A DNA stretch of 64,000 nt from Escherichia coli phage Wa28. The notes under the pieces were generated by a model, which did not search any database, was not told the origin of the DNA, and saw only the letters and a list, made by a program, of their open reading frames with translations. The stretch lies in the sequence record LC788710.1. One strand, written 5' to 3'. Of this stretch, positions 1 to 64,000 are shown one piece after another; positions within the stretch are counted from its first letter, which is position 1, and every line of letters begins with the position of its first letter. Position numbers and translations under genes: made by a program.

Positions 1-270
1 CTTATAGGTTTTCTTCTTGACTTTATCCAGCATCGTTTCAAGAACATTGAGAGGCAACTTCTGACCTTCAATATTCACGCCAAGCTCTTCCATTAGCATG
101 GTATTTAAGTCAATACGAGTAAGTTTCTTGCCCTTGCTAGACATACGAATTCCCGCCTTTTTCTCAAGTTTTGCACGCTCTGGTGAATCGAGGTCACGTA
201 ATGCGATGTTCAATTCATACGGAGCCATATTGTAATGGTTAGCCATCTGAGTATAGTAACGATCTGACAT
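1..270 (-). CDS. hypothetical protein, N-terminal part only (gene runs past window start)
   Basis: Open frame on minus strand starting at ATG 268-270 (MSDRYYTQMANHYNMAPYEL...), GAGGAG SD upstream, promoter module just upstream; not in ORF track because truncated. Confidence 0.4.
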   Translation of the reverse strand, partial: MSDRYYTQMANHYNMAPYELNIALRDLDSPERAKLEKKAGIRMSSKGKKLTRIDLNTMLMEELGVNIEGQKLPLNVLETMLDKVKKKTYK

Positions 271-303
271 TTGTGAAACTCCTCTGATTCAATTTATATA
301 AAT

Positions 304-332
304 ATTATATAAAAATTTCAGCGGAAAGTCAA
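304..332 (-). promoter_or_regulatory. sigma70-type early promoter (-35 TTGACT, 17 bp spacer, -10 TATAAT)
   Basis: Reverse complement of 304-332 gives TTGACT-N17-TATAAT followed by conserved ATTTATATAAATTG start region. Confidence 0.6.
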
Positions 333-345
333 CTACTTTTTTATA

Positions 346-762
346 TTAGTGTGCTTGATGTGGGAATCTCTTCCTAACTAAGTACATAGTTATTGGATAT
401 ATTGAATACATAAGTATAGGGGAGAAAAGGGTGAAATAAGCCGTGACTCCCCCAGCTAACATTAGTGGTATCAATGCTAGAGTAAGGGCCATAAGAATCA
501 TACCGAATGAGACAGCCAGGGCTACTGTGATGCAGTTCTCTAACTCCATCCAAAGCCAACAATATTTCGTATTCCTCTGGCAGTTGCATTTGCAAACGCC
601 GAATGTGCCCATAATTATATACTCTAGCCCATGAACGACTTTCTTTAATGTATCATTTTGGGTAACTAGTGCGACAACAGTGAGAATTATCATTAAGATG
701 AAAATTACTAGGCTTATTTTCCATATTCCTAGTAATATCATGGTGAATAGTTCTGCAAACAT
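346..762 (-). CDS. small integral membrane protein (several predicted TM helices), downstream of endolysin
   Basis: ORF track 138 aa; hydrophobic stretches ILLGIWKISLVIFILMIILTVVALV and others. Confidence 0.5.
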   Translation of the reverse strand: MFAELFTMILLGIWKISLVIFILMIILTVVALVTQNDTLKKVVHGLEYIIMGTFGVCKCNCQRNTKYCWLWMELENCITVALAVSFGMILMALTLALIPLMLAGGVTAYFTLFSPILMYSIYPITMYLVRKRFPHQAH

Positions 763-837
763 GGCTTTCTCCTATCATTAAGTTTTTAAAGCCCCCTTTG
801 CTTTAAAAGGCGGGAATTACCCCGCCTTGATTTATTA

Positions 838-1251
838 TCAGACTAATTCTACGTGACCACCGTCGTAAGTACCACGATCGATCTCATCATGATAATCACC
901 AGAACTATTCCAGTCGGCACCAAAACGAAGTTTGACACCAAGTTCCTTACCGGCTTGTTCAAAAGCCTTCTTAACAGCCCAAAATGCTTCCAGATCTTTC
1001 CAATCAATCTTTCCATTAATATATGGTGCAAAATCGATAGCGTCTCCAGTTACATGCTTACTCTTGCTAGGGTCTTTCAAAAATGAAGTACCATTAGCAA
1101 TGTTTTGGGCACTTTGTGCTACTGTACGAATACCCTGTACGATTGTGAAATCATATGGAGATAATTCTAAAGCCCTACGAGCTACCTTTTGTAGCTCGGG
1201 CTTAACAGTTGCTAATTGTTTTTCGCTATTTTTACCAAATTTAAAACTCAT
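838..1251 (-). CDS. lys: endolysin, L-alanyl-D-glutamate peptidase (M15 family zinc peptidase)
   Basis: 137 aa; motifs HVTGDAIDF and DGGHVEL typical of M15 peptidases; size and position match T5 endolysin. Confidence 0.75.
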   Translation of the reverse strand: MSFKFGKNSEKQLATVKPELQKVARRALELSPYDFTIVQGIRTVAQSAQNIANGTSFLKDPSKSKHVTGDAIDFAPYINGKIDWKDLEAFWAVKKAFEQAGKELGVKLRFGADWNSSGDYHDEIDRGTYDGGHVELV

Positions 1252-1904
1252 ATAGATCTACCTAATGATCTCCGTTGTGGGGAACAGAGCTTTGCTAAGT
1301 ACTCATTAAATTGTTCCGAATCAGCTGTATCTACGGGTTTATCCTTCCATGCAATACCTATGTATCCAGCATAGATATTATTTAGGTTGAAATATGGACA
1401 AGTGTAGACGTAATTAAAAGTAATGTTCTTAAATGCTGGTATATTTGACCCTGTATATTTATTTACTTTTACACTTAAATCCGCAGCGTAGTTAAAGCCT
1501 TCCAGGTGACGTCTATAAAGTTCAGACGTCTTATTTACTGCTTTATCGGCCAAGTCAGCCCTATCCAATTGCGCATTGCTTTCCCATGCAATAATGTTTG
1601 AATAATCATTTATAGCATCTGGTTTATACTTTACTACAAAAACGGCATCCGCACCAGTCTGGGAGAAAAGAACCATACTCTTTTCTCGTGCTACATTAGG
1701 AAAGTTATCTATCCTTTGGGTTTGAACATCCTGTAAAACCGAAGACGTGGAGAAAGTCTTTAAAAATGACATCACCTCGCTAGTGTTACTTACAAACAAG
1801 AAAATAATGACAGCAACTAAGATAGTTAGCAGACGTTTTAGTAGTGAAGCTGGATCTTTCGCTTCTTGTAGCAGTATCGTTAATAGTTGTATAAACTTTT
1901 CCAC
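1248..1904 (-). CDS. holin-like membrane protein immediately upstream of endolysin
   Basis: 218 aa, N-terminal TM helix (LLTILVAVIIFLFVSN), 4-nt overlap with endolysin start. Confidence 0.5.
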   Translation of the reverse strand: MEKFIQLLTILLQEAKDPASLLKRLLTILVAVIIFLFVSNTSEVMSFLKTFSTSSVLQDVQTQRIDNFPNVAREKSMVLFSQTGADAVFVVKYKPDAINDYSNIIAWESNAQLDRADLADKAVNKTSELYRRHLEGFNYAADLSVKVNKYTGSNIPAFKNITFNYVYTCPYFNLNNIYAGYIGIAWKDKPVDTADSEQFNEYLAKLCSPQRRSLGRSI

Positions 1905-2014
1905 TTGTAACCTCCTCTAACCACTACCATTATACTAATTCTAGAGTAAAATTACAATGTGTTTTTTAAGATCACTTCTGGAGCACAATTTTTTGTCGTT
2001 GTCAAGAAGAATTT

Positions 2015-2050
2015 TAGGCAAAAGAAAAGCCAGAGTCGTTAAACTCTGGC
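2015..2050 (-). terminator. rho-independent terminator (minus strand)
   Basis: Inverted repeat GCCAGAGT..ACTCTGGC followed on minus strand by T-rich run. Confidence 0.5.
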
Positions 2051-2060
2051 TTAAAACTAC

Positions 2061-2660
2061 TTACACTTCTCCATGTTCTTCTGGATGCGGGGCTTGAGCT
2101 TTACTACACTGCTCTTTACGATAATTCGCCAAAATTTCAATACGCTTATTGATTTCTTTGCTGTTGAGATAGATATTCTTATTCTCTTTTACCATGTCCT
2201 CGATTTCGTCGACAGAGAAGAACGGAAAGTAAATATCTAGCATCATATCTTCTACAAACTGGTTGTAGGATTCATATGCTTTCTTGATTTCTTGACCTTT
2301 CTCGCAGAATCCGCCAGAGAACGTATGTCCCATAAGCGTAGCATGTGGATGTACAACCCAACCGTGGCAAGATAGGAAGATTGTGCAGTAAGCAGAAGCA
2401 CTAGGACCGAGTAGGTGTCCAATAACAGTTCCACGACAGTTAGCGATTAGGTTAGATAGTTGTGCAGCAGTATCAACGTAACCACCCGGCCCATTAATCA
2501 TCAGATTAATTTCATCATCTTCACCAGCCTGCATCAGTATCATGGATAGGTCACGATACTCATCCGGTGAGCCTAATTCTTCATCAAAGAAAAAGGTATA
2601 TTCGTTAGATTGGCGAACAGTGTGAAACAGGTTAGTCTTTTCTTCTTTCTTGTTAGTCAT
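2061..2660 (-). CDS. ClpP-like serine protease
   Basis: 199 aa; ClpP-like core (MINGPGGYVDTAAQL ... GHTFSGG). Confidence 0.6.
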   Translation of the reverse strand: MTNKKEEKTNLFHTVRQSNEYTFFFDEELGSPDEYRDLSMILMQAGEDDEINLMINGPGGYVDTAAQLSNLIANCRGTVIGHLLGPSASAYCTIFLSCHGWVVHPHATLMGHTFSGGFCEKGQEIKKAYESYNQFVEDMMLDIYFPFFSVDEIEDMVKENKNIYLNSKEINKRIEILANYRKEQCSKAQAPHPEEHGEV

Positions 2661-2672
2661 AGTGATCCTTAA

Positions 2673-3425
2673 TTATCCAACTAGTGGTTCTAGCTCTAAG
2701 TCACAGAAGTGGTACACATCGGTACGAAGTGCATCAAGTCCGTTGAAGGTATTCTCAAATTTATGAGAAATATATTTTTCAGGAATACCGCTTTCAGACG
2801 GATGATCTGTCTCGATGCGATACTTATTAGTAATACCAGATTCAACCTTAATAAGCATGGAATCCATATCTAGAGTATTGGTTTCCATGATTAGTTCTCC
2901 CTCATTGGGGAAACGCACATCGGTAACGATTGCGACGTCTGGGTCGTCTTTATCGATGGATTGCTCCAGAATTATGAGCCAAATGCGTTCATGCACCAGC
3001 TGCCTTCCTAACTCAGTACCTACAAGCTGTAGCATTTTTCTTGGGGAGATAAATACGCTATACAGCGCATCATCAGCTTGCCCAATTAACTGCTGAGGAT
3101 CAAGGTATTTTCCTTCAAATATCGGCCAAACGTACGAGAAGTCCTCAAACTTATCGATACCATACTTAAACCATACGTCTCTAGCTCGCTCCAATTGAGA
3201 TTGTGTGACTGTAAACCATTGGTCAATCTCTTTTCCCCTGCGCTCTCCCAGAAACTCTGGAGTTACCCCGAGGATTACGGATGCAAGTTCGTAAACGGGT
3301 TTAGCAAAACTGTAACGACGGGATAAACACGTTGGGAACGTGTCATTACACCAGTCAATCATTAATTCTGCAACGGTATCTTTTCCCGCACCAGCCTCAC
3401 CATGTAAACCGACTAATACTGACAT
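2673..3425 (-). CDS. dnk: deoxynucleoside monophosphate kinase
   Basis: 250 aa; P-loop GLHGEAGAGKDT at N-terminus; typical position in T5-like phages. Confidence 0.7.
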   Translation of the reverse strand: MSVLVGLHGEAGAGKDTVAELMIDWCNDTFPTCLSRRYSFAKPVYELASVILGVTPEFLGERRGKEIDQWFTVTQSQLERARDVWFKYGIDKFEDFSYVWPIFEGKYLDPQQLIGQADDALYSVFISPRKMLQLVGTELGRQLVHERIWLIILEQSIDKDDPDVAIVTDVRFPNEGELIMETNTLDMDSMLIKVESGITNKYRIETDHPSESGIPEKYISHKFENTFNGLDALRTDVYHFCDLELEPLVG

Positions 3426-3778
3426 TAATCTTTCCTATTTGTAATGGGTGGATAGTAAACTAAGCAACGTTTTTCTTGTAAATCTTGACGATAGAAGCAA
3501 ACCATACCAGTCAGTCGTGAAATGTAAGAGTAAACTGCTTCCTCGCATTTTGCTTTTGCATTCCAATCTTTGTAAGGTACAACAACTACTACGCCATCTT
3601 CGCCATTCGTAGCTAATTTCTTTTCGAATTTGAAATCAAAGCTACACGGCTGAAGTCCTTTAGGCCAGTCAACATGGGCTTGCTTTAACTCATGTGAAGG
3701 CTCTGGTTTTATTTCTTCTGCACAGCCTGTGATTGTGATTGCGGCTGCGAGCAGTACTCCAAGTTTCCAGTTAAGCAT
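3425..3778 (-). CDS. lipoprotein, candidate outer-membrane spanin (Rz1-like)
   Basis: Signal peptide with lipobox LAAAITITG-C; overlaps 3' end of the upstream TM/coiled-coil ORF out of frame. Confidence 0.5.
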   Translation of the reverse strand: MLNWKLGVLLAAAITITGCAEEIKPEPSHELKQAHVDWPKGLQPCSFDFKFEKKLATNGEDGVVVVVPYKDWNAKAKCEEAVYSYISRLTGMVCFYRQDLQEKRCLVYYPPITNRKD

Positions 3779-4158
3779 GCTAATCTTTCCTCGAACTCCT
3801 TACTCTGCTTTTTAGCAATTAATGTAACCAATCCAGGCTTTGCAGCTATAATGTCTTGACGACTAAGTGCTTTATCAAGCTGACTAATTTTCTTGTCTAG
3901 ATCTGCTTGGGAAACATTATTCATTGTGAAATACTGATTCATACGAGTTTCACGAAGTTCACTTTCAGCTTTCACATTATTAAGGGAAGTCTCTAGGGAC
4001 GTAATCTTTTTAGTAGCTACTGCAAGATCACCTGCTAGAGTCTCAACCTTATTTACTAAGTGATAAGCACCGAATCCGATACCTATCGCAAGACCAGCTC
4101 CCAGGATATACCACTTACCTTGCCATATTCCTGAAAGAAGTTTTTGTATCAAATCCAT
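3709..4158 (-). CDS. membrane-anchored coiled-coil protein, candidate inner-membrane spanin (Rz-like)
   Basis: 149 aa; N-terminal TM (YILGAGLAIGIGFGAYHLV) then charged helical region. Confidence 0.5.
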   Translation of the reverse strand: MDLIQKLLSGIWQGKWYILGAGLAIGIGFGAYHLVNKVETLAGDLAVATKKITSLETSLNNVKAESELRETRMNQYFTMNNVSQADLDKKISQLDKALSRQDIIAAKPGLVTLIAKKQSKEFEERLACLTGNLEYCSQPQSQSQAVQKK

Positions 4159-4813
4159 GTGCTGCTAACCTGTCTTTATCTGATACGGTAATCATATCAG
4201 GCTCACCAGTTCCTAGTACACCGAAGATATACTGTTCGAGAACTTGGTGTAAACGGTATAAGTTACTTTCAATTTCCTGCCACGGAATACCTGACTGGTG
4301 GAAACGAATGTTTGTCTGAATTACGAAGTTACGAACATCATCGTTATCGTTCTTCTTAATACCTTTCACATATGCAATTGGTACGCGCAGTTCAGATAAG
4401 ATACGTTCTGCTTTAGGTTTTGCTTCAACCAACATATCTCGCATGGTTTCACGAACATCACCACGATTCTTGTCTAGTAAGTAAGAACGGGCATGTAATC
4501 CCATTTCTTCCATTTTATCAAATACAGCATCGATGTTGAACGTTTTGAAACTGAATGCCGGATGCCAGCAGGACAGCTCATGTAACCAGTAAACTTCACC
4601 TGCAATAAACAGCGGATTTACTGAGTATTCGAAATCACCACGGAAGGATAAGGAACCTTCACGAAACACCTGACGATTATGAACAATATTCTTTTCTACA
4701 TCGTCGGTTACTTTTACTCGCAGCTCTTCAGTTTTACGCTCCCAGACACGATCTGGATCAAATAAACTATTCTGCAAATCGTATACATCATTGAACTTTG
4801 AAATGATTCTCAT
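4115..4813 (-). CDS. hypothetical protein
   Basis: ORF track 232 aa, consistent strand and spacing. Confidence 0.5.
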   Translation of the reverse strand: MRIISKFNDVYDLQNSLFDPDRVWERKTEELRVKVTDDVEKNIVHNRQVFREGSLSFRGDFEYSVNPLFIAGEVYWLHELSCWHPAFSFKTFNIDAVFDKMEEMGLHARSYLLDKNRGDVRETMRDMLVEAKPKAERILSELRVPIAYVKGIKKNDNDDVRNFVIQTNIRFHQSGIPWQEIESNLYRLHQVLEQYIFGVLGTGEPDMITVSDKDRLAAHGFDTKTSFRNMAR

Positions 4814-4958
4814 AAATTATCCTTTTGCCTCAATCTATAAACATATTATACAATACTTGTGGCATCTGAGCAACTGAAATTTTATTACAAAAATAGCCCA
4901 GTCGCAAAATTGCAGGCTGGGCTTTGTCATTATTATTCTTGCTAGGAGGTGATTATCA

Positions 4959-5348
4959 TCACTCTTGTTTACTTAATTCTCTAGCACGACGTAGCGATCC
5001 AGCGGTTCTCCATAGTTTAATGTCGTCAACAACTTCTTTGTAGGGAGCAATAGTAAGACCTAGCGGCCCCGCTACCAACAGTCCAAAGAAACCAATTACA
5101 CGCATGTAAAGCAAGCATTCTTTGGGAGTCATTGACTGGACAGCCTGTCTTTCCTCAGCACTGTCGAACTCGTGTTCTCGATCGTCTAAACGTAGGTACT
5201 TAATAAACCATTCAGCAGAATATTCATCCAGATGACGAATAACTGCAATAGCATAGCCTAAACCAATAATAAACCATGCTGCTACAATGAATAAAATAAA
5301 GCTCATGATATCTCCAGTTAAAGTTGAGGTCAGCGACCAACTCACCAC
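4959..5348 (-). CDS. hypothetical membrane protein
   Basis: 129 aa with two hydrophobic helices. Confidence 0.5.
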   Translation of the reverse strand: MVSWSLTSTLTGDIMSFILFIVAAWFIIGLGYAIAVIRHLDEYSAEWFIKYLRLDDREHEFDSAEERQAVQSMTPKECLLYMRVIGFFGLLVAGPLGLTIAPYKEVVDDIKLWRTAGSLRRARELSKQE

Positions 5349-5423
5349 TTACCGCACTAAAGGGGCACGACTCCCTTATCCGTAACAGTTGCAGGTGACG
5401 CAACTCGGTCCTACGCGAGTTCT

Positions 5424-5708
5424 TTACTTGCTCTGCATTTCAGCGCGAAACTTTTTCATCTTACGAGTTTTACGGAAGAAGAAGTAAGTAGCTACTGGCC
5501 CGAACAAGGTGTCCATGATAAGCATACCTGACATAATGAATTTGAACATCTTTTCATCGTCAAATTCTGCTAATTCTGGTGGACGATATTTGTTTATAAC
5601 ATAAAGAATAACATCTTTATTTTTAGAGATATACAGATCATCAATCAGGCTGTAAATCGCGACAACTGCACCAATAACAAACCACAAAGCAAATGGAGAG
5701 ATAATCAT
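5424..5708 (-). CDS. hypothetical membrane protein
   Basis: 94 aa, hydrophobic N-terminus, 4-nt overlap with upstream gene. Confidence 0.5.
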   Translation of the reverse strand: MIISPFALWFVIGAVVAIYSLIDDLYISKNKDVILYVINKYRPPELAEFDDEKMFKFIMSGMLIMDTLFGPVATYFFFRKTRKMKKFRAEMQSK

Positions 5709-5998
5709 TTAAGATCCTTTTCATCAATTAGAATAGTAACAAACAATGGTACACAACCTGGGCACAAATCTTTACCAAACTTTTCCATCACATCCCAAAG
5801 TGGTAAAGTAATCACACCATTCTTAACTCTAGAATCTGTATACTCAGCTATTCGTTTATTTGCAAAATCAGTAGCTAAATCTGAGTTATGCTCGTAGCTA
5901 TAATCAGTCCAGAATTTAACATGATCCTTTCTAAGATATTCTAGCACAGCATCAGTTGCTGGAATCTGTACTAGACTGTTGAGATTTAGCTCTTTCAC
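5705..5998 (-). CDS. hypothetical protein
   Basis: ORF track 97 aa. Confidence 0.45.
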   Translation of the reverse strand: MKELNLNSLVQIPATDAVLEYLRKDHVKFWTDYSYEHNSDLATDFANKRIAEYTDSRVKNGVITLPLWDVMEKFGKDLCPGCVPLFVTILIDEKDLK

Positions 5999-6449
5999 GT
6001 TCTTCTCTCCGACGTTTGCGTTCTTTCATCATGTAAGCTGCTACAACTTCATGGTAGTAGTCGTTAATGTTACCTTCAGGCAAGAAATGCTTAATCGTTT
6101 CTAGCTGGCAGACAACACGGTAAAGATGTTTATTTGGTAAACATAATTTCATGCCCATAACAAATCCAGAGAAGCCTGGAACACTGAACATGGGTTGGGC
6201 TTCTACGTTGCCCTCTGGATTGATACTAAGTTCAATCGAGATGCCCATTTTCATGCTATAAAGCTGACAGCCTTCACCATTGCCAAATCTTGACCAAACA
6301 GTGAAGTCCTCATCTATCTGATCTTGGATTTCTTCGACTGCATGTTTAATTCTAGGGTCTAAATTACTCATCTTCACCTTCAAAGCCGCAGTCATAACGG
6401 CAAGTAAAAGAATCAGAACTATTAGTACGTTGAGTAGTGATTTCACCAC
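5952..6449 (-). CDS. hypothetical protein (N-terminal TM, basic C-terminus)
   Basis: ORF track 165 aa. Confidence 0.45.
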   Translation of the reverse strand: MVKSLLNVLIVLILLLAVMTAALKVKMSNLDPRIKHAVEEIQDQIDEDFTVWSRFGNGEGCQLYSMKMGISIELSINPEGNVEAQPMFSVPGFSGFVMGMKLCLPNKHLYRVVCQLETIKHFLPEGNINDYYHEVVAAYMMKERKRRREERERAKSQQSSTDSSN

Positions 6450-6663
6450 GTTTACTAACAGTAATAGCCGGAGTAGAGAAGTTTTTATTAGTATAGATTT
6501 CTACTTTGCCATTACGTTCTTTAACATCACGTACTTTACCATATTCGGTGGTAATGCCGTTCTGCTGAACTTTAACATTACCATTTTTCATAGAAACTTT
6601 GGTAGATGCCAGAGAACCGAAACTAACTGCTGAAATTACCAGAGCAATAATAAACTTATTCAT
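6364..6663 (-). CDS. small secreted protein (signal peptide); start moved to internal Met
   Basis: ATG at 6661-6663 with GAGGAAG SD; MNKFIIALVISAVSFGSLA signal peptide. Confidence 0.5.
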   Translation of the reverse strand: MNKFIIALVISAVSFGSLASTKVSMKNGNVKVQQNGITTEYGKVRDVKERNGKVEIYTNKNFSTPAITVSKRGEITTQRTNSSDSFTCRYDCGFEGEDE

Positions 6664-6937
6664 CAGGATCTTCCTCATTACAGTCACGGCATACATCATA
6701 ATCGTTGTAAGAATGTTCGTGCGCTTCACACCACCAGCCACATTCGTCACACAGAAAGATTTCGGTCTTTTCAATGGCTTGGCCTAGTAATTCGTAGGCT
6801 TCATCATGTGTAATCTTCAGGCTACAAACATCAGCTACTTGTTGAACAATCAGACTCCCTACTTTGTGGTAGGACATGCAGGTTCCTTGTGCATCATGCT
6901 CAAGGACGTGGATAGCACAGTCTAAGCGATTTTTCAT
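6656..6937 (-). CDS. cysteine-rich small protein (possible zinc-binding)
   Basis: 93 aa; CDECGWWCEAHEH...CRDCNEED; promoter plus SD directly upstream. Confidence 0.5.
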   Translation of the reverse strand: MKNRLDCAIHVLEHDAQGTCMSYHKVGSLIVQQVADVCSLKITHDEAYELLGQAIEKTEIFLCDECGWWCEAHEHSYNDYDVCRDCNEEDPDE

Positions 6938-6967
6938 TTCAAAGCCCTCTCATCAATTTATATAAAT

Positions 6968-6996
6968 ATTATATCAAAAGGAGAGGGTTTTAGCAA
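6968..6996 (-). promoter_or_regulatory. early promoter (-35 TTGCTA, 17 bp, -10 TATAAT)
   Basis: Reverse complement gives TTGCTA-N17-TATAAT then ATTTATATAAATTGATGAGAGG and ATG. Confidence 0.7.
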
Positions 6997-7013
6997 ATGA
7001 ATTATTTACGAAA

Positions 7014-7409
7014 TTAGTCGTAAACCCACCATAACCCACGCTTACGCAGGTCATGATCACGGTTATAGTCATAATTTTCTGGATCTTTCAGTACACGGTG
7101 AAGTTCGCGACGGCTTCCCTGACGAACCATTTTGTTAGAATGCCACTTAACACTTCTGCTAATAGAATCCCACCAGTGTCCATCTTTCTTCTCGTTACGG
7201 ATGATATTTTCCTGAATCTCCTTCTCAATTTCATCCCAAGTTTTAGCCCATGCTTCATTGGAGCGAACTTGATAATATTTCCACTGCTTACCATCCCTAT
7301 CCGTGTAGATATACGGAATACGGATATTAGTGCTATGAAAATTATAAGTAGAACGATGTGCAGCACGCCAGTGACGATCACCAGATTGTTTACGGTATGT
7401 ACGGCTCAT
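7014..7409 (-). CDS. hypothetical basic Trp-rich protein
   Basis: ORF track 131 aa. Confidence 0.45.
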   Translation of the reverse strand: MSRTYRKQSGDRHWRAAHRSTYNFHSTNIRIPYIYTDRDGKQWKYYQVRSNEAWAKTWDEIEKEIQENIIRNEKKDGHWWDSISRSVKWHSNKMVRQGSRRELHRVLKDPENYDYNRDHDLRKRGLWWVYD

Positions 7410-7467
7410 ATTACCTCCATTAAGTCTTTTAAATTAACTTAATGTGGGCGAACTTCAAAATATAACA

Positions 7468-7653
7468 TCAGTAATCTCCGTTGTCGTTGTATACTACCCC
7501 ACTGCTGGGGAGTTCTTCTACTGTCACATTTTCGAATTCTATAGAACTTCTATGGTTTCTAGCCAGTTCGATTGCTTCTTCCGCAGTTTCTGCAACGACA
7601 ATAGCTGTACCACCTAACCACAGACCTCTATAGCTCACTTTAAAAATTTTCAT
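7468..7653 (-). CDS. hypothetical small protein
   Basis: ORF track 61 aa. Confidence 0.4.
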   Translation of the reverse strand: MKIFKVSYRGLWLGGTAIVVAETAEEAIELARNHRSSIEFENVTVEELPSSGVVYNDNGDY

Positions 7654-7717
7654 TTCGAAAATCCTATATACAAGAAAACCCCAGACTACTTATTCAATAG
7701 CTGGGGTTTGTTATTAA

Positions 7718-8017
7718 TTAGATAATTTCTACAATATCCTGAGTTACAAAACCGTCGAATTCATCAGAGATACCACCTGTAAAGGTGATGCCCATAATCA
7801 TTGCATCCATCTTTTTAATCTCCGAGATTTTCATGCCTGCTTTACTATTCTTATAGTATTTGCGAGGATTCCCACACATCCAACAAGAACAGATGCAAGG
7901 AGTGGTAGTGATAATGCCTAACCGCTTAGGACTTTCTTCATGTGGGAAGACTGTCCAATACTTTTTGCGATTGTTTTTCACACGTTGCCGGTGATGGCGT
8001 CTTAATGCTCGATCCAC
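7718..8017 (-). CDS. hypothetical protein with Cys cluster
   Basis: 99 aa; CICSCWMCGNPRK. Confidence 0.45.
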   Translation of the reverse strand: MDRALRRHHRQRVKNNRKKYWTVFPHEESPKRLGIITTTPCICSCWMCGNPRKYYKNSKAGMKISEIKKMDAMIMGITFTGGISDEFDGFVTQDIVEII

Positions 8018-8098
8018 ACATTTCTCCTAAAACTTGGGAGATAAATGGAGTTTGCTCGACTACCTTGCGTAGTTGGTAGAAATCGTACCCAAACCCCA

Positions 8099-8467
8099 TT
8101 ACATCGCCTGAGTAAATGTACGACTAATAACGTCGTTCTGTTGTTCACGCGTCAATGCGTTAAATCGAACAGCATAGCCAGAGACACGGATGGTCAACTG
8201 AGGATATTTTTCAGGATGTTTCTGTGCATCCAAAAGCTGATCACGGCTTAACACATTGACATTTAGGTGCTGACCACCCTCGACTTGAGGAACCACTTCC
8301 ACATCTACAATGCGAAAGGCCTCAGGGTCAAAGTGAGGTGTGATACCTTCTAGATCTTCGACTAGAACTTTCTGTTTAAGTTCACCATCTTTAGAATATA
8401 GTTGAATGATCTGATTGTTATGAACAATGTTAATTACGCCAGACTTAAGACTTTGATATGCTTTCAT
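8099..8467 (-). CDS. autonomous glycyl radical cofactor (GrcA/YfiD-like)
   Basis: 122 aa; C-terminal [12 protein letters not shown]...[31 protein letters not shown] closely resembles the GrcA/pyruvate formate-lyase glycyl radical domain. Confidence 0.8.
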
Positions 8468-8832
8468 TAGATCTCCCTGATGTTAGAATTTGGCTCAGCT
8501 TTTTGTTAACCCAGAAGCAAGATAAAAACTGGAAGGCAGGCTTGCTTATTAAGTGAATACCCGATAATCGCTCGTAGTCCGGCTTGTGGATTGATAGTCC
8601 CATTCAGTTTAATAAGCACAGGAGCTTTGATTTTAACGTTGCGATCTTCCAGGTCTGTTGCAACTACGTGATTGCTCACGCTAAGACAATGGCTATCTAA
8701 AGTCTTAGCTTCTACATTTATACTCCTGGATAGCATGGAGTTGCAGTCTACTTCCTGCTGTCACGCCCGGCCATTTATAGAATGTGGACTCTCTTCTCAG
8801 CAGGATCTGGTACAATGACCTGATCCTCTGTT

Positions 8833-8908
8833 TGGTAGTTAGTAGTGGATTTGAACCACTGTAGTCGCTCCGTATGAAGGAGGTGCATAACCACTCTGCC
8901 AACTAACT
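8833..8908 (-). tRNA. tRNA-Met (anticodon CAT), manual call
   Basis: GTTCAAATCC T-arm, perfect 7-bp acceptor stem, encoded CCA, anticodon loop TTCATAC. Confidence 0.6.
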
Positions 8909-8914
8909 ATAATT

Positions 8915-8990
8915 TGGTACTCCGACTTGGGATCGAACCAAGATTTGACGATTATCGGTCGCCTGTTCTAACCGTTTGAACTATCGGAGC
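8915..8990 (-). tRNA. tRNA-Ile (anticodon GAT), manual call
   Basis: GGTTCGATCC T-arm, acceptor pairing, CCA end, anticodon loop CCGATAA. Confidence 0.6.
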
Positions 8991-8991
8991 A

Positions 8992-9285
8992 TTACATCAT
9001 TTCGTCTAAGTAAGAAGTATACTGGTATTTAGCTTCTCCAGTTTTATCTACTTCGACTTCTGTTCTAGGTACTTTTCGTACCAGACCGTGAATCATCTTG
9101 TACTGAATAGACTTAGATGGTTCGTGATCTTTTGGAAATACTTGTTTAACCGTTACTACTTTGAAGCCTTCACGAGGTGTTAGCACAACAACTTGATCAC
9201 CTTCTTTTATTTTCCAAGACTCAGGAAATTCGTAAGTGTAGCGTTGACCACCCGTTTGGAACACGACAGAAAGATAACGTTTCAT
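8992..9285 (-). CDS. hypothetical protein
   Basis: ORF track 97 aa; promoter module upstream. Confidence 0.5.
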   Translation of the reverse strand: MKRYLSVVFQTGGQRYTYEFPESWKIKEGDQVVVLTPREGFKVVTVKQVFPKDHEPSKSIQYKMIHGLVRKVPRTEVEVDKTGEAKYQYTSYLDEMM

Positions 9286-9315
9286 TTGGTTTCCCTCTCA
9301 TTAATTTATGTAAAT

Positions 9316-9344
9316 ATTATAACAAGAAATAAGAGAGAAGGCAA
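9316..9344 (-). promoter_or_regulatory. early promoter (-35 TTGCCT, -10 TATAAT)
   Basis: Conserved promoter module, reverse complement. Confidence 0.6.
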
Positions 9345-9359
9345 ATGAATTTTTAAATT

Positions 9360-9434
9360 TGGTGCTCCCACCAGGAATCGAACCCGGTTCAGATGCTTAC
9401 AAGGCAACTGCATCGCCAGCAATGCTTTAGGAGC
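9360..9434 (-). tRNA. tRNA-Thr (anticodon TGT), manual call
   Basis: GGTTCGATTCC T-arm, acceptor pairing with one G-U, CCA end. Confidence 0.55.
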
Positions 9435-9601
9435 AATAAACCCGTTATTTCAACGGAATTTCTTTTTCAAATACAGGAGACTTATCAGACATTACTGTCA
9501 TAGCCAACTGCTGTAGAAATTCGAATGAGAGTTTTAAACGTTCTTCACCCAACTCAACCTCAACACACTTCATTTGCTTATCAACCTTTAGCTTTAGATT
9601 A

Positions 9602-9823
9602 TCAGCCCTCTTCGGGTTCTCTTTGCTCAGCTATTGCTAGCCAGTCTGGTAAAAGAAACTTAGTACGAAATTCTTCATATGTTTCTTCTGGATGAAAGCT
9701 ATAGCCTTGCTTTTCATCATTTAATAAAACCGAACCGTCTTCCTGTTCATAAGCTCGGTATGTTTCACCAATAATTAAAACTCGTCTATTGGGGTTTTTA
9801 TTACGAAACTCAAAAACGTCCAT
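9602..9823 (-). CDS. hypothetical small protein
   Basis: ORF track 73 aa. Confidence 0.4.
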   Translation of the reverse strand: MDVFEFRNKNPNRRVLIIGETYRAYEQEDGSVLLNDEKQGYSFHPEETYEEFRTKFLLPDWLAIAEQREPEEG

Positions 9824-9838
9824 AACGTTTCCTTAAGT

Positions 9839-9913
9839 TGGTGCGGGATACGAGAGTCGAACTCGTGTCTACTGGTTGGAAGCCAGTTATTCTAGCCACT
9901 GAACTAATCACGC
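9839..9913 (-). tRNA. tRNA-Gly (anticodon TCC), manual call
   Basis: GAGTTCGACTC T-arm, CCA end, anticodon loop CTTCCAA. Confidence 0.55.
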
Positions 9914-9919
9914 ATAAAT

Positions 9920-9995
9920 TGGCTGGAGAAGGAGGAATCGAACCTACCATTAACGGAGTCAAAGGCCGTTGTGCTAACCGTTACACTACTCTCCA
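9920..9995 (-). tRNA. tRNA-Gln (anticodon TTG), manual call
   Basis: U1-A72 and discriminator G as in bacterial tRNA-Gln; loop CTTTGAC. Confidence 0.55.
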
Positions 9996-10001
9996 AGTAT
10001 T

Positions 10002-10077
10002 TGGCTGGGATGCCACGGATCGAACGTGGAACCTTCGGAGTCAGAGGCCGACGATCTGCCAATTGATCTACATCCCA
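10002..10077 (-). tRNA. tRNA-Gln (anticodon CTG), manual call
   Basis: U1-A72, discriminator G, loop CTCTGAC. Confidence 0.55.
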
Positions 10078-10084
10078 ATAATTT

Positions 10085-10285
10085 TTATTCTACAGGAACC
10101 GTGGCAATTGGATCTGGTTCTTCTAGACGTTTACCATTATGGTCAACACGAATAATACCACAACCTTCACAGATTACAACAGCACCATAGCCTTCTTTAA
10201 CTTCGGCTTCTGTAATCAGACCAGAAAGATCACCAGTATCTTTGCCCCACATATCGATAGAGCATTCTTTGCAGAAATCAGCCAT
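10085..10285 (-). CDS. hypothetical Cys-rich small protein
   Basis: 66 aa; CKEC...CEGC. Confidence 0.4.
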   Translation of the reverse strand: MADFCKECSIDMWGKDTGDLSGLITEAEVKEGYGAVVICEGCGIIRVDHNGKRLEEPDPIATVPVE

Positions 10286-10309
10286 ATTTTAGTTCCTGTA
10301 TAAGTTAAT

Positions 10310-10384
10310 TGGTGCATCCTCAGGGAATCGAACCCCGATCGTAAAGTTCGTAGCTTTACATTCTTTCCGTTGAAATAAGGACGC
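10310..10384 (-). tRNA. tRNA-Arg (anticodon ACG), manual call
   Basis: GGTTCGATTCCC T-arm, anticodon stem-loop GTAAAG-CTACGAA-CTTTAC. Confidence 0.55.
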
Positions 10385-10389
10385 ATATT

Positions 10390-10465
10390 TGGGGTGGCTA
10401 GTGGAATTCGAATCCACATAGGCCTGATTCACAATCAGGATCATTAACCAATTATGATATAGCCA
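10390..10465 (-). tRNA. tRNA-His (anticodon GTG), manual call
   Basis: Discriminator C, loop TTGTGAA, GGATTCGAATTCC T-arm. Confidence 0.6.
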
Positions 10466-10469
10466 CAAT

Positions 10470-10847
10470 TGAATACTATTAGGGGATGATCAGTCCTCCA
10501 TTTGGCCGTCTAAGGTACCAAAGTTAGTCATTCTGCGCACAGGTTTTTCTCCTGATTCTTTATTGCGAATGCTCTCTAATAATACTCAATTGTGGCGGCT
10601 CTCCGAAACTCTTCTACTCTAGCCTTAGCAGCTTACTCCCGAACGCATGTCGGGAAAGTCTTACTAAGAACATCAAATAGCACCGTTACACTTTGAGCCA
10701 TTAATGTATCAAGAAGCAGAAGGACTTGAACCTTCACGAGATAGACCATTTATCTCAGCCTCGTTTTCGGGTATCTTATGAGGAGTGGATGTTCCCCTTA
10801 CGCCCTTTAGGAAGCCCCGTCTACCGATTCCGGCATACTTCAAGATT
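10470..10847 (-). other. ORF-free segment inside tRNA cluster with T-arm-like motif; candidate degenerate tRNAs or small RNAs
   Basis: No ORF of 60 aa or more on the transcribed strand; GAAGGTTCAAGTCCTTC motif (reverse complement near 10720) without an obvious acceptor partner. Confidence 0.3.
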
Positions 10848-10937
10848 TGGCAGAAGATAATGGAGTCGAACCATCACCGTATCACTACAGCGGGCCGGTT
10901 TTCAAGACCGGTTACGTACCACTACGTCCTATCTTCT
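10848..10937 (-). tRNA. tRNA-Ser (anticodon TGA), class II, manual call
   Basis: Long variable arm, anticodon stem-loop CCGGT-CTTGAAA-ACCGG, CCA end. Confidence 0.55.
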
Positions 10938-11164
10938 AGTATTTGTTCTACTTCTTTTCGAAGATCTTCTGGATTATCATGATAGGTTGTTTGCCATACA
11001 TAAATAACTCCAGTATCACATGCTTTATCAAATATTTCTCGCTCAGGAAGTTTCATGCCCATTGCGTACTTGATATGAAACTCTAAAGCTTGCTTACTAG
11101 GGAATGTATGACGCAAGAAAAACTTATCATTAACTAAATCCAACATCATAATCTTGACTTTCAT
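10922..11164 (-). CDS. hypothetical protein
   Basis: ORF track 80 aa; 3' end overlaps the called tRNA 5' end. Confidence 0.4.
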   Translation of the reverse strand: MKVKIMMLDLVNDKFFLRHTFPSKQALEFHIKYAMGMKLPEREIFDKACDTGVIYVWQTTYHDNPEDLRKEVEQILEDRT

Positions 11165-11185
11165 TTATATTCCCTATTAGTTGTT

Positions 11186-11278
11186 TGGCGGAAGAAGAGA
11201 GATTCGAACTCTCAAGCCTGCTTTAACAAGTCAGCCACTTTCCAAGCGGTTTTCGTCACCTAATCGATTTGCTCTTCC
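11186..11278 (-). tRNA. tRNA-Ser (anticodon GGA?), class II, manual call
   Basis: GAGTTCGAATCTC T-arm, long variable region, loop TTGGAAA. Confidence 0.45.
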
Positions 11279-11452
11279 GTAGATCTCAGGATTAAATCAT
11301 AAACTTCATTAGCAGATACTGGAAGTATGAGATTATACATCTTTTGGTCATACCTCTGACCATACTCTATAAACACATACTCTTTAGTTAATGTATTAAC
11401 AGCTAACCAGATATCAGTTATAGGAGTTTTCATCATGAGTTAATCCAATGTT

Positions 11453-11533
11453 TGGTAGGGATGGAGGGACTCGAACCCACACCCGAAGACTAGAACCTAA
11501 ATCTAGCGCGTCTGCCAATTTCGCCACATCCCC
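11453..11533 (-). tRNA. tRNA-Leu (anticodon TAG), manual call
   Basis: Anticodon stem-loop CTAGA-TTTAGGT-TCTAG, extended variable arm, CCA end. Confidence 0.55.
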
Positions 11534-11540
11534 ATTTTAT

Positions 11541-11759
11541 TTAGTTAGAAATAAATAGTAACCCTGCAACAATGGAACCTATGCCACTGAATACCATTAT
11601 CAGCATAGCTTCTAAGCTGATAAAGCGGACGTTATATGGAGCGCCCCAAGAATAATCAGTAAAGAAAGTTTTCTTTTCTTTAGCTAAATCTTTAATAGTT
11701 CTAAAATAGATAGCTAGTGCTAAAGCTACAAGAACTACAGAGGCTGCTAAGAATACCAT
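11541..11759 (-). CDS. small membrane protein
   Basis: 72 aa, two hydrophobic helices. Confidence 0.45.
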   Translation of the reverse strand: MVFLAASVVLVALALAIYFRTIKDLAKEKKTFFTDYSWGAPYNVRFISLEAMLIMVFSGIGSIVAGLLFISN

Positions 11760-11778
11760 ATTATTTCCTTAATTTGTT

Positions 11779-11854
11779 TGGTGGAGTCACTCAGAATTGA
11801 ACTGAGTTCCACTGCTTGCAAGGCAGTAAGTTTAACCAAATAACCTATGACCCC
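11779..11854 (-). tRNA. tRNA-Ala (anticodon TGC), manual call
   Basis: G3-U70 pair, anticodon stem-loop ACTGC-CTTGCAA-GCAGT, CCA end. Confidence 0.6.
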
Positions 11855-11859
11855 GAATT

Positions 11860-11938
11860 TGGTGGAGAATAAGAGATTCGAACTCTTCTGATATCCTCGG
11901 TGCAAGCGAGGTGTCCACTCCAAGCAGACCCATTCCCC
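11860..11938 (-). tRNA. second tRNA-Ala-like gene (anticodon TGC), slightly longer, manual call
   Basis: G3-U70, anticodon stem-loop CCTCG-CTTGCAC-CGAGG; D-arm not resolved. Confidence 0.45.
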
Positions 11939-12200
11939 AAAATCTTTAAGTTTACTAAGGCTATTAGCTCGGTGTGCGTATTACCCTCAGACATTAGCCA
12001 GTAGAGGATAACCGCTCTTCACAAACCCGATACACTATTCAGTTGCCGCTGAATCTAGTGGACTAATCTAGAACTTATTGCAAAGTATCCCCCGCCATTA
12101 AGGGTCTACTTGCAATTGTGCTTTTTGGCAGCCAGTCCTAGGTCGAGCTAATACCTTAGTGAACTTTGATGAGGATTTCTCCTCATCAATTTATATAAAT

Positions 12201-12229
12201 ATTATAACAAGAAATTAAGCATCAAGCAA
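12201..12229 (-). promoter_or_regulatory. early promoter (-35 TTGCTT, -10 TATAAT) driving downstream noncoding leader and tRNAs
   Basis: Conserved module; overlaps stop of upstream ORF. Confidence 0.6.
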
Positions 12230-12581
12230 GTACATTTTTAGCGATTTCTTGTATTTCCTTAACGTCACTAACGAAAAGGTAATCAGAGCTTCCAGAGTGC
12301 ATACTCTGCATAACCACACCATCCTCTGGTGCATCTTCTTTCAAAGTAATACCTAACCAGAACTCGGCAAAACTAGGTGTTACCTCACCTTGACTTGCCT
12401 TGAATACATCGGCTTCTGTGATCTCCTGACCAGTAGAGAGTCCCATGTACGGTACGTTCAGATCAATATCTTTGTAAAACTCAGCTAGATCTTGTTCGAA
12501 GTCCCAACCTTTAGAGATAGCGAACTCCATTGTTACATGACCGAAATAGCCTTGAACCTTGCTTGATAATTGCATTTGCAA
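12222..12581 (-). CDS. hypothetical protein
   Basis: ORF track 119 aa. Confidence 0.5.
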   Translation of the reverse strand: MQMQLSSKVQGYFGHVTMEFAISKGWDFEQDLAEFYKDIDLNVPYMGLSTGQEITEADVFKASQGEVTPSFAEFWLGITLKEDAPEDGVVMQSMHSGSSDYLFVSDVKEIQEIAKNVLA

Positions 12582-12600
12582 TTCCTTATTTTGAGTTAAT

Positions 12601-12674
12601 TGGTACTCGGTGATAGAATCGAACTATCGCAACCGCCGTGTAAAGACGGGGTTCTCCCATTAAACTAACCGAGC
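12601..12674 (-). tRNA. tRNA with atypical anticodon arm (identity undetermined), manual call
   Basis: T-arm GTTCGATTC and acceptor pairing present; anticodon hairpin CCGT-CTTTAC-ACGG appears to have a 6-nt loop. Confidence 0.4.
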
Positions 12675-12678
12675 AATT

Positions 12679-12756
12679 TGGTGGATTGCCTGGGATTCGA
12701 ACCCAGAACTGACGGATTAAAGGTCCGCTACTCTTATCCGGTTGAGCTAGCAATCC
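12679..12756 (-). tRNA. tRNA-Lys (anticodon TTT?), manual call
   Basis: GGGTTCGAATCCC T-arm, loop CCTTTAA (C at position 33 is unusual). Confidence 0.5.
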
Positions 12757-13220
12757 AATTTTTCTACTAATAATTTAAAAGCATCTAGTACAGGTACTTC
12801 AAACCATTCCCCGGATACTCTGTAGTCTTTGAGAAGATTATGTAACTCTTTCTCCGTACGTCTTTTATCTGACGAAAATCTGAAATGGTGTAGCTTGTAG
12901 TCTCTATTAGGTGAATAGGTTTGATAACTTGCTAACCTCTCATTTACATCTATAGTCATACCTATTTTATACATGCCTGGCCATGCGGGATTACCGATTA
13001 CATATACAAAACCTTCCGTTATAGGTATTTTATGTTCTCTTTTGTATTTTAAGAGATTTAAAGCTGCCATTCGATAACAGAATTTAAATTCTGAAGTTTT
13101 TAACTTACCCTCTTTACCAGAAATTTCATTATATTTGCTCATATAAGCTCTTATAAGCTTATCATCTATAATAAAATTATCAGGAAGGTTTAAGGCAGCT
13201 AAAACTTTATTAATTAGCAT
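12747..13220 (-). CDS. T5orf172-domain protein (GIY-YIG-like putative homing endonuclease)
   Basis: 157 aa; motif FVYVIGNPAWPGMYKIGMTIDVNERLASYQ. Confidence 0.6.
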   Translation of the reverse strand: MLINKVLAALNLPDNFIIDDKLIRAYMSKYNEISGKEGKLKTSEFKFCYRMAALNLLKYKREHKIPITEGFVYVIGNPAWPGMYKIGMTIDVNERLASYQTYSPNRDYKLHHFRFSSDKRRTEKELHNLLKDYRVSGEWFEVPVLDAFKLLVEKLDC

Positions 13221-13374
13221 AAACTTCCTTAATAGAGTAGACTTTCAAGTAAGGATGATTAATACCAAATTCCGCCATTACTTCATTTTCATCTTTACCA
13301 TAATGGGCTAGTGGATACTTCTTACGATCTTTACTAGAACGTAAATCACTTACTTTTAAACGAAATAATTTCAT
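13210..13374 (-). CDS. small ORF (54 aa) missed by ORF track
   Basis: ATG at 13372-13374 with AAGGA SD; ends overlapping start of downstream gene. Confidence 0.35.
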   Translation of the reverse strand: MKLFRLKVSDLRSSKDRKKYPLAHYGKDENEVMAEFGINHPYLKVYSIKEVYAN

Positions 13375-13395
13375 TTCGAAATCCTTCTATTAAAT

Positions 13396-13472
13396 TGGAA
13401 GCGGGTGCAGGAATCGAACCTACCTCTTTCTAGCTTATGAGACTAGCGATCTCTACCAGAGATCTAACCCGC
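13396..13472 (-). tRNA. tRNA with CAT anticodon (Met/fMet candidate), manual call
   Basis: Loop CTCATAA; apparent mismatch at acceptor pair 1:72, which suggests initiator-like. Confidence 0.5.
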
Positions 13473-13479
13473 AATTGTT

Positions 13480-13557
13480 TGGTCTCCGTGGGAGGATTTG
13501 AACCCCCGACCCTATCGCCCCAAACGAAACGCTCTAGCCAAACTGAGCTACACGGAG
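13480..13557 (-). tRNA. tRNA-Pro (anticodon TGG), manual call
   Basis: GGGGGTTCAAATCCTCC T-arm, loop TTTGGGG, CCA end. Confidence 0.55.
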
Positions 13558-13589
13558 AATATTCTTTGTTAACTCACTTTATAAAATAT

Positions 13590-13618
13590 ATTATACAGAG
13601 AATTAAGCTAAATAGCAA
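13590..13618 (-). promoter_or_regulatory. early promoter (-35 TTGCTA, -10 TATAAT) upstream of tRNA-Pro and the CAT tRNA
   Basis: Conserved module. Confidence 0.6.
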
Positions 13619-13872
13619 CTACATTTTTTAATAAATTTACTTATTGCGTAGGCCACCTGGAGGGTTCAAGCCCCACGGCTGACAAAGAAGTTTGCGAGAC
13701 TTCTCTTAAACGCCAGAATAGACCCGCCGATCTATCGGAACCTACTCAATAAGTAAACTTTCGTTTACCTACACCTACCTGGTCGGGAGGATTTTCAGCG
13801 ACTAGAACCGGCCGGAAACTCATCGCCTTGTTTATCTAGGAGTCCGTTCTCTAGGAAGCAGAAACCTAAATT

Positions 13873-13946
13873 TGGTGCGGTCGGAGGGAATCGAACCCTC
13901 AACTTCTGGTTGGCAACCAAAAATTATACCTTTTAACTACGAACGC
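13873..13946 (-). tRNA. tRNA-Gly (anticodon GCC), manual call
   Basis: GAGGGTTCGATTCCCTC T-arm, loop TTGCCAA. Confidence 0.55.
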
Positions 13947-14159
13947 ATAATAAGTCAATCTAGGCAGGACTTGAACCTGCTATCACTTGTGCGGATTTAC
14001 GAGAACCATTCTTTCACTCGAATCGAACGAGCTTCTACCCTCGGCAAGCTGGTGTCCCCTCTCCACCACGCTAGAATGATAATTAGTGCCTGCTCCTTTG
14101 AATCAAGAAGTCCACCCCGGACTTTGGGTCTTTGCAGTACATCACGCTGCTCTGATGTT
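13947..14159 (-). other. ORF-free segment with two T-arm-like motifs; candidate degenerate tRNAs or small RNAs
   Basis: GCAGGTTCAAGTCCTGC and CTCGTTCGATTCGAG (reverse complement) without clean acceptor partners. Confidence 0.3.
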
Positions 14160-14236
14160 TGGTACACCCACTAGGACTTGAACCTAGAACCTACCGCTTA
14201 AGAGGCGGTAGCTCTAACCAATTGAGCTATGGATGT
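14160..14236 (-). tRNA. tRNA-Lys (anticodon CTT?), manual call
   Basis: CTAGGTTCAAGTCCTAG T-arm, anticodon stem-loop ACCGC-CTCTTAA-GCGGT. Confidence 0.5.
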
Positions 14237-14242
14237 ATAATT

Positions 14243-14317
14243 TGGCGGTACTAAGGGTAATCGAAACCCTACCTCTCCCGTGACAGGGGAGTATCCTAAC
14301 CGTTAGACTATAGTACC
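14243..14317 (-). tRNA. tRNA-Asp (anticodon GTC), manual call
   Basis: Discriminator G, anticodon stem-loop CTCCC-CTGTCAC-GGGAG. Confidence 0.6.
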
Positions 14318-14889
14318 TTTAACTTTTTAAGTTCTTTAGGATTGCCTCCTAAAGAAGTGTATCTTTTACGCAACCCATTATCTGAATAACTTAACTTTCT
14401 CCCTGCACCTGACCAGCCTAGCTCTCTTACTGTAACCTCGATTATTTCTTTAGTTATAGAGATATCTTTTGGTTTATGTGAAGAGCACTCCTGACATTTT
14501 TCAGCTTTTAAAGAAATAGCTTTACCACAATCCTTACAACAATTATCATGGTTTAGTTTACTAAATCCTTTATCTTTTAAAGTCTTTTCTAGATGCTGCT
14601 CTTTTGTGAGCACTTGTAAGTTATTAAGACCCCAATAAGTAATGTCTGTGTTAATATGGTCAACTTCTAGTTCAGAGTCTAGACTTGGTAATTTCTTAAA
14701 TGCACATGCTAAAATCCTATGTACACCGGTATTTCTCTGTTGACCATTTTTATGGAGACGTATAGATAAGTATCCGTAATTACTGGTTATTTGGGTTAGT
14801 ATTTTGTTTGATTTGATACTAAATACTAACCCATCCAAACTTACTAAGTACTCCTCAAACCCTGGAATGGGTAAGGATATTCCGTGCAT
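14308..14889 (-). CDS. HNH homing endonuclease
   Basis: 193 aa; GYLSIRL...VHRILACAF...EVDHINTDITYWGLNNLQVLT, C-terminal Cys cluster. Confidence 0.65.
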   Translation of the reverse strand: MHGISLPIPGFEEYLVSLDGLVFSIKSNKILTQITSNYGYLSIRLHKNGQQRNTGVHRILACAFKKLPSLDSELEVDHINTDITYWGLNNLQVLTKEQHLEKTLKDKGFSKLNHDNCCKDCGKAISLKAEKCQECSSHKPKDISITKEIIEVTVRELGWSGAGRKLSYSDNGLRKRYTSLGGNPKELKKLKVL

Positions 14890-14892
14890 AAT

Positions 14893-15078
14893 TTACTCAG
14901 TTTTGAGTTTTTCGATAGCTTCCTCAACCTCTTTTAGAGCTTCACGACGCTCTACTTGACCTTGAAGTTCTTCAAGAAGTTCAGCTTTCAGAGCCTTAAT
15001 AATATTACCACGAACCTTAATATTATTAATCAGATTATCACGATCAGCTTCTAGTCGAGCAATTGCACGAGTTGTCAT
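14893..15078 (-). CDS. small coiled-coil protein
   Basis: ORF track 61 aa. Confidence 0.4.
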   Translation of the reverse strand: MTTRAIARLEADRDNLINNIKVRGNIIKALKAELLEELQGQVERREALKEVEEAIEKLKTE

Positions 15079-15181
15079 ATCTATTTCCTCAGTTGTTAAT
15101 GAAAAATGGTATCTGTGACTGAATTCGATATCAGCAATGATAGCTGGTTGGCTACCGGTTTACTTAACTCTACACAGAATA

Positions 15182-15264
15182 TGGCGGGCCGTGTAGGATT
15201 CGAACCTACGTTGTCTTTCGACATGGATTAACAGTCCACCGCCAAACCGCTTGGCTAACGACCC
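15182..15264 (-). tRNA. tRNA, anticodon read as GTT (Asn?) but with long variable region; manual call
   Basis: Perfect T-arm GTAGGTTCGAATCCTAC, acceptor pairing, CCA end, loop CTGTTAA, 13-nt variable region. Confidence 0.45.
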
Positions 15265-15271
15265 TAAAATT

Positions 15272-15347
15272 TGGACGACCGCATGAGATTCGAACTCACA
15301 TAAGGAGGTTTTGCAGGCCTCCGCCTAAGCCATTCAGCCAACGGTCG
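15272..15347 (-). tRNA. tRNA-Cys (anticodon GCA), manual call
   Basis: Anticodon stem-loop GGAGG-(C)CTGCAAA(A)-CCTCC; GAGTTCGAATCTC T-arm. Confidence 0.5.
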
Positions 15348-15525
15348 ATTTATCTTGCTTTTCGAGATTAGTAAACTCTAGATCTTTAGAATGTCCTATA
15401 GATCTAGCATAATAGCCATCTCCAGCATCGTAGCCTGATTTACCGCACTCACACATCTTAAACTCTCTATAATGAGTGAAAATATGTTCAGAACCACAAC
15501 ACTTAAATTTAACTAACATTTTCAT
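15334..15525 (-). CDS. small Cys-rich protein
   Basis: 63 aa; CCGSEH...CECGKSGYD. Confidence 0.4.
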   Translation of the reverse strand: MKMLVKFKCCGSEHIFTHYREFKMCECGKSGYDAGDGYYARSIGHSKDLEFTNLEKQDKSTVG

Positions 15526-15764
15526 TTAACACGCTCCGGTAAATCTTCGAGTTTATATTGAGTAGCCACATTAGCAGCATCTAGTAACAAACCCATATGT
15601 TTAAGAATCCTAGTGATAGCCTCGCCTTCTGCTTCTTCTACAAAAGTGCGTAGTTGAATGAAGTCAATACCCCCATCCATACCAGAGAAAATGTTTAGTA
15701 AGCGAAGCATTACCAGCTTACGTTCTTTCAATTCTTGTTCTGTCATGTTGCTTCTCCAGTTCAA
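15522..15764 (-). CDS. hypothetical protein
   Basis: ORF track 80 aa; promoter module upstream. Confidence 0.45.
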   Translation of the reverse strand: MNWRSNMTEQELKERKLVMLRLLNIFSGMDGGIDFIQLRTFVEEAEGEAITRILKHMGLLLDAANVATQYKLEDLPERVK

Positions 15765-15775
15765 TTTATGTAATA

Positions 15776-15804
15776 ATTATACAGAACTTTAAGCGGTTAA
15801 GCAA
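15776..15804 (-). promoter_or_regulatory. early promoter (-35 TTGCTT, -10 TATAAT)
   Basis: Conserved module. Confidence 0.6.
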
Positions 15805-16075
15805 CTACATTTTTTAAGAATTTGATGCCTTTCTTTTTCTTCTTATATTTCCACGTTAACGGGTTCTGTCGATTATGAACGCTTGAGATCTTTGTCTCGT
15901 CAAAGTTCTTCAAAACCATGTAATCACAGGCCAACTGTTCTAGTGGGATGTGATCTCCATCAAAAGCATAAACATAAGGCTGTTGACTAGCACGATAATG
16001 ATAGACTTTGTTAATTCTGCGTTTCAGTGACTTATCCGCACAGTAAATAAAGAAGTTTTCAGGATGCATCAGCAT
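15797..16075 (-). CDS. hypothetical protein
   Basis: ORF track 92 aa. Confidence 0.4.
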   Translation of the reverse strand: MLMHPENFFIYCADKSLKRRINKVYHYRASQQPYVYAFDGDHIPLEQLACDYMVLKNFDETKISSVHNRQNPLTWKYKKKKKGIKFLKNVVA

Positions 16076-16086
16076 CTCCTTAAAAT

Positions 16087-16161
16087 TGGTGCACCCTGTT
16101 CGTATCGAACGAACCTCTCAAGCTCTTCAGGCAAGCGCTAATCCATCTCAGCTAAAGGTGC
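16087..16161 (-). tRNA. tRNA, anticodon not resolved by eye
   Basis: GTTCGTATCGAAC T-arm with 5-bp stem, acceptor pairing, CCA end. Confidence 0.4.
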
Positions 16162-16167
16162 AAATAT

Positions 16168-16243
16168 TGGCAAACCTACTAGGACTCGAACCTAGACCGT
16201 ACGGTTTTGGAGACCGACATGCTGTCCAGTAACACTCTAGGAA
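16168..16243 (-). tRNA. tRNA-Trp (anticodon CCA?), manual call
   Basis: CTAGGTTCGAGTCCTAG T-arm, loop CTCCAAA; acceptor has 2 mismatches. Confidence 0.4.
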
Positions 16244-16252
16244 TGCAGAAAT

Positions 16253-16329
16253 TGGCGTCCTGTGCGGGGATCGAACCCGCAAACCCCACCTTGAAAGGGT
16301 GGTGACTTTACCAGTTTGTCTAACAGGAC
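16253..16329 (-). tRNA. tRNA-Glu (anticodon TTC), manual call
   Basis: Discriminator G, anticodon stem-loop CCACC-CTTTCAA-GGTGG, GCGGGTTCGATCCCCGC T-arm. Confidence 0.6.
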
Positions 16330-16811
16330 TTAAATTGTTTATTGGATAGATTGTTAAACTCGGAAAGTATGTCGTCTACACTTCTGTCTAACACTACCCA
16401 TTCATTAAGCCGTTCAGGAAAGCTATTATGAAGCATTTTCTCCGCTTCTCTAGCATTAAACCAAAATGACCAATGTATTAACTTATAATCACGTAAGGGA
16501 GAATAAGTTTGGTAATTTCCTAATCTTGTTTTAGGATCAGAAGACATACCAATTTTTACATAGTTATCCCACGCTGGGTTAGTTATTGCATAAATAAAAC
16601 CACAGCTGGATTTTTCTCCAATACTTTTGTTATACTTGATAAAAGATAGGGCAGATAACTTCAAGCTATATCGACGATTACTATCGCGACCAAAGTTAGC
16701 TGTACCAAATGTGAGGCTTTCTAATATTAGATCTTTGTTTATATCGGCGGGTGAACCCAACTGTATAATACCTCTATTTGCAGCTTCTTGAATTATCCGA
16801 TCAATATACAT
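16320..16811 (-). CDS. T5orf172-domain protein (GIY-YIG-like), paralog of 12747-13220
   Basis: 163 aa; GFIYAITNPAWDNYVKIGMSSDPKTRLGNYQTYSP. Confidence 0.6.
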   Translation of the reverse strand: MYIDRIIQEAANRGIIQLGSPADINKDLILESLTFGTANFGRDSNRRYSLKLSALSFIKYNKSIGEKSSCGFIYAITNPAWDNYVKIGMSSDPKTRLGNYQTYSPLRDYKLIHWSFWFNAREAEKMLHNSFPERLNEWVVLDRSVDDILSEFNNLSNKQFKSC

Positions 16812-16829
16812 ATCCTTTACCTTTAATTT

Positions 16830-16917
16830 GGTGGGCGTTAATGGAGTCGAACCACTCGAGTCGCAATGACCAGGGATTTACAATCCCCTCCGCTACCACT
16901 TACGGAATAAACGCCCA
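16830..16917 (-). tRNA. tRNA-Tyr (anticodon GTA), class II, manual call
   Basis: Anticodon stem-loop GGGGA-TTGTAAA-TCCCT, long variable arm, CCA end. Confidence 0.6.
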
Positions 16918-17045
16918 TATTTAGAAGTATTCAAATACTTGTTTAAACACTTTTAAATATGTTTTCCAAATTAGATATCTATTATATCAAGTTTTGAAGG
17001 ACTGAGCAAGTCAAATTTTAAAGAACTTGCTCAGTGCTACATCAG

Positions 17046-17321
17046 TTACTCGAAGCTAGGAGTGACGCTCAGTTTGAATGGAAGCTCGAACACTTCTTCA
17101 TAATCATCATTGAGCGTAATTACACGACCTTCTAGCTTAGTCATGGTGATTTCGATATCAGCCCTTGCATCAGGAGCCATACCAGCTTCCACACATTTAG
17201 CTTTAACTTCCGGCAGAAGTTCTACGTCGTAGAAATAAAGCCATTCAATCTCACCTTCCCAGCCACCCCAGGATTTACAAACAGCACTTTCAACACCAGT
17301 TGCAGTAACACGTTTTGACAT
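17046..17321 (-). CDS. hypothetical protein
   Basis: ORF track 91 aa; promoter upstream. Confidence 0.45.
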   Translation of the reverse strand: MSKRVTATGVESAVCKSWGGWEGEIEWLYFYDVELLPEVKAKCVEAGMAPDARADIEITMTKLEGRVITLNDDYEEVFELPFKLSVTPSFE

Positions 17322-17351
17322 TCGTTAACTCCTTCATCAATTTATATAACT

Positions 17352-17381
17352 ATTATAACAGAAATCTTAAGTAAAAAGCAA
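17352..17381 (-). promoter_or_regulatory. early promoter (-35 TTGCTT, -10 TATAAT)
   Basis: Conserved module. Confidence 0.6.
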
Positions 17382-17411
17382 GTACATTTTTAAAATTTCT
17401 GCTTGGAGGAG

Positions 17412-17684
17412 TTAAACTCCTGATTCTTCAGCCAGATCAAGCCCAACCAACGTGATTGCCATAATAGCCGCGCCATGTTCTTTCTCCCCTAGCTCTTTGG
17501 CTTGAGCGAGAATATTGAGGAATTGCTTTTGAAAATCTGCAACTTCTTCTGTCATGCCTGCTTCAGCAATAATTCCTTTAAGCATAAAGCGTTGTGCCGT
17601 AATTTCAGGATTAGCCATTTGTTTTCTCCAGTTATTTAGAATGTAAGCCAAACTTAGGATCATAGCGATCGTAAGTCGTACCAT
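17412..17684 (-). CDS. hypothetical protein
   Basis: ORF track 90 aa. Confidence 0.45.
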   Translation of the reverse strand: MVRLTIAMILSLAYILNNWRKQMANPEITAQRFMLKGIIAEAGMTEEVADFQKQFLNILAQAKELGEKEHGAAIMAITLVGLDLAEESGV

Positions 17685-17769
17685 TAGTTGAAGCCTTAAT
17701 GCTATGGAAACGACAGTACATAAATTTACGTAGTGCTTTCTTAATAGCTTTCATTTTATTTCCTTAATT

Positions 17770-17846
17770 TGGTAGGGGTGGTGGGATTCGAACCCACAAA
17801 ACCTGAATTTTAAGTCCAGTACCTATGCCAATTCGATTACACCCCC
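17770..17846 (-). tRNA. tRNA with anticodon read as TAA but class I length (Leu-UAA? or misread Phe); manual call
   Basis: GTGGGTTCGAATCCCAC T-arm, anticodon stem-loop CTGGA-CTTAAAA-TTCAG, CCA end. Confidence 0.45.
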
Positions 17847-17854
17847 ATGTAATC

Positions 17855-18208
17855 TTAGCGAATCTCTAAACCCTGGAAATATCGAGGGAATGGAGAGCCA
17901 ACTTCAAAATTGATGCCCCAATTAAGTTCAACGAGTTCAGATTTATTAAGATCTAGGCCATTACCTTCAAAGATATAGCCGTAAACCGCAGGAAACATAG
18001 CTGCTAGATCTTCCATATCGGAATGAGCATTGTGTTCTTCACGGAACTGCTCAAACTCTTCAAAGAACTTTTCTAGGAAGAACTCAGGTACGATGAACGT
18101 TACCACATCAGTAGAATCATCGGTACGATACACCGTAGCTTGGAACAAGCCAACACCTAAAAGGTTTATTGCCGGAGTAGTAAAAATATCCATCTTAGCC
18201 TCGCTCAA
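17855..18208 (-). CDS. hypothetical acidic protein
   Basis: ORF track 117 aa. Confidence 0.45.
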   Translation of the reverse strand: MSEAKMDIFTTPAINLLGVGLFQATVYRTDDSTDVVTFIVPEFFLEKFFEEFEQFREEHNAHSDMEDLAAMFPAVYGYIFEGNGLDLNKSELVELNWGINFEVGSPFPRYFQGLEIR

Positions 18209-18380
18209 TGTCTAGACAAATTGCATATTCAGGGTTGATACCAGTACCTTTACATGTAGGACATTCCCATTCTCTACAGAAAATACCCCCCGGTTCTGCA
18301 TCATCCTGCCTACCACCACCATGACAGTCCTTACACCGACATTCTTCTAATGCTTTCTTCATTTCATAGAATCTAGACAT
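18195..18380 (-). CDS. small zinc-ribbon-like protein
   Basis: 61 aa; CKDCHGGG...CPTCKG. Confidence 0.4.
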   Translation of the reverse strand: MSRFYEMKKALEECRCKDCHGGGRQDDAEPGGIFCREWECPTCKGTGINPEYAICLDIERG

Positions 18381-18397
18381 ATAGTCTCCTGGTTAAT

Positions 18398-18475
18398 TGG
18401 TGGCTCCCGGAGGATTCGAACCTACCTACCTTTCGCTTATGAGGCGACGGCTCATACCAAATGAGCTTGAGAACC
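18398..18475 (-). tRNA. tRNA with CAT anticodon (Met or Ile2/lysidine candidate), manual call
   Basis: D-arm GCTC-ATTTGGTAT-GAGC, loop CTCATAA, acceptor GGTTCTC/GGGAGCC with G-U pairs. Confidence 0.5.
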
Positions 18476-18480
18476 AAATT

Positions 18481-18574
18481 TGGAGGAAGATGCCAGACTC
18501 GAACTGGCACACCGTGTCTCCACAGCTACTGGCTGTTTAGCAAACAGCTCCCTTACCTTTAGGGTTAATCTTCC
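18481..18574 (-). tRNA. tRNA-Ser (anticodon GCT), class II, manual call
   Basis: Anticodon stem-loop GCTGT-TTGCTAA-ACAGC, long variable arm, CCA end. Confidence 0.55.
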
Positions 18575-18588
18575 GAATTTATGAATAT

Positions 18589-18617
18589 ATTATACAGAAA
18601 ATTTCGGCATTAAGCAA
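18589..18617 (-). promoter_or_regulatory. early promoter immediately upstream of tRNA-Ser(GCT)
   Basis: Conserved module (-35 TTGCTT, -10 TATAAT). Confidence 0.6.
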
Positions 18618-18625
18618 GTGAAATT

Positions 18626-18922
18626 TTACTGAACACTGCACTGATACACTTGTTTGATACGTGTCACTGACTTCTTAGTTGGATTGATAGAAGAACCTTG
18701 CCACCAACGTGACTCTGAGCTAAGAACAGCGCCAGGAACAGCCTGCTCTTTTGGCAGAACAATATCAAAACACTGTTCACCCATATTATCTTTAATGTGT
18801 GACCAAATATCCAAAGTAAATCGTTCTAACTTATTACAAACCTGAACTTGACAAAGTTCCTGTTGCGGAGCAGCAAATACAGAAGTAGATACTAGAGCCA
18901 ATGCAAGTACAATGCGTTTCAT
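18626..18922 (-). CDS. secreted Cys-containing protein (signal peptide)
   Basis: 98 aa; MKRIVLALALVSTSVFAAP. Confidence 0.5.
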   Translation of the reverse strand: MKRIVLALALVSTSVFAAPQQELCQVQVCNKLERFTLDIWSHIKDNMGEQCFDIVLPKEQAVPGAVLSSESRWWQGSSINPTKKSVTRIKQVYQCSVQ

Positions 18923-18952
18923 GTTTGATTCCTCTCTCGAATTTATAAATAT

Positions 18953-18981
18953 ATTATACAGAAATTTTCTATATTAAGCAA
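18953..18981 (-). promoter_or_regulatory. early promoter
   Basis: Conserved module. Confidence 0.6.
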
Positions 18982-19028
18982 GTGAAAATTTCTGTATAAT
19001 AGCCCTCGCTTAGAGGGCTATAACTACT

Positions 19029-19721
19029 TTATTTGTTAACGCGTACAAAGTATCCTTTATAAGCTCCAAGAATAGAGTTGCCTAAGAATACTAGCCACAT
19101 TGCTAGGATTGCGTAAGATGCACCTGTAGATTGAGCAGTTACAAGCCAAATGTACACAGTACCAATGTTAATAGCAATCCAAATCAGCCATTGTTCAGCA
19201 TATTGTTTGACCATAAGCCACATAGCAATCACACTACCAACCGCAGTAAATGCATCCAACATTGGGAATGGATCAGCCGTAGTAGCAAGGAAACTACCAT
19301 AACCTAACGTGGCTACTGCTAAAATCCCTAGAGTCAGCAAAGCTTGAGCTTTTGTCAGAACTTTAGTTGGAACATCCGGTAGATTACTTGGCTTATTTTT
19401 ATGCCACAAGTACATTCCGTAGAACTGCATAGGAACGTAGTACAATAGGTTTAGTGCTGCGTTACCATAAAGATCAGCATTTAGAGCTGTAATACCGTAG
19501 GTCAGAACACCTACCAAACCCCAGACATAGTTGGAAACACGTCCTTTTGCAACCAGAATAACACAAACCACATTGGTTATTGCAGTAGCCCAATCTAGAG
19601 CTGTACCATTATAGTTTGCTAAACTAATGAAGACAACCGCTATGAACAGCCACAGATATTCCAGAGGTTTCCAGTTTTTAAAGTCATTTACGAGATAGTT
19701 AGTCATATTAAAACTCTCCAA
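19029..19721 (-). CDS. pnuC: nicotinamide riboside transporter PnuC-like
   Basis: 230 aa polytopic membrane protein with PnuC-like Trp/Tyr-rich helices (WKPLEYLW..., MQFYGMYLW). Confidence 0.7.
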   Translation of the reverse strand: MESFNMTNYLVNDFKNWKPLEYLWLFIAVVFISLANYNGTALDWATAITNVVCVILVAKGRVSNYVWGLVGVLTYGITALNADLYGNAALNLLYYVPMQFYGMYLWHKNKPSNLPDVPTKVLTKAQALLTLGILAVATLGYGSFLATTADPFPMLDAFTAVGSVIAMWLMVKQYAEQWLIWIAINIGTVYIWLVTAQSTGASYAILAMWLVFLGNSILGAYKGYFVRVNK

Positions 19722-20781
19722 CGTTAAAGTGATGAATCAGCCAGTCTACTGCGTTTACTGCTTCGTCCATACGAACTTTGTAGTCCGGAGAGTCGATGTA
19801 AACAGTACGCCCTTCAGGGAACTGATTTGGAAATTCTTTCTTCATCTGCTCGAACAGTTCAGAAGTAATTGAACGATCGGAGTTAATACGTAAACCATCA
19901 TCTACCCACTTGACAGTAGGCGCTAGAACAATTACTAAATCGTAATGTTCTTCTTTTGCAATTGCTGTAACCACAGGGTTCTTACTATGTTCATAAAGTC
20001 TGTGGTAGAACTCAGTAATAAAAGCATTTGTATCCACAAACATGATCTTATTTGCAGTACGTTCTGCTTCAAACTCTAGCTCTTTGTGTCTGAACGCAAT
20101 TTTACTATAGTCTTCGCTGGTAAGCAGATTTTCGTTACCAACTAGATCAACTTCACAATACGTTCGGCCATATTCTTCTACCCACGAAGTGTTGTATAGC
20201 TTCGCAAGGTATTTTGTTAAAGTAGTCTTTCCTGAGCTTTCAGTCCCAATGATTACAACCTTACGCACGTAATCTTTACGAGCTACGCTAGGAAGAAACT
20301 CCCAATACTTCATAAGATCATTACGAATCATTGTAGCTGAGATTGGAACACGAGTCCGATCAGAATCTACAATATAATGACCAAACTTCGGCAGATATTT
20401 CTTATATTCTGCATCATAGTCTAGTTCGCTAGAGAAAATGGTGATCTCAGGCAAATGTCCGTAATTTTCATTAAGGATTCTAGCATATTCCGGCCAACCA
20501 TTCGGATATTCAGGAATATCATCTTCAATAATGTACTCTACCGAAATGTGCTCAATATCCGCGTAAGTTTGTTCTAACCAACGAAGTCGATTCTTTAACT
20601 GTAATACTTCCTGATCACGAGTGTTCTGCTTATCCAGCCAACGATTATCATGACTAACTACAACAATAACTCGTTCACACATAGTTGCTGCTGTGTTTAT
20701 TAGGTTAATATGACCACGCGTTAATGGCGCGAACTTACCAATTACTAGACCAGTCTTAATCATATTTGATTCCTCTCTCAA
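19708..20781 (-). CDS. NadR-like bifunctional NMN adenylyltransferase / ribosylnicotinamide kinase
   Basis: 357 aa; nucleotidyltransferase motif GKFAPLTRGHINLI; Walker A IIGTESSGKTTL in C-terminal kinase-like domain. Confidence 0.7.
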   Translation of the reverse strand: MREESNMIKTGLVIGKFAPLTRGHINLINTAATMCERVIVVVSHDNRWLDKQNTRDQEVLQLKNRLRWLEQTYADIEHISVEYIIEDDIPEYPNGWPEYARILNENYGHLPEITIFSSELDYDAEYKKYLPKFGHYIVDSDRTRVPISATMIRNDLMKYWEFLPSVARKDYVRKVVIIGTESSGKTTLTKYLAKLYNTSWVEEYGRTYCEVDLVGNENLLTSEDYSKIAFRHKELEFEAERTANKIMFVDTNAFITEFYHRLYEHSKNPVVTAIAKEEHYDLVIVLAPTVKWVDDGLRINSDRSITSELFEQMKKEFPNQFPEGRTVYIDSPDYKVRMDEAVNAVDWLIHHFNVGEF

Positions 20782-20793
20782 ATTTATAAATAT

Positions 20794-20822
20794 ATTATAC
20801 AGAGAATTTAGCGTTCAAGCAA
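20794..20822 (-). promoter_or_regulatory. early promoter upstream of NadR-like gene
   Basis: Conserved module. Confidence 0.6.
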
Positions 20823-20969
20823 TCGAATTTTTAAACTTTTTAGTGGAAAAATCTCAAGGCATTTAGTGGTAGCACGTTGTTGCTACAATAATAGTATATG
20901 ATTCTAAAGAATTAAAGAATTAAATACTAAAGACCTTAGTTGAATAACTTATGGGCTTTTCTTTTGCCT

Positions 20970-21009
20970 TAAATACAGAAAAGCCCGCGCTCTCGGAGGA
21001 AACGCGGGC
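20970..21009 (-). terminator. rho-independent terminator (tandem hairpins)
   Basis: GCCCGCG...CGCGGGC hairpin followed on minus strand by TTTTCTGTATTT. Confidence 0.55.
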
Positions 21010-21034
21010 TTGGTTCGAAGATTACGTGTAACTA

Positions 21035-21979
21035 TTACTTGTTACGCATATCCATGATCATTTGACCATCGTAGCCAGTACCAACAACAGTCTGCGGTAC
21101 ACCACCTTGGTATTTTTCAGCACGAAGCATTTCAACTTCCAGCTGCTTCCAACGAATCATTTCAGGAGTAATGGTACGTTGCAGCGCGGCGTTAGCTTCA
21201 GCTTCTTTCTTAGCTGCGTACAGTTTAGCATCTGCGTCACGTTCGTTAGCTACTGCCATGTTTTCACGAGCAGAACGATCAGCTTCAGCTTGCTTAACTT
21301 TCTGCTGTGCTTCTTGTTCAACACGAGCCAATTCAGCTTTAGCGGCGTTAACTTGTTCTTCACGAACTTTTGTGTTTTGTACCTGTTCCATGATTACAGG
21401 TGGCAGAGTAATATCCTGAAGGAATACTTGCTTAACCGTGTAACCATAAGGACGCGCGTACTCTTCTACTTCTTGCTGAATAGCAGTTTGCAGTTGAGCC
21501 TGAATCTTAGCGTCGAACAGATCTTGTGCTTTTGGTACAGACTTACCAAACTCACGAATCGTAGATAGCATCTTCTCTTCAACGTACTTGTTCAGAGCTT
21601 GATCCTGAGTACCTGCGTTAACACGGTTCATAGGAGCTTTAGCACCATCAAACTGCAACATAACGGTAATGTCAACAGTGGACTTAAACTTATCCTGGCT
21701 AGGAACCTGGAGTTTATCCAGTTTCATAGAAATATCTTTCGTACTAAAAGTATCAAAAGAGGCGAATGGGTTGACAATATGGAACCCCGGCAATACAGGA
21801 TTAGGACTAACTTTACCCAGGAAAGTCTGAGTTTTAACCGTACCGTCCTGAACAACTGTATAGGAATTGAGAGCCAGAATAAGAGCGCCAAGACCAACTA
21901 CAGCACCAACACCCCAACGTTTAATAGTACGAATTACTTTTTGATCGGAAGTCAGTTCTTTAGTGTTTTTAGTAAACAT
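21035..21979 (-). CDS. SPFH/band-7 (prohibitin/HflK-like) membrane protein
   Basis: 314 aa; N-terminal TM, SPFH-like core and long Ala/Glu/Gln-rich coiled coil. Confidence 0.6.
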   Translation of the reverse strand: MFTKNTKELTSDQKVIRTIKRWGVGAVVGLGALILALNSYTVVQDGTVKTQTFLGKVSPNPVLPGFHIVNPFASFDTFSTKDISMKLDKLQVPSQDKFKSTVDITVMLQFDGAKAPMNRVNAGTQDQALNKYVEEKMLSTIREFGKSVPKAQDLFDAKIQAQLQTAIQQEVEEYARPYGYTVKQVFLQDITLPPVIMEQVQNTKVREEQVNAAKAELARVEQEAQQKVKQAEADRSARENMAVANERDADAKLYAAKKEAEANAALQRTITPEMIRWKQLEVEMLRAEKYQGGVPQTVVGTGYDGQMIMDMRNK

Positions 21980-21990
21980 ATATTTCCTTA

Positions 21991-22191
21991 TTATTTAGAA
22001 GAGTTAGCTACTACAGTTACTTTAGTTGCAGAAATAAACAGGCTAGCATCCACAGCAAATTCAGGAGCTTTGATATCTCCGTTATGAAATATGACTATAC
22101 CGGAGACTACTTCAAATGCTAGCGCTGTAACATCGGTGGTATTTACTTGTGAATGTTCACCTACTACTTTTACTATATATCGTGTTTTCAC
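21991..22191 (-). CDS. hypothetical small protein
   Basis: ORF track 66 aa. Confidence 0.35.
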   Translation of the reverse strand: MKTRYIVKVVGEHSQVNTTDVTALAFEVVSGIVIFHNGDIKAPEFAVDASLFISATKVTVVANSSK

Positions 22192-22217
22192 TTTATTTTC
22201 CTAGCAGTTAATAAAAT

Positions 22218-22292
22218 TGGCCGAGGTGACAGGATTCGAACCTGCATAAAGGAATTTAGAAGACTCCTGCCTATCCCTTAGACTACACCCCG
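22218..22292 (-). tRNA. tRNA-Arg (anticodon TCT), manual call
   Basis: CAGGTTCGAATCCTG T-arm, anticodon stem-loop GGAGT-CTTCTAA-ATTCC, CCA end. Confidence 0.55.
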
Positions 22293-22299
22293 TTTAGGT

Positions 22300-23130
22300 A
22301 TTTTTAAGAACTCTTATAAAAGCTCTTAAAGATACCAGACGGTAGGTAGGGTCAGCCCCCTCAGATTAAGCTCTGCAGCCCTTCCGTCAGACAATATCTT
22401 CCAGTTTAAGTCAGGGTGACTTTGTGGTTATGTTCTCCGTATGTGAAGAACTCGGTTAGGCTTAGGTCATGACTCCCAGCCTACTGCTGCCGCTCAACAG
22501 GAATTATCGCGAATTACCTGTACTATTGGGCACCATTAGTGACATCTCTCATGTCAGCGTTTCCCACTCTCATATTCACGCGGTCTGTTAGAATCGCACC
22601 TCCGATTTTCGATGCGAAGCTGGATGCCTAGTCTCAGGTTAAACGGGGCACACACTAGGCAGTGATCCCGAGTTCCGAGTTTGGTTGAGGCCGTCAGGTT
22701 TCCTCGTGGTTTAGCTGTTTCGATTCTAACCTAATACTGATCAGGTGGCGTACCTCCTGAACCGTCATAGTATGTACTCCAGCAGCGAATGCTTATCCGG
22801 TATAAGCCCGAGTTATCTGATTCTTTCCGACCGCAGGATTCGAACCTGCATCTTCCACCAGTTACGGTTTGATATTACCGTTTATACTAGGACGGCAGTG
22901 TTATCACATAAGTCAGTTCGACACCCCACTAACATAAACTAGAGAAGAGTTTACGAGATTTCGGGACAGCTCCCGAGTTTTCCGCAGATTTTCAGTTCCC
23001 TATCAATAGCAATAAGCGTTAGCTCGTAGCCTCTCTCAGAGTACTTACTAGTCTCCAACTCACCGACTCTATTCAGTGGAATAGCTATCCTAGTAGGAAT
23101 CACTAAACTCACTCAGCGTAATCGGCTCGC
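22300..23130 (-). ncRNA. ~0.8 kb promoter-driven region without ORFs; candidate structured noncoding RNA(s) with a tRNA-like T-arm element
   Basis: No minus-strand ORF of 60 aa or more; early promoter at 23152-23180 points into it; GCAGGTTCGAATCCTGC element near 22826-22850; locally higher GC. Confidence 0.35.
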
Positions 23131-23151
23131 TGTTCTCTAATTTATGAATCT

Positions 23152-23180
23152 ATTATACAGAATTTTGAGGCGTTTAGCAA
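23152..23180 (-). promoter_or_regulatory. early promoter directed into the noncoding region
   Basis: Conserved module (-35 TTGCTA, 17 bp, -10 TATAAT). Confidence 0.6.
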
Positions 23181-23188
23181 ATCAATTT

Positions 23189-23632
23189 TTAATTAAATTC
23201 GCCAGCAACCTGAGCAGCAATGCCACCGTCGTAACGACCAGGAAACTCTTCCTTAATCGCTTTCATCAGCATACCTTTTGTAATCCCAGGGTTCAACTTA
23301 ACTAATTCTGCAAAGTATTTGCGAATCTCAGAATCAGATAACTGAGGCGGCAGATACTGTTGTAGCCATTTGTTCAGTATATACTCATACTGAGCAGACT
23401 GCAAGCTATAATTATCAAGGTCTTGACCGTGAAGTTTAGCTTTCGTCTGATTAATGCTTTTCAGTTGAGCTTTTAGATAAGATACAAACTGTTCAGAAGT
23501 AATGAAGTCTTTATCAACACGCTGAAGATCTCCGATTATGGTCTGGTAGCTTTTAGCTACTTCTTTATCAGAACCATCAACCTTAGATTCCTGCAAAGCC
23601 CTACGCAAAACATCTAGAATATTCTCTTCCAT
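23189..23632 (-). CDS. GatB/YqeY-domain protein
   Basis: 147 aa; overall similarity to YqeY family, C-terminal GGIAAQVAGEF. Confidence 0.5.
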   Translation of the reverse strand: MEENILDVLRRALQESKVDGSDKEVAKSYQTIIGDLQRVDKDFITSEQFVSYLKAQLKSINQTKAKLHGQDLDNYSLQSAQYEYILNKWLQQYLPPQLSDSEIRKYFAELVKLNPGITKGMLMKAIKEEFPGRYDGGIAAQVAGEFN

Positions 23633-23802
23633 TATTTAATTCCCAGTGCTTGGTTAAAAGATTGTTCTGTCATAACTGCCGAGACTTTAGCGAAATCAAA
23701 CTTCTTAGGGTTTGTAGTAATTTCAGCAACGTTAGTAGTTTTAACTGTTTTCGTAGTACGGATACCACGAGTATTAACACCAATAATTACAACTGATTTC
23801 AT
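23632..23802 (-). CDS. small ORF (56 aa) missed by ORF track
   Basis: ATG at 23800-23802 with GAGAGG SD; stop overlaps ATG of downstream gene. Confidence 0.35.
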   Translation of the reverse strand: MKSVVIIGVNTRGIRTTKTVKTTNVAEITTNPKKFDFAKVSAVMTEQSFNQALGIK

Positions 23803-23833
23803 ATTTCGCTTCCTCTCATTAATTTATGAAAGT

Positions 23834-23862
23834 ATTATACAGAAATTTAAGGCTTTAAGCAA
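23834..23862 (-). promoter_or_regulatory. early promoter
   Basis: Conserved module. Confidence 0.6.
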
Positions 23863-23870
23863 TCGAATTT

Positions 23871-24338
23871 TTAAGTTTTCTTAACCACAGGCTTGTAGAA
23901 CGTATGGCCTTGAATCTTCGTTGTTTTCTTAAACTTCTTTGTCCAGTACGGTTTATCTTTACCACTATGGAAGTATAACGCTCCATGTGTTGGATCTTGT
24001 GGTAAATCAACGTAGTATATCACTCTAGCTAAATTCTTAGCAACTTGCCAAGCCTCATCGGTTTTATCAACTTTTGGTCTCTTGGCCACCCAAGAGAACT
24101 GGTTAGACTGATATACTACTTTACAGTAAGAATCAGGAAAAGTACCAGAGTTAACACGGTTTTTAGTAACCTGTGCAACTGCGATCATTCCTTTAGTGCC
24201 CTCACCTCGTGCTTCGAAGTAGATATTTTTTGCAATGCAATCAATCTGCTTTGAGTCGTAGGTCGCATGACTATTGAAGCTATAGGTTAGGGCAGCTATT
24301 AAAAGCAAAGCTGCCTTCATTTTATTTACTCCGGCCAA
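23871..24338 (-). CDS. secreted SleB-like cell wall hydrolase domain protein
   Basis: 155 aa; signal peptide; NIYFEARGEGTKGMIAVAQVTKNRV...FPDSYCKVVYQSNQFSW. Confidence 0.6.
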   Translation of the reverse strand: MAGVNKMKAALLLIAALTYSFNSHATYDSKQIDCIAKNIYFEARGEGTKGMIAVAQVTKNRVNSGTFPDSYCKVVYQSNQFSWVAKRPKVDKTDEAWQVAKNLARVIYYVDLPQDPTHGALYFHSGKDKPYWTKKFKKTTKIQGHTFYKPVVKKT

Positions 24339-24643
24339 TCGTACTCAATACGATTAGGGCTTTCTTGATACCCTTCGTCTAAGAGATCATTACGCATGGT
24401 CTCTTTAGCTACTGGGTTCGAGGTTACTAGTACCACTTTCTTGGGTCTCTGACCAAATTCTAGGAGTAAACGAAGAATTTGATAACCTTCCATACCATCT
24501 ACAGCCAGATCGTTATCCATATAAACGAAATGACCTGTGGTATCGGTTTTATTCAGAAACTCAACAGCGGCTTCGGGGGTTCGAATGATAATGTCCATTC
24601 CATGAAGGTTACGCACATCATCAATCAGAATATGAAAAATCAT
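24326..24643 (-). CDS. hypothetical protein
   Basis: ORF track 105 aa. Confidence 0.45.
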   Translation of the reverse strand: MIFHILIDDVRNLHGMDIIIRTPEAAVEFLNKTDTTGHFVYMDNDLAVDGMEGYQILRLLLEFGQRPKKVVLVTSNPVAKETMRNDLLDEGYQESPNRIEYDWPE

Positions 24644-24673
24644 AATAGCCTCGTCTCATCAATTTAAAAATAT

Positions 24674-24702
24674 ATTATACAGAAAACTAAACTAATTAGC
24701 AA
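24674..24702 (-). promoter_or_regulatory. early promoter
   Basis: Conserved module. Confidence 0.6.
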
Positions 24703-25082
24703 ATACATTTTTAAATTGAGAGACTAGTAAACCGATAAACAGCCTAGAGGCGCCACAGGCCATATCTTATGAGCCATGTACCTTTGATCTAGGGTTTGAA
24801 TCATCAACGAATACTTTGCATCTTTTAGCTTTAGAAGGTTAGAAGTTTGAGTGCTTTTAACTTTTCAGCTTTCATACTTGAGCGTTGATCTTTGAAGTTG
24901 TGTTGGTACTACCAACGACCGTTTTTACAGTTCAGCTTAAGAGGCTGGTGTAATAAACATAATCTCCAATAGATTATACTTTATAGTATGGTCAGCGGTC
25001 TTATTTAACCTCGTATTTCAACCGCTGCTGCGAGGTAAGATGCTTGGGCTTTCGTCTACCGATTTACTAGTCTTTTAAATTA

Positions 25083-25721
25083 TTACTCTACTTCGATAAA
25101 AGTAGAGGCGTTGGACTCAGATAGAACAAAGTCAACGTTAGTTGCAAAGTCCTGGTACTCTTCGTCGTGTTGCTTGATCAGCTTTTCCAGCCCCAGCGGA
25201 TCGATCAGGAACGGAGTGTTCTTGAGTTCCAGCAGGTTAAGCTGCATCTTAACTTCATCCTCGGAAGTCTTCTTGTCGCGGGTAGCCATGGTATCCTGCA
25301 AACGCTCATACTTAGCATCAAACTGAGCTTTCTGAGTGTTAAACTTAACAGTAGCAGCATGGAACTGCTTACGCATGTTAGCCAGCAACTGAGCTTTGAG
25401 TTCCATAGAACGCTTAGCTTCGATTGCTTCCGCAACAGTCATAGAGCGCGAACCGATCTCTACAACAGTTTCAGCATTGCTCTTGATCAGCGCAGCTTTC
25501 AGACGATCACGCTGGGACATCATATCCAGCAGAGACTGGAAATCAGTCTTAATACGGGTAGACAGAGCATCTACTTCGATTGCAGCGCCAACGACAACTT
25601 GGTTCTTGTCCTTACCTTCACCAACAGCGATCAAAAGCTGTTGTTCAGTAGCTTTACGGATTTTAGCTTCCAGAGACTTGATAGTTGCCAGAGCACGAGT
25701 TTTAGAGATACGAGTAGTCAT
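25083..25721 (-). CDS. hypothetical coiled-coil protein
   Basis: ORF track 212 aa. Confidence 0.5.
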   Translation of the reverse strand: MTTRISKTRALATIKSLEAKIRKATEQQLLIAVGEGKDKNQVVVGAAIEVDALSTRIKTDFQSLLDMMSQRDRLKAALIKSNAETVVEIGSRSMTVAEAIEAKRSMELKAQLLANMRKQFHAATVKFNTQKAQFDAKYERLQDTMATRDKKTSEDEVKMQLNLLELKNTPFLIDPLGLEKLIKQHDEEYQDFATNVDFVLSESNASTFIEVE

Positions 25722-25774
25722 TATTTGCTTCCTTATATGAAGTTTGAGATTTGAATTTGTTTAAAAACGGCCTA

Positions 25775-25957
25775 TTACAGACCGATTGCCAGCATAGTGT
25801 GCAGAACAGTATCAGAACTGTTATCAATATTCGGATTGGCGCGATTCAGTACATTAAAGATTTTCTGGATGCCGGACTGACGTTCAGCCATACGACGCAG
25901 ACCCAGGTTACGTTTTGCTACTTTACCATTTTTACGGACGTTTTTAGATACTGGCAT
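25775..25957 (-). CDS. small basic protein
   Basis: 60 aa; AAGGAAA SD upstream. Confidence 0.4.
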   Translation of the reverse strand: MPVSKNVRKNGKVAKRNLGLRRMAERQSGIQKIFNVLNRANPNIDNSSDTVLHTMLAIGL

Positions 25958-25997
25958 AATTGTTTTCCTTTTGTTGTTCTCTCAAATTTATGAATAT

Positions 25998-26026
25998 ATT
26001 ATACAGAATTTTGGAGCTGAAAGCAA
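25998..26026 (-). promoter_or_regulatory. early promoter
   Basis: Conserved module. Confidence 0.6.
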
Positions 26027-26027
26027 A

Positions 26028-26729
26028 TCAAATTTTGATTTTTTCGATCATGACGGCTACACAATAACTTTCAACTAAAGCATCGAATGCTGGATCATGC
26101 TTCACAGGATAGATTCCATAACGAATGGTGTCCATCTTTTCCATTTTAGCTTTTGCCCAGCTAGCACCTTCGGCTTCTAGATCTTTATAGCTATAACCAG
26201 CTTGCATCCACTGATTACGGAAAGATCGAACGTTACCTAAGTTCCAGAATTTCCACGGAACTATTTCTTCATGGGTTCCGGCATGGAACGTATTTGCAGA
26301 GTAGATTGTCATATCAAACTCTGGGCCATTGCCGTAGTACAGAGCATTATCTCCTAGAGACAATTCCATAATGTTCTGAGCCATAGAGAAGGCAGCATAA
26401 TTAGAGCCTACGTCATTAGTGCAGTGATGCTTACCATCACGGAAGGCAATCAGTTTAGGATTACGACCATTTAGAGCCTCCATAATATGGAGCGCAGATG
26501 GACTGTTTTTAGCTTGATCCATCCAGAATGCAATAGTAGAGGCAGTTACCTTAGCACCCGCATTAAGCTGATCTTGAACGTCTAGAGTAACGAATACCAG
26601 ATCAGGATCTTTATCAATTCCGTGCATCGCTACAAAAGCGAAAGAAGGCATTGCAATATGAGTAGTACCGCAATTTCCTGGAGTACCTAGAGATTCAATG
26701 TCCAGCATACCAAAGGGCTTGAATTTCAT
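26028..26729 (-). CDS. hypothetical protein, possibly DEDD-type exonuclease-like
   Basis: 233 aa; N-terminal FGMLDIESLG resembles Exo I motif; weak. Confidence 0.4.
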   Translation of the reverse strand: MKFKPFGMLDIESLGTPGNCGTTHIAMPSFAFVAMHGIDKDPDLVFVTLDVQDQLNAGAKVTASTIAFWMDQAKNSPSALHIMEALNGRNPKLIAFRDGKHHCTNDVGSNYAAFSMAQNIMELSLGDNALYYGNGPEFDMTIYSANTFHAGTHEEIVPWKFWNLGNVRSFRNQWMQAGYSYKDLEAEGASWAKAKMEKMDTIRYGIYPVKHDPAFDALVESYCVAVMIEKIKI

Positions 26730-26759
26730 AATTATGTCCTTTATTGTTGTAGAAAACTA

Positions 26760-26972
26760 TTAAAGAGCTGTCTCTTTAATAGACTCCCACTGTTTGGGGT
26801 CTTTCAGAGGAAGTTCCTCTTCTTCAAACAGGTCTGTTCCATTTTCACTAACATCCCAGTTTTCTTCCATGATTTCTTCTAGAAGCTCATGTTTAGAAAG
26901 ACGAGTGTAGTCTCTAGCAGACTTGTGAGTGCTAGCACGGTTAAAATCATTCTTTGCAACGAAGTTACGCAT
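26760..26972 (-). CDS. hypothetical small protein
   Basis: ORF track 70 aa. Confidence 0.4.
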   Translation of the reverse strand: MRNFVAKNDFNRASTHKSARDYTRLSKHELLEEIMEENWDVSENGTDLFEEEELPLKDPKQWESIKETAL

Positions 26973-26974
26973 AG

Positions 26975-27004
26975 TTTCTCCAAATAAGAGGGGCTTTCGC
27001 CCCC
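26975..27004 (-). terminator. rho-independent terminator
   Basis: AGGGGC-TTTC-GCCCCT hairpin followed on minus strand by T-rich tract. Confidence 0.5.
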
Positions 27005-27013
27005 TGATTTAAA

Positions 27014-27229
27014 TTACTTGCCCAGCAGTTTAAGGATATTTTCCTTAATAGTTTGAGCAGATTTTTCACTCTTATTGGTTTCAGCCAGTTTCAGAGCGAG
27101 TTCTTCCTGCTGTTTCTGAATATCAGCAGCAGTTTTCTGGTCAGCTTCAATACGAGCTTGAAGTTCATCAGTAATAGTGGTAAAGGAAGCAACGATTTCA
27201 GTAACGGAACGTGGTTTCTTAGAGAACAT
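27014..27229 (-). CDS. small coiled-coil protein
   Basis: ORF track 71 aa. Confidence 0.4.
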   Translation of the reverse strand: MFSKKPRSVTEIVASFTTITDELQARIEADQKTAADIQKQQEELALKLAETNKSEKSAQTIKENILKLLGK

Positions 27230-27290
27230 AAAAATATCCTTAATTAGTCAGAGAAAGAGTTAGTATATGGGGCTTTCGCCCCATCAATCA

Positions 27291-27815
27291 TTACTTCGCT
27301 TTACGCTTACGAGCAGGTTTAGTGGATTTAGTGGATTTACGATCAGAAGCACCAGTAAACTTAATACCGATACCATAGCACAGAGCGCGAACGTTGTCAC
27401 GGCTATACTCTACCCCGAAGATATTCGGTTTAACGGAGCCAAACTGTCCACGGGATTCACGCATTACGTCAGCCATTGGCTTACGCTTCTGATTGACTGC
27501 TTTTTCGTAATCTTTCAGAGCCATACCGTTGCGGGCGAACATCTCAGCACCTCCGTTAAAGCTCAGAGTTACCGGTACAGACTTATGACCTTCACCCTTG
27601 ATGAACACAACCTGCTTAGCAGTTGCGCGAGTGGAGTTCTTAGCCTTCGGCTTCTGACGAATCGGAGCCGGAGACTTCAGAGCAGTCTGAGCCTGAGCAT
27701 CGCTAGGATGCTTACGCAGATGACGTTCCAGACGAGCCTTACGATTGGCTTCGGTCTGAGCGAAAGTTTTAACTGCCGGAGCTGCCTGAGTTTTTGCGTT
27801 TTTCTGCTTAGCCAT
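27291..27815 (-). CDS. hypothetical basic protein
   Basis: 174 aa; Lys/Arg-rich termini. Confidence 0.5.
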   Translation of the reverse strand: MAKQKNAKTQAAPAVKTFAQTEANRKARLERHLRKHPSDAQAQTALKSPAPIRQKPKAKNSTRATAKQVVFIKGEGHKSVPVTLSFNGGAEMFARNGMALKDYEKAVNQKRKPMADVMRESRGQFGSVKPNIFGVEYSRDNVRALCYGIGIKFTGASDRKSTKSTKPARKRKAK

Positions 27816-27853
27816 TATTTGTTTTCCTTTTTGTTGATCAATTTATGAGATAT

Positions 27854-27882
27854 ATTATACTAAATTTTGAAGCGTTTAGCAA
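27854..27882 (-). promoter_or_regulatory. early promoter
   Basis: Conserved module. Confidence 0.6.
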
Positions 27883-27898
27883 ATGAATTTTTTAAAAA

Positions 27899-28177
27899 TT
27901 ATCTGCCGATCATCTTAGCTTGTTCCTCACTGGAAACGTATTGATAACCACCCTTGTTATACGCAGGAGCAGTACACAGTTTCTTACGCTCAATTTCTTC
28001 TTGAGCTTTGCGTTCCCTTTCGGCTAACTCTTCATCTAGGTAAACTAGACGTTGCTCCGGAGGTGGTGGAAGCCTAGTTTCTGGCTCACCAATATTTGCC
28101 TTTCTGATCTGACGCGGAGATTGTGCGCGTTTTCTCAAAGGTTTAAATCCTAATGAATTTGAGTTGTAAATTCGCAT
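27899..28177 (-). CDS. hypothetical protein
   Basis: ORF track 92 aa. Confidence 0.45.
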   Translation of the reverse strand: MRIYNSNSLGFKPLRKRAQSPRQIRKANIGEPETRLPPPPEQRLVYLDEELAERERKAQEEIERKKLCTAPAYNKGGYQYVSSEEQAKMIGR

Positions 28178-28204
28178 AAAGCCCTCCTCACTTTCAATAC
28201 GAAT

Positions 28205-28233
28205 ATTATACTAAATTCGAGGGCTTTAAGCAA
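28205..28233 (-). promoter_or_regulatory. early promoter
   Basis: Conserved module. Confidence 0.6.
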
Positions 28234-28253
28234 GTGAATTTTTAATTTATTTA

Positions 28254-28742
28254 TTACATCTCAGCAAGTTCTTGCTCAGTAATTACAGTATTGCATAGAG
28301 CATCAACTTCTTCATTACCACGAATACCTGAGTGACCTTTAACCTTAACAAAGGTTGGATTGGTATCATGGAAGTTAATGTACTGTTGGGTTAGTTTAAA
28401 TGCTTCTTGCCAGAGTTCTAGATTAAGAGGGGTTTCACCATCTCCCTTCTTCCAGCCTTTCTTCTGCCAAGACCACATCCAGCTTTCCATACCATTTTTG
28501 CAGTAAGCAGAATCAGTGTAGATAATTACTGGACGATTATCTTTCTTAGTAGACCAACGAAGAACTTCTACAATTGCAGTAAGTTCCATTTCGTTATTAG
28601 TAGTTTTAGGGCTGAAGCCAGATTTAGAGCCAATACGATCATCATTATCATTATAGACAACGAATCCCCACGCACCTAAACCAGGATTGCCTTTACATGC
28701 ACCATCTGTATATATGTGGAAAACCGACATTATTTGCTCCAA
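28254..28742 (-). CDS. rnh: ribonuclease H (RNase HI-like)
   Basis: 162 aa; IYTDGACKGNPG ... MELTAIVEVL ... IYTDSAYC ... KGHSGIRGNEEVD. Confidence 0.8.
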   Translation of the reverse strand: MEQIMSVFHIYTDGACKGNPGLGAWGFVVYNDNDDRIGSKSGFSPKTTNNEMELTAIVEVLRWSTKKDNRPVIIYTDSAYCKNGMESWMWSWQKKGWKKGDGETPLNLELWQEAFKLTQQYINFHDTNPTFVKVKGHSGIRGNEEVDALCNTVITEQELAEM

Positions 28743-28999
28743 TCAATTTCAAGCCAAAAACCTTCACGCTGTTCATACTTAGCTTCTACAACATAACCTA
28801 GTTTGCTAAGTTTTTGCATGACGCTATTTCTAGCGTTTTCTGAGTATTCAGTTAATCCCTGGATGTGACAATTAAATTCTTTATCTTTAATAGCTTTGTC
28901 AATCTCTACGGCAATAAGTGATTCTAGGTCAATTACTTCCTTTTTAATGCTAGCAATAGTATTTTGTTTTGCTTCTAAAGCAGATAAAAGAATAGACAT
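28730..28999 (-). CDS. hypothetical protein
   Basis: ORF track 89 aa. Confidence 0.45.
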   Translation of the reverse strand: MSILLSALEAKQNTIASIKKEVIDLESLIAVEIDKAIKDKEFNCHIQGLTEYSENARNSVMQKLSKLGYVVEAKYEQREGFWLEIDWSK

Positions 29000-29001
29000 A
29001 T

Positions 29002-29580
29002 TTATTCTCCAATTACTAAAATATCATGTTGAGAAGATACACCACACATATAATCTGCACAATGCGTAAAAGCCAGATCAATGATTTCAAATATATCATC
29101 TACATCTAAATCTGTGGCTCGACAATCCGCAATAGCTAAACCTGTACGAATACTGGAAAGTACATCTTCTCCTCCACAGCCTACACCGGCATATTCAACT
29201 TCTAGAATAGAAGCATTAGATTGGAAAATAAAGATTCTTCCTTTGTAGAGCATAATAAATTGTCCCAGATTAGGTTCAGCATATTTTTCATTTTTCTTTT
29301 CGCCAAAATCTTTCTGGTTAAACATATCACGTAATTTAGGTACTATTTCCGTATATAAATATTTATCATCAGAAATATCTGCTAAACGTGGTGGTACAGT
29401 AAAGCTATGCTCTAGTAATTGTCCCATGTAGAAGGAACTAGTGTATCCGAAGCACAAATCATCAGAGATTTTGAATACTTTCGGATTTTTAACCAGCAGT
29501 TTCGTATAGCCATTAGAACCCATACGATCACCGGCTAAGTATACTTTATCTTTATATTTAAATGCTACTATGGCTGTCAT
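29002..29580 (-). CDS. hypothetical protein, possibly HslV/proteasome-like Ntn hydrolase
   Basis: 192 aa; MTAIVAF...YLAGD...GVGCGG resembles HslV Thr2 / GD / GSGG pattern; weak. Confidence 0.4.
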   Translation of the reverse strand: MTAIVAFKYKDKVYLAGDRMGSNGYTKLLVKNPKVFKISDDLCFGYTSSFYMGQLLEHSFTVPPRLADISDDKYLYTEIVPKLRDMFNQKDFGEKKNEKYAEPNLGQFIMLYKGRIFIFQSNASILEVEYAGVGCGGEDVLSSIRTGLAIADCRATDLDVDDIFEIIDLAFTHCADYMCGVSSQHDILVIGE

Positions 29581-29610
29581 TATTAAATCCTTCTGTCAAA
29601 TTAGAAGTAT

Positions 29611-29639
29611 ATTATATTTGAATTTCACTCAGTAAGCAA
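29611..29639 (-). promoter_or_regulatory. early promoter
   Basis: Conserved module. Confidence 0.6.
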
Positions 29640-29678
29640 ATGAAATTTAAATATAATAGCCCCGAAGGGCTATTTGAA

Positions 29679-30032
29679 TTAGATTATAATCAAGATTATT
29701 AGGGCGTATGTCAGATAATGCAGTAACTGATCAAATCCTAAAGCTATCCAAAACTTAGCATCGCTTATAGCGTATTTACAGCGTTGTGCTTTCCAATAAT
29801 CTATAATAAAGTGTAGAATTAATTCCATAATAGCTAAAGCTATAGACATTCCTGGTGATGTGAATAGGATTAGAATTGCAAATGTTAATCCAGCATGTAC
29901 TAGCGAATGGGTTAATAATGGAAGTTTCCACCCTATTTTATGCGTCTTTCTTAGCATATATGGTGTTTGGAGTGGATAATCGGCCATAAAATGTTTTAGA
30001 AAGAATATGACAAATAATAGTATAATTAACAT
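29679..30032 (-). CDS. small membrane protein
   Basis: 117 aa, three hydrophobic helices. Confidence 0.45.
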   Translation of the reverse strand: MLIILLFVIFFLKHFMADYPLQTPYMLRKTHKIGWKLPLLTHSLVHAGLTFAILILFTSPGMSIALAIMELILHFIIDYWKAQRCKYAISDAKFWIALGFDQLLHYLTYALIILIII

Positions 30033-30035
30033 ATG

Positions 30036-30890
30036 TTACACCGTAAATGGATATGCAATAGCAGGATGGTGTTCATAGCCACGAACAGTAAAATCATCCT
30101 TACTTACCCACGTTAATACATCATCCAAAGTTCTAATATTTGGATTGATTTCTAAAGTAGGAGGTGCAAAAGGTTCACGATCGAATTGCTTGTGCTCCAT
30201 CAGAACATTATACTGATCTTCATAGATATGAAGATTAATAATCTTTTGACGAGCAATACCTGGCTTAAGACCTGTAATCTGTGCCATAATAGCTAGAAGT
30301 GCATAGCATTGCACCATATTAAATACTTGGCCCAGCAAGAAATCATTAGACCTCTGGAAAGAGTTTAGGTATAGTGTATCACCTAAAATAGAGAATTGAT
30401 GGGTATGCATACACGGACGTAGGCATCCTTTACGAAATTCCCCAGGGTTCCAAAAAGTTAAAATTTCTCCACGATCGTCAATCCCTCTTTTCAAATTATG
30501 ATAGACTTTGGCTAACTGATCAAATACCATACCATCAGAATTAGTCCAATGACGTCCTTGAACACCATAGACTCGTCCCATATCATCCTCGCCTTTACGG
30601 AATGGATTACCTAGCCAGGCAATATTTTCATTTGCATTAGCATTCCATGTATTAACACCAATAGCGCGGAATTGTGCTGCTGAGTCGTACCCACGGAGAT
30701 ATCCGATCATTTCCATTATTGCTTGTTTAGCAAATGCTTTACGAGTAGTTACTAGCGGCAGTTCTCCTGCTCCTACGTTAAAGGTAAAGTCTGCATCAAT
30801 AATGGTTAGGCAACGAACCCCTGTTCTAGGATTCGTTACCCATACACCCTCTTCAAGAATACGTTTTCCAGTTTCAATATATTGCTTCAT
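30036..30890 (-). CDS. thyA: thymidylate synthase
   Basis: 284 aa; active-site region [11 protein letters not shown] and overall ThyA-like sequence. Confidence 0.85.
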
Positions 30891-31417
30891 TTAAATATCA
30901 CCAATTCTTGTAAGAATGAAAGCGTTTTATCTGCATTCTGTCCTGCTACATAATCCATTCTAGTTGCCATTGAATTAGTTAAAGTAATGTGATGATGCAG
31001 ATGTACATCAGCAGATAATGGTGTAGCTGAAGTAATAGTAGAGATATACGCCATATCTAGATGATTTTTGACATACATTTCAAGAAGCAGAGTTGCTCCC
31101 CCTAATACTACAGTTACTTCTTCCTTGAGGAAATCAGGTAGACTGTATCCAATGTTACTTATGCGTGTGGCTGATCCTACAGAGTTAGGTAGTGGTCTAT
31201 TTGCATAAATAAATAGGTCAGAATCTCCTAGTATTCTTTTTTGCAGAGTCTCAGGGAAGGCTAACCAAGTTCCTGCACCTACAATAATATTATCAGGTGC
31301 TAGAGAATCCAAAGTAGTATAGAAGATATCTAGTTCTTCTTTGAAAGAACCCCAGGGGAGCTTACCATTGAGGCCGAACTCCCCATTCGGCCCAGTTGCA
31401 TAGATTGCTGCTATCAT
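30887..31417 (-). CDS. dihydrofolate reductase
   Basis: 176 aa; N-terminal [22 protein letters not shown] typical of DHFR; adjacent to thyA. Confidence 0.7.
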
Positions 31418-32562
31418 TAGAACATGCCCTCAAATTCGTTACCCAGATCTTTCAGGGTATCAGCAGAAGTTTCAGTTACCTGACCCACACGATATGCTGC
31501 ACCAATCTGGATTTCTTGTGGGGCAGGCTGTAAGGAAGTAGTATCCAGCCAGTTCATAATCCACGGAATAGGGTTCTTAGTAATTACAGGTAAGTGGCTT
31601 GGCCATTCTACACCAATGTGCATAAATGCGTTACGTCCTACAAAGTAAAGGTATTCTTCAAGCAGTTCTGCATTCAAACCAATCAGACTACGGCCTTTAA
31701 AGATAAAGTGACCCCATTCAATCTCAGTTTTCAGAGTTTTCAGGAGTTGTGCTGGTGCTTTAGCTAATGCTTCATCTACCAGATCTTTATCAAACTGCTG
31801 GAACATAATCTGGATGATAGCTTTAGACATTTGAGTATGCAGAGCTTCATCTTTAGCGATTAATTGCAGGTTCTTAGCAATACCTTGCAGAATATCGTTC
31901 TCTGCTAGAGCAAAGGTACATGCAAAAGATGCGTAGAACTGCATTGCTTCCAGACCGTAGATTGCAAAGTAAGCATCTAACAGCTTAGCCTGAGTTTCAC
32001 GTTTAACTTCAGGGAACTCAGTTTCTGGATAAGTATTATCACCACGATGATCACGTACTGCAAGGAAATACTGACCTAACAGATACAATTCATCAAACAG
32101 TTCAACAGAATCTGCGATACGTGCAAATGCTTCTTGGTTTTTAGTTACAGAATCAATAAATTCTGCTGGGTCAGTCAGAACGTTACGAATAATGTTACTA
32201 TACGCACGGCTATGTAGATCTTCGAAGTAGCTCCACTGCTTGAGCATACCTTCCAATTCAGGACGGCTTACAAGTGGCATAATAGCTGCCTCAGGAGCAC
32301 GACTAATGAAAGAATCTGTTTGAACCTGCCAAGCTAAGTTCAGCAGAGTGATTTCTTGTATTTCTCTTGGAAGATTAGGCCATTGCTTTTTGTCACTTTC
32401 TAGACTGATTTCAGTTTCAGTCCAAAACTGGCTCCTCTGTAATAGTGCGAGTCGTTCTAGCTCTGGATGAGCAACACGAACATAGTCTGCTACTCCCAGG
32501 GCATCTCCGAGAAATAGCTCTTCAGAATCAGGATTCCAGTTCAGATTTAGTAAGGTTGTCAT
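31417..32562 (-). CDS. nrdB: ribonucleotide reductase class Ia beta subunit
   Basis: 381 aa; NrdB-like length and ferritin-like helical pattern; adjacent to nrdA. Confidence 0.8.
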   Translation of the reverse strand: MTTLLNLNWNPDSEELFLGDALGVADYVRVAHPELERLALLQRSQFWTETEISLESDKKQWPNLPREIQEITLLNLAWQVQTDSFISRAPEAAIMPLVSRPELEGMLKQWSYFEDLHSRAYSNIIRNVLTDPAEFIDSVTKNQEAFARIADSVELFDELYLLGQYFLAVRDHRGDNTYPETEFPEVKRETQAKLLDAYFAIYGLEAMQFYASFACTFALAENDILQGIAKNLQLIAKDEALHTQMSKAIIQIMFQQFDKDLVDEALAKAPAQLLKTLKTEIEWGHFIFKGRSLIGLNAELLEEYLYFVGRNAFMHIGVEWPSHLPVITKNPIPWIMNWLDTTSLQPAPQEIQIGAAYRVGQVTETSADTLKDLGNEFEGMF

Positions 32563-32565
32563 TAA

Positions 32566-33084
32566 TTATTCTCCATTATTAGCGTATTCGCCATGAAATT
32601 CTTTAAGTTTAATATCTCTATGTTCTAGAGCTTTTTCTAGAGGCATTGCGGAAGATCTGTAAACAGTACCGTTGTGTGTTATCCTAACCCTCCAGTTTCC
32701 TGAACTAAGAGGCTCTAGGTTTTTATGTCCATGGGTATTGTTTTTACCGGCTCCCCTATTTTGGGCATTACCAGCATCGGTTGATTCTCGTAGATTTAAA
32801 GGATGGTTATTAAGTTTATTTGTATCTTTATGGTCTACTGTCTTAGTTGGGTAATATCCATAATAGAGACAGAAGATTACTACATGATTTCTTAATTCCC
32901 ATCTATAACCTTCCACGTTAAGTCGGAAGCATAGGTAGCCATTTCCATTGACGGCTCCTACAGGTTTTCCAGCAAATCTAGTATTAAATCCACCTTTATT
33001 AGTCTCTCTTGGCTTCCAATAGAGAGTATCTTCTCTGAGTTCTAGATATTTCTCTAGAAATTCTTTTGTTAGTTGAGGTTTCAC
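32566..33084 (-). CDS. HNH homing endonuclease (freestanding, between nrdB and nrdA)
   Basis: 172 aa; GYLCFRL...VDHKDTNKLNNHPLNLR plus AP2-like C-terminal region. Confidence 0.65.
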   Translation of the reverse strand: MKPQLTKEFLEKYLELREDTLYWKPRETNKGGFNTRFAGKPVGAVNGNGYLCFRLNVEGYRWELRNHVVIFCLYYGYYPTKTVDHKDTNKLNNHPLNLRESTDAGNAQNRGAGKNNTHGHKNLEPLSSGNWRVRITHNGTVYRSSAMPLEKALEHRDIKLKEFHGEYANNGE

Positions 33085-33108
33085 AGTATATCTCCTTAAT
33101 ATAGAGAT

Positions 33109-33137
33109 ATTATAGCAAATCTGGTAGCGATTAGCAA
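33109..33137 (-). promoter_or_regulatory. early promoter
   Basis: Conserved module (-35 TTGCTA, -10 TATAAT). Confidence 0.6.
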
Positions 33138-33183
33138 GTAAAATTTCAAAGAAAAAGGAGACCCGAAGATCTCCTTGTTTTTA

Positions 33184-35514
33184 TTATAGGTTACAACCAC
33201 CGGATGCACAACCTGCTGCTTCTTCACCAGCTCCACCACCATTTTCAGTGTTGAAGTTAGCGTAGTACCAAGTTTTCCAACCATACTTAACAGCAGTCAT
33301 GAAGTCACGAACTACTACTGGGCCAGGAATAATTTCATTCTCAAACTTGGTGTAGTCATAGTACATATTCGTACTTATAGACTGACTGAAGAATTTCTGC
33401 ATGGTTGCTACCCATTTGATCCACTCGATACGATCTACATCATAAGCCAGTTTATAGCTCATTAATGTATCCCAATCAGTTGCACCTGGAGCAATTGCAA
33501 TTACTTTATTCACTGCACTACCCTTGATAGATACAATCTTACGAGGCGGTTCAATAGAGTTAGTAACACCTAGCAGTACAGAGGAACTTTCACCCGGCAT
33601 CTGAGCAGTCAGAACGGAGTTACGCATACCATATTTCAGGATATCTGCACGCAGAGATTCCCAATCCATTTCTAGATCAACAGTTACCAGTTCATCAACA
33701 GTTTTCTTGTACGTGTCGATTACCAGAGTCCCTTTGGATGGCTTAGTACGATTAAACCAGTCACATGCACCTTGTTCTTTAGCCAGACGTACAGAGGCTT
33801 TGTGCAGGAAGTAGGACAGCTTCTCAGCTTCACGGTGAATCCAGTTACGGGCTTCAACACCTTCATAAGCCAAACCTTCTGCTGCCATTGCACCTGCTGC
33901 ATTCATCAGACCAATACCAACGTTACGACGTTTCTTAGCCGTGTATTCCATGGTTGGGAATGGATAATCCTGAATCTCGATGATTGTATCAACGAATTTC
34001 AGAAGGATGTAGCAAGTTTTCTCCCATTCAGCCAGAGATTCCATGCGACCTAGTACAACACCACCTAAGTTACACAGAGATACTTCACCAATGTCCTCTG
34101 GACGCATATCGTCTAACTGATCTTGGGTCTTATACAGTTCCGTAATGTGATGGAATGGACGGGTTGGCTGAGTAATTTCAACACAAAGGTTGGTCATACG
34201 AATCGGGTCAAGGAAGTTACCATGACGGTTAGATTCACCAATGTGATGAGCATACATACGCCCTGTTTCCATACGGATACGTAACCAAGTATCTAGGATT
34301 TCTTTTGCAGAGATTCTAGGAGCTGCTGGAATTGTTTTTCCTTCGTGGTCGATCTTTGTAAGAGATGCCACACGTTTCTCCGCTGCCACGTAGATTTCTT
34401 CAAACTTAGCCTCATCTTCATCATAAAACGCTTCATGAACTTCTGGTGCGTAGAAGTAGGACATTAGCGTAATATCTTCGTTTTTCAGGTAACGTTTTAA
34501 CAGAAGGTTGTTAAAGCTCAGAGAGTAATCCATTTTATCGATTTTATTCTCGTCTGTAGCACGTTGTTGTTTAACCTGCATCAATTGAATGATTTCAGGA
34601 TCGAAGTATGGATAAGACACAGTAGCAGAACCGCCACGGGTTTGCTGAGTGTTAGCTTTTACTGAACGGTCAATGTGTCGATAATATGGCAGTTTTCCGG
34701 AATGCGGGAATGCCCCATTTCGCACCGGATCAGCAATTGATCGGCTTTCAAGATGATACCCGATTCCCGCTCGGGCTGCGACCATTTTGAAGACGATATG
34801 CTCGGCTGTGTCGATTGAATCGAGGGTATCAGTACTATCAACAAGACAACAAGAAGCAAAACCGCGGTCGCTGCTCCTAAGACCCACGAGAGGTGGAGTC
34901 GGCACGTTGATTTTATGGAGTGACATTGCGTTGTAGAGGTCGATTGCATCGAGAATTGTCCAGTTAGGTTGAGATAACATCGCCATTGCCATACCCATAT
35001 AGGCAAACTGCGGGGTTTCATAAATTTCACCAGTTGCAATATTACGACGAGAATACTTGTCGAAGAACTGTTTCAGTCCACCACTGGTGAATAAACGATC
35101 ACGATCATGATCAATAACTTGGTTCAGAGCGTCAAACTGATCATCGCTAATCCATGCACTCATGTCTTCCCAAGCGCCTGCACGAACCATATGATCGTGG
35201 AAGAAACGCAGAGAAGGAGGTTCAAAGGAATCATATAGGCGTTTACGCATCTGCGCAAGACGTAATTCCTTTGCTACAGTATCATATGCTGGGTTGTCTT
35301 TGATAAGACCTTCAGCGGCTTTAATTAACACATCTTGGAGTGTATCGGAGTCTACAACACCTTTGGGTAGATTTTTCAGGGCAGCCATAACTACGGCAGA
35401 CCAACTTACGTCAGTATCTTTACATGCCCATGCAGCCCAATCATTGAGTTTTTCAGGAGCAAAGTCCTGAACAGTACCGTCACGTTTAATTACTTTTTCG
35501 ATGCGATGGCTCAT
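33184..35514 (-). CDS. nrdA: ribonucleotide reductase class Ia alpha subunit; start moved to second Met
   Basis: Strong similarity to NrdA including FASCCLVDSTDTLDSI active-site region; ATG at 35512-35514 with AAGGAAA SD; track start at 35574 lies inside the promoter. Confidence 0.85.
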   Translation of the reverse strand: MSHRIEKVIKRDGTVQDFAPEKLNDWAAWACKDTDVSWSAVVMAALKNLPKGVVDSDTLQDVLIKAAEGLIKDNPAYDTVAKELRLAQMRKRLYDSFEPPSLRFFHDHMVRAGAWEDMSAWISDDQFDALNQVIDHDRDRLFTSGGLKQFFDKYSRRNIATGEIYETPQFAYMGMAMAMLSQPNWTILDAIDLYNAMSLHKINVPTPPLVGLRSSDRGFASCCLVDSTDTLDSIDTAEHIVFKMVAARAGIGYHLESRSIADPVRNGAFPHSGKLPYYRHIDRSVKANTQQTRGGSATVSYPYFDPEIIQLMQVKQQRATDENKIDKMDYSLSFNNLLLKRYLKNEDITLMSYFYAPEVHEAFYDEDEAKFEEIYVAAEKRVASLTKIDHEGKTIPAAPRISAKEILDTWLRIRMETGRMYAHHIGESNRHGNFLDPIRMTNLCVEITQPTRPFHHITELYKTQDQLDDMRPEDIGEVSLCNLGGVVLGRMESLAEWEKTCYILLKFVDTIIEIQDYPFPTMEYTAKKRRNVGIGLMNAAGAMAAEGLAYEGVEARNWIHREAEKLSYFLHKASVRLAKEQGACDWFNRTKPSKGTLVIDTYKKTVDELVTVDLEMDWESLRADILKYGMRNSVLTAQMPGESSSVLLGVTNSIEPPRKIVSIKGSAVNKVIAIAPGATDWDTLMSYKLAYDVDRIEWIKWVATMQKFFSQSISTNMYYDYTKFENEIIPGPVVVRDFMTAVKYGWKTWYYANFNTENGGGAGEEAAGCASGGCNL

Positions 35515-35550
35515 TTGGCTTTCCTTTTTGTAGTTATCAGGATTTAGGAA

Positions 35551-35579
35551 ATATTCTACTTTGTTTTGGGTCATTTTGC
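35551..35579 (-). promoter_or_regulatory. nrdA promoter (-35 TTGCAA, 17 bp, -10 TAGAAT)
   Basis: Reverse complement gives TTGCAA-N17-TAGAAT. Confidence 0.5.
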
Positions 35580-35589
35580 AAGTACAATT

Positions 35590-35630
35590 TTACAGATAAA
35601 AAGAGCCCGGATATTTTCATACCCAGGCTC
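35590..35630 (-). terminator. rho-independent terminator
   Basis: GAGCCCGG...CCAGGCTC hairpin followed on minus strand by CTTTTTATCTG. Confidence 0.5.
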
Positions 35631-35637
35631 GTCTGTC

Positions 35638-35880
35638 TTACCATTTAAGTTTATCGGTCATATCAGTTAGTTTCTGTCGTATTTCCTTAGCCATAAGAAT
35701 GTCTATAGAAGTACTCAGTTCATTATAGTTGAAAGGCCGATTTGGATTAGAGGCTACAATTTTCCACGCTAGGGTAGTCTTAGGACTTTCTTCTCCTTCC
35801 TTACGTGTAATCATATTAGCAGCACTCAATGAAGTACGGTGGATCTTAGTTTTGCGGTGCAGATGTACGACGTTTTCCAT
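35638..35880 (-). CDS. hypothetical protein
   Basis: ORF track 80 aa. Confidence 0.4.
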   Translation of the reverse strand: MENVVHLHRKTKIHRTSLSAANMITRKEGEESPKTTLAWKIVASNPNRPFNYNELSTSIDILMAKEIRQKLTDMTDKLKW

Positions 35881-35881
35881 A

Positions 35882-36643
35882 TTACACCTTCCCCATATCC
35901 TTAAAGATATCGTAGAATGCTTTAGACTCTGGTGAGCGAACGTTGTCGATCAGTTCGATCATAGAGAAAGGAGAGTTTTCGTACTTCTCATAGACTTCCA
36001 TAAGAAGTGCTAGACCTGAATCACCCTTGATGTCTTTCTGAGCTATATCTCCACAGATAATTAGACGACAATCTTGTCCGACACGAGTCAAGAGACAGAT
36101 CATTGCTTCAACGGAGATATTCTGAGCTTCATCGACAATTACATAGGAGTTGTTGAAAGTTCGGCCACGGGCATGTTCGATAGCCAGGAATTTAATTTTC
36201 TGACGTTCGACATATCCTTTGTAGGCGTGATCACCGATTGCCCATTTCATGCCATCGGCTATTGGTTCCAACCAAGGCTCTAGCTTTTCTGCCAGATCAC
36301 CTGGGAGCATACCAAGAGATTTACCTAGAGGTTCGTTTGGACGCACGAGGATCACTTGCTCAATATCTGAGTGAATGTCTACGAGTTCCTGAGCTGCAAG
36401 AACGGATGGAATAAAGGTTTTACCAGTACCTGGCTCACCAATACCCACAGTCACTGTGTTGTTCTTGATCATATTGATATATGATTTTTGCTCACGGTTT
36501 TTACCAACTAGGGATTTAGCAACTGGATTGGCGTAATCACCAGAGAAATCTGCTTGAATTACGTTACTCTCGTACTTGTTGCCACGCTTTCTTGAACCAT
36601 TGCGGTTCTCTCTTTTTTGACGTGCTTTTCCCATAAATAACAC
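35882..36643 (-). CDS. phoH: PhoH-like ATPase
   Basis: 253 aa; Walker A GEPGTGKT and Walker B VIVDEAQN. Confidence 0.8.
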   Translation of the reverse strand: MLFMGKARQKRENRNGSRKRGNKYESNVIQADFSGDYANPVAKSLVGKNREQKSYINMIKNNTVTVGIGEPGTGKTFIPSVLAAQELVDIHSDIEQVILVRPNEPLGKSLGMLPGDLAEKLEPWLEPIADGMKWAIGDHAYKGYVERQKIKFLAIEHARGRTFNNSYVIVDEAQNISVEAMICLLTRVGQDCRLIICGDIAQKDIKGDSGLALLMEVYEKYENSPFSMIELIDNVRSPESKAFYDIFKDMGKV

Positions 36644-36707
36644 TCCTATAGTGTACTTCGCTAACAGAGGATCAACAAAAAGATCTTGTTTATCAACTTA
36701 CAAATAT

Positions 36708-36736
36708 ATTATACCAATATATGCGGGAGAAAGCAA
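36708..36736 (-). promoter_or_regulatory. early promoter for phoH (minus-strand side of divergent region)
   Basis: Conserved module. Confidence 0.6.
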
Positions 36737-36928
36737 CTACAATTTTAAATAAGCCTATGATATTGCATTTAAATAAAAAATTTGCTTGCTTTTATTGGGA
36801 GATGTATGGTACTAGATAATCATTTTATATCGCGTACACGGGTGCGTGATTATACTATTTTTAGTAGAGGTTGGCAAATAAAATTTTTTGACTCAGATCA
36901 ATTTACAGAATGTTATAGTAAAATATTG

Positions 36929-36957
36929 TTGACATCCGCCTTCGAATGAGTTATAAT
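36929..36957 (+). promoter_or_regulatory. consensus sigma70 promoter for nrdD (TTGACA-17bp-TATAAT)
   Basis: TTGACA at 36929-36934, TATAAT at 36952-36957, AGGAGGG SD before ATG 36987. Confidence 0.7.
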
Positions 36958-36986
36958 AGTAGTCTTAGTTAGAGAAGGAGGGTATA

Positions 36987-38861
36987 ATGAATCGCAATGA
37001 AGAACTAAAGTATAAAGGAATGCAGTCCTTGATTCGAAACTGCAAAGAAATTATCGAAGGTTCAGCAGATGAAGAGCTGCTGTTTAATAATGCCAATAAG
37101 CCCTCAGAACGTTTCCCTACACAAAGGGATATGCTTGCAGGGGAATTGAGTAAATATCTGATTCTGGAAGAAATGCCGATCCAGATTCGAAATGCTCACA
37201 TGATTGGTGATATTCACTTCCATGATGCTGATTACGCTGCGTTAGGTATGACTAACTGTTGCCTGGTTGCTTTGGAAGATATGTTGAAGAATGGTATGAA
37301 GGTTGGTAATGCTGAAATCAGTACGCCAAACTCTATCACTACTGCGGCTGCTATTACAGCTCAGATTATCACTCAGGTTAGCTCACACCAATATGGTGGT
37401 ACTTCTGTAGACCGATTAGATGAAGTATTGGCTCCTTATGTTCGTAAGTCTTATGATAAGAATCATGCGTTTGCAAAACGTTGGACTAAGGATGAAGCCA
37501 AAGCATCTGTAATGGCTACGGAAATGACTGAGAAAGAAGTTTACGATGCCTGCCAGGGTCTAGAGTACGAAATCAATACGATGTTCAACTCTAATGGTCA
37601 GAGTCCATTTATTACCTTTGGTTTCGGTTTAGGAACTTCTTGGGAAGCACGTCTTGTACAGAAAGCAATCTTAGAAGTGCGTATGGATGGTTTGGGTATC
37701 AATAAACGTACTGCTATCTTCCCTAAACTGGTATTTGTTCTACGTGACGGCGTAAACATGAAACCTGGCGATGTTAACTATGATATCAAGAAGTTAGCTA
37801 TGAAGTGTACTGCTGAACGTATGTATCCGGACTATATCAGCTATGATAAGGTTGTAGAAGTTACGGGGGACTACAAAGTCTCTATGGGCTGTCGTTCATT
37901 CCTGGCTGCTGCGGAAGATGGTGAAACTTCTGGTCGTAACAACTTAGGCGTTGTTTCCGTAAACCTTCCTCGAATCGCTATCGAAGCGGAAGGAAATATT
38001 GATCTATTCTTCGATCTGCTTGAGCTGCGTGTGGATACCGCGTTAAAAGCATTGGAGTGGAGGGTTGATCGCTTAAAATACATTCAAGCTAAAGCTGCGC
38101 CCATCCTCTATATGTCAGGAGCCTTTGGATTACGTCTGGGGCCAGATGAATATGTATTTGATCATTTCTACAAGCGTGCTTCTGTATCCCTAGGATATAT
38201 TGGCTGCCACGAAATGTTGCAGCTCATGTTTGGTAAAGATGTAGATACAATGTCTGAGTCTTGTATCAAGTTCGTTCAACGTGTGCTACAATACATGCGT
38301 GATCGTGCTGATCAGAAGAAGGAAGAGACTCAATTAGGGTATAGTCTGTATGCTACACCATCTGAATCTCTATGTGATCGCTTCTGTCGCCTAGACCGTG
38401 AGTATTTCCCAGAGCATGAAGATATTCTGGCTAAAGGATATTACACTAATTCCCATCACCTTGATGTAGAACGTAAGGTTGCTCCAAATGTGAAGTTTGA
38501 TTATGAGTCTAACTTTACTCCTATTGCTTCTGGTGGGTGCATTTCCTATGTGGAATTACCTGATATGAAACGATTCCCTGATGCATTGGAATGGGTTATT
38601 AACTATGCTGCAAGTAAAGTTCATTACTTCGGTATTAATACTCCAGTAGACTCTTGTGGGGAATGCGGGTTCTTGGGTGAAACTATAGCTTCTGAGGATG
38701 GTTTCAAATGTCCAATTTGTGGCAATCATGATCCTGAGACTCTTGAGGTAACTCGTCGAGTTTGTGGATATCTTGGAAATCCAGGTGCTCGTCCGTTTAA
38801 CCCAGGTAAACAACATGAGGTTATGGGTCGAGTGAAACATCAAGACATTCGCGCTAAATAA
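36987..38861 (+). CDS. nrdD: anaerobic ribonucleoside-triphosphate reductase (class III)
   Basis: 624 aa; C-terminal CPICGNHD zinc site and RRVCGYLG glycyl radical motif. Confidence 0.85.
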   Translation: MNRNEELKYKGMQSLIRNCKEIIEGSADEELLFNNANKPSERFPTQRDMLAGELSKYLILEEMPIQIRNAHMIGDIHFHDADYAALGMTNCCLVALEDMLKNGMKVGNAEISTPNSITTAAAITAQIITQVSSHQYGGTSVDRLDEVLAPYVRKSYDKNHAFAKRWTKDEAKASVMATEMTEKEVYDACQGLEYEINTMFNSNGQSPFITFGFGLGTSWEARLVQKAILEVRMDGLGINKRTAIFPKLVFVLRDGVNMKPGDVNYDIKKLAMKCTAERMYPDYISYDKVVEVTGDYKVSMGCRSFLAAAEDGETSGRNNLGVVSVNLPRIAIEAEGNIDLFFDLLELRVDTALKALEWRVDRLKYIQAKAAPILYMSGAFGLRLGPDEYVFDHFYKRASVSLGYIGCHEMLQLMFGKDVDTMSESCIKFVQRVLQYMRDRADQKKEETQLGYSLYATPSESLCDRFCRLDREYFPEHEDILAKGYYTNSHHLDVERKVAPNVKFDYESNFTPIASGGCISYVELPDMKRFPDALEWVINYAASKVHYFGINTPVDSCGECGFLGETIASEDGFKCPICGNHDPETLEVTRRVCGYLGNPGARPFNPGKQHEVMGRVKHQDIRAK

Positions 38862-38867
38862 TGAATC

Positions 38868-38899
38868 AGCCAGGTTGCTAGTCGACCTGGCTTTTATTT
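38868..38899 (+). terminator. rho-independent terminator
   Basis: GCCAGGT..ACCTGGC hairpin then TTTTATTTT. Confidence 0.6.
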
Positions 38900-38902
38900 T
38901 AT

Positions 38903-38931
38903 TTGCTTTCGAGCTAAAACTTATGTATAAT
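38903..38931 (+). promoter_or_regulatory. early promoter (TTGCTT-17bp-TATAAT)
   Basis: Followed by conserved ATTTATAAATTTGAGAGGAG and ATG. Confidence 0.65.
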
Positions 38932-38959
38932 TGATTTATAAATTTGAGAGGAGAAAGCT

Positions 38960-39241
38960 ATGAGCGAATTGCTTCCGAAAGTAGATGTTTCCCATCTTGT
39001 AGAGCCTAGTGAAGAACGTAAGGCTCTAGATTGGTTGGGCGGATTTGATTATCGTCGTGTTGTTGCAACATGGAATGATAAGAAAGTTAAGAAGTTTCGG
39101 GTACATTATGTAGGTAAAGACAAGTGGCTCTGGATTGATTATGAAGAATCGAAGGGGTCTACTAAGGCTGTGAAAATTTATCGTATGTATGGGTATTATT
39201 ATGCTCACTGTGATAAGAATGAATTTACAGTACAGAACTAA
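38960..39241 (+). CDS. hypothetical protein
   Basis: ORF track 93 aa. Confidence 0.5.
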   Translation: MSELLPKVDVSHLVEPSEERKALDWLGGFDYRRVVATWNDKKVKKFRVHYVGKDKWLWIDYEESKGSTKAVKIYRMYGYYYAHCDKNEFTVQN

Positions 39242-39250
39242 GGAACAAGA

Positions 39251-39454
39251 ATGAAAAACGTAAAACATCTTAAATATCGCTTAATTTACAACGGACGTAT
39301 GGAAACAGAAGATCTAGCTCAGCTAGCGATCAATTCAGATGAAGTTACAGTTCGTGCTTTGTCCATCGAGAAGCTGCGTGCTTCTTACGAAAATCGTATT
39401 ATGGAATTGGAGGAAAAACTTTATGGACTTCTTGAATCAGAATCTAAAAAGTAA
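39251..39454 (+). CDS. hypothetical small protein
   Basis: ORF track 67 aa. Confidence 0.45.
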   Translation: MKNVKHLKYRLIYNGRMETEDLAQLAINSDEVTVRALSIEKLRASYENRIMELEEKLYGLLESESKK

Positions 39455-39617
39455 TTTAGAAAATATGCTTATGGAGCAGTGGAATGCTGGGTATAATGCT
39501 GGAGTAGCTACCTGTATTGCTGGTTTGGATATGCTTATTAAGCAAGAGAAGGTTCGCCCAGAAGAAGCAATTCTGCTCCAAAATATCATCGAAGGATTCA
39601 AGCAAGGAATCGTATAA
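39423..39617 (+). CDS. hypothetical small protein (start uncertain; track gives 39339)
   Basis: In-frame ATG at 39423 limits overlap with upstream ORF. Confidence 0.35.
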   Translation: MDFLNQNLKSNLENMLMEQWNAGYNAGVATCIAGLDMLIKQEKVRPEEAILLQNIIEGFKQGIV

Positions 39618-40468
39618 TGCGTAGACTAATCGTTGTTAGTGGTGCAGGTTTGAGTGTAGATAGTGGTGTTCGTGCTTTCCGTACTGATACTGCTAGTGGG
39701 AAATCCTTATGGGATGAGTACGATCTAGAGGAAGTATGTAGCTTGCCTAACTTTGAAGCTGGCTTCCGTCGCTTCTGTGGTGAAGATGATCCTAACTACT
39801 TCAGTGCTCGTTTCCCTGGCATTGATGAAGATGGTAACGATCTGTATCTCAAGACTCATGAGTTCTACAACATGCGTCGTCAGGAATTACAGACTGTTGA
39901 GCCTAACATTGCCCATCTGCGAATTGCAGAATGGTTCCAGCGTTATGGTGCGGATAGCGTGAAGAACTTCACTACTAACGTTGATGACCTTCTGGAACGT
40001 GCTGGTATCCCTCGTGATGAAATCATTCACGCTCACGGGTACTTGAAAGAGGTGATCTATCGTCAGGGTCGCAACCAAATCATTGAAGATGTTGGGTATA
40101 CTGCGATTGCCCCTGAGGATTACGAATGGGTAAAACCAAACGTAACATTCTTTGGTGAGACGGCTCCGTGGTATATGGGTCAGATTAACCTGTTTGATAC
40201 ACTTACTAGCAATGATATGGTTATTGTAGTAGGTTGTAGCAACCAAGTAATCGACTTCAACTGGGAGCTATTTCCTGCTGTATGTCGTGGAACTAAGATG
40301 ATGGTTGTTAACCCACAAGTTCGTTATGACGAACAGCTTGAGTATGAGAAACGTGGTGTTACTGTATGGCGTGCTGGAGCTGCCGAAGTTTTTGGTAATA
40401 AACACTTTATTGATCAAGTTGAAGCTTTTATGGAGGGAAATATTTATGTCCCAGAAAAGCATGTGTGA
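39617..40468 (+). CDS. Sir2-family (sirtuin-like) NAD-dependent protein
   Basis: 283 aa; N-terminal VVSGAGLSVDSGVRAFRT matches the sirtuin GAGIS...G...FR NAD-binding motif. Confidence 0.6.
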   Translation: MRRLIVVSGAGLSVDSGVRAFRTDTASGKSLWDEYDLEEVCSLPNFEAGFRRFCGEDDPNYFSARFPGIDEDGNDLYLKTHEFYNMRRQELQTVEPNIAHLRIAEWFQRYGADSVKNFTTNVDDLLERAGIPRDEIIHAHGYLKEVIYRQGRNQIIEDVGYTAIAPEDYEWVKPNVTFFGETAPWYMGQINLFDTLTSNDMVIVVGCSNQVIDFNWELFPAVCRGTKMMVVNPQVRYDEQLEYEKRGVTVWRAGAAEVFGNKHFIDQVEAFMEGNIYVPEKHV

Positions 40469-40628
40469 TCTTTTAGTATGGCCAGACGGTAGTTGGTGCT
40501 ACCGTTTCGAATTTGCTACTGATGACTTCTCATGGAAGAGTGATGATTTCTGCGTTATCTATGAGGATACAGCAGAATGGAAAGAGTTCCTTATTAAGGA
40601 GGGAGAATATGGTGAAGAAGATTTTTAA
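40446..40628 (+). CDS. hypothetical small protein
   Basis: ATG at 40446 with GGAGGG SD; 60 aa. Confidence 0.3.
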   Translation: MSQKSMCDLLVWPDGSWCYRFEFATDDFSWKSDDFCVIYEDTAEWKEFLIKEGEYGEEDF

Positions 40629-40794
40629 GGGTATCTGGAAAGGTCTAGTATGGTTTGTTAACCTAATCGGTATGATTACCATTTATTCTCTGTTCCTATC
40701 TGTTATGTGGGGTAAAGGTGAGCTGAAGGTTCCAATTCCTTTTACTGATGAAGTTAAAGTCTGGACGTGGGATGCTACTGGTGGAAATAAGTAA
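40609..40794 (+). CDS. small membrane protein
   Basis: ATG at 40609 with AAGGAGGG SD; hydrophobic helix. Confidence 0.35.
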   Translation: MVKKIFKGIWKGLVWFVNLIGMITIYSLFLSVMWGKGELKVPIPFTDEVKVWTWDATGGNK

Positions 40795-41287
40795 TACTCC
40801 TATAATTTTTCTGGATATTGATGGAGTGCTCAATTCGAGCATCTCTCACCATCATGCTCCAGATAGTGAAAAGCTATTCTTTGGTAGTGATTGGGTTTAT
40901 AAGCCCTTACTCCAGGCTTTTCAGAACTTCCTTAAACCTTCTCCAATAATGATTGTTGGGGTATCTTCGTGGTTTTCTGTACGAAACGAGATGGAGAACG
41001 TCCAGATTATGACCGGACTCGGTTTGATCGATCGTTTTCTTGGTACTACAGATTTTACTGGAGGTGGTTTATATCGAGGTAATTCTGTCTTACGTTTCGT
41101 AGAAAAACATAAGCTCAAGCATTGGTGCGTCCTAGATGATGCTGGTGCTATGATGTACCAATTTCCTACTGTTATTGTAAATGGCAGGAATGGAATAAAC
41201 CTTCAAGATTTAAATGCTATAAGCTATATGCTGGAATTTAGTCCAGATCTTGAAATGTGTAAGGCTCTTCAGAAACTTAAGGTATAA
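40772..41287 (+). CDS. HAD-superfamily phosphatase-like protein (start uncertain; track gives 40748)
   Basis: N-terminal IIFLDIDGVLN matches HAD motif I (DxDG). Confidence 0.5.
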   Translation: MLLVEISNTPIIFLDIDGVLNSSISHHHAPDSEKLFFGSDWVYKPLLQAFQNFLKPSPIMIVGVSSWFSVRNEMENVQIMTGLGLIDRFLGTTDFTGGGLYRGNSVLRFVEKHKLKHWCVLDDAGAMMYQFPTVIVNGRNGINLQDLNAISYMLEFSPDLEMCKALQKLKV

Positions 41288-41289
41288 GC

Positions 41290-41718
41290 ATGTTCAATAA
41301 TATTTTCATGAAAGAGGTAAATCCTATGCTCCTCAACTTCTGGCGTTCTCTCCCTAATGGTATGTACAATGAAACCATCAATCTGCTTAAGATTTGGTGT
41401 GAGAATAACGATATCTTCCTGTCTTTTAAAGGCCCACTAGAGGAAGCTCCGTGTATTGGAGTTAGCGTGGATTTAGGGGAGGGAGTAGAAGAAATTGTAG
41501 ACTGGAAAGAACTCGATGAAATGGGTCTGGTTTTTGCCTTGAACCATAAGCTGTTTATGCCTGCAAATCACCGTCTTATTGTAAACTATCGCACTGGTGA
41601 AGCTCCTGCTTTCCAGGTAAATGAACGTGAGGGCTGGTCATATTCGCCCGAAGAAGTAAATGAGGGGATTCAGAAACTTCGTCGTTTCGGGTATATGATC
41701 CCAGGTTTAACTGCTTAA
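41290..41718 (+). CDS. hypothetical acidic protein (paralog A)
   Basis: 142 aa; shares WxELxxMGLxxALN ... GE(A/S)P ... PGL pattern with the next ORF. Confidence 0.5.
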   Translation: MFNNIFMKEVNPMLLNFWRSLPNGMYNETINLLKIWCENNDIFLSFKGPLEEAPCIGVSVDLGEGVEEIVDWKELDEMGLVFALNHKLFMPANHRLIVNYRTGEAPAFQVNEREGWSYSPEEVNEGIQKLRRFGYMIPGLTA

Positions 41719-41727
41719 GGAGGCAGA

Positions 41728-42123
41728 ATGGAACAAGTATTTTGGCGTCAGATAGATCCTAGTTTGGTAGAGCGTGCTGAAGGGCTCCTTGCACGTTGGT
41801 GGGGGGTTGACAAGGTTAGTGTAACATTTCCGTTTACTTCTGTAACAGACCCTAGTGTAGGTGTCTTTGTGGACGAAGATGAAGATGATGGTTGGGAAGC
41901 TGACTGGAATGAATTGTCCAGTATGGGCTTGATTGTTGCCCTCAACTTCTCTATATTCCACCCACGTGGTTTAGCTATTACACGTGATCCCGAAACCGGT
42001 GAATCCCCTTATCTTTTGCAAGTAGAAGATGATATTTGGGAGTACACCGAAGATATTCTCGAAGAAGCTAAAGGTCAATTAAATCGCATTGGGATCTATG
42101 TTCCAGGCCTAAATGATGATTGA
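41728..42123 (+). CDS. hypothetical acidic protein (paralog B)
   Basis: 131 aa; tandem paralog of 41290-41718. Confidence 0.5.
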   Translation: MEQVFWRQIDPSLVERAEGLLARWWGVDKVSVTFPFTSVTDPSVGVFVDEDEDDGWEADWNELSSMGLIVALNFSIFHPRGLAITRDPETGESPYLLQVEDDIWEYTEDILEEAKGQLNRIGIYVPGLNDD

Positions 42124-42146
42124 TTTTCATTAGTCCAATCCTGATT

Positions 42147-42170
42147 ACCGAGTCATTTTGGCTCGGTTTT
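42147..42170 (+). terminator. rho-independent terminator
   Basis: CCGAGTCATTTTGGCTCGG then TTTT. Confidence 0.6.
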
Positions 42171-42214
42171 CTCTGTGCTCAAAGACACTGATAGCACCTT
42201 CGGAAAAATTTTAC

Positions 42215-42243
42215 TTGCAGGATGGTCAAAATCTTGATATAAT
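42215..42243 (+). promoter_or_regulatory. promoter with extended -10 (TTGCAG-17bp-TGATATAAT)
   Basis: Followed by conserved ATTTATATTGAATTGAGAG start region. Confidence 0.55.
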
Positions 42244-42739
42244 ATTTATATTGAATTGAGAGACATTAGTAAAAATTGATTTTGCTAATTTTTCTTGTTT
42301 ACAATCCGCAATACGGAACAGTTAGGCTGCCCCATTAAGGGTTGTTTTAACTATTACTAGTGTTTATACTGCATTAGTTAATTATCAATTAAGTGATCTG
42401 CGTACCCTGAATTCGGAAAGGTAAATCCAAACCGTGCATATTTAGCTCGTTATATAGGCAGAGCTTTATATGGGGGTGCGAACGAAAAGAGCAGCGAATG
42501 GTGACACGTCCAGTAGCCACCTACCAATAGGATAGTGAGGGCAATCAGAATCGGCTTAGCGGCCAATGACCTAGGTTCTGATCTGGATAAGAGTTAAGAG
42601 AGCGCAGCACTGAGGTATGATAACTTATTCATACTGCTTGATGATGATTAATGTTTGTGTAAATGGTAGTAATAGTTGTTCTATTCTTTTGAATAGTCCT
42701 AAAGAAAGATATTCGAATAACCAACATAGGAGTATTGTT

Positions 42740-45529
42740 GTGTTCTCAATCCTACAAGGTCACGCAGGATTTTCCAGAGATAAAGCTACTGGCATCTGGA
42801 AAGAGATCAAAGTGGAAGATTACACCTTTGCAAAGCGATTCTCTAAAGAGCATCCAGAAGGTAAACCAGCTTCCATGCCCTTCAAATTTGATGTACTTGA
42901 AGAACTTGACCCGCAAAACCTTGCTGAAATGTTACCTATCATGCGTCGTCTTACCAAAGACCCGCATATTGTAGCTATTCGTGGTAAATGTTTAGCTCCA
43001 AAAGATAATGTGCGTCGTACCAGAGGAAACTTTAACGTATCCAATCCTAGTCATATTATTGCTATGGACGTGGACGGTATTGTAGATACTGGTGGCTATG
43101 ACAAGTTTAATCTTGTTGGCATGGCACGTCATATTATTAAGATGTTGAATAGTATTAGTGAGGATATGTTTCCTCTTGATGCAGGGTTTATTGCTCATGC
43201 ATCGTCTTCGGCTGGCCTAAAACCAGGTATCCGAATGCACTTAATGCTAGAATCTAATGTCAAGGTAACGCAGGGACAATTAAAATTCTTATTTACATCC
43301 ATCAATGACAGTAGTAAGCAAAAGTATGGCTTTGATATTGCTGACTTAGCTTATTATTCTTCTGTTCAGCTTCACTATTTCGCAGATCCCTTATTTGATG
43401 ATGGTATAGTCGATCCGTTTAAAGCGGAGAATAAACCACGTCTTGTGTATGTTAAGGGTTCGAAAGTGAATCTACCCAATAACCTAGTTGACTTTGAAAC
43501 AACTAGAGGTGAGTTTAAAGAAGAATTCTACTCCTTACTTGACCAAATTAAAGGCAAGAAGGCTGCATCTGATAAAGTGGAAGAAACCATCAGCGAACTA
43601 GAAGAAGCTGAGGATGGGGTGTACCTGCGTATTATTCCAAAACTTTACCACAGAGCGTTAGAAGATGGTGTTGACTTTACATGGTTAGAACGTGAGATTA
43701 AACCAGCTTTATCTGAATATATTGCAACTAAAGATAATAGTCGTAATATTCAAGATTACTTTAATAACGGTCGTAAGCAGGCTCTCAAAGCCTTTGTAAA
43801 TAACTCCAAACGTGAGATTCCACCCAACTTAAAAGGTGTACCATTAAAACGTCTGGACACAGATTCTCCACCAGAAGTTCCATACCTGAAAATTAATATT
43901 GTACCACCAAAAGGACATTTAACATTTGTTAAGGCAAGTCTTGGTACGGGTAAAACTACAGCAGTAACTAAGTGGCTAGATGCAGGTGTTCTTCCAGGAA
44001 ACTTTATTGCAATCACAAATACTAGGGCACTTGTATCTTCTAACGCGAAGAAATTCGGTGCTGGTCAGTATGATAAGTCAGTTGATATGCTGAACTTCAA
44101 ACGTGGTGCCATTGATCGTATGTCTTCAACTATTCACTCTATCCATAAGTTCAAGAGCTTTGTGGGTCAGATTGATACGATCTTTATTGATGAATGTGAC
44201 GCAGTAATGAATGATCTGTTATTCGCTCCGGTTGTTAAAAATCGTCGTGAATGTATTCAGGTTCTTCGTGATATCCTTATTACTGCTAAAACTGTTATCT
44301 TATCCGATGGTGATATTAGTGCAGAAACGATTGAAGCCTATGGTTCTTTGATTGATTTTGATAAACCAGTCGCATTTTATAATCACCACCGTAAAATGCT
44401 GGCGAAAGCTCATGCTTATGAATTCCCTGATGAATCCAGTATTTGGGTTGCACTTCAAACATCTTTAGAGATGGGGGGGAAATCAATCCTAGTATCTGAC
44501 TGTGGCCCGGATGAACTGAATGAGAAGGGAATGGCATTACGTCGTAATACTGGTGCGTTAGTTAAAGAAATTCACTCAAACTCTACGTCTGATGTAGATA
44601 TCCGACGTATTCTGGATTATACAACTAATGAGCTAATTGATCAACAGATTGATTGTTTATTATGTAGTCCATCTGTAACGAGTGGTGTTGACTTTAACTA
44701 TTTTGATAACGTATTCGTAATCACTAGAACCTCAAACCAAGCGCCAAACATGCGTTTTCAAGCAATCAGGCGCGACCGTGGTGCTCAGAACATTTATTAT
44801 TTTATTGATAAATCTACGAGTGGATTTTCTGCGGGTTCCGAGCAATATAATATTGACGAAGGTTGGATTGAGTTAGCCCAACAACTGTACGCACGTCGTC
44901 GTGAGCTGGAATCTAGAAACTATACCAGTACTTTGCGGTATTATCTTCTCGATCAAGGTGCAACTATTGATATTTTCAGTGAAAGCTGGGGAACTATCGA
45001 AGGTGCAGGCAAAGAGTATACAGAAGAGCGAATCAAAGCTATTTTGCACTCAACTCCTGAATATTGCGCACCACGTCATGCAGACGCATATGAAGCTAAA
45101 TTGCTTCTGGTTCGCTATTATCATCTGGATTCTATCAAAGATGTAACAATGGAACATGTTGAACAGTATATCAAGGATAAACCGAATGATCGAGCTGCAT
45201 TTTTCCACAAGATGCACGACATGTTCTGGGAAGATATTAAAAAGTGTTCAAACGTAACAATCAAACCGTTTATCGAAGCTCTTAAGAATAAGAAGAAGGA
45301 TTTCTTCCTTAAGACAGGTCAGAGCGCTAACCCAAAATATGCTCGTATGTATCTTGGCATGATGGGTATCGGTAAAGATCTGGATACGGAAAAGATTGTG
45401 GACTGGTACAGAACTTACTGTAAGATCGAATGTATGCCGATTCCAGTTAAGTTTATGACAGACGAAGAACGTCAGATGCACGAGGAAGCTCTTGCTGAAT
45501 TGGGAGCTAGAAATGACAGTGAAGAATAA
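42740..45529 (+). CDS. large P-loop NTPase, putative replication helicase/initiator-like protein; start moved to GTG
   Basis: Walker A SLGTGKTT and Walker B IFIDECD; GTG at 42740 with AGGAG SD 7 nt upstream. Confidence 0.6.
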   Translation: MFSILQGHAGFSRDKATGIWKEIKVEDYTFAKRFSKEHPEGKPASMPFKFDVLEELDPQNLAEMLPIMRRLTKDPHIVAIRGKCLAPKDNVRRTRGNFNVSNPSHIIAMDVDGIVDTGGYDKFNLVGMARHIIKMLNSISEDMFPLDAGFIAHASSSAGLKPGIRMHLMLESNVKVTQGQLKFLFTSINDSSKQKYGFDIADLAYYSSVQLHYFADPLFDDGIVDPFKAENKPRLVYVKGSKVNLPNNLVDFETTRGEFKEEFYSLLDQIKGKKAASDKVEETISELEEAEDGVYLRIIPKLYHRALEDGVDFTWLEREIKPALSEYIATKDNSRNIQDYFNNGRKQALKAFVNNSKREIPPNLKGVPLKRLDTDSPPEVPYLKINIVPPKGHLTFVKASLGTGKTTAVTKWLDAGVLPGNFIAITNTRALVSSNAKKFGAGQYDKSVDMLNFKRGAIDRMSSTIHSIHKFKSFVGQIDTIFIDECDAVMNDLLFAPVVKNRRECIQVLRDILITAKTVILSDGDISAETIEAYGSLIDFDKPVAFYNHHRKMLAKAHAYEFPDESSIWVALQTSLEMGGKSILVSDCGPDELNEKGMALRRNTGALVKEIHSNSTSDVDIRRILDYTTNELIDQQIDCLLCSPSVTSGVDFNYFDNVFVITRTSNQAPNMRFQAIRRDRGAQNIYYFIDKSTSGFSAGSEQYNIDEGWIELAQQLYARRRELESRNYTSTLRYYLLDQGATIDIFSESWGTIEGAGKEYTEERIKAILHSTPEYCAPRHADAYEAKLLLVRYYHLDSIKDVTMEHVEQYIKDKPNDRAAFFHKMHDMFWEDIKKCSNVTIKPFIEALKNKKKDFFLKTGQSANPKYARMYLGMMGIGKDLDTEKIVDWYRTYCKIECMPIPVKFMTDEERQMHEEALAELGARNDSEE

Positions 45530-45746
45530 AAAGTGGGAAACAAGGAAGTTTCCAGTAAAAGAACGTAAAACTTCTGTTTACGATACTGCGGAGAAACTAT
45601 GTAGGGTTGTACCACCTCGTCTCGCTGGCATCCCTAATGTCTCCATATGGTTACTTAAACAACGGAAGACTCGTGTGTCTCTTCGCATTGGCTTTGAGTT
45701 AGATAAAGTCTATGCTGAACTTGCTTCTTTGCTCAAAGAATCATAA
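45513..45746 (+). CDS. hypothetical small basic protein
   Basis: ATG at 45513 with GGGAG SD. Confidence 0.4.
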   Translation: MTVKNKKWETRKFPVKERKTSVYDTAEKLCRVVPPRLAGIPNVSIWLLKQRKTRVSLRIGFELDKVYAELASLLKES

Positions 45747-45755
45747 AAATTTTAT

Positions 45756-45784
45756 TTGCTTTCAGGAAAAATTTTCTGTATAAT
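45756..45784 (+). promoter_or_regulatory. T5 PN25-type strong early promoter
   Basis: TCATAAAAAATTTATTTGCTTTCAGGAAAATTTTTCTGTATAATAGATTCATAAATTTGAGAGAGGAG matches the PN25 sequence as I recall it. Confidence 0.85.
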
Positions 45785-45815
45785 AGATTCATAAATTTGA
45801 GAGAGGAGTTTAAAT

Positions 45816-46520
45816 ATGGCTGGTTCTCGTAGAAAGAAACTTATCCATGAAATCCCTGATGAAACCTTTAAAAAGGTTATTGAACATCTGGAGAATGGTG
45901 GTACTAAGAAAGCAGCATGTGAGATGCTCGGTGTTTCTTCTAACCCAACTATGGAACGAATGATCGAGGAATGGAGAGATCGTCAGGTTCAAGTTGCGGA
46001 AATGAAAAAGAAGAAGCGCGGAACACTAATTGAAGGTGTTGAGCTTGCAAACGTAATTGAACAGTATCTTTCTGGTGATTCTTTTGAAGAAATCGCAGAT
46101 CGTAACTATCGTTCTGTAGCGATGATTAAATCTGTTCTGGAACGTTATGGTGCTCTGCTTCGTTTAAACGATATTGTTGATCCATTGAATCCTCCATTGA
46201 TTCCTGATGATGCAATGGCAGAAGAATTTGAAGTTGGAGAACTTGTTTGGGTTCCCGGCTACCAGTGTATTGGTGAAATCAAGAAAGCAATGACTAACCC
46301 AGTTGGCTGCTACCGTGTTTGGTTGTTATCAGAAGGTAAACAACAGAACGTTCATTATATGCACTACGAATTAGCTTCTGTTAAACATCTGGAAAAGCTG
46401 GGAGTTAATGTTAAAGCTCTGGGCTTTAAATGGAGCCGTGAAGAAGTTATCACGTTGGTTAATGAAGCTGTTAAAGCCGCCCTGAAACTCGATAAAGAGA
46501 AAGGAAAACGTCGTGAGTAA
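45816..46520 (+). CDS. hypothetical protein, possible HTH DNA-binding N-terminus
   Basis: 234 aa directly downstream of PN25-type promoter. Confidence 0.55.
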   Translation: MAGSRRKKLIHEIPDETFKKVIEHLENGGTKKAACEMLGVSSNPTMERMIEEWRDRQVQVAEMKKKKRGTLIEGVELANVIEQYLSGDSFEEIADRNYRSVAMIKSVLERYGALLRLNDIVDPLNPPLIPDDAMAEEFEVGELVWVPGYQCIGEIKKAMTNPVGCYRVWLLSEGKQQNVHYMHYELASVKHLEKLGVNVKALGFKWSREEVITLVNEAVKAALKLDKEKGKRRE

Positions 46521-46746
46521 ACTAACTGATCTGTTAAAAGCTGGAGACGTGAAATATCTCCAGCGAGATAGCTGGAAGAACACCCGAGACTTTACATTCT
46601 TGTTAAAATTTGATGTAGATAGTGACACTGTTAAGCTATATGAGTGGCCTAGTATACACTGCGTACGCCCGATAGTAACAGTAGTTAATCTTAGTCTAGA
46701 AGAAGCTCTGGCCGACGATTGGGAGATCGTTGAACTAGATGTGTAG
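46513..46746 (+). CDS. hypothetical small protein
   Basis: ORF track 77 aa. Confidence 0.45.
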   Translation: MSKLTDLLKAGDVKYLQRDSWKNTRDFTFLLKFDVDSDTVKLYEWPSIHCVRPIVTVVNLSLEEALADDWEIVELDV

Positions 46747-46766
46747 CAGTTACTGAAAAATTTCAG

Positions 46767-46795
46767 TTGCTTAATCCTGTAATTCTTGATATAAT
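46767..46795 (+). promoter_or_regulatory. early promoter (TTGCTT-17bp-TATAAT)
   Basis: Sequence. Confidence 0.6.
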
Positions 46796-46853
46796 ATTCT
46801 CATAGTTTGAAAGAACTATTCTGTTTAATTCTTAATTAAGGAAATCGAAAAAT

Positions 46854-47264
46854 ATGACTACTCCAACTCAGTGGACTGATGAACTGTTCGAAAAAATGTC
46901 TTCCGACTACGTTGCTCGTATGGAGCAATTCCCAGAAGACGAGCGTCCGGGCGTTAGCATGGAAATTGTTAGCGAAATTGCTCAGGAAAATGGTGTAACT
47001 CCGAACGGTTTCCGTATGAAGCTGACCAAAGCAGGTCTGTATATCAAGAAAGCTGCTGGCTCTACTTCTAAATCAAGCGCATCTACTGGAGAAAAAGCTT
47101 CTGGTGGTTCTCGTACTTCCAAAGCTCAGGCTCACTCCGATCTTCGCTCTGCATTCTCTGATGCTGGCTTAGCACCGGACTTCCTGGACGACGCAATCAT
47201 CGACAAGCTGACCGGTAAAGCAGCTGCTCATCTGGCAGAAGCTATCCGAGCTATCACTAAGTAA
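46854..47264 (+). CDS. hypothetical protein with high-expression-like codon usage
   Basis: 136 aa; strong bias to CTG/GGT/CGT/GCT codons. Confidence 0.55.
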   Translation: MTTPTQWTDELFEKMSSDYVARMEQFPEDERPGVSMEIVSEIAQENGVTPNGFRMKLTKAGLYIKKAAGSTSKSSASTGEKASGGSRTSKAQAHSDLRSAFSDAGLAPDFLDDAIIDKLTGKAAAHLAEAIRAITK

Positions 47265-47300
47265 TTCTTAGATAAATCCACCAACACAAGGAATACAGTT

Positions 47301-47597
47301 ATGAATAAAGCTGAAATTATTGCTCAATGCGAAAAATTTGGTGAGTTTTATCTTCATTACGAAAAACTTCGTCAGAAAGGAACCACGTACCTTCAGGGTA
47401 CGATGGAGTTTGATCCAGCTCAGGATAAATACCTGGCTGAGCGTATTAAACGTGAGCGCATCCGTAAGCCGAAAGAAGATGAAATCCTCGTTTTCTCTCG
47501 TACTAACGATAGCTTCCGTTTCATTCCTGTTGCGAAAGTTCGCCGTGTGACGAGCCTCCAGTCAGAGTTAGATCGTGCTTCTCCAGTAGGCCGATAA
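47301..47597 (+). CDS. hypothetical protein
   Basis: ORF track 98 aa. Confidence 0.5.
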   Translation: MNKAEIIAQCEKFGEFYLHYEKLRQKGTTYLQGTMEFDPAQDKYLAERIKRERIRKPKEDEILVFSRTNDSFRFIPVAKVRRVTSLQSELDRASPVGR

Positions 47598-47607
47598 GAA
47601 ACCAATT

Positions 47608-47629
47608 AGCCCCTATATGGGGCTTTTTG
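47608..47629 (+). terminator. rho-independent terminator
   Basis: AGCCCC-TATAT-GGGGCT then TTTTTG. Confidence 0.6.
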
Positions 47630-47647
47630 TGTATTTGGGATATGTAA

Positions 47648-47956
47648 ATGAGCGATCAGGTAAATCAAAACTATGAAGGACACATTGACGACCAGTCCAT
47701 CATGCTTTGGGAGAAGGACGGGGAACAAGTAAGACTAACCGTATCTGAATTTCGTGGGAATCTATACATGGGAATTCGTTACTGGCTCCAAGATATTACT
47801 GGAGAGTGGTTTCCAACGAAATCCGGCTTCTCTTTTCCTTATACCCTAGAAACTACATCACAGCTATTTTACGCTTTTACGCAAATCCTCAGTGAATCCG
47901 AGGTCTTGCATGAAATACAGAAACGAGCTGAAGAACTCAAAGCCAAGAATGCCTAG
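47648..47956 (+). CDS. hypothetical protein
   Basis: ORF track 102 aa. Confidence 0.5.
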   Translation: MSDQVNQNYEGHIDDQSIMLWEKDGEQVRLTVSEFRGNLYMGIRYWLQDITGEWFPTKSGFSFPYTLETTSQLFYAFTQILSESEVLHEIQKRAEELKAKNA

Positions 47957-47970
47957 TTCTTGGCTTTTTC
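47943..47970 (+). terminator. rho-independent terminator
   Basis: CCAAGAA..TTCTTGG hairpin then CTTTTTCTTT. Confidence 0.55.
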
Positions 47971-47983
47971 TTTATAAATGTAC

Positions 47984-48012
47984 TTGCTTTCGACTCAGTT
48001 TTGTTATATAAT
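47984..48012 (+). promoter_or_regulatory. early promoter (TTGCTT-17bp-TATAAT)
   Basis: Followed by ATTTATATAAATTGATGAGAG and ATG 48044. Confidence 0.65.
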
Positions 48013-48043
48013 ATTTATATAAATTGATGAGAGATATAAATAA

Positions 48044-49015
48044 ATGACTAATGTAAAAGAATTTATTAAACGCTGTCAAGAAGCATATTATCAAGGTATG
48101 TCTTTAATCTCTGACGAAGAATATGATCGTCTGATTAAAAGATTCCCACTAGAGGAAGAAATCGGACCGAAAGGTGATATTCCTCATTTGTATCGTATGT
48201 ATTCTTTGCAGAAAGTCTATTACGGTCGCGGTGATAAAGCTCCATTCAATCCATTAGGTCAGGTTGAAACTGATAAGTTAGATGGTTGTGCGATTTCTCT
48301 ATTATATATTAATGGTGAATTTGTTCAAGCGTTAACTCGTGGTAACGGTATTCTAGGGAATGATGTAACGCATAATGTTAAAATGCTGAACATCCCCAAA
48401 ACTATTTCCCAAAAAGTACCAACTCAAATCACTGGTGAAGTTCTCATTACTAAAGAAGTAGAGAACAAACGTAACTACGCTTCGGGTGCTATTAACCTGA
48501 AAGACAGCGATGATTTCATCCAACGTATTGGTGAAGGTGGTTTAATCTTCGTTGCATACGGTATCCAGTGTTCAGCGGAAACAGTCGGTATTACAGAAGC
48601 CTATTTAAAAGATATGCTTTGGCTAGAGAATGAGAACTTCTTGACAGTTGTTAATGTTCGTTCCTTCTTTAAATGGATTCCGACAGATGGTAAAGTTGTT
48701 CGCATTAACGACAACAATAAATTCTTCCGTGAAGGTTGGACTAATAAATTTCCTCGTGGTGCATTTGCTATTAAAGAGGATGAAGAAGGCGAAATTACCA
48801 CACTTGTTAAAGTTGAATGGCAAGTAGGGGCTTCTGGTAAAGTAACTCCAGTTGGTTATTTCGAACCGGTGATTATTGATGATGCCACAATCGTTAAAGC
48901 AACTCTTAATAACGTTGATTATATTAACGCTCTCGATTTAGAGATCGGTTGCCAGATTCGAGTGATTCGTGCTGGTGGTGTAATCCCTTGTATAGTAGAG
49001 CGAGTATACGACTAA
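48044..49015 (+). CDS. ligA: NAD-dependent DNA ligase, N-terminal (adenylation/OB) part
   Basis: 323 aa; adenylation motif KLDGCAISLLY and LigA-like domain order. Confidence 0.75.
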   Translation: MTNVKEFIKRCQEAYYQGMSLISDEEYDRLIKRFPLEEEIGPKGDIPHLYRMYSLQKVYYGRGDKAPFNPLGQVETDKLDGCAISLLYINGEFVQALTRGNGILGNDVTHNVKMLNIPKTISQKVPTQITGEVLITKEVENKRNYASGAINLKDSDDFIQRIGEGGLIFVAYGIQCSAETVGITEAYLKDMLWLENENFLTVVNVRSFFKWIPTDGKVVRINDNNKFFREGWTNKFPRGAFAIKEDEEGEITTLVKVEWQVGASGKVTPVGYFEPVIIDDATIVKATLNNVDYINALDLEIGCQIRVIRAGGVIPCIVERVYD

Positions 49016-49158
49016 TTCGTAACCCTTTGCTACCCGTTTACCATGTCGGAATTATAAAGTGGTTATTGACATTTTCGCCGCTTAGGTATATACTATTATC
49101 ATTCAGTTGAGGGATAGAAAGTTATGGCGAGGGTAAGCAAAGTTAGTTAAAATTGTAG

Positions 49159-49188
49159 TTGCTAAATGCTTAAATACTTGCTATAATA
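49159..49188 (+). promoter_or_regulatory. early promoter between the two ligase ORFs
   Basis: TTGCTA ... TATAAT then ATTTATATAAATTGATAAGGAAG. Confidence 0.6.
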
Positions 49189-49214
49189 TTTATATAAATT
49201 GATAAGGAAGAAAT

Positions 49215-49997
49215 TTGATGAAAATCGAAATTCCAACACAATGTCCCTCTTGTGGTTCTAAGCTAGATCTTGTCAACGGGCAATTATTCTGTAGGAATAA
49301 GTCCAACTGTCCAGCGCAATCAAGTAAGTTAATCGAGAACTTCTGCACAAAAATGAAGTTAAAGGGCTTTGGCCCGAAAACTATTGAGAAACTGGAGCTG
49401 ACTAAGATCTCAGAACTGTTTTACCTGACCGAAGAAGATTTGGTCGGAGCTGTGGGTAGCAAGGTTGCCACTAAATTGATTAGCGAGTTAAATACTAAGG
49501 TTCGCGGAGACATTGACTTTGGTTCAGTTCTCGGTTCTTTAGGAATTCCTCTTATTGGAGAGGTTGCAGCAAAGAAACTGTCCCAAAATTGCACTAGCTT
49601 CCACGATGTGAAGGCTGACGGCAAGGCTGGAGAAAATTACAAAACCTGGCTAAATTCCCCACAAGGCAAGGATGTTATTGAATTACCGTGGAAATTCTCA
49701 ACTGGTATCCGAGGTGCTAAAGCTGACATCATCATTACAGATGATTTAGTTGCCCAGCCAAATGGAATCACGGTCTGTATTACCGGATCTTTGCAATATT
49801 TTGCAAATCGAACGGATGCAACAAACTATTTAGAAAGTCTAGGGTATACGGTTAAGAAGTCCGTTACCAAAGACGTCAAATACCTAATCTGTGAGGATGA
49901 ATCAAAACGTTCTTCCTCATCTTATAAGAAAGCCGAAACGAATGGGATAGAAATCCTGTCGATTAAAGAACTATTGGAGAAAAATAATAATGTCTAA
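49215..49997 (+). CDS. NAD-dependent DNA ligase, C-terminal (Zn-finger/HhH/BRCT) part
   Basis: 260 aa; CPSCGSKLDLVNGQLFCRNKSNCPAQ zinc finger like LigA; BRCT-like C-terminus. Confidence 0.75.
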   Translation: MMKIEIPTQCPSCGSKLDLVNGQLFCRNKSNCPAQSSKLIENFCTKMKLKGFGPKTIEKLELTKISELFYLTEEDLVGAVGSKVATKLISELNTKVRGDIDFGSVLGSLGIPLIGEVAAKKLSQNCTSFHDVKADGKAGENYKTWLNSPQGKDVIELPWKFSTGIRGAKADIIITDDLVAQPNGITVCITGSLQYFANRTDATNYLESLGYTVKKSVTKDVKYLICEDESKRSSSSYKKAETNGIEILSIKELLEKNNNV

Positions 49998-50757
49998 ACT
50001 GAACTGGAACGTAGAAGGTGTAACCGAGTCTCTGAAAGCAAAAGCCACTGCTCTGGGTGTTGCTGTAATCTCTCAAGAACAAGTAGCTGCTATCGCTGCT
50101 GAACTGGCTACCGAGACTGGTAAAGACGTTACCGCTCGCTCTGTTGGCTCTAAGCTGCGTAAAGAAGGTTTCGAAGTACAGAAAGCTAACGAAGTACAGA
50201 AATCCCCGTGGACTCCTGAGCAGGAAGCTGAACTGGTTGATTTCCTGAACGCTCATGCGGGTCAGTATACTTACGCTGAAATCGCTGCTGCTGTAGCTGG
50301 TGGTCAGTTCGGTGCTAAGCAGGTTCAGGGTAAGATCCTGAGTCTGGAAATGACTGCTTCTGTTAAGCCAACCGAAAAAGCTGCTGCTGTTCGTTCCTTC
50401 ACTCCTGACGAAGAAACTGATTTCGTTAATCAGGTTGTTGCTGGTGCTACTATTGAAGCTATCGCTGCTCACTTCGGTCGCAATATTAAGCAGATCCGTG
50501 GTAAAGCTCTGAGTCTGCTTCGTGAAGGTCGTATCGCTGCTATGCCGGTACAGGAAACTTCAAGTGCTAAAACTCGTGAAGATCTGTTAGAAGGTCTGGA
50601 TCTGGCTAACATGACTGTTGCTGAGATCGCTGAGAAAACTGGTAAGTCTGAGCGCGGTGTTAAATCTATGCTGTCTCGTCGTGGTCTGGTTGCTAAGGAC
50701 TATGATGGTGCCGCTAAGCGTGCTAAACTGGATGCAAAAGCTGCGGCTGCTGAATAA
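49990..50757 (+). CDS. hypothetical protein with four internal repeats, high-expression-like codon usage
   Basis: 255 aa; repeated ~50-aa units with AEIA...G...GK.LS.. pattern. Confidence 0.55.
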   Translation: MSKLNWNVEGVTESLKAKATALGVAVISQEQVAAIAAELATETGKDVTARSVGSKLRKEGFEVQKANEVQKSPWTPEQEAELVDFLNAHAGQYTYAEIAAAVAGGQFGAKQVQGKILSLEMTASVKPTEKAAAVRSFTPDEETDFVNQVVAGATIEAIAAHFGRNIKQIRGKALSLLREGRIAAMPVQETSSAKTREDLLEGLDLANMTVAEIAEKTGKSERGVKSMLSRRGLVAKDYDGAAKRAKLDAKAAAAE

Positions 50758-50773
50758 TCTGGTAAATTAAACC

Positions 50774-50808
50774 TAAGGGGAGGGGGCTATGCTCCTTCCC
50801 CTTTTTGC
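50774..50808 (+). terminator. rho-independent terminator
   Basis: AAGGGGAGGGGG..CTCCTTCCCCTT hairpin then TTTTTGC. Confidence 0.6.
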
Positions 50809-50839
50809 ATTTAGAAGGCACGAAAGCGTGCAAAGGAGA

Positions 50840-52312
50840 ATGACCTTGTTTAACGTGCAAGCTGTAGTGTTGAAGATGCTTCTCGCTTCTGAACAGAAGC
50901 AAATAGCATTGGAAACATTCTCAAAACTGCATAAAGATCATTTTAATGACGCTTTCTCCTCAATTTACCAAGCCGTCCAGAATTATTATAAGAAATATAA
51001 CGCAATGCCGTCCATTGACGCACTGATGCTTGAGGCCAATAGGAACGCCCGCCTTTCTCAAGCTCTTGTCGTCTTAGCTAACACTCAAATTCCAGAAGTG
51101 AGCATGGAACAGGCGCTTGAAGTCCTAGAAGCCGAATATACACAGGATCTATTCCTGAAACTTCTAGAAACAGACGTGCTTCAAGATTTAACAATGCTGG
51201 ATCAGGGAGAAATTCTCAACCGAGTTGCCTCCCTTCACTTAAAATTAGAAGAGAAAGTAACGAATACTGGAAAGGTATTCAACGCAGACACAATGCGTAT
51301 TTTCCAGAGAGAAGAAGATACCAAACTGAACTTGATCGCTCTTGGTATTTGTAATGAGTTCGACGCTCAAATTGGTTTAGCTCGCACAGAAACGTTACTG
51401 CTTGGTGGTTGGCGTGGTACTGGTAAATCCATTATCTGTTCAAACATACAGGTTCAGCAATATTTGAATGGAGACATTGCTCCATATTTCTCAATTGAGA
51501 TGAAAGAGCACGAAGTGTTTAGACGTAATCTGGCTATGTTAGCTGGAGTATCTGCATTAGCAATGCGTAACAACACTCTTGAAGGTGCTGCTCTGTTGAG
51601 ATTAGCCAGAACTAGGGCTAGGATGTTTAATGGTGGTGAAGAGCTTTTCGATAACTTCGTTAAGCAATACACTATGGCTAAAATGAGTGACTTCTATGAT
51701 ATGGAAAGTAAACTCCTTGAAGGCTATGAGCTTCACACTCCTATGATCATCGTTTACGATCCTGAACTGTCTATTACGACGGTTGACGTAGAATTAAATA
51801 AACTAGTTGCTAAGTATGGTGATAAGGTTACTGTAGCTCTTCTAGACTATATTAACCAAACAAGACTTCCAGATTCAAAGACCATTGATATGTATGACTG
51901 GAAAGAACAGATGGTTGTTAGTTCATCTTTCAAATCTATCTGCCAGAAACATAACGTGGCTGGTGTTGCCCCTTACCAGATTGACCAAGATGGTAGAACG
52001 CGTATGTCTAAAGGGATTCTTGATTCCGCAGATATGGCTGCTAATCTTAATGCTGCAAAAGCTGATAACGGTCAAGGTGCTATTATGTTTGACTTCGTTA
52101 AGACTCGTTCCTCTGATAGTGTGAAGTTTATGCCTAAGATGAACTGGGAAACTCTACGAATGGATAACACTACCAACCTAGCAATGGAAGATATTGCGCA
52201 AATGGAAGCTGAGTTCGTTATTCCAATTGAAAAGGATAAACCAACTCAACCTAAACGTGCTAAGAAAGACAAAGTTGAAAATTCAACAGGTGAACAGGCC
52301 AGCGATATATGA
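50840..52312 (+). CDS. DnaB-like replicative helicase (RecA-fold ATPase); start uncertain
   Basis: Walker A GGWRGTGKS; track start 50789 lies inside the terminator hairpin, so a later in-frame start is likelier. Confidence 0.6.
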   Translation: MTLFNVQAVVLKMLLASEQKQIALETFSKLHKDHFNDAFSSIYQAVQNYYKKYNAMPSIDALMLEANRNARLSQALVVLANTQIPEVSMEQALEVLEAEYTQDLFLKLLETDVLQDLTMLDQGEILNRVASLHLKLEEKVTNTGKVFNADTMRIFQREEDTKLNLIALGICNEFDAQIGLARTETLLLGGWRGTGKSIICSNIQVQQYLNGDIAPYFSIEMKEHEVFRRNLAMLAGVSALAMRNNTLEGAALLRLARTRARMFNGGEELFDNFVKQYTMAKMSDFYDMESKLLEGYELHTPMIIVYDPELSITTVDVELNKLVAKYGDKVTVALLDYINQTRLPDSKTIDMYDWKEQMVVSSSFKSICQKHNVAGVAPYQIDQDGRTRMSKGILDSADMAANLNAAKADNGQGAIMFDFVKTRSSDSVKFMPKMNWETLRMDNTTNLAMEDIAQMEAEFVIPIEKDKPTQPKRAKKDKVENSTGEQASDI

Positions 52313-53199
52313 GTAGAATAACAGAACTACTTGATCTGAAAGGCATTGAATACAAAGACACAGGTGGGGACATCCTCATCTGTTGTCTCAATCCAGATCA
52401 TGATGATAAACACCCAAGTTTGCGTATTGATCCTGAATCAGGTATTATGCATTGCTTGAGCTGTGGCTTCGGTAGAGGAATACCGAGCATTTACCATTAT
52501 TTTAATGAGACTCAGTACAGACAGTCACCAAGATTGTCACAAGTACGTAAAAAGATTTCAGAGATTAGGAATGGATCTACGAATCTTGCAATTCCTGAAT
52601 CTGCTTACCTTTTCGAAGGTGATTTCCGAGGTATCAGTTCTAAGACCTTGAAGAAATATTTTGCTTTCCAACATCAAGCAGATTGGGAAGGCAGAATTGT
52701 ATTCCCAATAACAGATGCTGTTGGACGCAATATCCTATTCTTGGGACGTTCTATAAACAGTTCTGCCCCTCCTAAATACTTAGTAAAACCAAAACAAGTT
52801 TCACCACCGATTTTCCCTGTACGATATAATACACCAGTCCTTGTTCTAGTTGAAGGTATCTTTGATATGTTGAATCTAGAAGATAATGGTGTGGATTATG
52901 CTTCTTGCTGCTTTGGTACGCATCAGTTCACCTCTGATAATATTGCAGATAAGTTCAGTCCTTACATTATTGCTGGAGTAAGAGTAGTTGTTATCTTACT
53001 AGATAACGATGCTTCTGGTAATAAAGCTGCACAAGCATTGGCGAAGCTAATTCGTACAAAAACGCGTTTAACACCTGTAGTTGGTAACTTCCTTCTTCCA
53101 GAAGGTAAAGACCCAGGTGATTTAAATAAAGAAGAGATCGATATGTTGGCTCAACGTATTGAAATTTTAGTTGCCGAATCGCTAAAAGATTTGGTATAA
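52309..53199 (+). CDS. DNA primase (zinc-binding plus TOPRIM-like)
   Basis: 296 aa; N-terminal CLNPDHDDKHPS...HCLSCG zinc motif. Confidence 0.7.
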   Translation: MSRITELLDLKGIEYKDTGGDILICCLNPDHDDKHPSLRIDPESGIMHCLSCGFGRGIPSIYHYFNETQYRQSPRLSQVRKKISEIRNGSTNLAIPESAYLFEGDFRGISSKTLKKYFAFQHQADWEGRIVFPITDAVGRNILFLGRSINSSAPPKYLVKPKQVSPPIFPVRYNTPVLVLVEGIFDMLNLEDNGVDYASCCFGTHQFTSDNIADKFSPYIIAGVRVVVILLDNDASGNKAAQALAKLIRTKTRLTPVVGNFLLPEGKDPGDLNKEEIDMLAQRIEILVAESLKDLV

Positions 53200-53200
53200 T
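53171..53200 (+). promoter_or_regulatory. promoter with extended -10 (TGGTATAAT) overlapping primase stop
   Basis: TTGCCG ... TGGTATAAT; followed by a 9-bp hairpin and SD AAAGGAGA. Confidence 0.5.
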
Positions 53201-53261
53201 ATATTGGTAAGTTAGAGAAGAAACACTGAAGTTATACTTACTTACCAAAAGGAGACTAAAT

Positions 53262-55829
53262 TTGAAAATTGCAGTAGTTGATAAAGCTCTAAATAATACT
53301 CGTTATGATAAACACTTCCAGCTTTACGGTGAGGAAGTTGATGTATTCCATATGTGTAACGAGAAGTTATCTGGTCGTTTGCTGAAAAAGCATATTACAA
53401 TCGGAACTCCAGATAACCCGTTCGATCCGAACGATTACGATTTTGTTGTACTAGTTGGTGCTGAACCTTTCCTGTATTTTGCAGGTAAGAAAGGTATCGG
53501 TGATTATACTGGTAAACGTGTAGAGCATGGCGGTTATGCCAACTGGATTGCAAGTATTAGTCCAGCTCAGCTACACTTTAAGCCTGAAATGAAACCGGTC
53601 TTTGAAGCAACTGTAGAAAGTATTCACGACATTATTAATGGTCGTGAGAAGATTGCAAAAGCCGGTGATTATCGTCCTATTACTGATCCAGATGAAGCTG
53701 AAGAATACATCAAGATGGTGTATAACATGGTTATAGGACCTATCGCATTCGACTCCGAAACCTCAGCTCTGTATGCTCGTGATGGTTATCTTCTAGGTGT
53801 TTCTATGTCTCACCAAGAGTATCAGGGTGTCTATATTGACTCTGACAGCATCACCGAAGTAGCTGTACATTATCTCCAGAAAATTCTGGATAGCAAGAAT
53901 CATCAGATCGTTTTTCATAACTTGAAGTTCGATATGCACTTTTACTCCTATCATCTAGGACTTTCCTTCGAGAAAGCACATAAAGAGCGTAGACTTCATG
54001 ATACCATGTTACAACACTATGTTCTCGATGAACGTCGTGGTACTCACGGCTTGAAATCTCTGGCTATGAAGTATACTGACATGGGCGATTACGACTTTGA
54101 ACTGGATAAGTTCAAGGATGATTATTGCAAAGCACATAAGATCAAGAAAGAAGATTTCAGCTATGATCTGATTCCATTTGATATTATGTGGCCTTATGCT
54201 GCAAAAGATACCGATGCTACTCTGCGTCTGCATAACTTCTTCTTACCGAAAATTGAGAAGAATGAAAAACTTCGCAGTCTATACTATGATGTTCTGATGC
54301 CTGGTTGCGTATTCCTGCAACGTGTTGAAGATCGTGGTGTACCAATTTCTGTTGATCGCTTGAAAGAAGCTCAGTATCAGTTAACTCACAACCTGAACAA
54401 GGCTCGTGAAAAGCTGTATACTTATCCAGAAGTCGTTCAGCTAGAGAAAGATCAGAACGAAGCATTTAACCCGAACTCTGTTAAGCAACTTCGTGTTCTT
54501 CTGTTTGATTATGTTGGTCTGACTCCAACTGGTAAACTGACAGATACAGGTGCAGATTCTACAAACGCAGAAGCTCTGAATGAATTGGCTACTCAGCACC
54601 CGATTGCGAAAACTCTGCTAGAGATTCGTAAGCTGACTAAGCTGATCTCTACTTATGTTGAGAAAATTCTTCTGAGCATCGATGCAGATGGTTGCATTCG
54701 TACCGGTTTCCACGAACACATGACTACTTCTGGTCGTCTGAGTTCTTCTGGTAAGCTAAACCTGCAACAGTTACCACGTGATGAATCTATTATTAAGGGT
54801 TGTGTAGTAGCTCCCCCTGGATATCGTGTAATCGCATGGGACTTAACAACTGCGGAAGTTTATTACGCTGCTGTGCTGTCTGGTGACAGAAACATGCAAC
54901 AAGTATTTATCAACATGAAGAATGAGCCTGATAAATACCCTGACTTCCACTCAAACATCGCACACATGGTATTTAAACTGACCTGTGAACCACGTGATGT
55001 TAAGAAGCTGTTCCCAGCTCTGCGTCAGGCTGCTAAGGCAATTACCTTCGGTATTCTGTATGGTTCTGGCCCAGCTAAAGTAGCTCATTCTGTTAACGAA
55101 GCTCTTCTGGAACAGGCTGCTAAGACAGGCGAACCGTTTGTTGAATGTACCGTTGCAGATGCGAAGGACTATATCGAAACTTACTTCGGTCAGTTCCCTC
55201 AGCTTAAGCGTTGGATTGATAAGTGCCACGATCAGATTAAGAACTTTGGATTCATCTATAGTCACTTTGGTCGTAAGCGTCGTCTGCACAATATCCACTC
55301 CGAAGATCGCGGTGTTCAGGGTGAAGAAATCCGTTCTGGATTTAACGCAATCATTCAGTCTGCATCTTCTGATAGCCTGTTGTTAGGTGCTATTGATGCG
55401 GATGAGGAAATCCTGTCCCTGGGTCTAGGAAAAGAGATGAAGATCGTCATGTTGGTTCACGACTCCGTGGTTGCTATTGTACGTGAAGATCTGATTGATC
55501 AATATAACGAGATTCTGATTCGTAACATCCAGAAGGATCGTGGTATTAGTATCCCTGGCTGCCCAATCGGTATTGATTCTGATTCTGAGAAAGGTGGTTC
55601 TCGTGACTACTCTTGTGGTAAGATGAAGAAACAGCACCCATCAATCGCTTGTATTGATGATGATGAGTATACTCGTTATGTTAAGGGTGTATTACTCGAT
55701 GCAGATTTCGAGTATAAGAAGTTAGCTGCAATGGATAAAGAGCATCCAGACCACAGCAAGTACAAGGATGATAAGTTTATTGCTGTATGTAAAGATCTGG
55801 ATAATGTGAAAAGGATTTTAGGTGCTTGA
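53262..55829 (+). CDS. DNA polymerase, family A (T5-type), TTG start
   Basis: 855 aa; Pol A motif B RQAAKAITFGILYGSG; 3'-5' exonuclease region; matches size of T5 DNA polymerase. Confidence 0.9.
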   Translation: MKIAVVDKALNNTRYDKHFQLYGEEVDVFHMCNEKLSGRLLKKHITIGTPDNPFDPNDYDFVVLVGAEPFLYFAGKKGIGDYTGKRVEHGGYANWIASISPAQLHFKPEMKPVFEATVESIHDIINGREKIAKAGDYRPITDPDEAEEYIKMVYNMVIGPIAFDSETSALYARDGYLLGVSMSHQEYQGVYIDSDSITEVAVHYLQKILDSKNHQIVFHNLKFDMHFYSYHLGLSFEKAHKERRLHDTMLQHYVLDERRGTHGLKSLAMKYTDMGDYDFELDKFKDDYCKAHKIKKEDFSYDLIPFDIMWPYAAKDTDATLRLHNFFLPKIEKNEKLRSLYYDVLMPGCVFLQRVEDRGVPISVDRLKEAQYQLTHNLNKAREKLYTYPEVVQLEKDQNEAFNPNSVKQLRVLLFDYVGLTPTGKLTDTGADSTNAEALNELATQHPIAKTLLEIRKLTKLISTYVEKILLSIDADGCIRTGFHEHMTTSGRLSSSGKLNLQQLPRDESIIKGCVVAPPGYRVIAWDLTTAEVYYAAVLSGDRNMQQVFINMKNEPDKYPDFHSNIAHMVFKLTCEPRDVKKLFPALRQAAKAITFGILYGSGPAKVAHSVNEALLEQAAKTGEPFVECTVADAKDYIETYFGQFPQLKRWIDKCHDQIKNFGFIYSHFGRKRRLHNIHSEDRGVQGEEIRSGFNAIIQSASSDSLLLGAIDADEEILSLGLGKEMKIVMLVHDSVVAIVREDLIDQYNEILIRNIQKDRGISIPGCPIGIDSDSEKGGSRDYSCGKMKKQHPSIACIDDDEYTRYVKGVLLDADFEYKKLAAMDKEHPDHSKYKDDKFIAVCKDLDNVKRILGA

Positions 55830-56319
55830 TTTCAAATTGCCCGTATATGCTTTACGGGCGTTTGTATCAATTGAGCAGGAAGGTGATTATTCCGTAACTA
55901 CAACAAGATATAATAAATATGTGCTAGATAACAGGGAGTTGCCTGGCACATTCTCTCAACGTAGGTTAGCCTTATTTGAGAAGCGGAAAGAATTACCTTA
56001 TAAGCTCTATCCTATTCGTGGTAGAATATCAATGTTGTCCCAATTAGTTGGGTCAAAGCGTAGCCAGTTCATAGATTCTGATGGAAATCTCATTAACTGG
56101 AAGAAAACTACGTTCTATGATGTTATCACGTCTAAAGTTCTGCATTCTGCAAGAATTTATAATGGAAAGTATCAATGCTATGTGGCTAAAGTCCCGTATC
56201 CATTCGTGCTATCCTATGTTCCAGCTTATATAAGCTATATTCTGGTAAATAATAGCCCTGTTATTTACCAAGTCCATCAAGAGGAGCCTGAAATTCCTAG
56301 ACTTAGAATAAAATTATGA
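55822..56319 (+). CDS. hypothetical protein
   Basis: ORF track 165 aa. Confidence 0.5.
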   Translation: MLDFKLPVYALRAFVSIEQEGDYSVTTTRYNKYVLDNRELPGTFSQRRLALFEKRKELPYKLYPIRGRISMLSQLVGSKRSQFIDSDGNLINWKKTTFYDVITSKVLHSARIYNGKYQCYVAKVPYPFVLSYVPAYISYILVNNSPVIYQVHQEEPEIPRLRIKL

Positions 56320-57668
56320 AGGTCATTATATCTAATAAAGCCTATTTCAAGCCCGATGATGAACTCTGGGATTATTGTAGTAAGCAAACCACTTATCACA
56401 TAGAGACAATGACTAGTAAATACCCTATTATGTATAAGAATAGTGGTGTTGTTGCTAAAGAGATTAAGTGGATTCCCATTACGCGTCTGGATTTGCTAGA
56501 TGCTAAGGGAGTAAAATACGAATTAGTTGATAAACGCACGTTAGCTCCTGTAGAAATACCAGAACCTCAGTTCAAGCTACGTGAAGAAGATCAGCTTCCT
56601 ATATATGAAGAGTGCGATGATACCTGTATTATTAATGGTAAGCCTGGATTTGGTAAAACTATCCTAGCTCTAGCTCTTGCATATAAGTTTGGCCAGAAAA
56701 CTCTGGTAATCTGTACCAACACATCCATTCGTGAAATGTGGGCTGCAGAAGTTCGTAAATGGTTTGGATTCGAGCCGGGTATTATAGGTTCTGGGAAGTA
56801 TAATATTGATCCACCAATAGTGGTCAGTAATATACAAACAGTGAACAAACATGCGAATAATCTTTCTAAGGTGTTCGGTACTGTTATAGTTGATGAAGTA
56901 CACCACTGTGTAGCTACAACTTTCACTAATTTCCTAGAGATCTCGTGTGCTCGCTACAAGATTGGTTTATCAGGTACGTTAAAGCGTAAAGACGGCCTAC
57001 AAGTTATGTTCAAAGATTTCTTTGGATATAAGATCTTTAGTCCGCCTGTTAATAACACTGTTCCACCCACAATCCATAGGTACTCCGTGCCTGTTGAGTT
57101 ATCAGGAAACCAGAACGTACCGTGGGCATTACGTGCTAACGATGTGTATAATCATCCTGAATATCGAGAGACTATTATAAATCTAGCTCATTTATATGTG
57201 TCCATGGGGCATAAGGTTCTCTTTGTAAGTGATAGAACAGAACTAATTCAAACAATACTAGAAGCTCTCGCACAACGTGGTGTTACAACCTATGAGATTA
57301 TAGGTGCAACTCCTTTGGATGATCGATTGAGAATCCAGAAAGATGTAGCGGAGGGCGGACCTTGTGTACTTGCAGCAGCTCAGAGTATCTTCTCAGAAGG
57401 TATTTCTCTTAACGAGCTATCTTGTTTAATAATGGGAAGTCTCATTAATAATGAATCTCTCATAGAACAGCTAGCAGGTCGCGTTCAACGTATTGTTGAC
57501 GGAAAACTAGATCCGATTGTTGTAGATTTAATTATGAAAGGAGGTACTGGTTTAAGACAGGCTTCTGGACGTATGGCCGTGTATCGCAATAATGCATGGA
57601 AAACTATTACTATGACTCCGGAGAAAGCAGTACAATTAGCTAAAATTGCATTTGGCAACTGCTCATAA
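56316..57668 (+). CDS. SF2 DEAD/DEAH-box helicase
   Basis: 450 aa; Walker A GKPGFGKT and Walker B VIVDEVHH. Confidence 0.75.
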   Translation: MKVIISNKAYFKPDDELWDYCSKQTTYHIETMTSKYPIMYKNSGVVAKEIKWIPITRLDLLDAKGVKYELVDKRTLAPVEIPEPQFKLREEDQLPIYEECDDTCIINGKPGFGKTILALALAYKFGQKTLVICTNTSIREMWAAEVRKWFGFEPGIIGSGKYNIDPPIVVSNIQTVNKHANNLSKVFGTVIVDEVHHCVATTFTNFLEISCARYKIGLSGTLKRKDGLQVMFKDFFGYKIFSPPVNNTVPPTIHRYSVPVELSGNQNVPWALRANDVYNHPEYRETIINLAHLYVSMGHKVLFVSDRTELIQTILEALAQRGVTTYEIIGATPLDDRLRIQKDVAEGGPCVLAAAQSIFSEGISLNELSCLIMGSLINNESLIEQLAGRVQRIVDGKLDPIVVDLIMKGGTGLRQASGRMAVYRNNAWKTITMTPEKAVQLAKIAFGNCS

Positions 57669-57680
57669 TTATTGTATAAT
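57652..57680 (+). promoter_or_regulatory. early promoter (first of tandem pair)
   Basis: TTGGCA-17bp-TATAAT then ATACACATAAATTTGAGAGAG. Confidence 0.55.
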
Positions 57681-57751
57681 ATACACATAAATTTGAGAGA
57701 GAAAGTTTCGGATTGATAAGAAAGTCCGAAGCAGAAAAATAAAAATTGTAC

Positions 57752-57781
57752 TTGTCAAATCCTCCCGATTTAATGTATAAT
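57752..57781 (+). promoter_or_regulatory. early promoter (second of tandem pair)
   Basis: TTGTCA-18bp-TATAAT then ATATACATAAATTGATGAGAG and ATG 57809. Confidence 0.6.
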
Positions 57782-57808
57782 ATATACATAAATTGATGAG
57801 AGACAAAA

Positions 57809-58171
57809 ATGAAATTCTTTGATTACGAGAGAATTTACCTCTTAGCTAAAGGAAACTCCGACCTGATTGTCAAGCTATTTAATAGAATGCTTGCAGAGCC
57901 TGATGCTCACCAACTACTGGTCGGTTCTTCATTCATCTTGAATGAATCAACTATTGTTGATAACCCTTACAAATTGTCTAATAGACAACTGGCAGAATAT
58001 CTAGGAATTCTAAGTCTACGAAATTATGCCGAATATAAGTTTACAAACGATCCGAGTTTGGACATGCAATATGTTCCCGTATGGATACCACGTTCTGTAA
58101 TCGACACTAACCCACTAATTGCAATCAATAAATCGAAGATAATCTTTAAAGAGGAAATAAAATATGGCTAA
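57809..58171 (+). CDS. hypothetical protein
   Basis: ORF track 120 aa. Confidence 0.5.
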   Translation: MKFFDYERIYLLAKGNSDLIVKLFNRMLAEPDAHQLLVGSSFILNESTIVDNPYKLSNRQLAEYLGILSLRNYAEYKFTNDPSLDMQYVPVWIPRSVIDTNPLIAINKSKIIFKEEIKYG

Positions 58172-58937
58172 GTCTTGGGGCGAAACTACTGGCGGTTCTA
58201 ACGATAAAATCGACTTCCTGAAATTCAACAACGGTGTAACTCGTGTTCGTATCGTTTCTGGTGTTCTTCCACGTTATGTATACTGGCTGACTAACAAAGA
58301 TGGTAATGCAGCTCCGTTTGAGTGCCTGCGTTTCAACCGTACTAAAGAGAGCTTCGTTCGCGGTAAAGCTGACCCGATTCACGAAATGGGTTTCTTCGAG
58401 AAAGAGCTGGACAAAGATGGTAATCGTGTTCCGCTGAAACCGAAGAAAAACTACATCGCTTTCGTTATCGACCGTTCTGATAACAAACTGAAAGTTATGG
58501 AAGTTAAAGCTACGATCCTGAAAGGCATCCAGTCTATCATGAAGCAGCTTGAACTGGCAGATCCATTCGATATCGATATTTCTATCGAGAAGAAAGGTAA
58601 AGGCTTCGATACTGAGTACGATGTACAGCAGATCGCAGCAATGCAGTTCCAGATGAAACTGAAAGATCCTACCAGTGCTGAGTCTAAACTGCACGCCGCT
58701 GATGTTGATATCCTCGGTGAAGCTATGTGTGATGATACTGGTGAGTTCATCAAGTTCGAAAAAGTTCCTTCTCTGGAAGAAACCTACCCGGTTCCGTCCT
58801 ATGAAGAGCAGAAAGAAGCTATTCTCGCCTTCATGGAAGGTCGTGAGAAGCAAGAAGGCGGTGACGCTAAGTCTGGTGGAGATGCTGGTTCTCAGAAAGG
58901 CATCGACGCTGAAGCTGCTAGCGATCTGGACGACTAA
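58164..58937 (+). CDS. hypothetical protein with acidic C-terminal tail (possible ssDNA-binding protein), high-expression-like codon usage
   Basis: 257 aa; C-terminal GIDAEAASDLDD tail; sits inside the replication gene block. Confidence 0.45.
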   Translation: MAKSWGETTGGSNDKIDFLKFNNGVTRVRIVSGVLPRYVYWLTNKDGNAAPFECLRFNRTKESFVRGKADPIHEMGFFEKELDKDGNRVPLKPKKNYIAFVIDRSDNKLKVMEVKATILKGIQSIMKQLELADPFDIDISIEKKGKGFDTEYDVQQIAAMQFQMKLKDPTSAESKLHAADVDILGEAMCDDTGEFIKFEKVPSLEETYPVPSYEEQKEAILAFMEGREKQEGGDAKSGGDAGSQKGIDAEAASDLDD

Positions 58938-58944
58938 TAAACCA

Positions 58945-58971
58945 AGGGGAGCTACGGCTCCCTTTCTTTTT
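58945..58971 (+). terminator. rho-independent terminator
   Basis: GGGGAGC-TACG-GCTCCC then TTTCTTTTT. Confidence 0.6.
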
Positions 58972-58976
58972 AACTT

Positions 58977-59954
58977 ATGAGAATACTATTTAGTGCTGAT
59001 CATCATATCAAATTAGGACAAGATAAAGTTCCAAAGGAATGGCAGAAGCGTCGCTTCCTGATGCTAGGAGAACGGTTAAATGACATATTCCATAATCATA
59101 ACTGTGATCTGCATATTGCTGGTGGTGATATTCTTGATGTTGCCGACCCATCGTCGGAAGAAATAGAACTTCTTGAACAGTTCATGTCAAGACTTGACCA
59201 TCCAGGCAAGATCTTCACAGGGAACCATGAAATGTTAACTAAAACTATTTCATGTCTGTATCACTATGCAGGAGTTATTAATAAAGTAACAAACGGAAAT
59301 TGGGAAGTCATTACTAAACCATATCGTTCTCCTGAATTTGATATTGTCCCTTATGATGAGATCCACAAACCAAAGTGGAAACCATCTGAGTCAAAACTAT
59401 GTTTCACGCATGTTCGTGGTGAAATCCCTCCACATGTAAAACCAGAGATTGATCTAACGAGGTATAACTGTTATGACACTGTAATTGCTGGCGATTTACA
59501 TTCTTATACTAATAGTCAAACTGTTGGTTCTACTAGACTTCTTTATCCAGGATCTCCATTAACTACATCGTTCCACAGAGAACGCACAAAAGGTACAAAT
59601 GGTTGTTTTATCATTGATACCGACACATTAAAAGTAGAATGGATTGAACTTGGTGACTTACCACAGCTGATTCGTAAAACAATCGGAGTTGGTGAGGAAA
59701 TGGAGCCTAGTGACTATGACCGTGTAATTTATGAAGTCACTGGTGACGTCGTTCAGTTAAAGTCTATTAAAGATTCCGATCTCCTAGATAAAAAGATTAA
59801 CCATCGAGTTACTAAAGATGCTAAGTTAAATCTTGTCGATCTTGATATGTTAGGCGAGCTTGAGCTTTACTTCCGTGAAGTTGAAAAGCTGTCTCAAGGC
59901 GACATTGATAGAATCTTAGCTAGAGCTGCTAAATATGTCAAAGATTACAATTAA
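58977..59954 (+). CDS. SbcD/Mre11-like metallophosphatase nuclease
   Basis: 325 aa; MRILFSADHH, GDILD, GNHE metallophosphoesterase motifs. Confidence 0.75.
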   Translation: MRILFSADHHIKLGQDKVPKEWQKRRFLMLGERLNDIFHNHNCDLHIAGGDILDVADPSSEEIELLEQFMSRLDHPGKIFTGNHEMLTKTISCLYHYAGVINKVTNGNWEVITKPYRSPEFDIVPYDEIHKPKWKPSESKLCFTHVRGEIPPHVKPEIDLTRYNCYDTVIAGDLHSYTNSQTVGSTRLLYPGSPLTTSFHRERTKGTNGCFIIDTDTLKVEWIELGDLPQLIRKTIGVGEEMEPSDYDRVIYEVTGDVVQLKSIKDSDLLDKKINHRVTKDAKLNLVDLDMLGELELYFREVEKLSQGDIDRILARAAKYVKDYN

Positions 59955-61773
59955 GACACTAAAATTCAGCAACGTCATGTCTTACGGTAAGGATATCGTA
60001 ATTCATTTCGATAAGAATCCAGTTACTCAGTTAATTGGAGGAAATGGTCTAGGGAAGTCCACTATTGCTACTGTTATTGAGGAATTGTTTTATAACAAGA
60101 ACTCACGTGGTATCAAGAAGGACGCCCTATTCTCTTGGGGTTCTCCGAAGAAAGAGTATGATATGCACGCTTACTTCTCGAAAGATGAAGATGAGTATGA
60201 ATTGCATAAAGTAGTTAAATCAACTGCTAAGGTTACGCTGATTAAGAACGGGGAAGATATCAGTGGGCACACAGCAACTCAAACGTACAAGATGATTGAA
60301 GAGATTATGGGTGGTGACTTCCAAACATTCACTAAACTGATCTATCAATCTGTTGGTTCCAATCTAGACTTCCTCAAAGCAACTGATGCAACACGTAAAG
60401 CTTTTCTTGTTAATCTGTTCAATCAGGAACAGTATAAAGAGATGTCAGAAACTATTAAGGCTGATCGTAAAGAAGTGGCAAGTACGTTAAGTAACTTGCA
60501 AGGCCAGATGGCCGTAATTACGAAGATCCTCAATGGAAAAGGTAATCTCGGAAGTTTACAAGAACCAGTTGAAGTTCCAGAGTTTGATGAAGAACCGTTA
60601 GCACAAGAACTTACTGAATCGAAAATTAAGGCGGCATTAGCCAAGTCACAAGAGGCTAATATTACTAAACTCCGTAATTTGGACAAAGCTGTACAAGTTG
60701 CCGAACAATCTTTCGAGCCTTTCAAAAATTTCCCTGCGCCCACTGACCAATCTGAAGAGATCTCAAGTGTTACGCGTGACCTAACGATCGTTACCTCACG
60801 TGCGGGAGAAGTCAAGAAACGTTATCAGAAGTTCAAGCAAGAGGCTTCAAATACTGAATGTCCTACTTGTGGCACTCACCTTGATACAACTGCTGCTCAA
60901 AAAGCCATGGATATGGCTAGAACAGAATATGATCCTCTGTTTAAAGAGAAACAATCTCTTGAAGCTACATTGGAGCAGTTGAAGAAAGAACAAGTCGAGT
61001 ACACTGCGTATACTAGAGCTAAGGATGCTTTGGATAAGGCAGTAGCAGCTAGAGACGAATTCAAAAATTCAATGAGTGATGCTTCTTTTGAAGAACTCAA
61101 TGTGCAAATCCTACAGGTGCAAATCCGACAATTAGAACAGGAAATCGCAGATGGACGTTCTAAAGTTGCAATTGCCAAAGAACATAATGCAAATGTCGAA
61201 TTAGCCAATGCAAAGTATAAAGCGAAACTAGAACAGATTGAGAAAGCTGAGGCAGAAATGTCTGAGATAACGTCCAAACTGGAAGGAGTATCAGAAGCTG
61301 TTGCTGATCTTGATATTCTGATCGCTGCATTGAAAAATCTGGTAGGATATAAACTAGAGCATAGTGTGAAAGTATTTGAGGAATTAATTAATAAATATCT
61401 TTCTATTATGACTGGTGGTAAGTTCGCACTTGGATTTGAACTTGATGAAACTAAATTACAAGTAGTAATCTTCAATGATGGAAATCGTACTAGTATGGAG
61501 AACTGCTCCACTGGTCAGCAAAGTAGAATTAATTTAGCAACTCTGTTAGCTATTCGAATGCTGTTAACATCTATCAGCAAAGTTAATATTAATCTTCTGT
61601 TCCTTGACGAAGTTATTAGCTTTATTGATACGAAAGGACTTGATACTCTCGTTGAATTATTAAATGAGGAAGATAGTCTAAACTCTATCATTGTTTCTCA
61701 TGGGCATACGCATCCATTAGCCCATAAGATTACTGTCAAAAAAGATGCAGAAGGATTTTCCTACTTAGAATAA
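59935..61773 (+). CDS. SbcC/Rad50-like ATPase
   Basis: 612 aa; Walker A GGNGLGKST, central coiled coil with CPTCG hook, C-terminal LLFLDEV. Confidence 0.75.
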   Translation: MSKITIKTLKFSNVMSYGKDIVIHFDKNPVTQLIGGNGLGKSTIATVIEELFYNKNSRGIKKDALFSWGSPKKEYDMHAYFSKDEDEYELHKVVKSTAKVTLIKNGEDISGHTATQTYKMIEEIMGGDFQTFTKLIYQSVGSNLDFLKATDATRKAFLVNLFNQEQYKEMSETIKADRKEVASTLSNLQGQMAVITKILNGKGNLGSLQEPVEVPEFDEEPLAQELTESKIKAALAKSQEANITKLRNLDKAVQVAEQSFEPFKNFPAPTDQSEEISSVTRDLTIVTSRAGEVKKRYQKFKQEASNTECPTCGTHLDTTAAQKAMDMARTEYDPLFKEKQSLEATLEQLKKEQVEYTAYTRAKDALDKAVAARDEFKNSMSDASFEELNVQILQVQIRQLEQEIADGRSKVAIAKEHNANVELANAKYKAKLEQIEKAEAEMSEITSKLEGVSEAVADLDILIAALKNLVGYKLEHSVKVFEELINKYLSIMTGGKFALGFELDETKLQVVIFNDGNRTSMENCSTGQQSRINLATLLAIRMLLTSISKVNINLLFLDEVISFIDTKGLDTLVELLNEEDSLNSIIVSHGHTHPLAHKITVKKDAEGFSYLE

Positions 61774-61776
61774 AAC

Positions 61777-62259
61777 ATGGCCGTAGATAGTAGAGAGAAA
61801 GGTAAACGTGGTGAATATCAGGTAAGAGATATACTGCGTGAACGTACAGGTCTTGAGTGGGAACGTGTTCCAGGCTCTGGTGCTTTTGGCCAGAGCCATG
61901 GACTGAAGGGTGACATCTACCTCCCACCACAAAGCGGACACATTAGTAAATACTGCTTCGAAGTTAAGTGGTATAAAGATGATAACATATCAAGTAATTT
62001 ATTTAACGTTGGTGAATCCACTCTAGAGAAGTGGTGGCAGCAGTGTTCCCGTGAAGGTGAACAGATGAACTCCAAACCAGCCTTAATATTCAAGAAAGAC
62101 AGAGGACAGTGGTTAATTGCTTTGGATAGCTCAGACCCGATGGTTGACAACTTAATGAGTCGTACCCATATGGTGTTAAATAAGAAAGACATGGAAATCG
62201 TAATAGGGTTATTCGAACCGTGGTTACATCACGCATCTGTTGAGGACTTAATTAAATAA
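61777..62259 (+). CDS. putative PD-(D/E)xK nuclease, Hjc-like Holliday junction resolvase
   Basis: 160 aa; GKRGE...GSG...GDIY...EVK pattern. Confidence 0.45.
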   Translation: MAVDSREKGKRGEYQVRDILRERTGLEWERVPGSGAFGQSHGLKGDIYLPPQSGHISKYCFEVKWYKDDNISSNLFNVGESTLEKWWQQCSREGEQMNSKPALIFKKDRGQWLIALDSSDPMVDNLMSRTHMVLNKKDMEIVIGLFEPWLHHASVEDLIK

Positions 62260-63134
62260 TGAGTAAATCCTGGGGAAAATTTATTGAAGAGGAAGAAGCT
62301 GAGCTGGCTTCTCGTCGCAACCTAATGATTGTTGACGGAACTAACTTAGGCTTCCGCTTTAAGCATAATAACAGTAAGAAACCTTTTGCTTCTAGTTATG
62401 TATCAACGATTCAATCTTTAGCGAAATCTTACTCTGCTAGAACTACGATCGTCCTTGGTGATAAAGGTAAGTCTGTGTTCCGTCTTGAACATCTTCCTGA
62501 TTATAAAGGCAATCGTGATGAAAAGTATGCACAACGTACAGAAGAAGAGAAAGCTCTAGATGAGCAGTTCTTTGAGTATCTTCGTGACGCTTTCGAGTTG
62601 TGTGAAACTACATTTCCAACCTTCACTATTCGCGGTGTAGAAGCAGATGATATGGCAGCTTATATTGTTAAGCTCATTGGTCACTTATATGATCACGTTT
62701 GGCTGATCTCTACTGATGGTGACTGGGATACTTTATTAACTGATCGAGTTTCTCGCTTCTCCTTTACCACACGTCGTGAATACCATCTTCGTGATATGTA
62801 TGAACACCATAACGTTGATGATGTTGACCAGTTTATCTCTCTGAAAGCAATCATGGGAGATCTTGGTGATAACATTCGTGGTGTTGAGGGCATTGGTGCA
62901 AAACGTGGTTATAATATTATACGTGAATTTGGTAATGTTCTGGATATTATTGATCAACTCCCGTTGCCTGGGAAACAGAAATATATACAGAATCTGAACG
63001 CATCGGAGGAGTTGCTTTTCCGAAACTTGATTCTGGTTGATTTACCGACCTATTGTGTAGATGCTATTGCTGCTGTAGGTCAAGACGTATTAGATAAGTT
63101 TACGAAAGATATTTTGGAGATCGCAGGACAATGA
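62259..63134 (+). CDS. flap endonuclease / 5'-3' exonuclease
   Basis: 291 aa; N-terminal MIVDGTNLGFRF and FEN-like acidic motifs; matches T5 5'-exonuclease in size. Confidence 0.85.
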   Translation: MSKSWGKFIEEEEAELASRRNLMIVDGTNLGFRFKHNNSKKPFASSYVSTIQSLAKSYSARTTIVLGDKGKSVFRLEHLPDYKGNRDEKYAQRTEEEKALDEQFFEYLRDAFELCETTFPTFTIRGVEADDMAAYIVKLIGHLYDHVWLISTDGDWDTLLTDRVSRFSFTTRREYHLRDMYEHHNVDDVDQFISLKAIMGDLGDNIRGVEGIGAKRGYNIIREFGNVLDIIDQLPLPGKQKYIQNLNASEELLFRNLILVDLPTYCVDAIAAVGQDVLDKFTKDILEIAGQ

Positions 63135-63577
63135 TTAAAATTAAACTAACTCATCCAGATTGCATGCCGAAGATTGGTTCTGATGATGCCGCAGGTATGG
63201 ATCTGCGCGCATTCTTCGGTACTAACCTTGCAGCAGATTTACGTGCTATTGCACCAGGCAAATCCCTTATGATTGACACCGGTGTCGCGGTGGAAATTCC
63301 GCGAGGTTGGTTTGGTTTGGTAGTTCCTCGCAGCTCTTTAGGTAAGCGTAAACTGATGATCGCAAACACCGCAGGAGTGATCGACTCAGACTACCGTGGT
63401 ACTATTAAGATGAACCTTTATAACTACGGTTCTGAAATGCAAACTCTGGAGAATTTCGAGAGACTTTGTCAGCTAGTGGTACTACCACACTATTCAACCC
63501 ATCATTTTGAAATCGTTGACGAACTAGAGGAGACTGATCGTGGAGAAGGCGGCTTTGGAAGCTCAGGAAGTAAATAA
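63131..63577 (+). CDS. dut: dUTP diphosphatase
   Basis: 148 aa; AAGMDLRA, IANTAGVIDSDYRGTI, GEGGFGSSG dUTPase motifs. Confidence 0.85.
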   Translation: MIKIKLTHPDCMPKIGSDDAAGMDLRAFFGTNLAADLRAIAPGKSLMIDTGVAVEIPRGWFGLVVPRSSLGKRKLMIANTAGVIDSDYRGTIKMNLYNYGSEMQTLENFERLCQLVVLPHYSTHHFEIVDELEETDRGEGGFGSSGSK

Positions 63578-63806
63578 TTTTGCTGATCCTAATATGGTAG
63601 GGGTAGATGTAGACCAACCTAATTTTTGCAAGATTGATATTAAATACGTTGAACCTGAGAAAATAGTATTGAGGGTTGATGTATCTGGTGTAGTAGAACA
63701 GTGGGATGAAGAAGGATTTATCGCACTTTGCACTGAATCTCAAGATCATATGCTTAAAGCCATGCTAGCAGTATATAACTTAGGTAGTATTGCAGGTAGT
63801 AGATAA
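63540..63806 (+). CDS. hypothetical small protein
   Basis: ORF track 88 aa, overlaps dut end. Confidence 0.4.
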   Translation: MEKAALEAQEVNNFADPNMVGVDVDQPNFCKIDIKYVEPEKIVLRVDVSGVVEQWDEEGFIALCTESQDHMLKAMLAVYNLGSIAGSR

Positions 63807-63812
63807 TAATAA

Positions 63813-63848
63813 ACCCCAGTGGACAATCCACTGGGGTTTTCTCTTATT
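63813..63848. terminator. bidirectional rho-independent terminator
   Basis: CCCCAGTGG-ACAAT-CCACTGGGG with T-runs on both strands. Confidence 0.65.
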
Positions 63849-63889
63849 TAGTAAGGAGTTGTTTTACTAATTCCTTTATTTTATTAATC

Positions 63890-63914
63890 TTTTTTTTTTT
63901 TTTTTTTTTTTTTT
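63890..63914. repeat. homopolymeric T25 tract
   Basis: 25 consecutive T residues. Confidence 0.95.
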
Positions 63915-63938
63915 GAGAGGGTGCAAAACGAACCTCTT

Positions 63939-63966
63939 GCATTTTGCATTTTGCATTTTGCGTTTT
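63939..63966. repeat. tandem heptamer repeat (GCATTTT x3 plus GCGTTTT)
   Basis: gcattttgcattttgcattttgcgtttt. Confidence 0.9.
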
Positions 63967-64000
63967 CATATTGTACATAAGAACAGCCTAAGAATCAGCG

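What the first reader, a model, noticed from the sequence alone, without database searches (positions are those of the whole stretch)
23871..24338. Secreted SleB-like cell wall hydrolase separate from the endolysin
The protein has a cleavable signal peptide and the SleB/Hydrolase_2 signature (NIYFEARGE...AVAQVTKNRV...FPDSYCKVVYQ). An exported amidase-like enzyme is unusual alongside a cytoplasmic M15 endolysin. It could act in cell wall remodelling, superinfection exclusion or lysis timing.
Basis: partly seen in the sequence, partly recalled or inferred. Interest (0 to 1): 0.4.

Follow-up and report, generated by a model that had tools for sequence, protein, structure and literature searches.

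The report
Exported SleB-like wall enzyme of T5-like phage
This is a real gene for a small cell-wall-cutting enzyme that a T5-like phage exports into the host periplasm. It is already annotated in hundreds of related phages, so it is ordinary, although nobody has shown what it does during infection.

Summary
Window 23871..24320 (minus strand) encodes a 149-aa protein; the likely start is the ATG at 24320, not the TTG at 24338.

- **Family:** it matches Pfam Hydrolase_2 (SleB/CwlJ) over the whole domain (E=4e-26).
- **Structure:** the model (pLDDT 93) matches only the Bacillus SleB catalytic domains.
- **Active site:** the catalytic Glu (E36) is invariant.
- **Export:** a 19-residue leader has a conserved -3/-1 signal-peptidase site, which supports Sec export and cleavage.

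- SleB enzymes are lytic transglycosylases, not amidases.
- The M15 endolysin, holin and spanins lie about 23 kb away, not alongside.
- The pairing is not unusual. The window is a T5-like Epseptimavirus and the gene is the T5.083 orthologue. About 520 phage records carry it, roughly as many as carry the T5-type endolysin.
- GenBank already annotates it as "cell wall hydrolase; Signal Peptide", and papers from 2012 to 2024 discuss it.
- Exported or membrane-anchored single-domain relatives occur in rV5-like, Pakpunavirus and Menderavirus phages, and as chromosomal genes of Alphaproteobacteria.

Most likely it is an early-expressed, holin-independent periplasmic glycan-strand cleaver that is accessory to the peptidase endolysin. 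Its biological role is untested. Already known; low interest.

The parts
23871..24320 (-). CDS for the SleB-like (Hydrolase_2) precursor: 149 aa plus stop. Orthologue of T5.083 and Sw2 CPT_Sw2_122.
   Evidence: ORF list. Pfam PF07486 E=4e-26. PHROG 938. 100% identical to proteins of Salmonella phage 1-29 and Klebsiella phage 150049. dN/dS 0.097 against the T5 orthologue.
24264..24320 (-). Codons 1-19: predicted Sec signal peptide MKAALLLIAALTYSFNSHA, with cleavage predicted after Ala19.
   Evidence: Hydrophobic core and a conserved -3/-1 pattern across divergent leaders. GenBank note 'Signal Peptide' for the Sw2 orthologue. Cleavage itself is inferred.
23874..24263 (-). Mature domain, residues 20-149: 130 aa, 15.0 kDa, pI 9.7. 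It forms a single SleB/CwlJ-type catalytic domain.
   Evidence: AlphaFold2 model with pLDDT 93.3 and pTM 0.83. Foldseek hits only SleB 4f55/4fet, TM 0.72-0.78 normalised to the target. Physicochemical values.
24213..24215 (-). Codon of Glu36, the predicted catalytic general acid in the motif Y-F-E-A-R-G-E.
   Evidence: Invariant in 62 aligned homologues. Aligns with the first Glu of YGESRGE in SleB 4f55/4fet. The codon was read directly.
24237..24239 (-). Codon of Cys28, one of two invariant cysteines.
   Evidence: Invariant in alignment A1. The aligned Bacillus SleB position is Leu. Pairing in a disulfide is inferred.
24123..24125 (-). Codon of Cys66, the second invariant cysteine.
   Evidence: Invariant in alignment A1. 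The aligned Bacillus SleB position is Ser. Pairing in a disulfide is inferred.
24329..24332 (-). Shine-Dalgarno GGAG, 8 nt upstream of the ATG at 24320.
   Evidence: Sequence. Conserved in T5 and Bas26. Annotated as an RBS in Sw2.
24326..24643 (-). Upstream co-transcribed gene: 105 aa, cREC_REC receiver-like domain, T5.084 orthologue. It probably has no functional link to the wall enzyme.
   Evidence: Pfam PF20274 E=1.1e-14. Its stop lies 5 nt before the SleB-like ATG.
24674..24702 (-). Sigma-70 promoter-like site TTGCTA-17-TATAAT, probably driving the two-gene unit cREC plus SleB-like.
   Evidence: Consensus scan, 10 of 12 matches. T5 has a promoter annotated at the same position upstream of T5.084. 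Function and early timing are inferred by orthology.
23834..23862 (-). Promoter-like TTGCTT-17-TATAAT just downstream of the SleB-like stop. It corresponds to T5 promoter 'P-D/E 33' and starts the next unit.
   Evidence: Sequence. T5 annotation. No terminator-like site lies between the gene and this promoter.
838..1251 (-). Canonical endolysin, T5 Lys type (M15 peptidase family), with no leader sequence. Included for contrast.
   Evidence: Pfam Peptidase_M15_4 and VanY. ORF list. Annotated as endolysin / L-alanyl-D-glutamate peptidase in relatives.
1248..1904 (-). T-type holin, overlapping the endolysin start. Part of the lysis cassette, about 23 kb from the SleB-like gene.
   Evidence: Pfam Phage_holin_T E=8e-111.
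3425..4158 (-). Overlapping o-spanin (3425..3778) and i-spanin (3709..4158) genes.
   Evidence: ORFs. Assigned by position from the Sw2 annotation.

Best explanation
The gene encodes a small exported peptidoglycan glycan-strand cleaver of the SleB/CwlJ (Hydrolase_2) family. It is a conserved accessory gene of T5-like phages and is distinct from the phage's endolysin.

**Proposed sequence of events**
1. The gene is transcribed by host RNA polymerase from an early-type sigma-70 promoter, as the second gene of a two-gene unit (inferred by orthology with T5).
2. The 149-aa precursor is translocated by Sec and cut by signal peptidase I after Ala19 (predicted).
3. The 130-aa basic domain folds in the periplasm, probably locked by a Cys28-Cys66 disulfide (inferred).
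4. Glu36 acts as the single general acid that cleaves MurNAc-(1,4)-GlcNAc bonds in a lytic-transglycosylase reaction (inferred from SleB).

Because it reaches the wall without the holin, it is pre-positioned in the periplasm well before lysis. I consider it most likely an auxiliary muralytic enzyme that cuts glycan strands. That is a different bond from the peptide-stem bond cut by the holin-dependent M15 endolysin. It would thereby loosen or help clear the sacculus, with its activity too low or too restrained to lyse the cell on its own.

The identity and location steps are well supported. The role in infection is a reasoned guess.
For: **Family and fold**
- Pfam Hydrolase_2, 92 bits, full-length match.
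- PHROG 938.
- Sequence hits to SleB 4f55/4fet at E~1e-8.
- High-confidence model (pLDDT 93.3) whose only significant PDB matches are the SleB catalytic domains.

**Active site**
- E36 is invariant across 62 homologues. It aligns with the Glu described as essential in SleB and in a SleB-like T6SS toxin (PMC12331253, PMC11148199).

**Export**
- The leader is conserved in character, and its cleavage site is conserved while its residues vary.
- The h-region is too short (13 residues) for a membrane anchor.
- Two cysteines are invariant, and Bacillus SleB has neither at those aligned positions.

**The gene is functional**
- dN/dS is 0.097 against T5.083.
- It is present in about 518 records, against 526 for the endolysin and 547 for the polymerase.
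- It keeps its position in distant Demerecviridae, DU_PP_V and PSTCR5.

**Not part of the lysis cassette, and in the early region**

**SleB-like domains can act on Gram-negative walls**
- The CB7_83 homologue, which has a signal peptide, is toxic when expressed in E. coli (PMC7344957).
- The T6SS effector T6EC3 rounds and bursts E. coli unless its Glu is mutated.
- Deleting Zymomonas SleB alters peptidoglycan and cell morphology.
Against: - No enzymatic, localisation or genetic data exist for this protein or for T5.083 in the literature searched.
- Bacillus SleB needs muramic-delta-lactam, which enterobacterial walls lack, so the substrate here is unknown.
- An exported wall-cutting enzyme made early should be harmful, yet infection proceeds to normal timed lysis. 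No inhibitor or control mechanism was identified.
- The T5 CRISPRi-ART screen scored T5.083 'Not Fit'. That fits a dispensable accessory role. However, the screen also scored lys and several replication and virion genes 'Not Fit', so it is uninformative.
- Early timing rests on promoter consensus and T5 annotation, not on expression data for this phage.
- No signal-peptide predictor could be run.
Confidence: 0.6

Rival explanations
1. It is a true second endolysin of the Sec-exported type, like Lys44 of Oenococcus phage fOg44. It would accumulate in the periplasm in a latent state and be activated when the holin collapses the membrane potential. That would give lysis capacity redundant with the M15 enzyme.
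For: - It is exported and has an intact active site.
- PHROG and RefSeq label the family 'endolysin'.
- A homologue is toxic in E. coli.
- Knock-down of T5 lys gave no fitness signal while holin knock-down did, which would fit redundancy.
Against: - It is not linked to the holin or spanins.
- It sits in an early-region transcription unit.
- The CRISPRi-ART T5 screen is insensitive, so the lys result is weak.
- T5 Lys is treated as the endolysin in every annotation seen.
Confidence: 0.2
2. It remodels the wall for a purpose other than lysis. Examples are hindering genome entry by superinfecting phages, altering envelope structure during infection, or releasing muropeptides.
For: - Its position in the early region and its holin-independent export put it in the periplasm long before lysis.
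- Its nearest cellular relatives are housekeeping-type chromosomal genes of Alphaproteobacteria, a group that includes the Zymomonas SleB implicated in wall remodelling.
Against: - No evidence was found for any such phenotype.
- Similar genes occur in many unrelated virulent phages with different entry routes.
Confidence: 0.13
3. It is a catalytically dead or non-muralytic periplasmic protein that only binds peptidoglycan or another ligand.
For: - The SleB substrate determinant, muramic-delta-lactam, is absent from the host.
- No activity has ever been shown for this protein.
Against: - The catalytic Glu and the surrounding motif are invariant under strong purifying selection.
- The fold is preserved.
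- Related domains are toxic in E. coli in a Glu-dependent way.
Confidence: 0.05
4. It is a virion-associated lysin used to pierce the wall during infection.
For: Many phages carry such enzymes.
Against: - A cleavable Sec leader sends the protein out of the cytoplasm, where virions assemble.
- It lies in the early region, far from the structural genes.
- It is not among the four AKFV33 virion proteins identified, although that proteome was shallow.
Confidence: 0.02

Closest known systems
T5.083 of phage T5 and its orthologues in Markadamsvirinae (e.g. Sw2 CPT_Sw2_122, Bas26_0074, AKFV33 ORF81)
   Same: Same gene. Identity is 87-100%, the length is the same (149 aa), and the neighbours (cREC gene upstream, DUF7616 and YqeY-like genes downstream) and promoters are the same.
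   Different: Nothing of substance. Small differences lie in the leader and a few surface residues.
Bacillus SleB catalytic domain (PDB 4f55, 4fet), a germination-specific lytic transglycosylase
   Same: Same fold (TM 0.72-0.78 normalised to the target), the same catalytic Glu motif and the same C-terminal G-x-H-x-F-Y motif.
   Different: - About 30% identity.
- No N-terminal peptidoglycan-binding domain.
- Far below the SleB equivalog cut-off (54 against 236.5 bits).
- The host has no spore cortex and no muramic-delta-lactam.
- It has two invariant cysteines where Bacillus SleB has Leu and Ser.
- It is made by a phage of Gram-negative bacteria.
Exported or membrane-anchored single-domain SleB-like proteins of other virulent Gram-negative phages (rV5/FV3 ORF002, PVP-SE1 gp243, Pectobacterium CB7_83, Pakpunavirus Henu5 gp85, Stenotrophomonas Marzo gp207)
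   Same: - Single Hydrolase_2 domain behind an N-terminal leader or anchor.
- Located away from the main endolysin.
- CB7_83 is reported to have a signal peptide and to be toxic in E. coli.
   Different: - 35-41% identity.
- Different cysteine patterns.
- Henu5 has a longer N-terminal hydrophobic segment (about 20 uncharged residues) that looks more like an anchor than a cleavable leader.
- The phage backbones are unrelated.
Chromosomal SleB-like proteins of Proteobacteria (Sphingomonadales, Rhodobacterales, Chromatiaceae; Zymomonas mobilis SleB)
   Same: These are the nearest cellular relatives (up to 47% identity), and they share the C-[LI]-A-x-[NA]-I-Y-x-E motif. The Zymomonas enzyme affects wall cross-linking and cell shape.
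   Different: - They are cellular housekeeping genes, not viral ones.
- No DNA-level match was found in 5,426 complete E. coli genomes, so the gene was not recently taken from the host.
Sec-exported endolysins with cleavable signal peptides (fOg44 Lys44 type) and SAR endolysins (P1 Lyz, phage 21 R21); comparison from my own knowledge
   Same: They reach the wall without a holin channel.
   Different: - Those are the phage's main lysis enzyme and sit in the lysis cassette. This gene is neither.
- Its leader does not look like a SAR domain.

Membership tests
Pfam Hydrolase_2 (PF07486; SleB/CwlJ catalytic domain) | HMM score above the curated gathering cut-off over the whole domain | tested here: met
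   92 bits against a cut-off of 27, E=4e-26, profile positions 1-100 of 100.
Pfam Hydrolase_2 (PF07486; SleB/CwlJ catalytic domain) | SleB-type catalytic-domain fold | tested here: met
   Model with pLDDT 93.3. Its only significant PDB matches are 4f55 and 4fet: E 4e-6 to 1e-5, TM 0.72-0.78 normalised to the target.
Pfam Hydrolase_2 (PF07486; SleB/CwlJ catalytic domain) | Conserved catalytic glutamate | tested here: met
   E36 is invariant in 62 homologues. It aligns with the first Glu of YGESRGE in SleB.
Pfam Hydrolase_2 (PF07486; SleB/CwlJ catalytic domain) | Peptidoglycan glycan-strand cleavage (lytic transglycosylase chemistry) | not testable with these tools
   This needs muropeptide analysis of the purified protein.
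SleB proper (NCBIfam TIGR02869 equivalog, spore cortex-lytic enzyme) | Score at or above the equivalog cut-off | tested here: not met
   54 bits against a cut-off of 236.5. [quoted passage not shown]
SleB proper (NCBIfam TIGR02869 equivalog, spore cortex-lytic enzyme) | N-terminal peptidoglycan-binding domain in front of the catalytic domain | tested here: not met
   Only Hydrolase_2 was found. The domain begins right after the 19-residue leader.
SleB proper (NCBIfam TIGR02869 equivalog, spore cortex-lytic enzyme) | Acts on muramic-delta-lactam cortex peptidoglycan in a spore former | not testable with these tools
   The hosts of the related phages are Salmonella, Escherichia and Klebsiella, which form no spores. 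Substrate specificity is untested.
Canonical holin-dependent endolysin | Encoded in the lysis cassette with the holin and spanins | tested here: not met
   The holin, M15 endolysin and spanins lie at 838..4158. This gene is at 23871..24320, among early and tRNA-region genes.
Canonical holin-dependent endolysin | No export signal; accumulates in the cytoplasm | tested here: not met
   An N-terminal leader is present and conserved.
SAR endolysin | Uncleaved, weakly hydrophobic N-terminal transmembrane domain of about 20 residues, rich in Gly/Ala/Ser (definition from my own knowledge) | tested here: not met
   The h-region is 13 residues and dominated by Leu/Ile/Ala. It is followed by a conserved small-x-Ala site, so it is of the cleavable type. 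Rule-based reading only; no predictor was run.
Sec-exported endolysin with cleavable signal peptide (fOg44 Lys44 type) | Cleavable N-terminal signal peptide on a muralytic domain | tested here: met
   Met by sequence features and comparative conservation only. Cleavage has not been shown.
Sec-exported endolysin with cleavable signal peptide (fOg44 Lys44 type) | Is the enzyme responsible for host lysis | not testable with these tools
   Needs phage genetics. The CRISPRi-ART data are uninformative.

The most novel reading that the evidence does not exclude
The exported SleB-like enzyme and the M15 endolysin may form a two-enzyme division of labour. In relatives the endolysin is annotated as an L-alanyl-D-glutamate peptidase, which strips peptide stems. 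That would leave glycan strands carrying only L-Ala stubs. From my own recollection, this resembles the stem-poor cortex that Bacillus SleB is specialised for. The pre-positioned periplasmic transglycosylase would then chop these strands.

If so, it could act as a partly redundant, holin-independent lysis factor. That would explain why T5 lys knock-down gave no fitness signal. It would be a conserved second lysis arm in a classic model phage.
Probability: 0.12. Interest if true: 0.5.

Novelty: already known. Interest (0 to 1): 0.18.

Why it matters
The finding matters little as a discovery. The gene, its family and its signal peptide are already in public annotations, and the "two lysins" situation in T5-like Salmonella phages has been discussed in print.

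What remains open is biological. Several unrelated groups of large virulent phages of Gram-negative bacteria keep an exported SleB-like enzyme in addition to their endolysin, under strong purifying selection, and nobody has shown why. T5 is a tractable model, so a deletion mutant plus a muropeptide assay would answer this cheaply. The enzyme is small, basic and single-domain. It may therefore interest people who develop lysins against Gram-negative bacteria.

Tried and rejected
1. **Functional data on T5.083.** Searches by locus tag, accession numbers and keywords found no functional study. The accession search used YP_006911 plus three further accession numbers that I guessed and did not verify.
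2. **Genome-wide essentiality studies.** HIDEN-SEQ and the transposon study do not cover T5-like phages. CRISPRi-ART covers T5 and scores T5.083 'Not Fit'. It also scores lys and several replication and virion genes 'Not Fit', so I did not use it as evidence of dispensability.
3. **SleB-like genes travel with T5-type M15 endolysins.** Rejected as a general rule. SleB-like genes occur in 192 Pseudomonas phage records, but the T5-type endolysin occurs in only 22.
4. **Functional link to the upstream cREC receiver-domain gene.** This was not established. No upstream gene is annotated next to the hydrolase gene in DU_PP_V, and the PSTCR5 upstream protein does not resemble the cREC protein by eye; neither was scanned against Pfam. 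The cREC family is described as RNA cyclic-phosphate processing.
5. **Recent capture from the host.** No DNA match was found in 5,426 complete E. coli genomes. The nearest cellular relatives are Alphaproteobacteria and Chromatiaceae at 47% identity or less. A protein-level search of E. coli was not available.
6. **SAR domain, lipoprotein or membrane anchor.** Rejected on leader length and composition, and on the absence of a Cys in the leader.
7. **The TTG start at 24338.** Rejected in favour of the ATG at 24320.
8. **Other ORFs in the interval.** The + strand ORF 24045..24254 and the out-of-frame ORF 23855..24010 (-) were treated as chance ORFs. They lie inside a gene under strong purifying selection and are not annotated in any relative.

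Full report
**What the window is.** The 4-kb stretch around the finding is 99% identical to Salmonella phages Sw2, Stitch and OSY-STA and to Escherichia phage GreteKellenberger (Bas26). All are Epseptimavirus, Markadamsvirinae, Demerecviridae, that is, T5-like phages. The window carries 29 tRNA genes on the minus strand, and its gene order follows the T5 early region.

**The observation.** An ORF runs from 24338 (TTG) to 23871 on the minus strand.
- The TTG lies within the last codons of the upstream gene, whose stop is at 24326..24328.
- An ATG at 24320 is preceded by GGAG at an 8-nt spacing. The same arrangement is found in T5 and Bas26.
- Every public annotation uses the resulting 149-aa protein. 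I therefore place the gene at 23871..24320 (-).
- The protein is 100% identical to proteins of Salmonella phage 1-29 and Klebsiella phage 150049. It is the orthologue of T5.083 (searches show the annotated names).

**Family.**
- Pfam Hydrolase_2 (PF07486) matches the full model at 92 bits (cut-off 27, E=4e-26).
- PHROG 938, labelled 'endolysin', matches at E=2e-30.
- The NCBIfam SleB equivalog is matched only over its C-terminal half, at 54 bits against a cut-off of 236.5. So the protein has the SleB catalytic domain but is not SleB itself; it has no N-terminal wall-binding domain.
- Sequence search of the PDB finds only the SleB catalytic domains of Bacillus cereus and B. anthracis (E~1e-8).
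- An AlphaFold2 model built on 62 homologues has pLDDT 93.3 and pTM 0.83. By Foldseek it matches only those same structures (E 4e-6 to 1e-5, TM 0.72-0.78 normalised to the target). The next hit has E>1.
- In the alignment C28, Y34, E36, G44, V48, R55, C66, V68, Q74 and H139 are invariant.
- E36 aligns with the first Glu of YGESRGE in SleB. From the chain offsets this corresponds to Glu157 (B. cereus) and Glu151 (B. anthracis), numbers I recall from the structure papers. A catalytic Glu is reported as essential for SleB (PMC12331253) and for a SleB-like T6SS toxin (PMC11148199).

**Export.**
- The N-terminus MK-AALLLIAALTYSF-NSHA|TYD has the three regions of a Sec signal peptide. The 13-residue hydrophobic core is too short for a membrane anchor and unlike the Gly/Ala-rich SAR domains. 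There is no lipobox cysteine.
- Among close orthologues there are 18 distinct leaders. The residues vary (for example SSQA|S, PAYA|T, NVQA|Q, NTFA|S, AIA|S, HAQA|K), but most keep a small residue at -3 and Ala at -1.
- Of 116 homologues, 104 have a hydrophobic N-terminal leader. Most of the others look like truncated gene calls.
- The two invariant cysteines are replaced by Leu and Ser at the aligned positions in Bacillus SleB. This fits a disulfide formed in an oxidising periplasm, but I could not measure the distance in the model.
- The predicted mature protein is 130 aa, 15.0 kDa, pI 9.7.

**The gene is maintained by selection.**
- Against T5.083, dN is 0.060 and dS is 0.613, a ratio of 0.097.
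- About 518 phage records carry a copy at least 60% identical. By comparison, 526 carry the T5-type endolysin and 547 the T5-type DNA polymerase at the same threshold. These are counts, not an exact intersection.
- The gene keeps its position in distant Demerecviridae, Pectobacterium DU_PP_V and Providencia PSTCR5.

**Context.**
- The canonical lysis genes are about 23 kb away: endolysin at 838..1251 (Peptidase_M15_4/VanY, no leader), T-type holin at 1248..1904, and spanins at 3425..4158.
- The SleB-like gene is the second gene of a short unit. A TTGCTA-17-TATAAT site at 24702..24674 lies where T5 has an annotated promoter. It is followed by a 105-aa cREC_REC receiver-domain gene (24326..24643), and then, 5 nt later, by the SleB-like gene.
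- No terminator-like site follows. A TTGCTT-17-TATAAT site at 23862..23834 corresponds to T5 promoter P-D/E 33 and starts the next unit, which holds DUF7616 and YqeY-like genes.
- These are early-region promoters in T5. For this phage, early timing is an inference.

**Relatives elsewhere.**
- Single-domain SleB-like proteins with N-terminal leaders or anchors occur in Vequintavirinae (FV3, PVP-SE1), Pakpunavirus (Henu5), Menderavirus (Marzo) and many other phages. In total 1,363 phage records carry one. In the five loci inspected the gene stood apart from any annotated lysis cassette.
- The CB7 paper reports a signal peptide on CB7_83, toxicity on expression in E. coli, and homologues throughout the Vequintavirinae (PMC7344957).
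- A survey of phage lysins lists Hydrolase_2 among the domains typical of phages of Gram-negative bacteria (PMC8223927).
- The nearest cellular relatives (47% identity or less) are chromosomal genes of Sphingomonadales, Rhodobacterales, Rhodospirillales and Chromatiaceae. A 2026 preprint shows that the Zymomonas (Sphingomonadales) SleB affects growth, cell shape and wall cross-linking.
- There is no DNA-level match in 5,426 complete E. coli genomes.

**Prior knowledge of exactly this feature.**
- AKFV33 ORF81 was listed as 'cell wall hydrolase SleB', together with the lysozyme and holin, in 2012 (PMC3326045).
- A 2024 paper on T5-like Salmonella phages describes M15 endolysins next to the holin, plus SleB-domain 'endolysins far from holin', and asks which one the phage uses (PMC11180984).

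**Mechanism.**
- *Supported:* an exported, processed, single-domain SleB-fold enzyme with an intact active site, conserved under purifying selection, transcribed apart from the lysis cassette.
- *Inferred:* lytic-transglycosylase chemistry on the host wall, a disulfide, and early expression.
- *Guessed:* the role. I favour an accessory, holin-independent glycan-strand cleaver that complements the peptide-cutting endolysin.
- *Rivals:* a redundant Sec-exported endolysin; non-lytic wall remodelling, including exclusion of other phages; an inactive binding protein; or a virion lysin.
- *Genetic data:* the only data found are the T5 CRISPRi-ART screen. It scores T5.083 'Not Fit', but it also scores lys and several replication and virion genes 'Not Fit', whereas the holin is 'Fit'. 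It therefore does not discriminate between these readings.
- *Co-occurrence test:* SleB-like genes do not generally travel with T5-type M15 endolysins. There are 192 Pseudomonas phage records with the former and 22 with the latter.

**Verdict.** This is an ordinary, already annotated accessory gene of T5-like phages. The family and signal-peptide calls are correct. The chemistry ('amidase-like'), the proximity to the endolysin and the claim of unusualness are not. The unanswered question of what exported SleB-like enzymes do for virulent phages is genuine, but it is not new.

Noticed in passing
window 24326..24643 (-): The gene directly upstream of the SleB-like gene encodes a 105-aa protein matching Pfam cREC_REC (cyclic-phosphate processing receiver domain, E=1e-14). 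Its orthologues (T5.084, Bas26_0073, Sw2_123) are annotated only as hypothetical. It shares a promoter-like site with the SleB-like gene, and its stop lies 5 nt before that gene's start.
   Followed up: partly
L089 (PVP-SE1) 83..1120; L005 (Marzo) 4151..5260; L006 (Henu5) 1089..2297 and 5800..6387; window 22218..26729: In several unrelated phages the SleB-like gene lies within a few kb of RNA or DNA ligase genes. In T5-like phages it lies among a cREC gene, a YqeY-like gene, an Rv2179c-like exoribonuclease gene and tRNA genes. This may only reflect a shared early accessory-gene region.
   Followed up: no
window 26028..26729 (-): This 233-aa protein is annotated 'metallopeptidase' in GenBank records and 'exonuclease' in RefSeq records. 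It matches Pfam Rv2179c-like 3'-5' exoribonuclease (E=1.3e-7), so 'metallopeptidase' looks like a mis-annotation.
   Followed up: partly
window about 22293..23150 (-): This stretch of about 850 bases next to tRNA-Arg(tct) has only short ORFs. It corresponds by position to the T5 'RNAX' stable RNA of unknown function.
   Followed up: no
T5 genome (PMC11879866, supplementary file 16): In the CRISPRi-ART screen of T5, knock-down of the holin (C1) was scored 'Fit', but knock-down of the endolysin lys was 'Not Fit', as was T5.083. This could reflect low screen sensitivity or redundancy between the two wall enzymes.
   Followed up: partly
window 25083..25721 (-) and the RefSeq records of relatives: RefSeq re-annotations label the T5.085 orthologue (212 aa, no Pfam hit; noted 'Coiled Coil' in the Sw2 record) as 'tail fiber protein' and the 52-aa T5.097 as 'tape measure protein'. 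Both sit in the early region, so the labels look like spurious PHROG name transfers.
   Followed up: no
window 1248..1904 (-): The holin is a full-length T4-type T holin (Phage_holin_T, E=8e-111), which in T4 has a large periplasmic domain. I did not look for an RI-like antiholin in the window.
   Followed up: no

What the first reader, a model, noticed from the sequence alone, without database searches (positions are those of the whole stretch)
32566..33084. Freestanding HNH endonuclease wedged between nrdB and nrdA
Ribonucleotide reductase genes are classic targets for homing endonucleases and introns in phages. Here an HNH/AP2-type endonuclease gene occupies the nrdB-nrdA junction with its own promoter, which suggests intronless homing or a past gene-conversion event.
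Basis: partly seen in the sequence, partly recalled or inferred. Interest (0 to 1): 0.4.

Follow-up and report, generated by a model that had tools for sequence, protein, structure and literature searches.

The report
Mobile HNH endonuclease gene between nrdA/nrdB
This is an ordinary selfish "homing endonuclease" gene of a T5-like phage that has slipped in between the promoter and the start of the ribonucleotide reductase small-subunit gene, at a spot where related phages carry either nothing or one of three other such genes; the kind of element and this location are already described.

Summary
ORF 32566..33084 (-), 172 aa, is an intact HNH_3 endonuclease gene between nrdA and nrdB of a T5-like phage. 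The window is 100% identical here to Salmonella phages BSP22A, SH9 and NBSal002.

The predicted fold is an I-HmuI-like HNH core followed by an AP2-like DNA-binding domain.

Presence/absence polymorphism is clear:
- This gene ("class A") is in 33 of about 447 T5-like records.
- Three other distantly related HNH genes (28-43% aa identity) occupy the same intergenic region in 75, 33 and 48 records.
- About 58% of junctions are empty.

One correction is needed. The promoter and terminator upstream are not the endonuclease's own. Both are present unchanged in empty junctions, where the promoter drives nrdB. The gene sits just after the -10 box, replaces the 29-nt nrdB leader, and supplies a new nrdB ribosome-binding site.

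There is also a gene-conversion footprint. Compared with the endonuclease-free phage PSa2, nrdB has 64 mismatches in its first 239 nt and 4 in the next 721. The gene is under strong purifying selection (dN/dS 0.01-0.04) and is more conserved than its flanks across diverged backbones.

The arrangement is published for T5 and AKFV33 and parallels T4 mobE. Cleavage activity is untested. Interest is low.

The parts
32566..33084 (-). Freestanding HNH homing endonuclease gene ('class A'), 172 aa, GTG start
   Evidence: ORF. Pfam HNH_3 and PHROG 99. Intact in 5 divergent carriers, dN/dS 0.01-0.04.
32890..33084 (-). N-terminal beta-rich domain (residues ~1-65), presumed DNA-binding as in I-HmuI
   Evidence: AF2 model, pLDDT 94.4, strands 14-17, 20-23, 51-57 and 60-65. 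Full-length Foldseek match to I-HmuI 1U3E.
32764..32886 (-). HNH_3 catalytic core (residues 67-107): D84-H85 ... N93 ... N97-L98-R99 ... N106
   Evidence: Pfam. Sequence match to I-HmuI 1U3E. H85 invariant, and D84, N93, N97, R99, N106 and N109 at least 90% conserved, in 65 homologues.
32584..32724 (-). C-terminal AP2-like domain (residues ~121-167: three beta strands plus a long helix)
   Evidence: AF2 secondary structure. Foldseek to Arabidopsis TEM1 AP2 (7ET4/7ET5, prob 0.99-1.0, rmsd 1.8-2.8 A over 54-62 columns). 29 of 65 homologues hit Pfam AP2 at the equivalent position. No direct Pfam AP2 hit for this protein.
33092..33097 (-). Shine-Dalgarno AAGGAG of the endonuclease gene, 7 nt before the GTG
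   Evidence: Read from the sequence.
33088..33110 (-). Possible 8-bp hairpin whose 3' arm covers the endonuclease SD and whose 5' arm abuts the -10 box (weak evidence)
   Evidence: RNA fold -7.5 kcal/mol, z=-1.56, 14 of 200 shuffles fold as well. A similar hairpin is in the T5-type gene, but not in class C or in the metagenomic relative.
33109..33137 (-). Resident nrdB promoter (TTGCTA-17-TGnTATAAT), captured by the endonuclease gene
   Evidence: Consensus scan. Identical sequence in empty junctions of PSa2 and GreteKellenberger, where it precedes the nrdB leader. Annotated as a promoter in T5 and AKFV33.
33155..33176 (-). Intrinsic terminator-like hairpin after nrdA; a backbone element, not part of the insert
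   Evidence: Scan. Present in empty junctions.
32571..32574 (-). Replacement Shine-Dalgarno (GGAG) for nrdB, inside the last codons of the endonuclease gene. The endonuclease stop (32566-32568) lies 3 nt before the nrdB ATG (32562).
   Evidence: Read from the sequence. The native 29-nt nrdB leader of empty junctions is absent.
32324..32562 (-). First 239 nt of nrdB: divergent tract linked to the endonuclease (inferred co-conversion tract)
   Evidence: 64 mismatches to PSa2 in nt 1-239 against 4 in nt 240-960, Fisher P=6e-37. This allele is at least 95% identical in only 35 records, 31 of them class-A carriers.
32515..32531 (-). nrdB nt 32-48 (codons 11-16): densest cluster of fixed differences between class-A carriers and empty alleles; candidate recognition or immunity determinant (inference)
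   Evidence: 7 of the 19 fixed differences fall in these 17 nt; none in the 400 nt upstream of the insertion point.
33184..35574 (-). nrdA (class Ia RNR large subunit), upstream flank
   Evidence: Pfam.
31417..32562 (-). nrdB (class Ia RNR small subunit), downstream flank, now the second cistron behind the endonuclease gene
   Evidence: Pfam.

Best explanation
The ORF is a functional, freestanding HNH homing endonuclease gene of the phage HNH_3 + AP2-like family, the family that includes the T5 'Tfl/heg' enzymes. It occupies a homing-endonuclease hotspot in the nrdA-nrdB spacer of T5-like phages. It sits directly after the -10 box of the resident nrdB promoter, so it is transcribed as the first cistron of a new endonuclease-nrdB message. 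Its 3' end provides the nrdB ribosome-binding site. Inferred mechanism: in a mixed infection with an endonuclease-free relative, the protein binds a site at or just inside the 5' end of that relative's nrdB. It cuts there, most likely nicking one strand, as I-HmuI and T4 MobE do. Repair by recombination from the endonuclease-bearing genome then copies the gene and some flanking nrdB sequence into the recipient (intronless homing with co-conversion). The window genome looks like the product of such an event: a PSa2-like backbone carrying the gene plus about 239 nt of foreign nrdB 5' sequence. Shown here: gene identity, fold, insertion anatomy, polymorphism, mosaic tract and purifying selection. 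Inferred: cleavage, nick versus double-strand break, the target position, and that homing rather than ordinary recombination moved it.
For: Identity and fold: HNH_3 domain above Pfam's cut-off. AF2 model pLDDT 94.4, best PDB match I-HmuI at E=4.5e-4, then AP2 domains at prob 0.99-1.0. Catalytic His85 invariant and the Asn/Asp positions at least 90% conserved in 65 homologues. Insertion anatomy: empty junctions keep terminator, promoter and a 29-nt leader; classes A, B and C all begin right after TATAATAT and end at the nrdB ATG. Polymorphism: class A 33, B 75, C 33 and D 48 records of about 447; 16 of 27 IMG/VR loci are empty. Mobility: the gene is 96-100% identical in HZ_ZJUN2 while the flanks are 80-92%. 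A 74%-identical copy sits in the same niche in a metagenomic phage whose NrdB is only 56% identical. Conversion footprint: 64 mismatches in nrdB nt 1-239 against 4 in nt 240-960 versus PSa2, P=6e-37. That nrdB allele is almost confined to class-A carriers, and each endonuclease class has its own nrdB N-terminal allele. Selection: dN/dS 0.01-0.04. Precedent: T4 MobE, in the same nrdA-nrdB niche, nicks the 5' region of T2 nrdB and drives co-conversion (PMC2790892). The T5/AKFV33 nrdA-HNH-nrdB arrangement is described in PMC3326045.
Against: No biochemical or genetic test of cleavage or homing exists for this lineage. The linked nrdB allele is not exclusive to class A: phages 1-23 and mar003J3 have it with a class D gene and the native leader. 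Two class-A carriers (HZ_ZJUN2, EH7) have other nrdB 5' alleles. So the tract could reflect ordinary mosaic recombination rather than endonuclease-driven conversion. Strong purifying selection is also what a domesticated protein would show. Record counts include GenBank/RefSeq duplicates and closely related isolates.
Confidence: 0.82

Rival explanations
1. Domesticated protein. The HNH/AP2 protein no longer homes. It is kept because it benefits the phage, for example by excluding co-infecting relatives or by setting nrdB expression, since it now lies between the nrdB promoter and nrdB.
For: Very strong purifying selection, dN/dS 0.01-0.04. It is the obligatory first cistron, and nrdB's SD is embedded in it. 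The gene is more conserved than NrdB in a distant relative: 74% against 56% aa identity.
Against: About 58% of close relatives do without any gene here, and others use unrelated-in-sequence lineages at the same spot. That pattern is typical of selfish elements, not of a needed function. Exclusion of competitors is in any case the phenotype of an active homing endonuclease.
Confidence: 0.08
2. Vertical inheritance with repeated loss. An ancestral T5-like phage carried an HNH gene here. Classes A, B and C are its diverged descendants, and empty sites arose by loss. The divergent nrdB tract is ordinary phage mosaicism, with no endonuclease-driven transfer.
For: Classes A, B and C are homologous (28-37% aa identity) and share exactly the same left junction after TATAATATCT, with similar leaders.
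Against: Empty sites carry a distinct, conserved 29-nt leader with its own SD that simple deletion cannot produce. The gene is 96-100% identical across backbones that are only 80-92% identical. The mismatch breakpoint in nrdB abuts the gene and is extremely sharp. Class D shows a mirror-image divergent nrdA 3' end on its side.
Confidence: 0.08
3. Decaying remnant. The gene is a defunct endonuclease on its way to loss, like I-TevIII in T4.
For: Decay does occur at this hotspot. The class B copy in phage bastian has a 1-nt insertion that frameshifts its C-terminal domain relative to T5 hegH.
Against: The window copy has a full-length ORF, a strong SD and all conserved catalytic residues. There is 1 amino-acid change per 23 nucleotide changes against TrudiGerster, and 7 per 73 against EH7.
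Confidence: 0.02

Closest known systems
T5 hegH (putative H-N-H endonuclease P-TflVIII, T5.095) and AKFV33 orf096
   Same: Same genomic niche: inserted after the nrdB promoter between nrdA and nrdB, ending at the nrdB start codon. Same HNH_3 family and size (165-174 aa). The arrangement is described in PMC3326045.
   Different: Only 28% (T5/bastian type) and 37% (AKFV33 type) amino-acid identity, with no DNA similarity. They are separate lineages with different linked nrdB 5' alleles. None has been characterised biochemically.
T4 MobE (freestanding HNH endonuclease between nrdA and nrdB)
   Same: Freestanding HNH gene in the nrdA-nrdB spacer. MobE nicks the 5' region of nrdB in the endonuclease-free phage T2, and recombination points map to the nrdB 5' end (PMC2790892). 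This matches the position of the divergent tract seen here.
   Different: No detectable sequence similarity. MobE belongs to Pfam HNH PF01844, not HNH_3, and shows no AP2 match. MobE is promoterless and co-transcribed with nrdA, whereas this gene sits directly behind a strong promoter.
I-HmuI (Bacillus phage SPO1, PDB 1U3E)
   Same: Best sequence match (E=0.01) and best structural match (E=4.5e-4, 171 aligned columns) in the PDB. Same N-terminal beta domain plus HNH core with the His...Asn...Asn motif. I-HmuI is a strand-specific nicking enzyme (my own knowledge).
   Different: I-HmuI is intron-encoded and ends in a helix-turn-helix domain. This protein is freestanding and ends in an AP2-like domain. 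Identity is about 20%.
T5 F-TflI/II/IV and hegF (F-TflVI) endonucleases of the tRNA region
   Same: Same protein family. T5 hegF is the best T5 match at 37% identity over 97% of the length. F-TflI, II and IV are reported as site-specific endonucleases (Akulenko et al. 2004, cited in PMC3326045 and PMC10644984).
   Different: Different genomic location and presumably different targets. No close identity.

Membership tests
HNH / His-Me finger endonucleases, Pfam HNH_3 (PF13392) | Significant match to the family profile above the curated cut-off | tested here: met
   41.4 bits against a cut-off of 24.8, E=1.1e-10, residues 67-107.
HNH / His-Me finger endonucleases, Pfam HNH_3 (PF13392) | Catalytic His and metal-binding/structural Asn/Asp residues present | tested here: met
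   D84-H85, N93, N97, N106 and N109 are present. H85 is invariant and the others at least 90% conserved in 65 homologues. They align with the I-HmuI motif.
HNH / His-Me finger endonucleases, Pfam HNH_3 (PF13392) | Beta-beta-alpha-metal fold | tested here: met
   AF2 pLDDT 94.4, with strands 82-85 and 98-101 followed by helix 103-109. Foldseek hits I-HmuI and I-PpoI. This is a prediction, not a solved structure.
AP2 DNA-binding domain (PF00847) | Match of this protein to the Pfam AP2 profile | tested here: not met
   No AP2 hit even at E up to 10, for this protein or for the class B, C and D proteins.
AP2 DNA-binding domain (PF00847) | Three-stranded sheet packed on a helix, homologous to AP2 domains | tested here: met
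   Model residues 123-167 match TEM1 AP2 (prob 0.99-1.0, rmsd 1.8-2.8 A). 29 of 65 full-length homologues hit AP2 at the aligned position, but only P0048, of the five homologues re-scanned individually, is above Pfam's cut-off.
Freestanding homing endonuclease gene (intronless homing) | Not embedded in an intron or intein; lies between genes | tested here: met
   Separate ORF between the nrdA stop and the nrdB start.
Freestanding homing endonuclease gene (intronless homing) | Presence/absence polymorphism at a fixed site among close relatives | tested here: met
   33 of about 447 records carry it and about 58% are empty. Junction spans are about 706 nt against 1221 nt.
Freestanding homing endonuclease gene (intronless homing) | Gene history differs from flanks; co-conversion tract next to the gene | tested here: met
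   The gene is 96-100% identical against flanks of 80-92% in HZ_ZJUN2. The metagenomic relative has 74% gene identity against 56% for NrdB. The 239-nt nrdB tract has P=6e-37. This is consistent with homing but does not prove it.
Freestanding homing endonuclease gene (intronless homing) | Site-specific cleavage of the endonuclease-free allele and resistance of the carrier allele | not testable with these tools
   Only an indirect lead: 7 fixed differences in nrdB nt 32-48 between carriers and empties.
Freestanding homing endonuclease gene (intronless homing) | Super-Mendelian inheritance in mixed infection, dependent on the catalytic motif | not testable with these tools
   Needs phage crosses.
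T4 Mob family (MobE) | Sequence homology to MobE | tested here: not met
   Best BLASTP segment is 19 aa at E=0.04. MobE hits PF01844, not PF13392. It is a functional analogue only.

The most novel reading that the evidence does not exclude
The T5-like nrdA-nrdB spacer may be an arena where four HNH/AP2 lineages compete. Each would be tied to its own nrdB codon 8-16 allele, which serves as target in rivals and as immunity in the carrier. The endonucleases would then drive amino-acid diversification of an essential enzyme's N-terminus, and the natural allele series would give a direct read-out of how AP2-HNH enzymes recognise DNA. A stronger version is that the class A gene has become a required regulator of nrdB expression, because it owns nrdB's promoter-proximal position and its SD.
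Probability: 0.12. Interest if true: 0.45.

Novelty: already known. Interest (0 to 1): 0.22.

Why it matters
It matters little beyond annotation. Identical copies are already labelled 'homing endonuclease' or 'H-N-H-endonuclease' in GenBank (S116, SE24, BSP22A, IrmaTschudi). The nrdA-HNH-nrdB arrangement in T5-like phages, and its analogy to T4 mobE, is published (PMC3326045).

This check adds four things:
- The upstream promoter belongs to nrdB and was captured by the inserted gene.
- Four distinct HNH lineages use the same spacer.
- The window genome carries a sharply bounded 239-nt foreign nrdB tract.
- nrdB codons 11-16 are a concrete candidate target or immunity site.

Carriers and empty-site relatives both exist in the BASEL E. 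coli K-12 phage collection, so homing and target specificity could be tested directly.

Tried and rejected
- **Pfam AP2 on the protein itself and on the class B, C and D proteins.** No hit even at E up to 10. The AP2 assignment therefore rests on homologues and on the predicted fold.
- **First structure prediction, 4-sequence alignment.** Unusable, pLDDT 55. It was repeated with 65 sequences.
- **First protein homologue search with the single sequence.** Only 3 hits. A profile search was needed.
- **Homology to T4 MobE.** None.
- **Other copies in the window.** tblastn with four endonuclease classes and a motif scan found only this gene.
- **SD-sequestering hairpin as a translational control.** It is present in classes A and B, but it is no better than about 7% of shuffles and is absent in class C and in the metagenomic relative. 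I kept it only as a weak idea.
- **Fixed carrier-versus-empty differences upstream of the insertion point.** None in 400 nt, so there is no sign of a target on the nrdA side for class A.
- **The idea that this is the enzyme making the natural nicks of T5-type genomes.** Rejected by inference: only about 7% of T5-like genomes carry it, whereas the nicks, from my own knowledge, are general in the group.
- **A first attempt at the diagnostic-position script.** It used the wrong class labels and was redone.

Full report
**What is there**

The window is a T5-like phage (Demerecviridae, Epseptimavirus type). Region 31400-35600 is 100% identical to Salmonella phages BSP22A, SH9, NBSal002 and others.

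It is 172 aa long, starts with GTG, and has an AAGGAG ribosome-binding site 7 nt upstream. It matches Pfam HNH_3 above the curated cut-off (residues 67-107, E=1.1e-10) and PHROG 99 'HNH endonuclease' (E=2e-40).

It lies between nrdA (33184..35574) and nrdB (31417..32562), both on the minus strand and both confirmed by Pfam. It is the only gene of this type in the 64-kb window.

**Protein architecture**

By sequence, the only PDB relative is the nicking homing endonuclease I-HmuI (1U3E, E=0.01). The alignment covers the motif VDHKD.NK.NN...NLR......N.

A single-sequence homologue search gave 3 hits. A profile search gave 154. In an alignment of 65 near-full-length homologues, His85 is invariant, and D84, N93, N97, R99, N106 and N109 are at least 90% conserved.

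AlphaFold2 with a 4-sequence alignment failed (pLDDT 55). With the 65-sequence alignment it gave pLDDT 94.4 and pTM 0.85. The model has three parts:
- an N-terminal beta-rich domain;
- a beta-beta-alpha HNH core;
- a C-terminal unit of three strands plus a long helix.

Foldseek against the PDB puts I-HmuI first (E=4.5e-4, 171 columns). I-PpoI and the Arabidopsis TEM1 AP2 domain follow; the TEM1 match has prob 0.99-1.0 and rmsd 1.8-2.8 A over 54-62 columns.

The window protein itself has no Pfam AP2 hit, even at E up to 10. However, 29 of the 65 homologues do, at the equivalent C-terminal position. 'HNH/AP2-type' is therefore right at the level of fold and family, though not by a direct profile match.

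**The promoter is not the endonuclease's own**

The best promoter-like site in the region is TTGCTA-17-TATAAT with a TG extension, at 33137..33109. A terminator hairpin lies at 33176..33155. Both sit between nrdA and the ORF.

Endonuclease-free relatives (PSa2, GreteKellenberger) have the identical terminator and promoter. In them these are followed by a 29-nt leader (TCCTGAAATAGTGAGAAAGAGGAAAATCA) and the nrdB ATG. In the window, the endonuclease gene begins right after TATAATAT and replaces that leader. Its last codons contain a new GGAG for nrdB, and its stop codon lies 3 nt before the nrdB ATG.

So the gene was placed behind the resident nrdB promoter, creating an endonuclease-nrdB two-gene message. 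T5 and AKFV33 records annotate the same promoter.

A hairpin that could hide the endonuclease's ribosome-binding site in read-through transcripts exists in classes A and B. It is statistically weak and not conserved in class C or in the metagenomic relative.

**Presence/absence and multiple occupants**

About 447 phage records contain this nrdAB region. The DNA of this gene, which I call class A, is in only 33 of them.

A junction query returned discrete span classes. The span is about 706 nt when the junction is empty and 1221 nt for class A. Spans of about 1175, 1207 and 1225 nt correspond to other HNH genes.

I fetched representatives of each class:

| Class | Example phages | Position in the spacer | Records |
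|---|---|---|---|
| A | window, IrmaTschudi, TrudiGerster | directly after the -10 box | 33 |
| B | T5 (hegH / P-TflVIII), bastian | same point as A | 75 |
| C | AKFV33, Spc35 | same point as A | 33 |
| D | cott162, 1-23, mar003J3 | upstream of the promoter, replacing the terminator | 48 |

The four proteins are homologous but only 28-43% identical. About 58% of junctions are left empty. In an independent IMG/VR sample, 16 of 27 loci were empty. Counts are of records and include GenBank/RefSeq duplicates.

**Signs of mobility**

- In HZ_ZJUN2 the gene is 96-100% identical to the window copy, while the flanking nrd genes are 80-92% identical.
- A 74%-identical copy (P0002) sits in the same niche in metagenomic contigs from a much more distant phage. 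There NrdB is only 56% identical, and nrdA has an insertion of about 290 aa.
- The gene is under strong purifying selection. dN/dS is 0.01-0.04 among class A alleles that differ at up to 14% of nucleotides.

**Gene-conversion footprint**

Against the empty-site phage PSa2, the window's nrdB has 64 mismatches in nt 1-239 and 4 in nt 240-960 (Fisher P=6e-37). Eleven of the first 80 residues differ.

This nrdB 5' allele is at least 95% identical in only 35 records. Thirty-one of those are class-A carriers. All other T5-like phages are at most 87% identical, and most are about 78%.

Each endonuclease class has its own NrdB N-terminal variant:
- empty junctions: NWDHTNAD;
- class B: mostly NWDHTNKD;
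- class C: EWDHTNAD;
- class A: NWNPDSEE.

Class D, which abuts nrdA, shows a divergent nrdA 3' end instead.

Between five class-A carriers and 17 empties there are 19 fixed differences in nrdB nt 1-300. Seven of them fall in nt 32-48. There are none in the 400 nt upstream of the insertion point.

Two caveats apply:
- Phages 1-23 and mar003J3 have the class-A-type nrdB allele with a class D gene and the native leader.
- HZ_ZJUN2 and EH7 carry class A with other nrdB alleles.

The simplest history is that the allele is native to a 1-23-like lineage in which class A resided. The gene then carried about 239 nt of that allele into a PSa2-like backbone.

**Mechanism (inferred)**

By analogy with I-HmuI and with T4 MobE, the protein most likely nicks the 5' region of nrdB in endonuclease-free co-infecting relatives. 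MobE occupies the same niche, nicks the non-coding strand in the 5' region of T2 nrdB, and produces recombination points there (PMC2790892). Recombinational repair would then copy the gene and adjacent nrdB sequence into the recipient. None of this has been tested for this lineage.

**Comparison with what is known, and novelty**

The nrdA-HNH-nrdB arrangement in T5 and AKFV33, the idea of a hotspot, and the mobE analogy are all published (PMC3326045). Homing endonuclease genes are recognised as the main source of differences among T5-like genomes (PMC10644984). Identical copies of this gene are already annotated as homing endonuclease in several records.

MobE itself is not a sequence relative. 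The closest T5 paralogue is hegF at 37% identity.

The finding is real, but it is a known kind of element at a known location.

Noticed in passing
L003 (Salmonella phage bastian) 1825-2325, compared with L006 (T5) 1537-2061: The class B (T5 hegH-type) endonuclease gene of bastian has one extra A in an A-run. This frameshifts the C-terminal AP2-like domain relative to T5. It is either a decaying copy or a sequencing error.
   Followed up: partly
L013 688-3924 (metagenomic contig MUNK22-1 scaffold_317): nrdA is 1078 aa. It carries an insertion of about 290 aa between residues matching window NrdA 311 and 294-onward, probably an intein. A second HNH_3 gene lies just upstream of nrdA (117-605). 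Phage SelmaRatti is also annotated with an intein-containing nrdA (H117).
   Followed up: partly
L012 (phage mar003J3) 1106-1618: A further HNH gene (annotated hegJ_1, P-TflX) sits between nrdB and frd, so nrdB is flanked by endonuclease genes on both sides in that phage.
   Followed up: no
window 33096..33284 (-) and protein P0001: A 62-aa ORF overlaps the nrdA 3' end, the terminator and the promoter. The 220-aa database protein P0001 (misterkot_77) extends the endonuclease N-terminally through the promoter and terminator. Both look like annotation artefacts; the GTG at 33084 with its AAGGAG site is the credible start.
   Followed up: partly
OR067837.1 (Salmonella phage KKP 3953) 30435-30631, hit H74: A 200-nt stretch of the class A gene (nt 131-332, 83% identity) occurs at a different place in another T5-like genome. 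This suggests exchange of segments between endonuclease genes at different loci.
   Followed up: no
L008 7508-8195 (HZ_ZJUN2) and L009 7606-8214 (EH7), equivalent to window ~36987 onward: Where the window has nrdD (36987..38861, +), these relatives are annotated with a GIY-YIG nuclease or a 'putative endonuclease' at the start of that region. This may be another endonuclease insertion site next to the anaerobic reductase gene.
   Followed up: no
L017/L018 4001-4513: The 37%-identical homologue P0003 sits immediately upstream of, and overlapping, a DNA polymerase A gene in unrelated phage contigs. It has the same 'endonuclease as first cistron of an essential gene' layout.
   Followed up: no
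window 31417-31560 (nrdB nt ~1015-1146): The last ~130 nt of nrdB are also markedly divergent from PSa2 and most relatives (17 mismatches against almost none in the middle of the gene). This is a second mosaic boundary, next to frd; some relatives carry an HNH gene there.
   Followed up: no

What the first reader, a model, noticed from the sequence alone, without database searches (positions are those of the whole stretch)
39617..40468. Sir2-like NAD-binding protein in the early replication block
The N-terminus VVSGAGLSVDSGVRAFRT matches the sirtuin NAD-binding signature. A phage sirtuin could act as a deacylase or ADP-ribosyltransferase on host or phage proteins, or act against host defence. 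It sits just downstream of nrdD, among genes expressed with the replication machinery.
Basis: partly seen in the sequence, partly recalled or inferred. Interest (0 to 1): 0.55.

Follow-up and report, generated by a model that had tools for sequence, protein, structure and literature searches.

The report
Zinc-free phage sirtuin, already annotated
The gene is a real and well-conserved sirtuin of T5-like phages, already labelled as such in hundreds of public genomes; it lacks the usual zinc site, sits beside a phosphatase linked to RNA repair, and its true substrate has never been tested.

Summary
The ORF at 39617-40468 (+, 283 aa) is real and is a sirtuin: Pfam SIR2 77.7 bits, PHROG 2162 "Sir2" E 2.5e-107, and a confident model closest to E. 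coli CobB, Sir2Af1 and SIRT5. The window is a T5-like Salmonella phage. The gene is the counterpart of T5.102 and is already annotated "Sir2-like" in hundreds of records, so the finding is correct but not new.

What the label hides:
- The NAD loop, Asn/Asp, catalytic His140, FGE motif and the class III Tyr84/Arg87 anion-binding pair are invariant.
- All four zinc cysteines are absent throughout the clade.
- The canonical Gln of TQNID is Thr.
- All CobB equivalog cut-offs are failed.

The gene is co-transcribed with an intact HAD_SAK_2 phosphatase. That linkage survives gene-order inversion in divergent T5-like phages. In rV5-like phages the orthologue sits inside an RNA ligase-cREC-Sir2-MazG cassette. 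This matches a published, untested prediction (Iyer et al. 2022) of a Tpt1-like RNA 2'-phosphate-removing sirtuin.

I favour that reading only slightly (~0.38) over a CobB-like protein deacylase (~0.32). Evidence against it: an acidic protein, no RNA ligase in the window, and incomplete linkage. Two natural deletions (DT57C, Shivani) show the Sir2-HAD pair is dispensable.

The parts
38868..38892 (+). Terminator-like hairpin after nrdD; upstream boundary of the transcription unit
   Evidence: 10-bp stem with 6 GC pairs followed by a T-run. T5 has an annotated terminator and then a promoter at the equivalent place.
38960..39241 (+). Small ORF (93 aa), first gene of the block, function unknown
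   Evidence: phrog_7953 E 1.5e-64, no Pfam hit.
39251..39454 (+). Small ORF (67 aa), T5.101-like, function unknown
   Evidence: phrog_5236; 91% identical to its T5 counterpart.
39423..39617 (+). Small ORF (64 aa) whose stop overlaps the Sir2 start codon (TAATG); part of the divergent segment that travels with Sir2
   Evidence: phrog_5827; only 34% identical to T5 although the flanks are ~90%; found upstream of Sir2 in 2 lineages.
39617..40468 (+). Zinc-free, class III-derived sirtuin (counterpart of T5.102), 283 aa
   Evidence: Pfam SIR2 77.7 bits; PHROG 2162; AF2 model pLDDT 88, pTM 0.86; Foldseek best match CobB 1s5p, TM 0.82 normalised to CobB.
39641..39682 (+). NAD-binding loop G9-A10-G11-x-S13...S16-G17...F21-R22
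   Evidence: Invariant in 23 clade members and nearly invariant in 146 full-length representatives. Aligns to GAGISAESGIRTFR of CobB.
39758..39844 (+). Variable insertion (aa 48-76) in the helical small domain, absent from CobB and from many clade members
   Evidence: Gapped in 9 of 23 aligned members; unaligned to CobB.
39866..39880 (+). Y84-x-x-R87-R88, the class III anion-binding pair (as in SIRT5/CobB 'FYxxRR')
   Evidence: Invariant; aligned to FYNARR of CobB. The role in SIRT5/CobB is from established knowledge.
39971..39985 (+). T119-T120-N121-V122-D123: canonical TQNID with Gln replaced by Thr
   Evidence: Invariant in the clade. Non-Gln at this position co-occurs with loss of the Zn cysteines across 146 representatives.
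40034..40036 (+). Codon CAC for His140, the candidate catalytic base
   Evidence: Aligned to the His of the HG motif of CobB; invariant in all 146 full-length representatives.
40037..40132 (+). Beta-hairpin module (aa 141-172) in place of the zinc ribbon; contains no cysteine
   Evidence: 0 Cys here in the query and in the close clade. Modelled as two strands, 141-150 and 153-158, with pLDDT 93-94.
40148..40159 (+). F178-F179-G180-E181 (FGE substrate-cleft motif)
   Evidence: F178, F179 and E181 are invariant and G180 nearly so in 23 members; aligned to WFGE of CobB.
40446..40628 (+). Small acidic ORF (60 aa) overlapping the Sir2 3' end by 23 nt
   Evidence: phrog_5116. Found directly downstream of Sir2 in 5 of 38 lineages, mostly T5-like.
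40609..40794 (+). Small hydrophobic ORF (61 aa), function unknown
   Evidence: phrog_11166.
40772..41287 (+). HAD_SAK_2 phosphatase (T5.105 counterpart), the likely functional partner. The longest ORF starts at 40748; the start annotated in relatives is 40772.
   Evidence: Pfam PF18143 66 bits against a cut-off of 27.5. Catalytic DxDGV, Ser and DD motifs are invariant. Model pLDDT 94. Adjacent to Sir2 in 6 T5-like lineages.
41290..41718 (+). DUF7415 protein (T5.106-like)
   Evidence: Pfam PF24187 125.5 bits.
41728..42123 (+). DUF7415 paralogue (T5.107-like), last gene of the block
   Evidence: Pfam PF24187 93.5 bits.
42147..42167 (+). Terminator-like hairpin; downstream boundary of the transcription unit
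   Evidence: 9-bp stem with 5 GC pairs followed by a T-run. A terminator is annotated at the same place in Stitch and T5.

Best explanation
The ORF encodes the T5.102-type phage sirtuin. It is an NAD+-consuming enzyme derived from class III (CobB/SIRT5-like) sirtuins that keeps the complete catalytic apparatus but has lost the zinc site. It is expressed from a ten-gene early operon together with an intact HAD_SAK_2 phosphatase. Shown: family membership, fold, conserved active-site residues, zinc-ligand loss, operon structure, conserved linkage to RNA-end-processing genes, purifying selection, and dispensability. Inferred, following the prediction of Iyer et al. 2022: the acceptor is not acyl-lysine but a phosphate on damaged RNA. 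A 2'-phosphate would attack C1'' of NAD+ and release nicotinamide, as the acyl oxygen does in deacylation. His140 would then activate the ribose 2''-OH to attack the phosphate, yielding 2'-OH RNA plus ADP-ribose 1'',2''-cyclic phosphate. That is the chemistry of Tpt1/KptA carried out on a sirtuin scaffold, with Tyr84/Arg87/Arg88 holding the anionic group. The HAD phosphatase would remove remaining terminal phosphates or process the ADP-ribose phosphate product. The biological role would be healing of tRNA or mRNA cut by host ribonuclease defences. The confidence of 0.38 is for this mechanism; confidence that the protein is a genuine, functional SIR2-family enzyme is about 0.97.
For: Sirtuin identity.
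Intact catalytic set (GAGxS..FR, N121, D123, H140, FGE, N232, Y84/R87), invariant in 23 members and largely in 146 representatives.
Departure from deacylases: no Zn cysteines; Gln to Thr, co-varying with Zn loss (81/7/15/43, Fisher 5e-17); every CobB equivalog cut-off failed (71-88 bits against 221-395). The zinc module is reported as required for deacetylation by canonical sirtuins (PMC12700824).
Context:
- A HAD_SAK_2 gene lies 280 nt downstream in one terminator-bounded operon.
- HAD and Sir2 stay adjacent with inverted order in Erwinia phage KEY and a 71-kb contig.
- HAD is adjacent in 6 T5-like lineages.
- In rV5-like phages the 46%-identical orthologue lies in RNA_lig_T4_1 - cREC_REC - Sir2 - MazG-like, with an AAA_33 kinase and a metallophosphoesterase divergently upstream. 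RnlA+MazG+MPE lie within about 3 kb in 5 lineages, and one more has RnlA alone.
- cREC, Nudix and Acb1/2H neighbours appear in further lineages.
- In DT57C two separate deletions destroyed Sir2 and HAD together.
The phage carries 29 tRNA genes.
Published prediction for exactly this clade and neighbourhood type: PMC9503650.
Functional gene: dN/dS about 0.1.
Against: - No sirtuin has been shown to act on nucleic acid; I found no experimental paper on any phage sirtuin.
- The protein is strongly acidic (pI 4.8, net -17), as is the whole Zn-less clade (median pI 5.1).
- The 64-kb window has no RNA ligase, cREC, polynucleotide-kinase-type, MPE or MazG homologue, so the source of a 2'-phosphate and the sealing step are unexplained in T5-like phages.
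- Linkage is incomplete. Sugarland-like phages and L023 keep Sir2 without HAD. In ~149-kb myophages the RNA-repair cassette lies about 30 kb from Sir2. About half of the 38 lineages show no recognisable RNA-repair neighbour.
- KptA does not replace Sir2 in 23 cREC loci that lack it.
- The Tyr/Arg pair and acyl-channel residues are equally what a desuccinylase would keep.
- The RNA-repair label of HAD_SAK_2 and cREC is itself a computational prediction from the same research group.
- The HAD fold has no close solved relative.
Confidence: 0.38

Rival explanations
1. It is a protein lysine deacylase like CobB or SIRT5, probably preferring acidic acyl groups (succinyl, malonyl). The phage would use it early in infection to remove acyl marks from host or phage proteins. 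The zinc ribbon is simply replaced by a self-stabilising beta-hairpin, and the neighbouring genes are unrelated to its function.
For: The closest relatives by sequence and fold are proven deacylases (CobB, Sir2Af1, SIRT5). All residues needed for deacylation are invariant, including H140, F21, the FGE motif and the Y84/R87 pair that in SIRT5/CobB binds the acyl carboxylate (role from established knowledge). The small domain is modelled with pLDDT 93-94 without zinc. An acidic surface suits Lys-rich basic substrates. Sir2 occurs without RNA-repair neighbours in many lineages, and once next to NAMPT. A 2016 modelling study reached this conclusion for the Vibrio phage homologues (PMC5107563).
Against: The zinc module is reported as required for deacetylation in canonical sirtuins (PMC12700824). 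The TQNID Gln is changed to Thr clade-wide. The second substrate-stapling strand is remodelled (GTSxxVYP becomes GCSNQVINFNWELFP). All CobB equivalog models are failed by a wide margin. The host already has CobB. This reading does not explain the repeated, rearrangement-resistant linkage to RNA-end-processing genes in unrelated phage groups.
Confidence: 0.32
2. It transfers ADP-ribose from NAD+ to a small anionic molecule rather than to a macromolecule, for example a nucleotide or an NAD-derived metabolite or signal. The HAD enzyme then dephosphorylates the product, by analogy with the CobT/CobC steps for which CobB was first found as a substitute.
For: A sirtuin-plus-phosphatase pair in one operon. 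The protein is acidic with few conserved basic residues, and those lie mainly at known active-site motifs (R22, R87, R88, K173). Neighbours in other lineages are nucleotide-directed enzymes (MazG-like, Nudix, NAMPT, nucleotidyltransferase). CobB's link to ribazole-phosphate synthesis is summarised in PMC9503650.
Against: No candidate acceptor is identified. No precedent as a main activity. The HAD is capless-like, a type usually acting on macromolecular ends, though the fold match is weak. Entirely inferential.
Confidence: 0.1
3. It is a protein mono-ADP-ribosyltransferase that modifies a host or phage protein, as T4 Alt/ModA/ModB or the SirTM sirtuins do.
For: Sirtuins can ADP-ribosylate proteins, and T5.102 is annotated 'deacetylase, ADP-ribosylase'. 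Zn-independent sirtuin classes include ADP-ribosyltransferases. It is an early-operon gene.
Against: SirTMs lack the catalytic His and are paired with a macrodomain. Here the His is invariant, and no macrodomain was found among the operon genes or among sampled neighbours. Sequence and fold place the protein with class III, not SirTM.
Confidence: 0.08
4. It is an NAD+ glycohydrolase that lowers NAD+ to shut down host metabolism or exclude competing phages, like the zinc-less defence sirtuins.
For: Zinc-less sirtuins of the SIR2_2 type are mostly NADases.
Against: No PADLOC defence-model hit. No SIR2_2 Pfam hit. No defence sirtuin among the 50 best-listed fold matches. The phage family uses an NAD+-dependent DNA ligase encoded about 7 kb downstream in related loci, so NAD+ depletion would be self-harming. 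The Tyr/Arg acceptor-binding pair is conserved.
Confidence: 0.06

Closest known systems
T5.102 and its annotated orthologues in Demerecviridae (PHROG 2162, 'Sir2-like protein')
   Same: Same gene at the same genomic position (nrdD - small ORFs - Sir2 - small ORFs - HAD - DUF7415 x2 - origin-binding protein). Proteins 100% identical are already in GenBank.
   Different: The window carries a different allele from T5 itself (52% identity amid ~90% flanks). None of these proteins has been characterised experimentally, as far as the searchable literature shows.
E. coli CobB / human SIRT5 / Archaeoglobus Sir2Af1 (class III sirtuin deacylases)
   Same: Best sequence and fold matches (27% identity, TM 0.82 normalised to CobB). 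Shares the GAGxS..FR loop, Asn/Asp, catalytic His, FGE motif and the Tyr-x-x-Arg anion-binding pair.
   Different: No zinc-binding cysteines; Gln of TQNID replaced by Thr; remodelled strand after the GxS motif; a 29-residue variable insertion; scores of 71-88 bits against equivalog cut-offs of 221-395.
The 'distinct clade of viral sirtuins' predicted to act in RNA repair (Iyer, Burroughs, Anantharaman, Aravind 2022, PMC9503650)
   Same: Matches their type 3 neighbourhood (sirtuin + Swiss-army-knife HAD, typified by Escherichia phage SP15). The 46%-identical rV5-like orthologue matches their type 2 (RNA ligase, cREC, kinase, MazG, calcineurin-like phosphoesterase).
   Different: Nothing differs in kind. 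Added here: residue-level evidence (Zn loss, Gln to Thr, retained Tyr/Arg), exceptions to the linkage, natural deletions, the acidic charge, and allelic replacement.
Tpt1/KptA RNA 2'-phosphotransferase
   Same: Proposed to work alike: NAD+-dependent removal of an RNA 2'-phosphate through an ADP-ribosylated intermediate and a 1'',2''-cyclic phosphate product. The two-step chemistry parallels sirtuin deacylation (established knowledge; proposal).
   Different: The fold is unrelated, so this is not a family member. The activity is untested. KptA was not found occupying the equivalent slot in related cassettes.
Defence sirtuins (ThsA, DSR1/2, Sir2-HerA, SPARSA; Pfam SIR2_2) and SirTM
   Same: They also lack the zinc module.
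   Different: No PADLOC or SIR2_2 hit, and none appears among the 50 best-listed fold matches. SirTMs lack the catalytic His and pair with a macrodomain; here the His is invariant and no macrodomain partner was found.

Membership tests
SIR2 / sirtuin superfamily (Pfam PF02146) | Profile match above the curated threshold | tested here: met
   77.7 bits against a cut-off of 24, E 1.4e-21; PHROG 2162 E 2.5e-107.
SIR2 / sirtuin superfamily (Pfam PF02146) | Rossmann-fold large domain plus helical small domain | tested here: met
   AF2 model pLDDT 88, pTM 0.86. Foldseek E 9.5e-16, TM 0.82 normalised to CobB 1s5p; all 50 listed top hits are sirtuins.
SIR2 / sirtuin superfamily (Pfam PF02146) | NAD-binding GAGxS...FR loop and the Asn/Asp of the TQNID motif | tested here: met
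   G9 A10 G11 S13 F21 R22 N121 D123 are invariant.
SIR2 / sirtuin superfamily (Pfam PF02146) | Catalytic histidine (HG motif) | tested here: met
   H140-G141 aligns to the HG of CobB. His is present in 146 of 146 full-length representatives.
SIR2 / sirtuin superfamily (Pfam PF02146) | NAD+-dependent catalytic activity | not testable with these tools
   Requires a biochemical assay.
Canonical zinc-containing sirtuin deacylases (classes I-IV, U) | Four-cysteine zinc ribbon (CxxC...CxxC) in the small domain | tested here: not met
   0 Cys in residues 142-176 of the query and of the 23 close members. The CobB cysteines align to Tyr, to gaps or to other residues.
Canonical zinc-containing sirtuin deacylases (classes I-IV, U) | Gln of the TQNID motif | tested here: not met
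   T120 is invariant in the clade. Non-Gln co-occurs with Zn loss.
CobB / class III deacylase (NCBIfam NF040867, NF001752-5) | Equivalog score above the curated cut-off | tested here: not met
   Best scores are 87.7 against 243 (subfamily model) and 71.3 against 320 (prot_deacyl_CobB).
CobB / class III deacylase (NCBIfam NF040867, NF001752-5) | Tyr-x-x-Arg pair that binds acidic acyl groups | tested here: met
   Y84 and R87 are invariant and aligned to FYNARR of CobB.
Defence-type sirtuins (SIR2_2; ThsA, DSR, Sir2-HerA, SPARSA) | Match to defence-system models or the SIR2_2 profile; association with a sensor or partner domain | tested here: not met
   0 PADLOC families at E<=1. Only PF02146 was hit in Pfam. 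It is a stand-alone 283-aa protein in a phage early operon.
SirTM (macrodomain-linked ADP-ribosylating sirtuins) | Absence of the catalytic His and an operon-linked macrodomain | tested here: not met
   His140 is present. No macrodomain among the 8 operon neighbours scanned. Features of the class are taken from PMC8556138.
Phage RNA-repair-associated sirtuin clade (Iyer et al. 2022) | Phage-encoded sirtuin in a conserved neighbourhood with RNA-end-processing genes (HAD-SAK; or RNA ligase, cREC, kinase, MazG) | tested here: met
   HAD_SAK_2 lies in the same operon. Linkage is kept after inversion of gene order. The orthologue lies in an RnlA-cREC-Sir2-MazG operon. The linkage is not universal.
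Phage RNA-repair-associated sirtuin clade (Iyer et al. 2022) | RNA 2'-phosphotransferase (Tpt1-like) activity | not testable with these tools
   Prediction only. An indirect displacement test (KptA in place of Sir2) was uninformative.
Tpt1/KptA | KptA/Tpt1 protein family membership (Pfam PF01885) | tested here: not met
   Only SIR2 was hit in Pfam, and the fold is sirtuin. Any resemblance would be in mechanism only.

The most novel reading that the evidence does not exclude
The protein is the first sirtuin whose physiological acceptor is nucleic acid. In this reading a zinc-free sirtuin performs Tpt1-like NAD+-dependent removal of RNA 2'-phosphates (or ADP-ribosylates RNA phosphate ends). Together with a capless HAD phosphatase it forms a minimal two-gene RNA-end-healing module that lets T5-like phages undo damage from host RNA-cleaving defences. 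The idea has been published as a prediction, so the novelty would lie in demonstrating it.
Probability: 0.3. Interest if true: 0.75.

Novelty: already known. Interest (0 to 1): 0.3.

Why it matters
As an annotation, it adds nothing. T5.102-type Sir2 genes have been labelled since the T5 genome was published. The family has its own PHROG, and the window's protein is identical to deposited sequences.

The label 'NAD-dependent deacetylase' is nevertheless probably too specific. The clade has lost the zinc site, fails the CobB models, and repeatedly travels with RNA-end-processing genes.

If the Tpt1-like reading is right, it would extend sirtuin chemistry to nucleic acids. It would also identify a compact RNA-repair counter-defence in a very widely used model phage family, whose members also carry near-complete tRNA sets. 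If the deacylase reading is right, it would be a phage tool for rewriting host protein acylation.

Either way the question can be settled with a few in vitro assays, and natural deletion phages (DT57C, Shivani) are available as comparators. A practical by-product is that the neighbouring HAD phosphatase is mislabelled 'Sir2' in RefSeq/PHROG annotations.

Tried and rejected
1. Defence-type Sir2/NADase: no PADLOC hit, no SIR2_2 hit, no defence sirtuin among the listed fold matches. Rejected as a family assignment.
2. CobB orthology: all NCBIfam equivalogs failed by a wide margin. Rejected.
3. Non-orthologous displacement test. I asked whether KptA/Tpt1 sits beside cREC where this sirtuin is absent. 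I scanned 117 neighbours from 23 cREC loci and found no KptA among the 25 (of 55) families listed, mostly metallophosphoesterases. Uninformative.
4. Unbiased Pfam scan of 130 neighbours from 23 lineages without seed hits. Most have no Pfam match; there were only sparse cREC, Nudix, NAMPT and Acb1 hits. This gives weak support and shows that linkage is not universal.
5. Search of the window for rV5-type RNA ligase, cREC, kinase, MPE and MazG: none found.
6. The small ORF overlapping the Sir2 3' end as a universal partner: found in only 5 of 38 lineages. Rejected as a general feature.
7. HAD fold as a discriminator: confident model, but no close PDB neighbour (TM about 0.45), and no sequence match in PDB. 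Inconclusive.
8. Contexts of distant HAD_SAK_2 relatives: one of three has an RNA ligase about 3 kb away. Too few to conclude.
9. Literature searches for any experimental work on T5.102 or phage sirtuins found none. The library does not include most subscription journals.
11. Pseudogene or decaying gene: rejected, since dN/dS is about 0.1 and the motifs are invariant.
Full report
OBSERVATION. The ORF is real and lies exactly where reported: ATG at 39617, stop ending at 40468, + strand, 283 aa, with residues 6-23 reading VVSGAGLSVDSGVRAFRT. It matches Pfam SIR2 (PF02146) at 77.7 bits (cut-off 24, E 1.4e-21). It matches the phage family PHROG 2162, already named 'Sir2 (NAD-dependent deacetylase)', over its full length at E 2.5e-107. 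By sequence the closest solved structure is E. coli CobB (1s5p, E 1.7e-16). A model built from 23 homologues is confident (mean pLDDT 88, pTM 0.86). Its best structural matches are CobB (TM 0.82 normalised to CobB), Sir2Af1 and SIRT5, which are class III sirtuins; all 50 listed top matches are sirtuins and none is a defence-type Sir2. There is no hit to any PADLOC defence model.

SOURCE AND PRIOR ANNOTATION. The window is a T5-like siphophage of Salmonella (Demerecviridae, Epseptimavirus), 98-99.9% identical over this region to phages NBSal002, 1-29, BSP22A and Stitch. [quoted passage not shown] A 100%-identical protein is deposited. In T5 itself the counterpart is T5.102. tblastn finds the family in 978 phage records: T5-like phages, rV5-like Vequintavirinae, ~148-kb myophages, Vibrio schizoT4 phages and jumbo phages. 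A 2016 paper already listed T5 among phages with Sir2/CobB and noted that the Vibrio phage versions lack a zinc ligand (PMC5107563). The observation and its family assignment are therefore correct but already known.

WHAT THE PROTEIN KEEPS AND WHAT IT HAS LOST. In 23 clade members (53-79% identical to the window protein) the following are invariant:
- G9-A10-G11-x-S13, S16-G17 and F21-R22 (NAD loop)
- N121 and D123
- H140-G141 (the His aligned to the catalytic HG of CobB)
- F178-F179-x-E181 (FGE motif)
- G206-x-S208
- N232
- Y84, R87 and R88 (the 'FYxxRR' of class III sirtuins, where Tyr and Arg bind the carboxylate of succinyl- or malonyl-lysine; that role is established knowledge)

Three departures are equally consistent.
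- There is no cysteine in the segment that replaces the zinc ribbon (residues 142-176). The CobB zinc cysteines align to non-Cys residues or gaps. The segment is nevertheless modelled as a beta-hairpin with pLDDT 93-94.
- The Gln of the canonical TQNID motif is Thr (TTNVD).
- The strand after the GxS motif is remodelled to a clade-specific SNQVINFNWELFP.

Among 146 full-length representatives from a search of 1.84 billion proteins, Gln with four cysteines occurs 81 times and non-Gln without them 43 times, against 7 and 15 mixed cases (Fisher 5e-17, not corrected for phylogeny). His140, Asn121, Phe21 and Arg22 stay essentially invariant in both groups. All NCBIfam CobB/deacylase equivalog models are failed by a wide margin (best 87.7 bits against 243). 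A recent paper states that the zinc module is required for deacetylation by canonical sirtuins (PMC12700824). SirTM ADP-ribosyltransferases are characterised by loss of the catalytic His (PMC8556138), which is not the case here. The protein is thus a canonical-subfamily sirtuin with a complete catalytic centre that has secondarily lost the zinc site. It is under strong purifying selection (median dN/dS 0.10 in the T5-type allele group and 0.07 in an rV5-like group).

SURROUNDINGS. The gene is not directly attached to nrdD. nrdD (36987-38861) has its own perfect-consensus promoter and is followed by a strong terminator-like hairpin (38868-38892). Ten tightly packed, partly overlapping ORFs then run from 38960 to 42123 and end at a second hairpin (42147-42167). 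T5 and Stitch have terminators annotated at the same places. Within this block:
- The Sir2 start overlaps the stop of a 64-aa ORF.
- A 60-aa ORF overlaps the Sir2 3' end.
- After one more small ORF comes a 171-aa protein (40772-41287) matching Pfam PF18143, 'HAD domain in Swiss Army Knife RNA repair proteins' (66 bits, cut-off 27.5).
- Two DUF7415 paralogues follow.

The HAD keeps its catalytic DxDGV, Ser and DD motifs and folds confidently (pLDDT 94). It has no close solved relative; its weak neighbours are capless HAD phosphatases, including the PNKP phosphatase domains.

CONTEXT ELSEWHERE. In the divergent T5-like Erwinia phage KEY and in a 71-kb contig (Sir2 60% and 54% identical), HAD_SAK_2 and SIR2 remain neighbours but in the opposite order. 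In the rV5-like phage Murica the 46%-identical orthologue lies in the operon RNA_lig_T4_1 - cREC_REC - Sir2 - MazG-like. An AAA_33 kinase and a metallophosphoesterase lie divergently upstream, and a tRNA cluster is about 5 kb away.

Across 86 loci grouped into 38 lineages at 75% Sir2 identity:
- HAD_SAK lies next to Sir2 in 6 T5-like lineages.
- RnlA+MazG+MPE lie within about 3 kb in 5 lineages, and a sixth has RnlA alone.
- cREC occurs in several more.

An unbiased Pfam scan of 130 neighbours from the remaining 23 lineages mostly found nothing. It added cREC (2), Nudix (2), NAMPT (1) and Acb1/2H (1).

This reproduces the neighbourhood types described by Iyer, Burroughs, Anantharaman and Aravind (2022). 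They proposed that this viral sirtuin clade removes RNA 2'-phosphates in the manner of KptA/Tpt1 (PMC9503650). I found no experimental test of that proposal, or of any phage sirtuin.

EXCEPTIONS AND COUNTER-EVIDENCE.
- Sugarland-like Klebsiella phages and one 106-kb phage keep Sir2 without HAD.
- In ~149-kb myophages the cREC-MPE-RnlA-MazG cassette lies about 30 kb from Sir2.
- KptA was not found beside cREC in 23 loci lacking this sirtuin, so there is no sign of functional displacement.
- The 64-kb window contains no homologue of the rV5-type RNA ligase, cREC, kinase, MPE or MazG. In T5-like phages neither the origin of a 2'-phosphate nor the sealing step is accounted for.
- The protein is strongly acidic (pI 4.8, net charge -17), as is the Zn-less clade generally (median pI 5.1, 90% below 6). 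The Zn-containing relatives have a median pI of 6.3. This is not what one expects of an RNA-binding enzyme, although the co-operonic RNA ligase is also mildly acidic.
- The RNA-repair labels of HAD_SAK_2 and cREC are themselves computational predictions.

NATURAL DELETIONS. In phage DT57C the ORF annotated 'sir2 (defective)' is a chimera of Sir2 residues ~197-235 and the last 37 residues of the HAD. Two separate deletions removed the Sir2 N-terminus and everything from Sir2 residue ~236 to HAD residue ~142. In phage Shivani a single deletion fuses the upstream 64-aa ORF to HAD residue ~66. It removes Sir2, both small ORFs and the HAD nucleophile motif, and the Shivani authors noted the missing Sir2 (PMC4342426). 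The pair is therefore dispensable for laboratory growth and tends to be lost together. These chimeras also explain why PHROG 18062 and RefSeq label the HAD gene (T5.105 and its orthologues) as 'Sir2'.

MECHANISM. Two readings are close.

The RNA reading (0.38) rests on the repeated, rearrangement-resistant association with RNA-end-processing genes in unrelated phage groups. It also rests on the departures from deacylase hallmarks and on chemical plausibility. A phosphate oxygen attacking C1'' of NAD+, followed by His-activated attack of the ribose 2''-OH, mirrors both the Tpt1 and the sirtuin two-step pathways (inference from established mechanisms). The invariant Tyr/Arg/Arg would suit an anionic group. 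The phage's 29 tRNA genes fit a lifestyle exposed to tRNA-targeting defences.

The deacylase reading (0.32) rests on the closest relatives being proven deacylases, the fully retained acyl-lysine machinery, the confidently folded zinc-free small domain, the acidic surface, and the many lineages without RNA-repair neighbours.

Less likely are transfer to a small anionic metabolite followed by HAD dephosphorylation (0.10), protein ADP-ribosylation (0.08) and NADase activity (0.06). NADase activity would conflict with the NAD+-dependent DNA ligase encoded a few kb downstream in related loci.

VERDICT. The finding is a correct identification of a known, widely annotated phage gene. It is of low novelty and moderate residual interest, because the true substrate is unknown and a published, testable prediction of a new sirtuin chemistry applies to it.

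Noticed in passing
window 40772-41287 (T5.105 counterpart); L009:5589-6095: The HAD_SAK_2 phosphatase gene is labelled 'Sir2 (NAD-dependent deacetylase)' in RefSeq records and in PHROG 18062. The profile of that PHROG matches only the C-terminal half of the HAD. The error probably stems from Sir2-HAD deletion chimeras such as the 'defective sir2' of DT57C.
   Followed up: yes
window 39423-40628 versus L009 (T5) 4335-5584: Divergence island. Between this phage and T5, Sir2 is 52% identical and its flanking small ORFs 34-53%, while nrdD, orf67, HAD and the origin-binding protein are 89-94%. The window's Sir2 is closer to those of Sugarland (63%), Erwinia phage KEY (60.5%) and ~149-kb myophages (60%). 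This indicates allelic replacement by recombination, since dN/dS within alleles is about 0.1.
   Followed up: partly
L008:3468-3740 (DT57C); L130:2429-2818 (Shivani): Two independent natural deletions in viable Tequintavirus phages remove Sir2 together with the catalytic part of the HAD gene, leaving in-frame chimeric ORFs.
   Followed up: yes
window 8833-22292, - strand: 29 tRNA genes covering nearly all amino acids, including three tRNA-Met and pairs for Gln, Ala, Lys, Gly, Leu, Ser and Arg.
   Followed up: no
window 41290-41718 and 41728-42123: Two paralogous DUF7415 proteins (T5.106/T5.107-like) follow the Sir2/HAD genes in most T5-like lineages, including those that lack HAD. The T5 record notes similarity of T5.105 and T5.107 to neighbouring ORFs (303c, 299c) of Aeromonas phage Aeh1. 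Function unknown.
   Followed up: partly
window 36849-36957: Divergent promoter pair between phoH and nrdD: a perfect sigma-70 consensus (TTGACA-17-TATAAT) at 36929-36957 on the + strand and an 11/12 match at 36877-36849 on the - strand.
   Followed up: no
window 39737-39739 (Cys41 of the sirtuin): A cysteine in the helical small domain (V40-C41) is invariant in the close clade and at least 90% conserved in the wider zinc-less clade. CobB has Ala at this position. Role unknown.
   Followed up: no
MZ079855.1 (Klebsiella phage vB_Kpn_3) 67716-68552: The 76%-identical orthologue is annotated 'tail assembly protein', which is evidently an annotation error.
   Followed up: no
window 40446-40628: A 60-aa acidic, Trp-rich ORF overlaps the Sir2 3' end by 23 nt, suggesting translational coupling. 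It recurs directly downstream of Sir2 in 5 of 38 lineages regardless of where HAD sits. It may be a lineage-specific partner or regulator.
   Followed up: partly
L002:3942-4211 (about 4 kb upstream of Sir2 in a ~141-kb myophage contig): A gene with the Acb2/Tad1 hairpin domain (anti-CBASS/anti-Thoeris sponge family) lies in the same gene string as the Sir2 orthologue.
   Followed up: no
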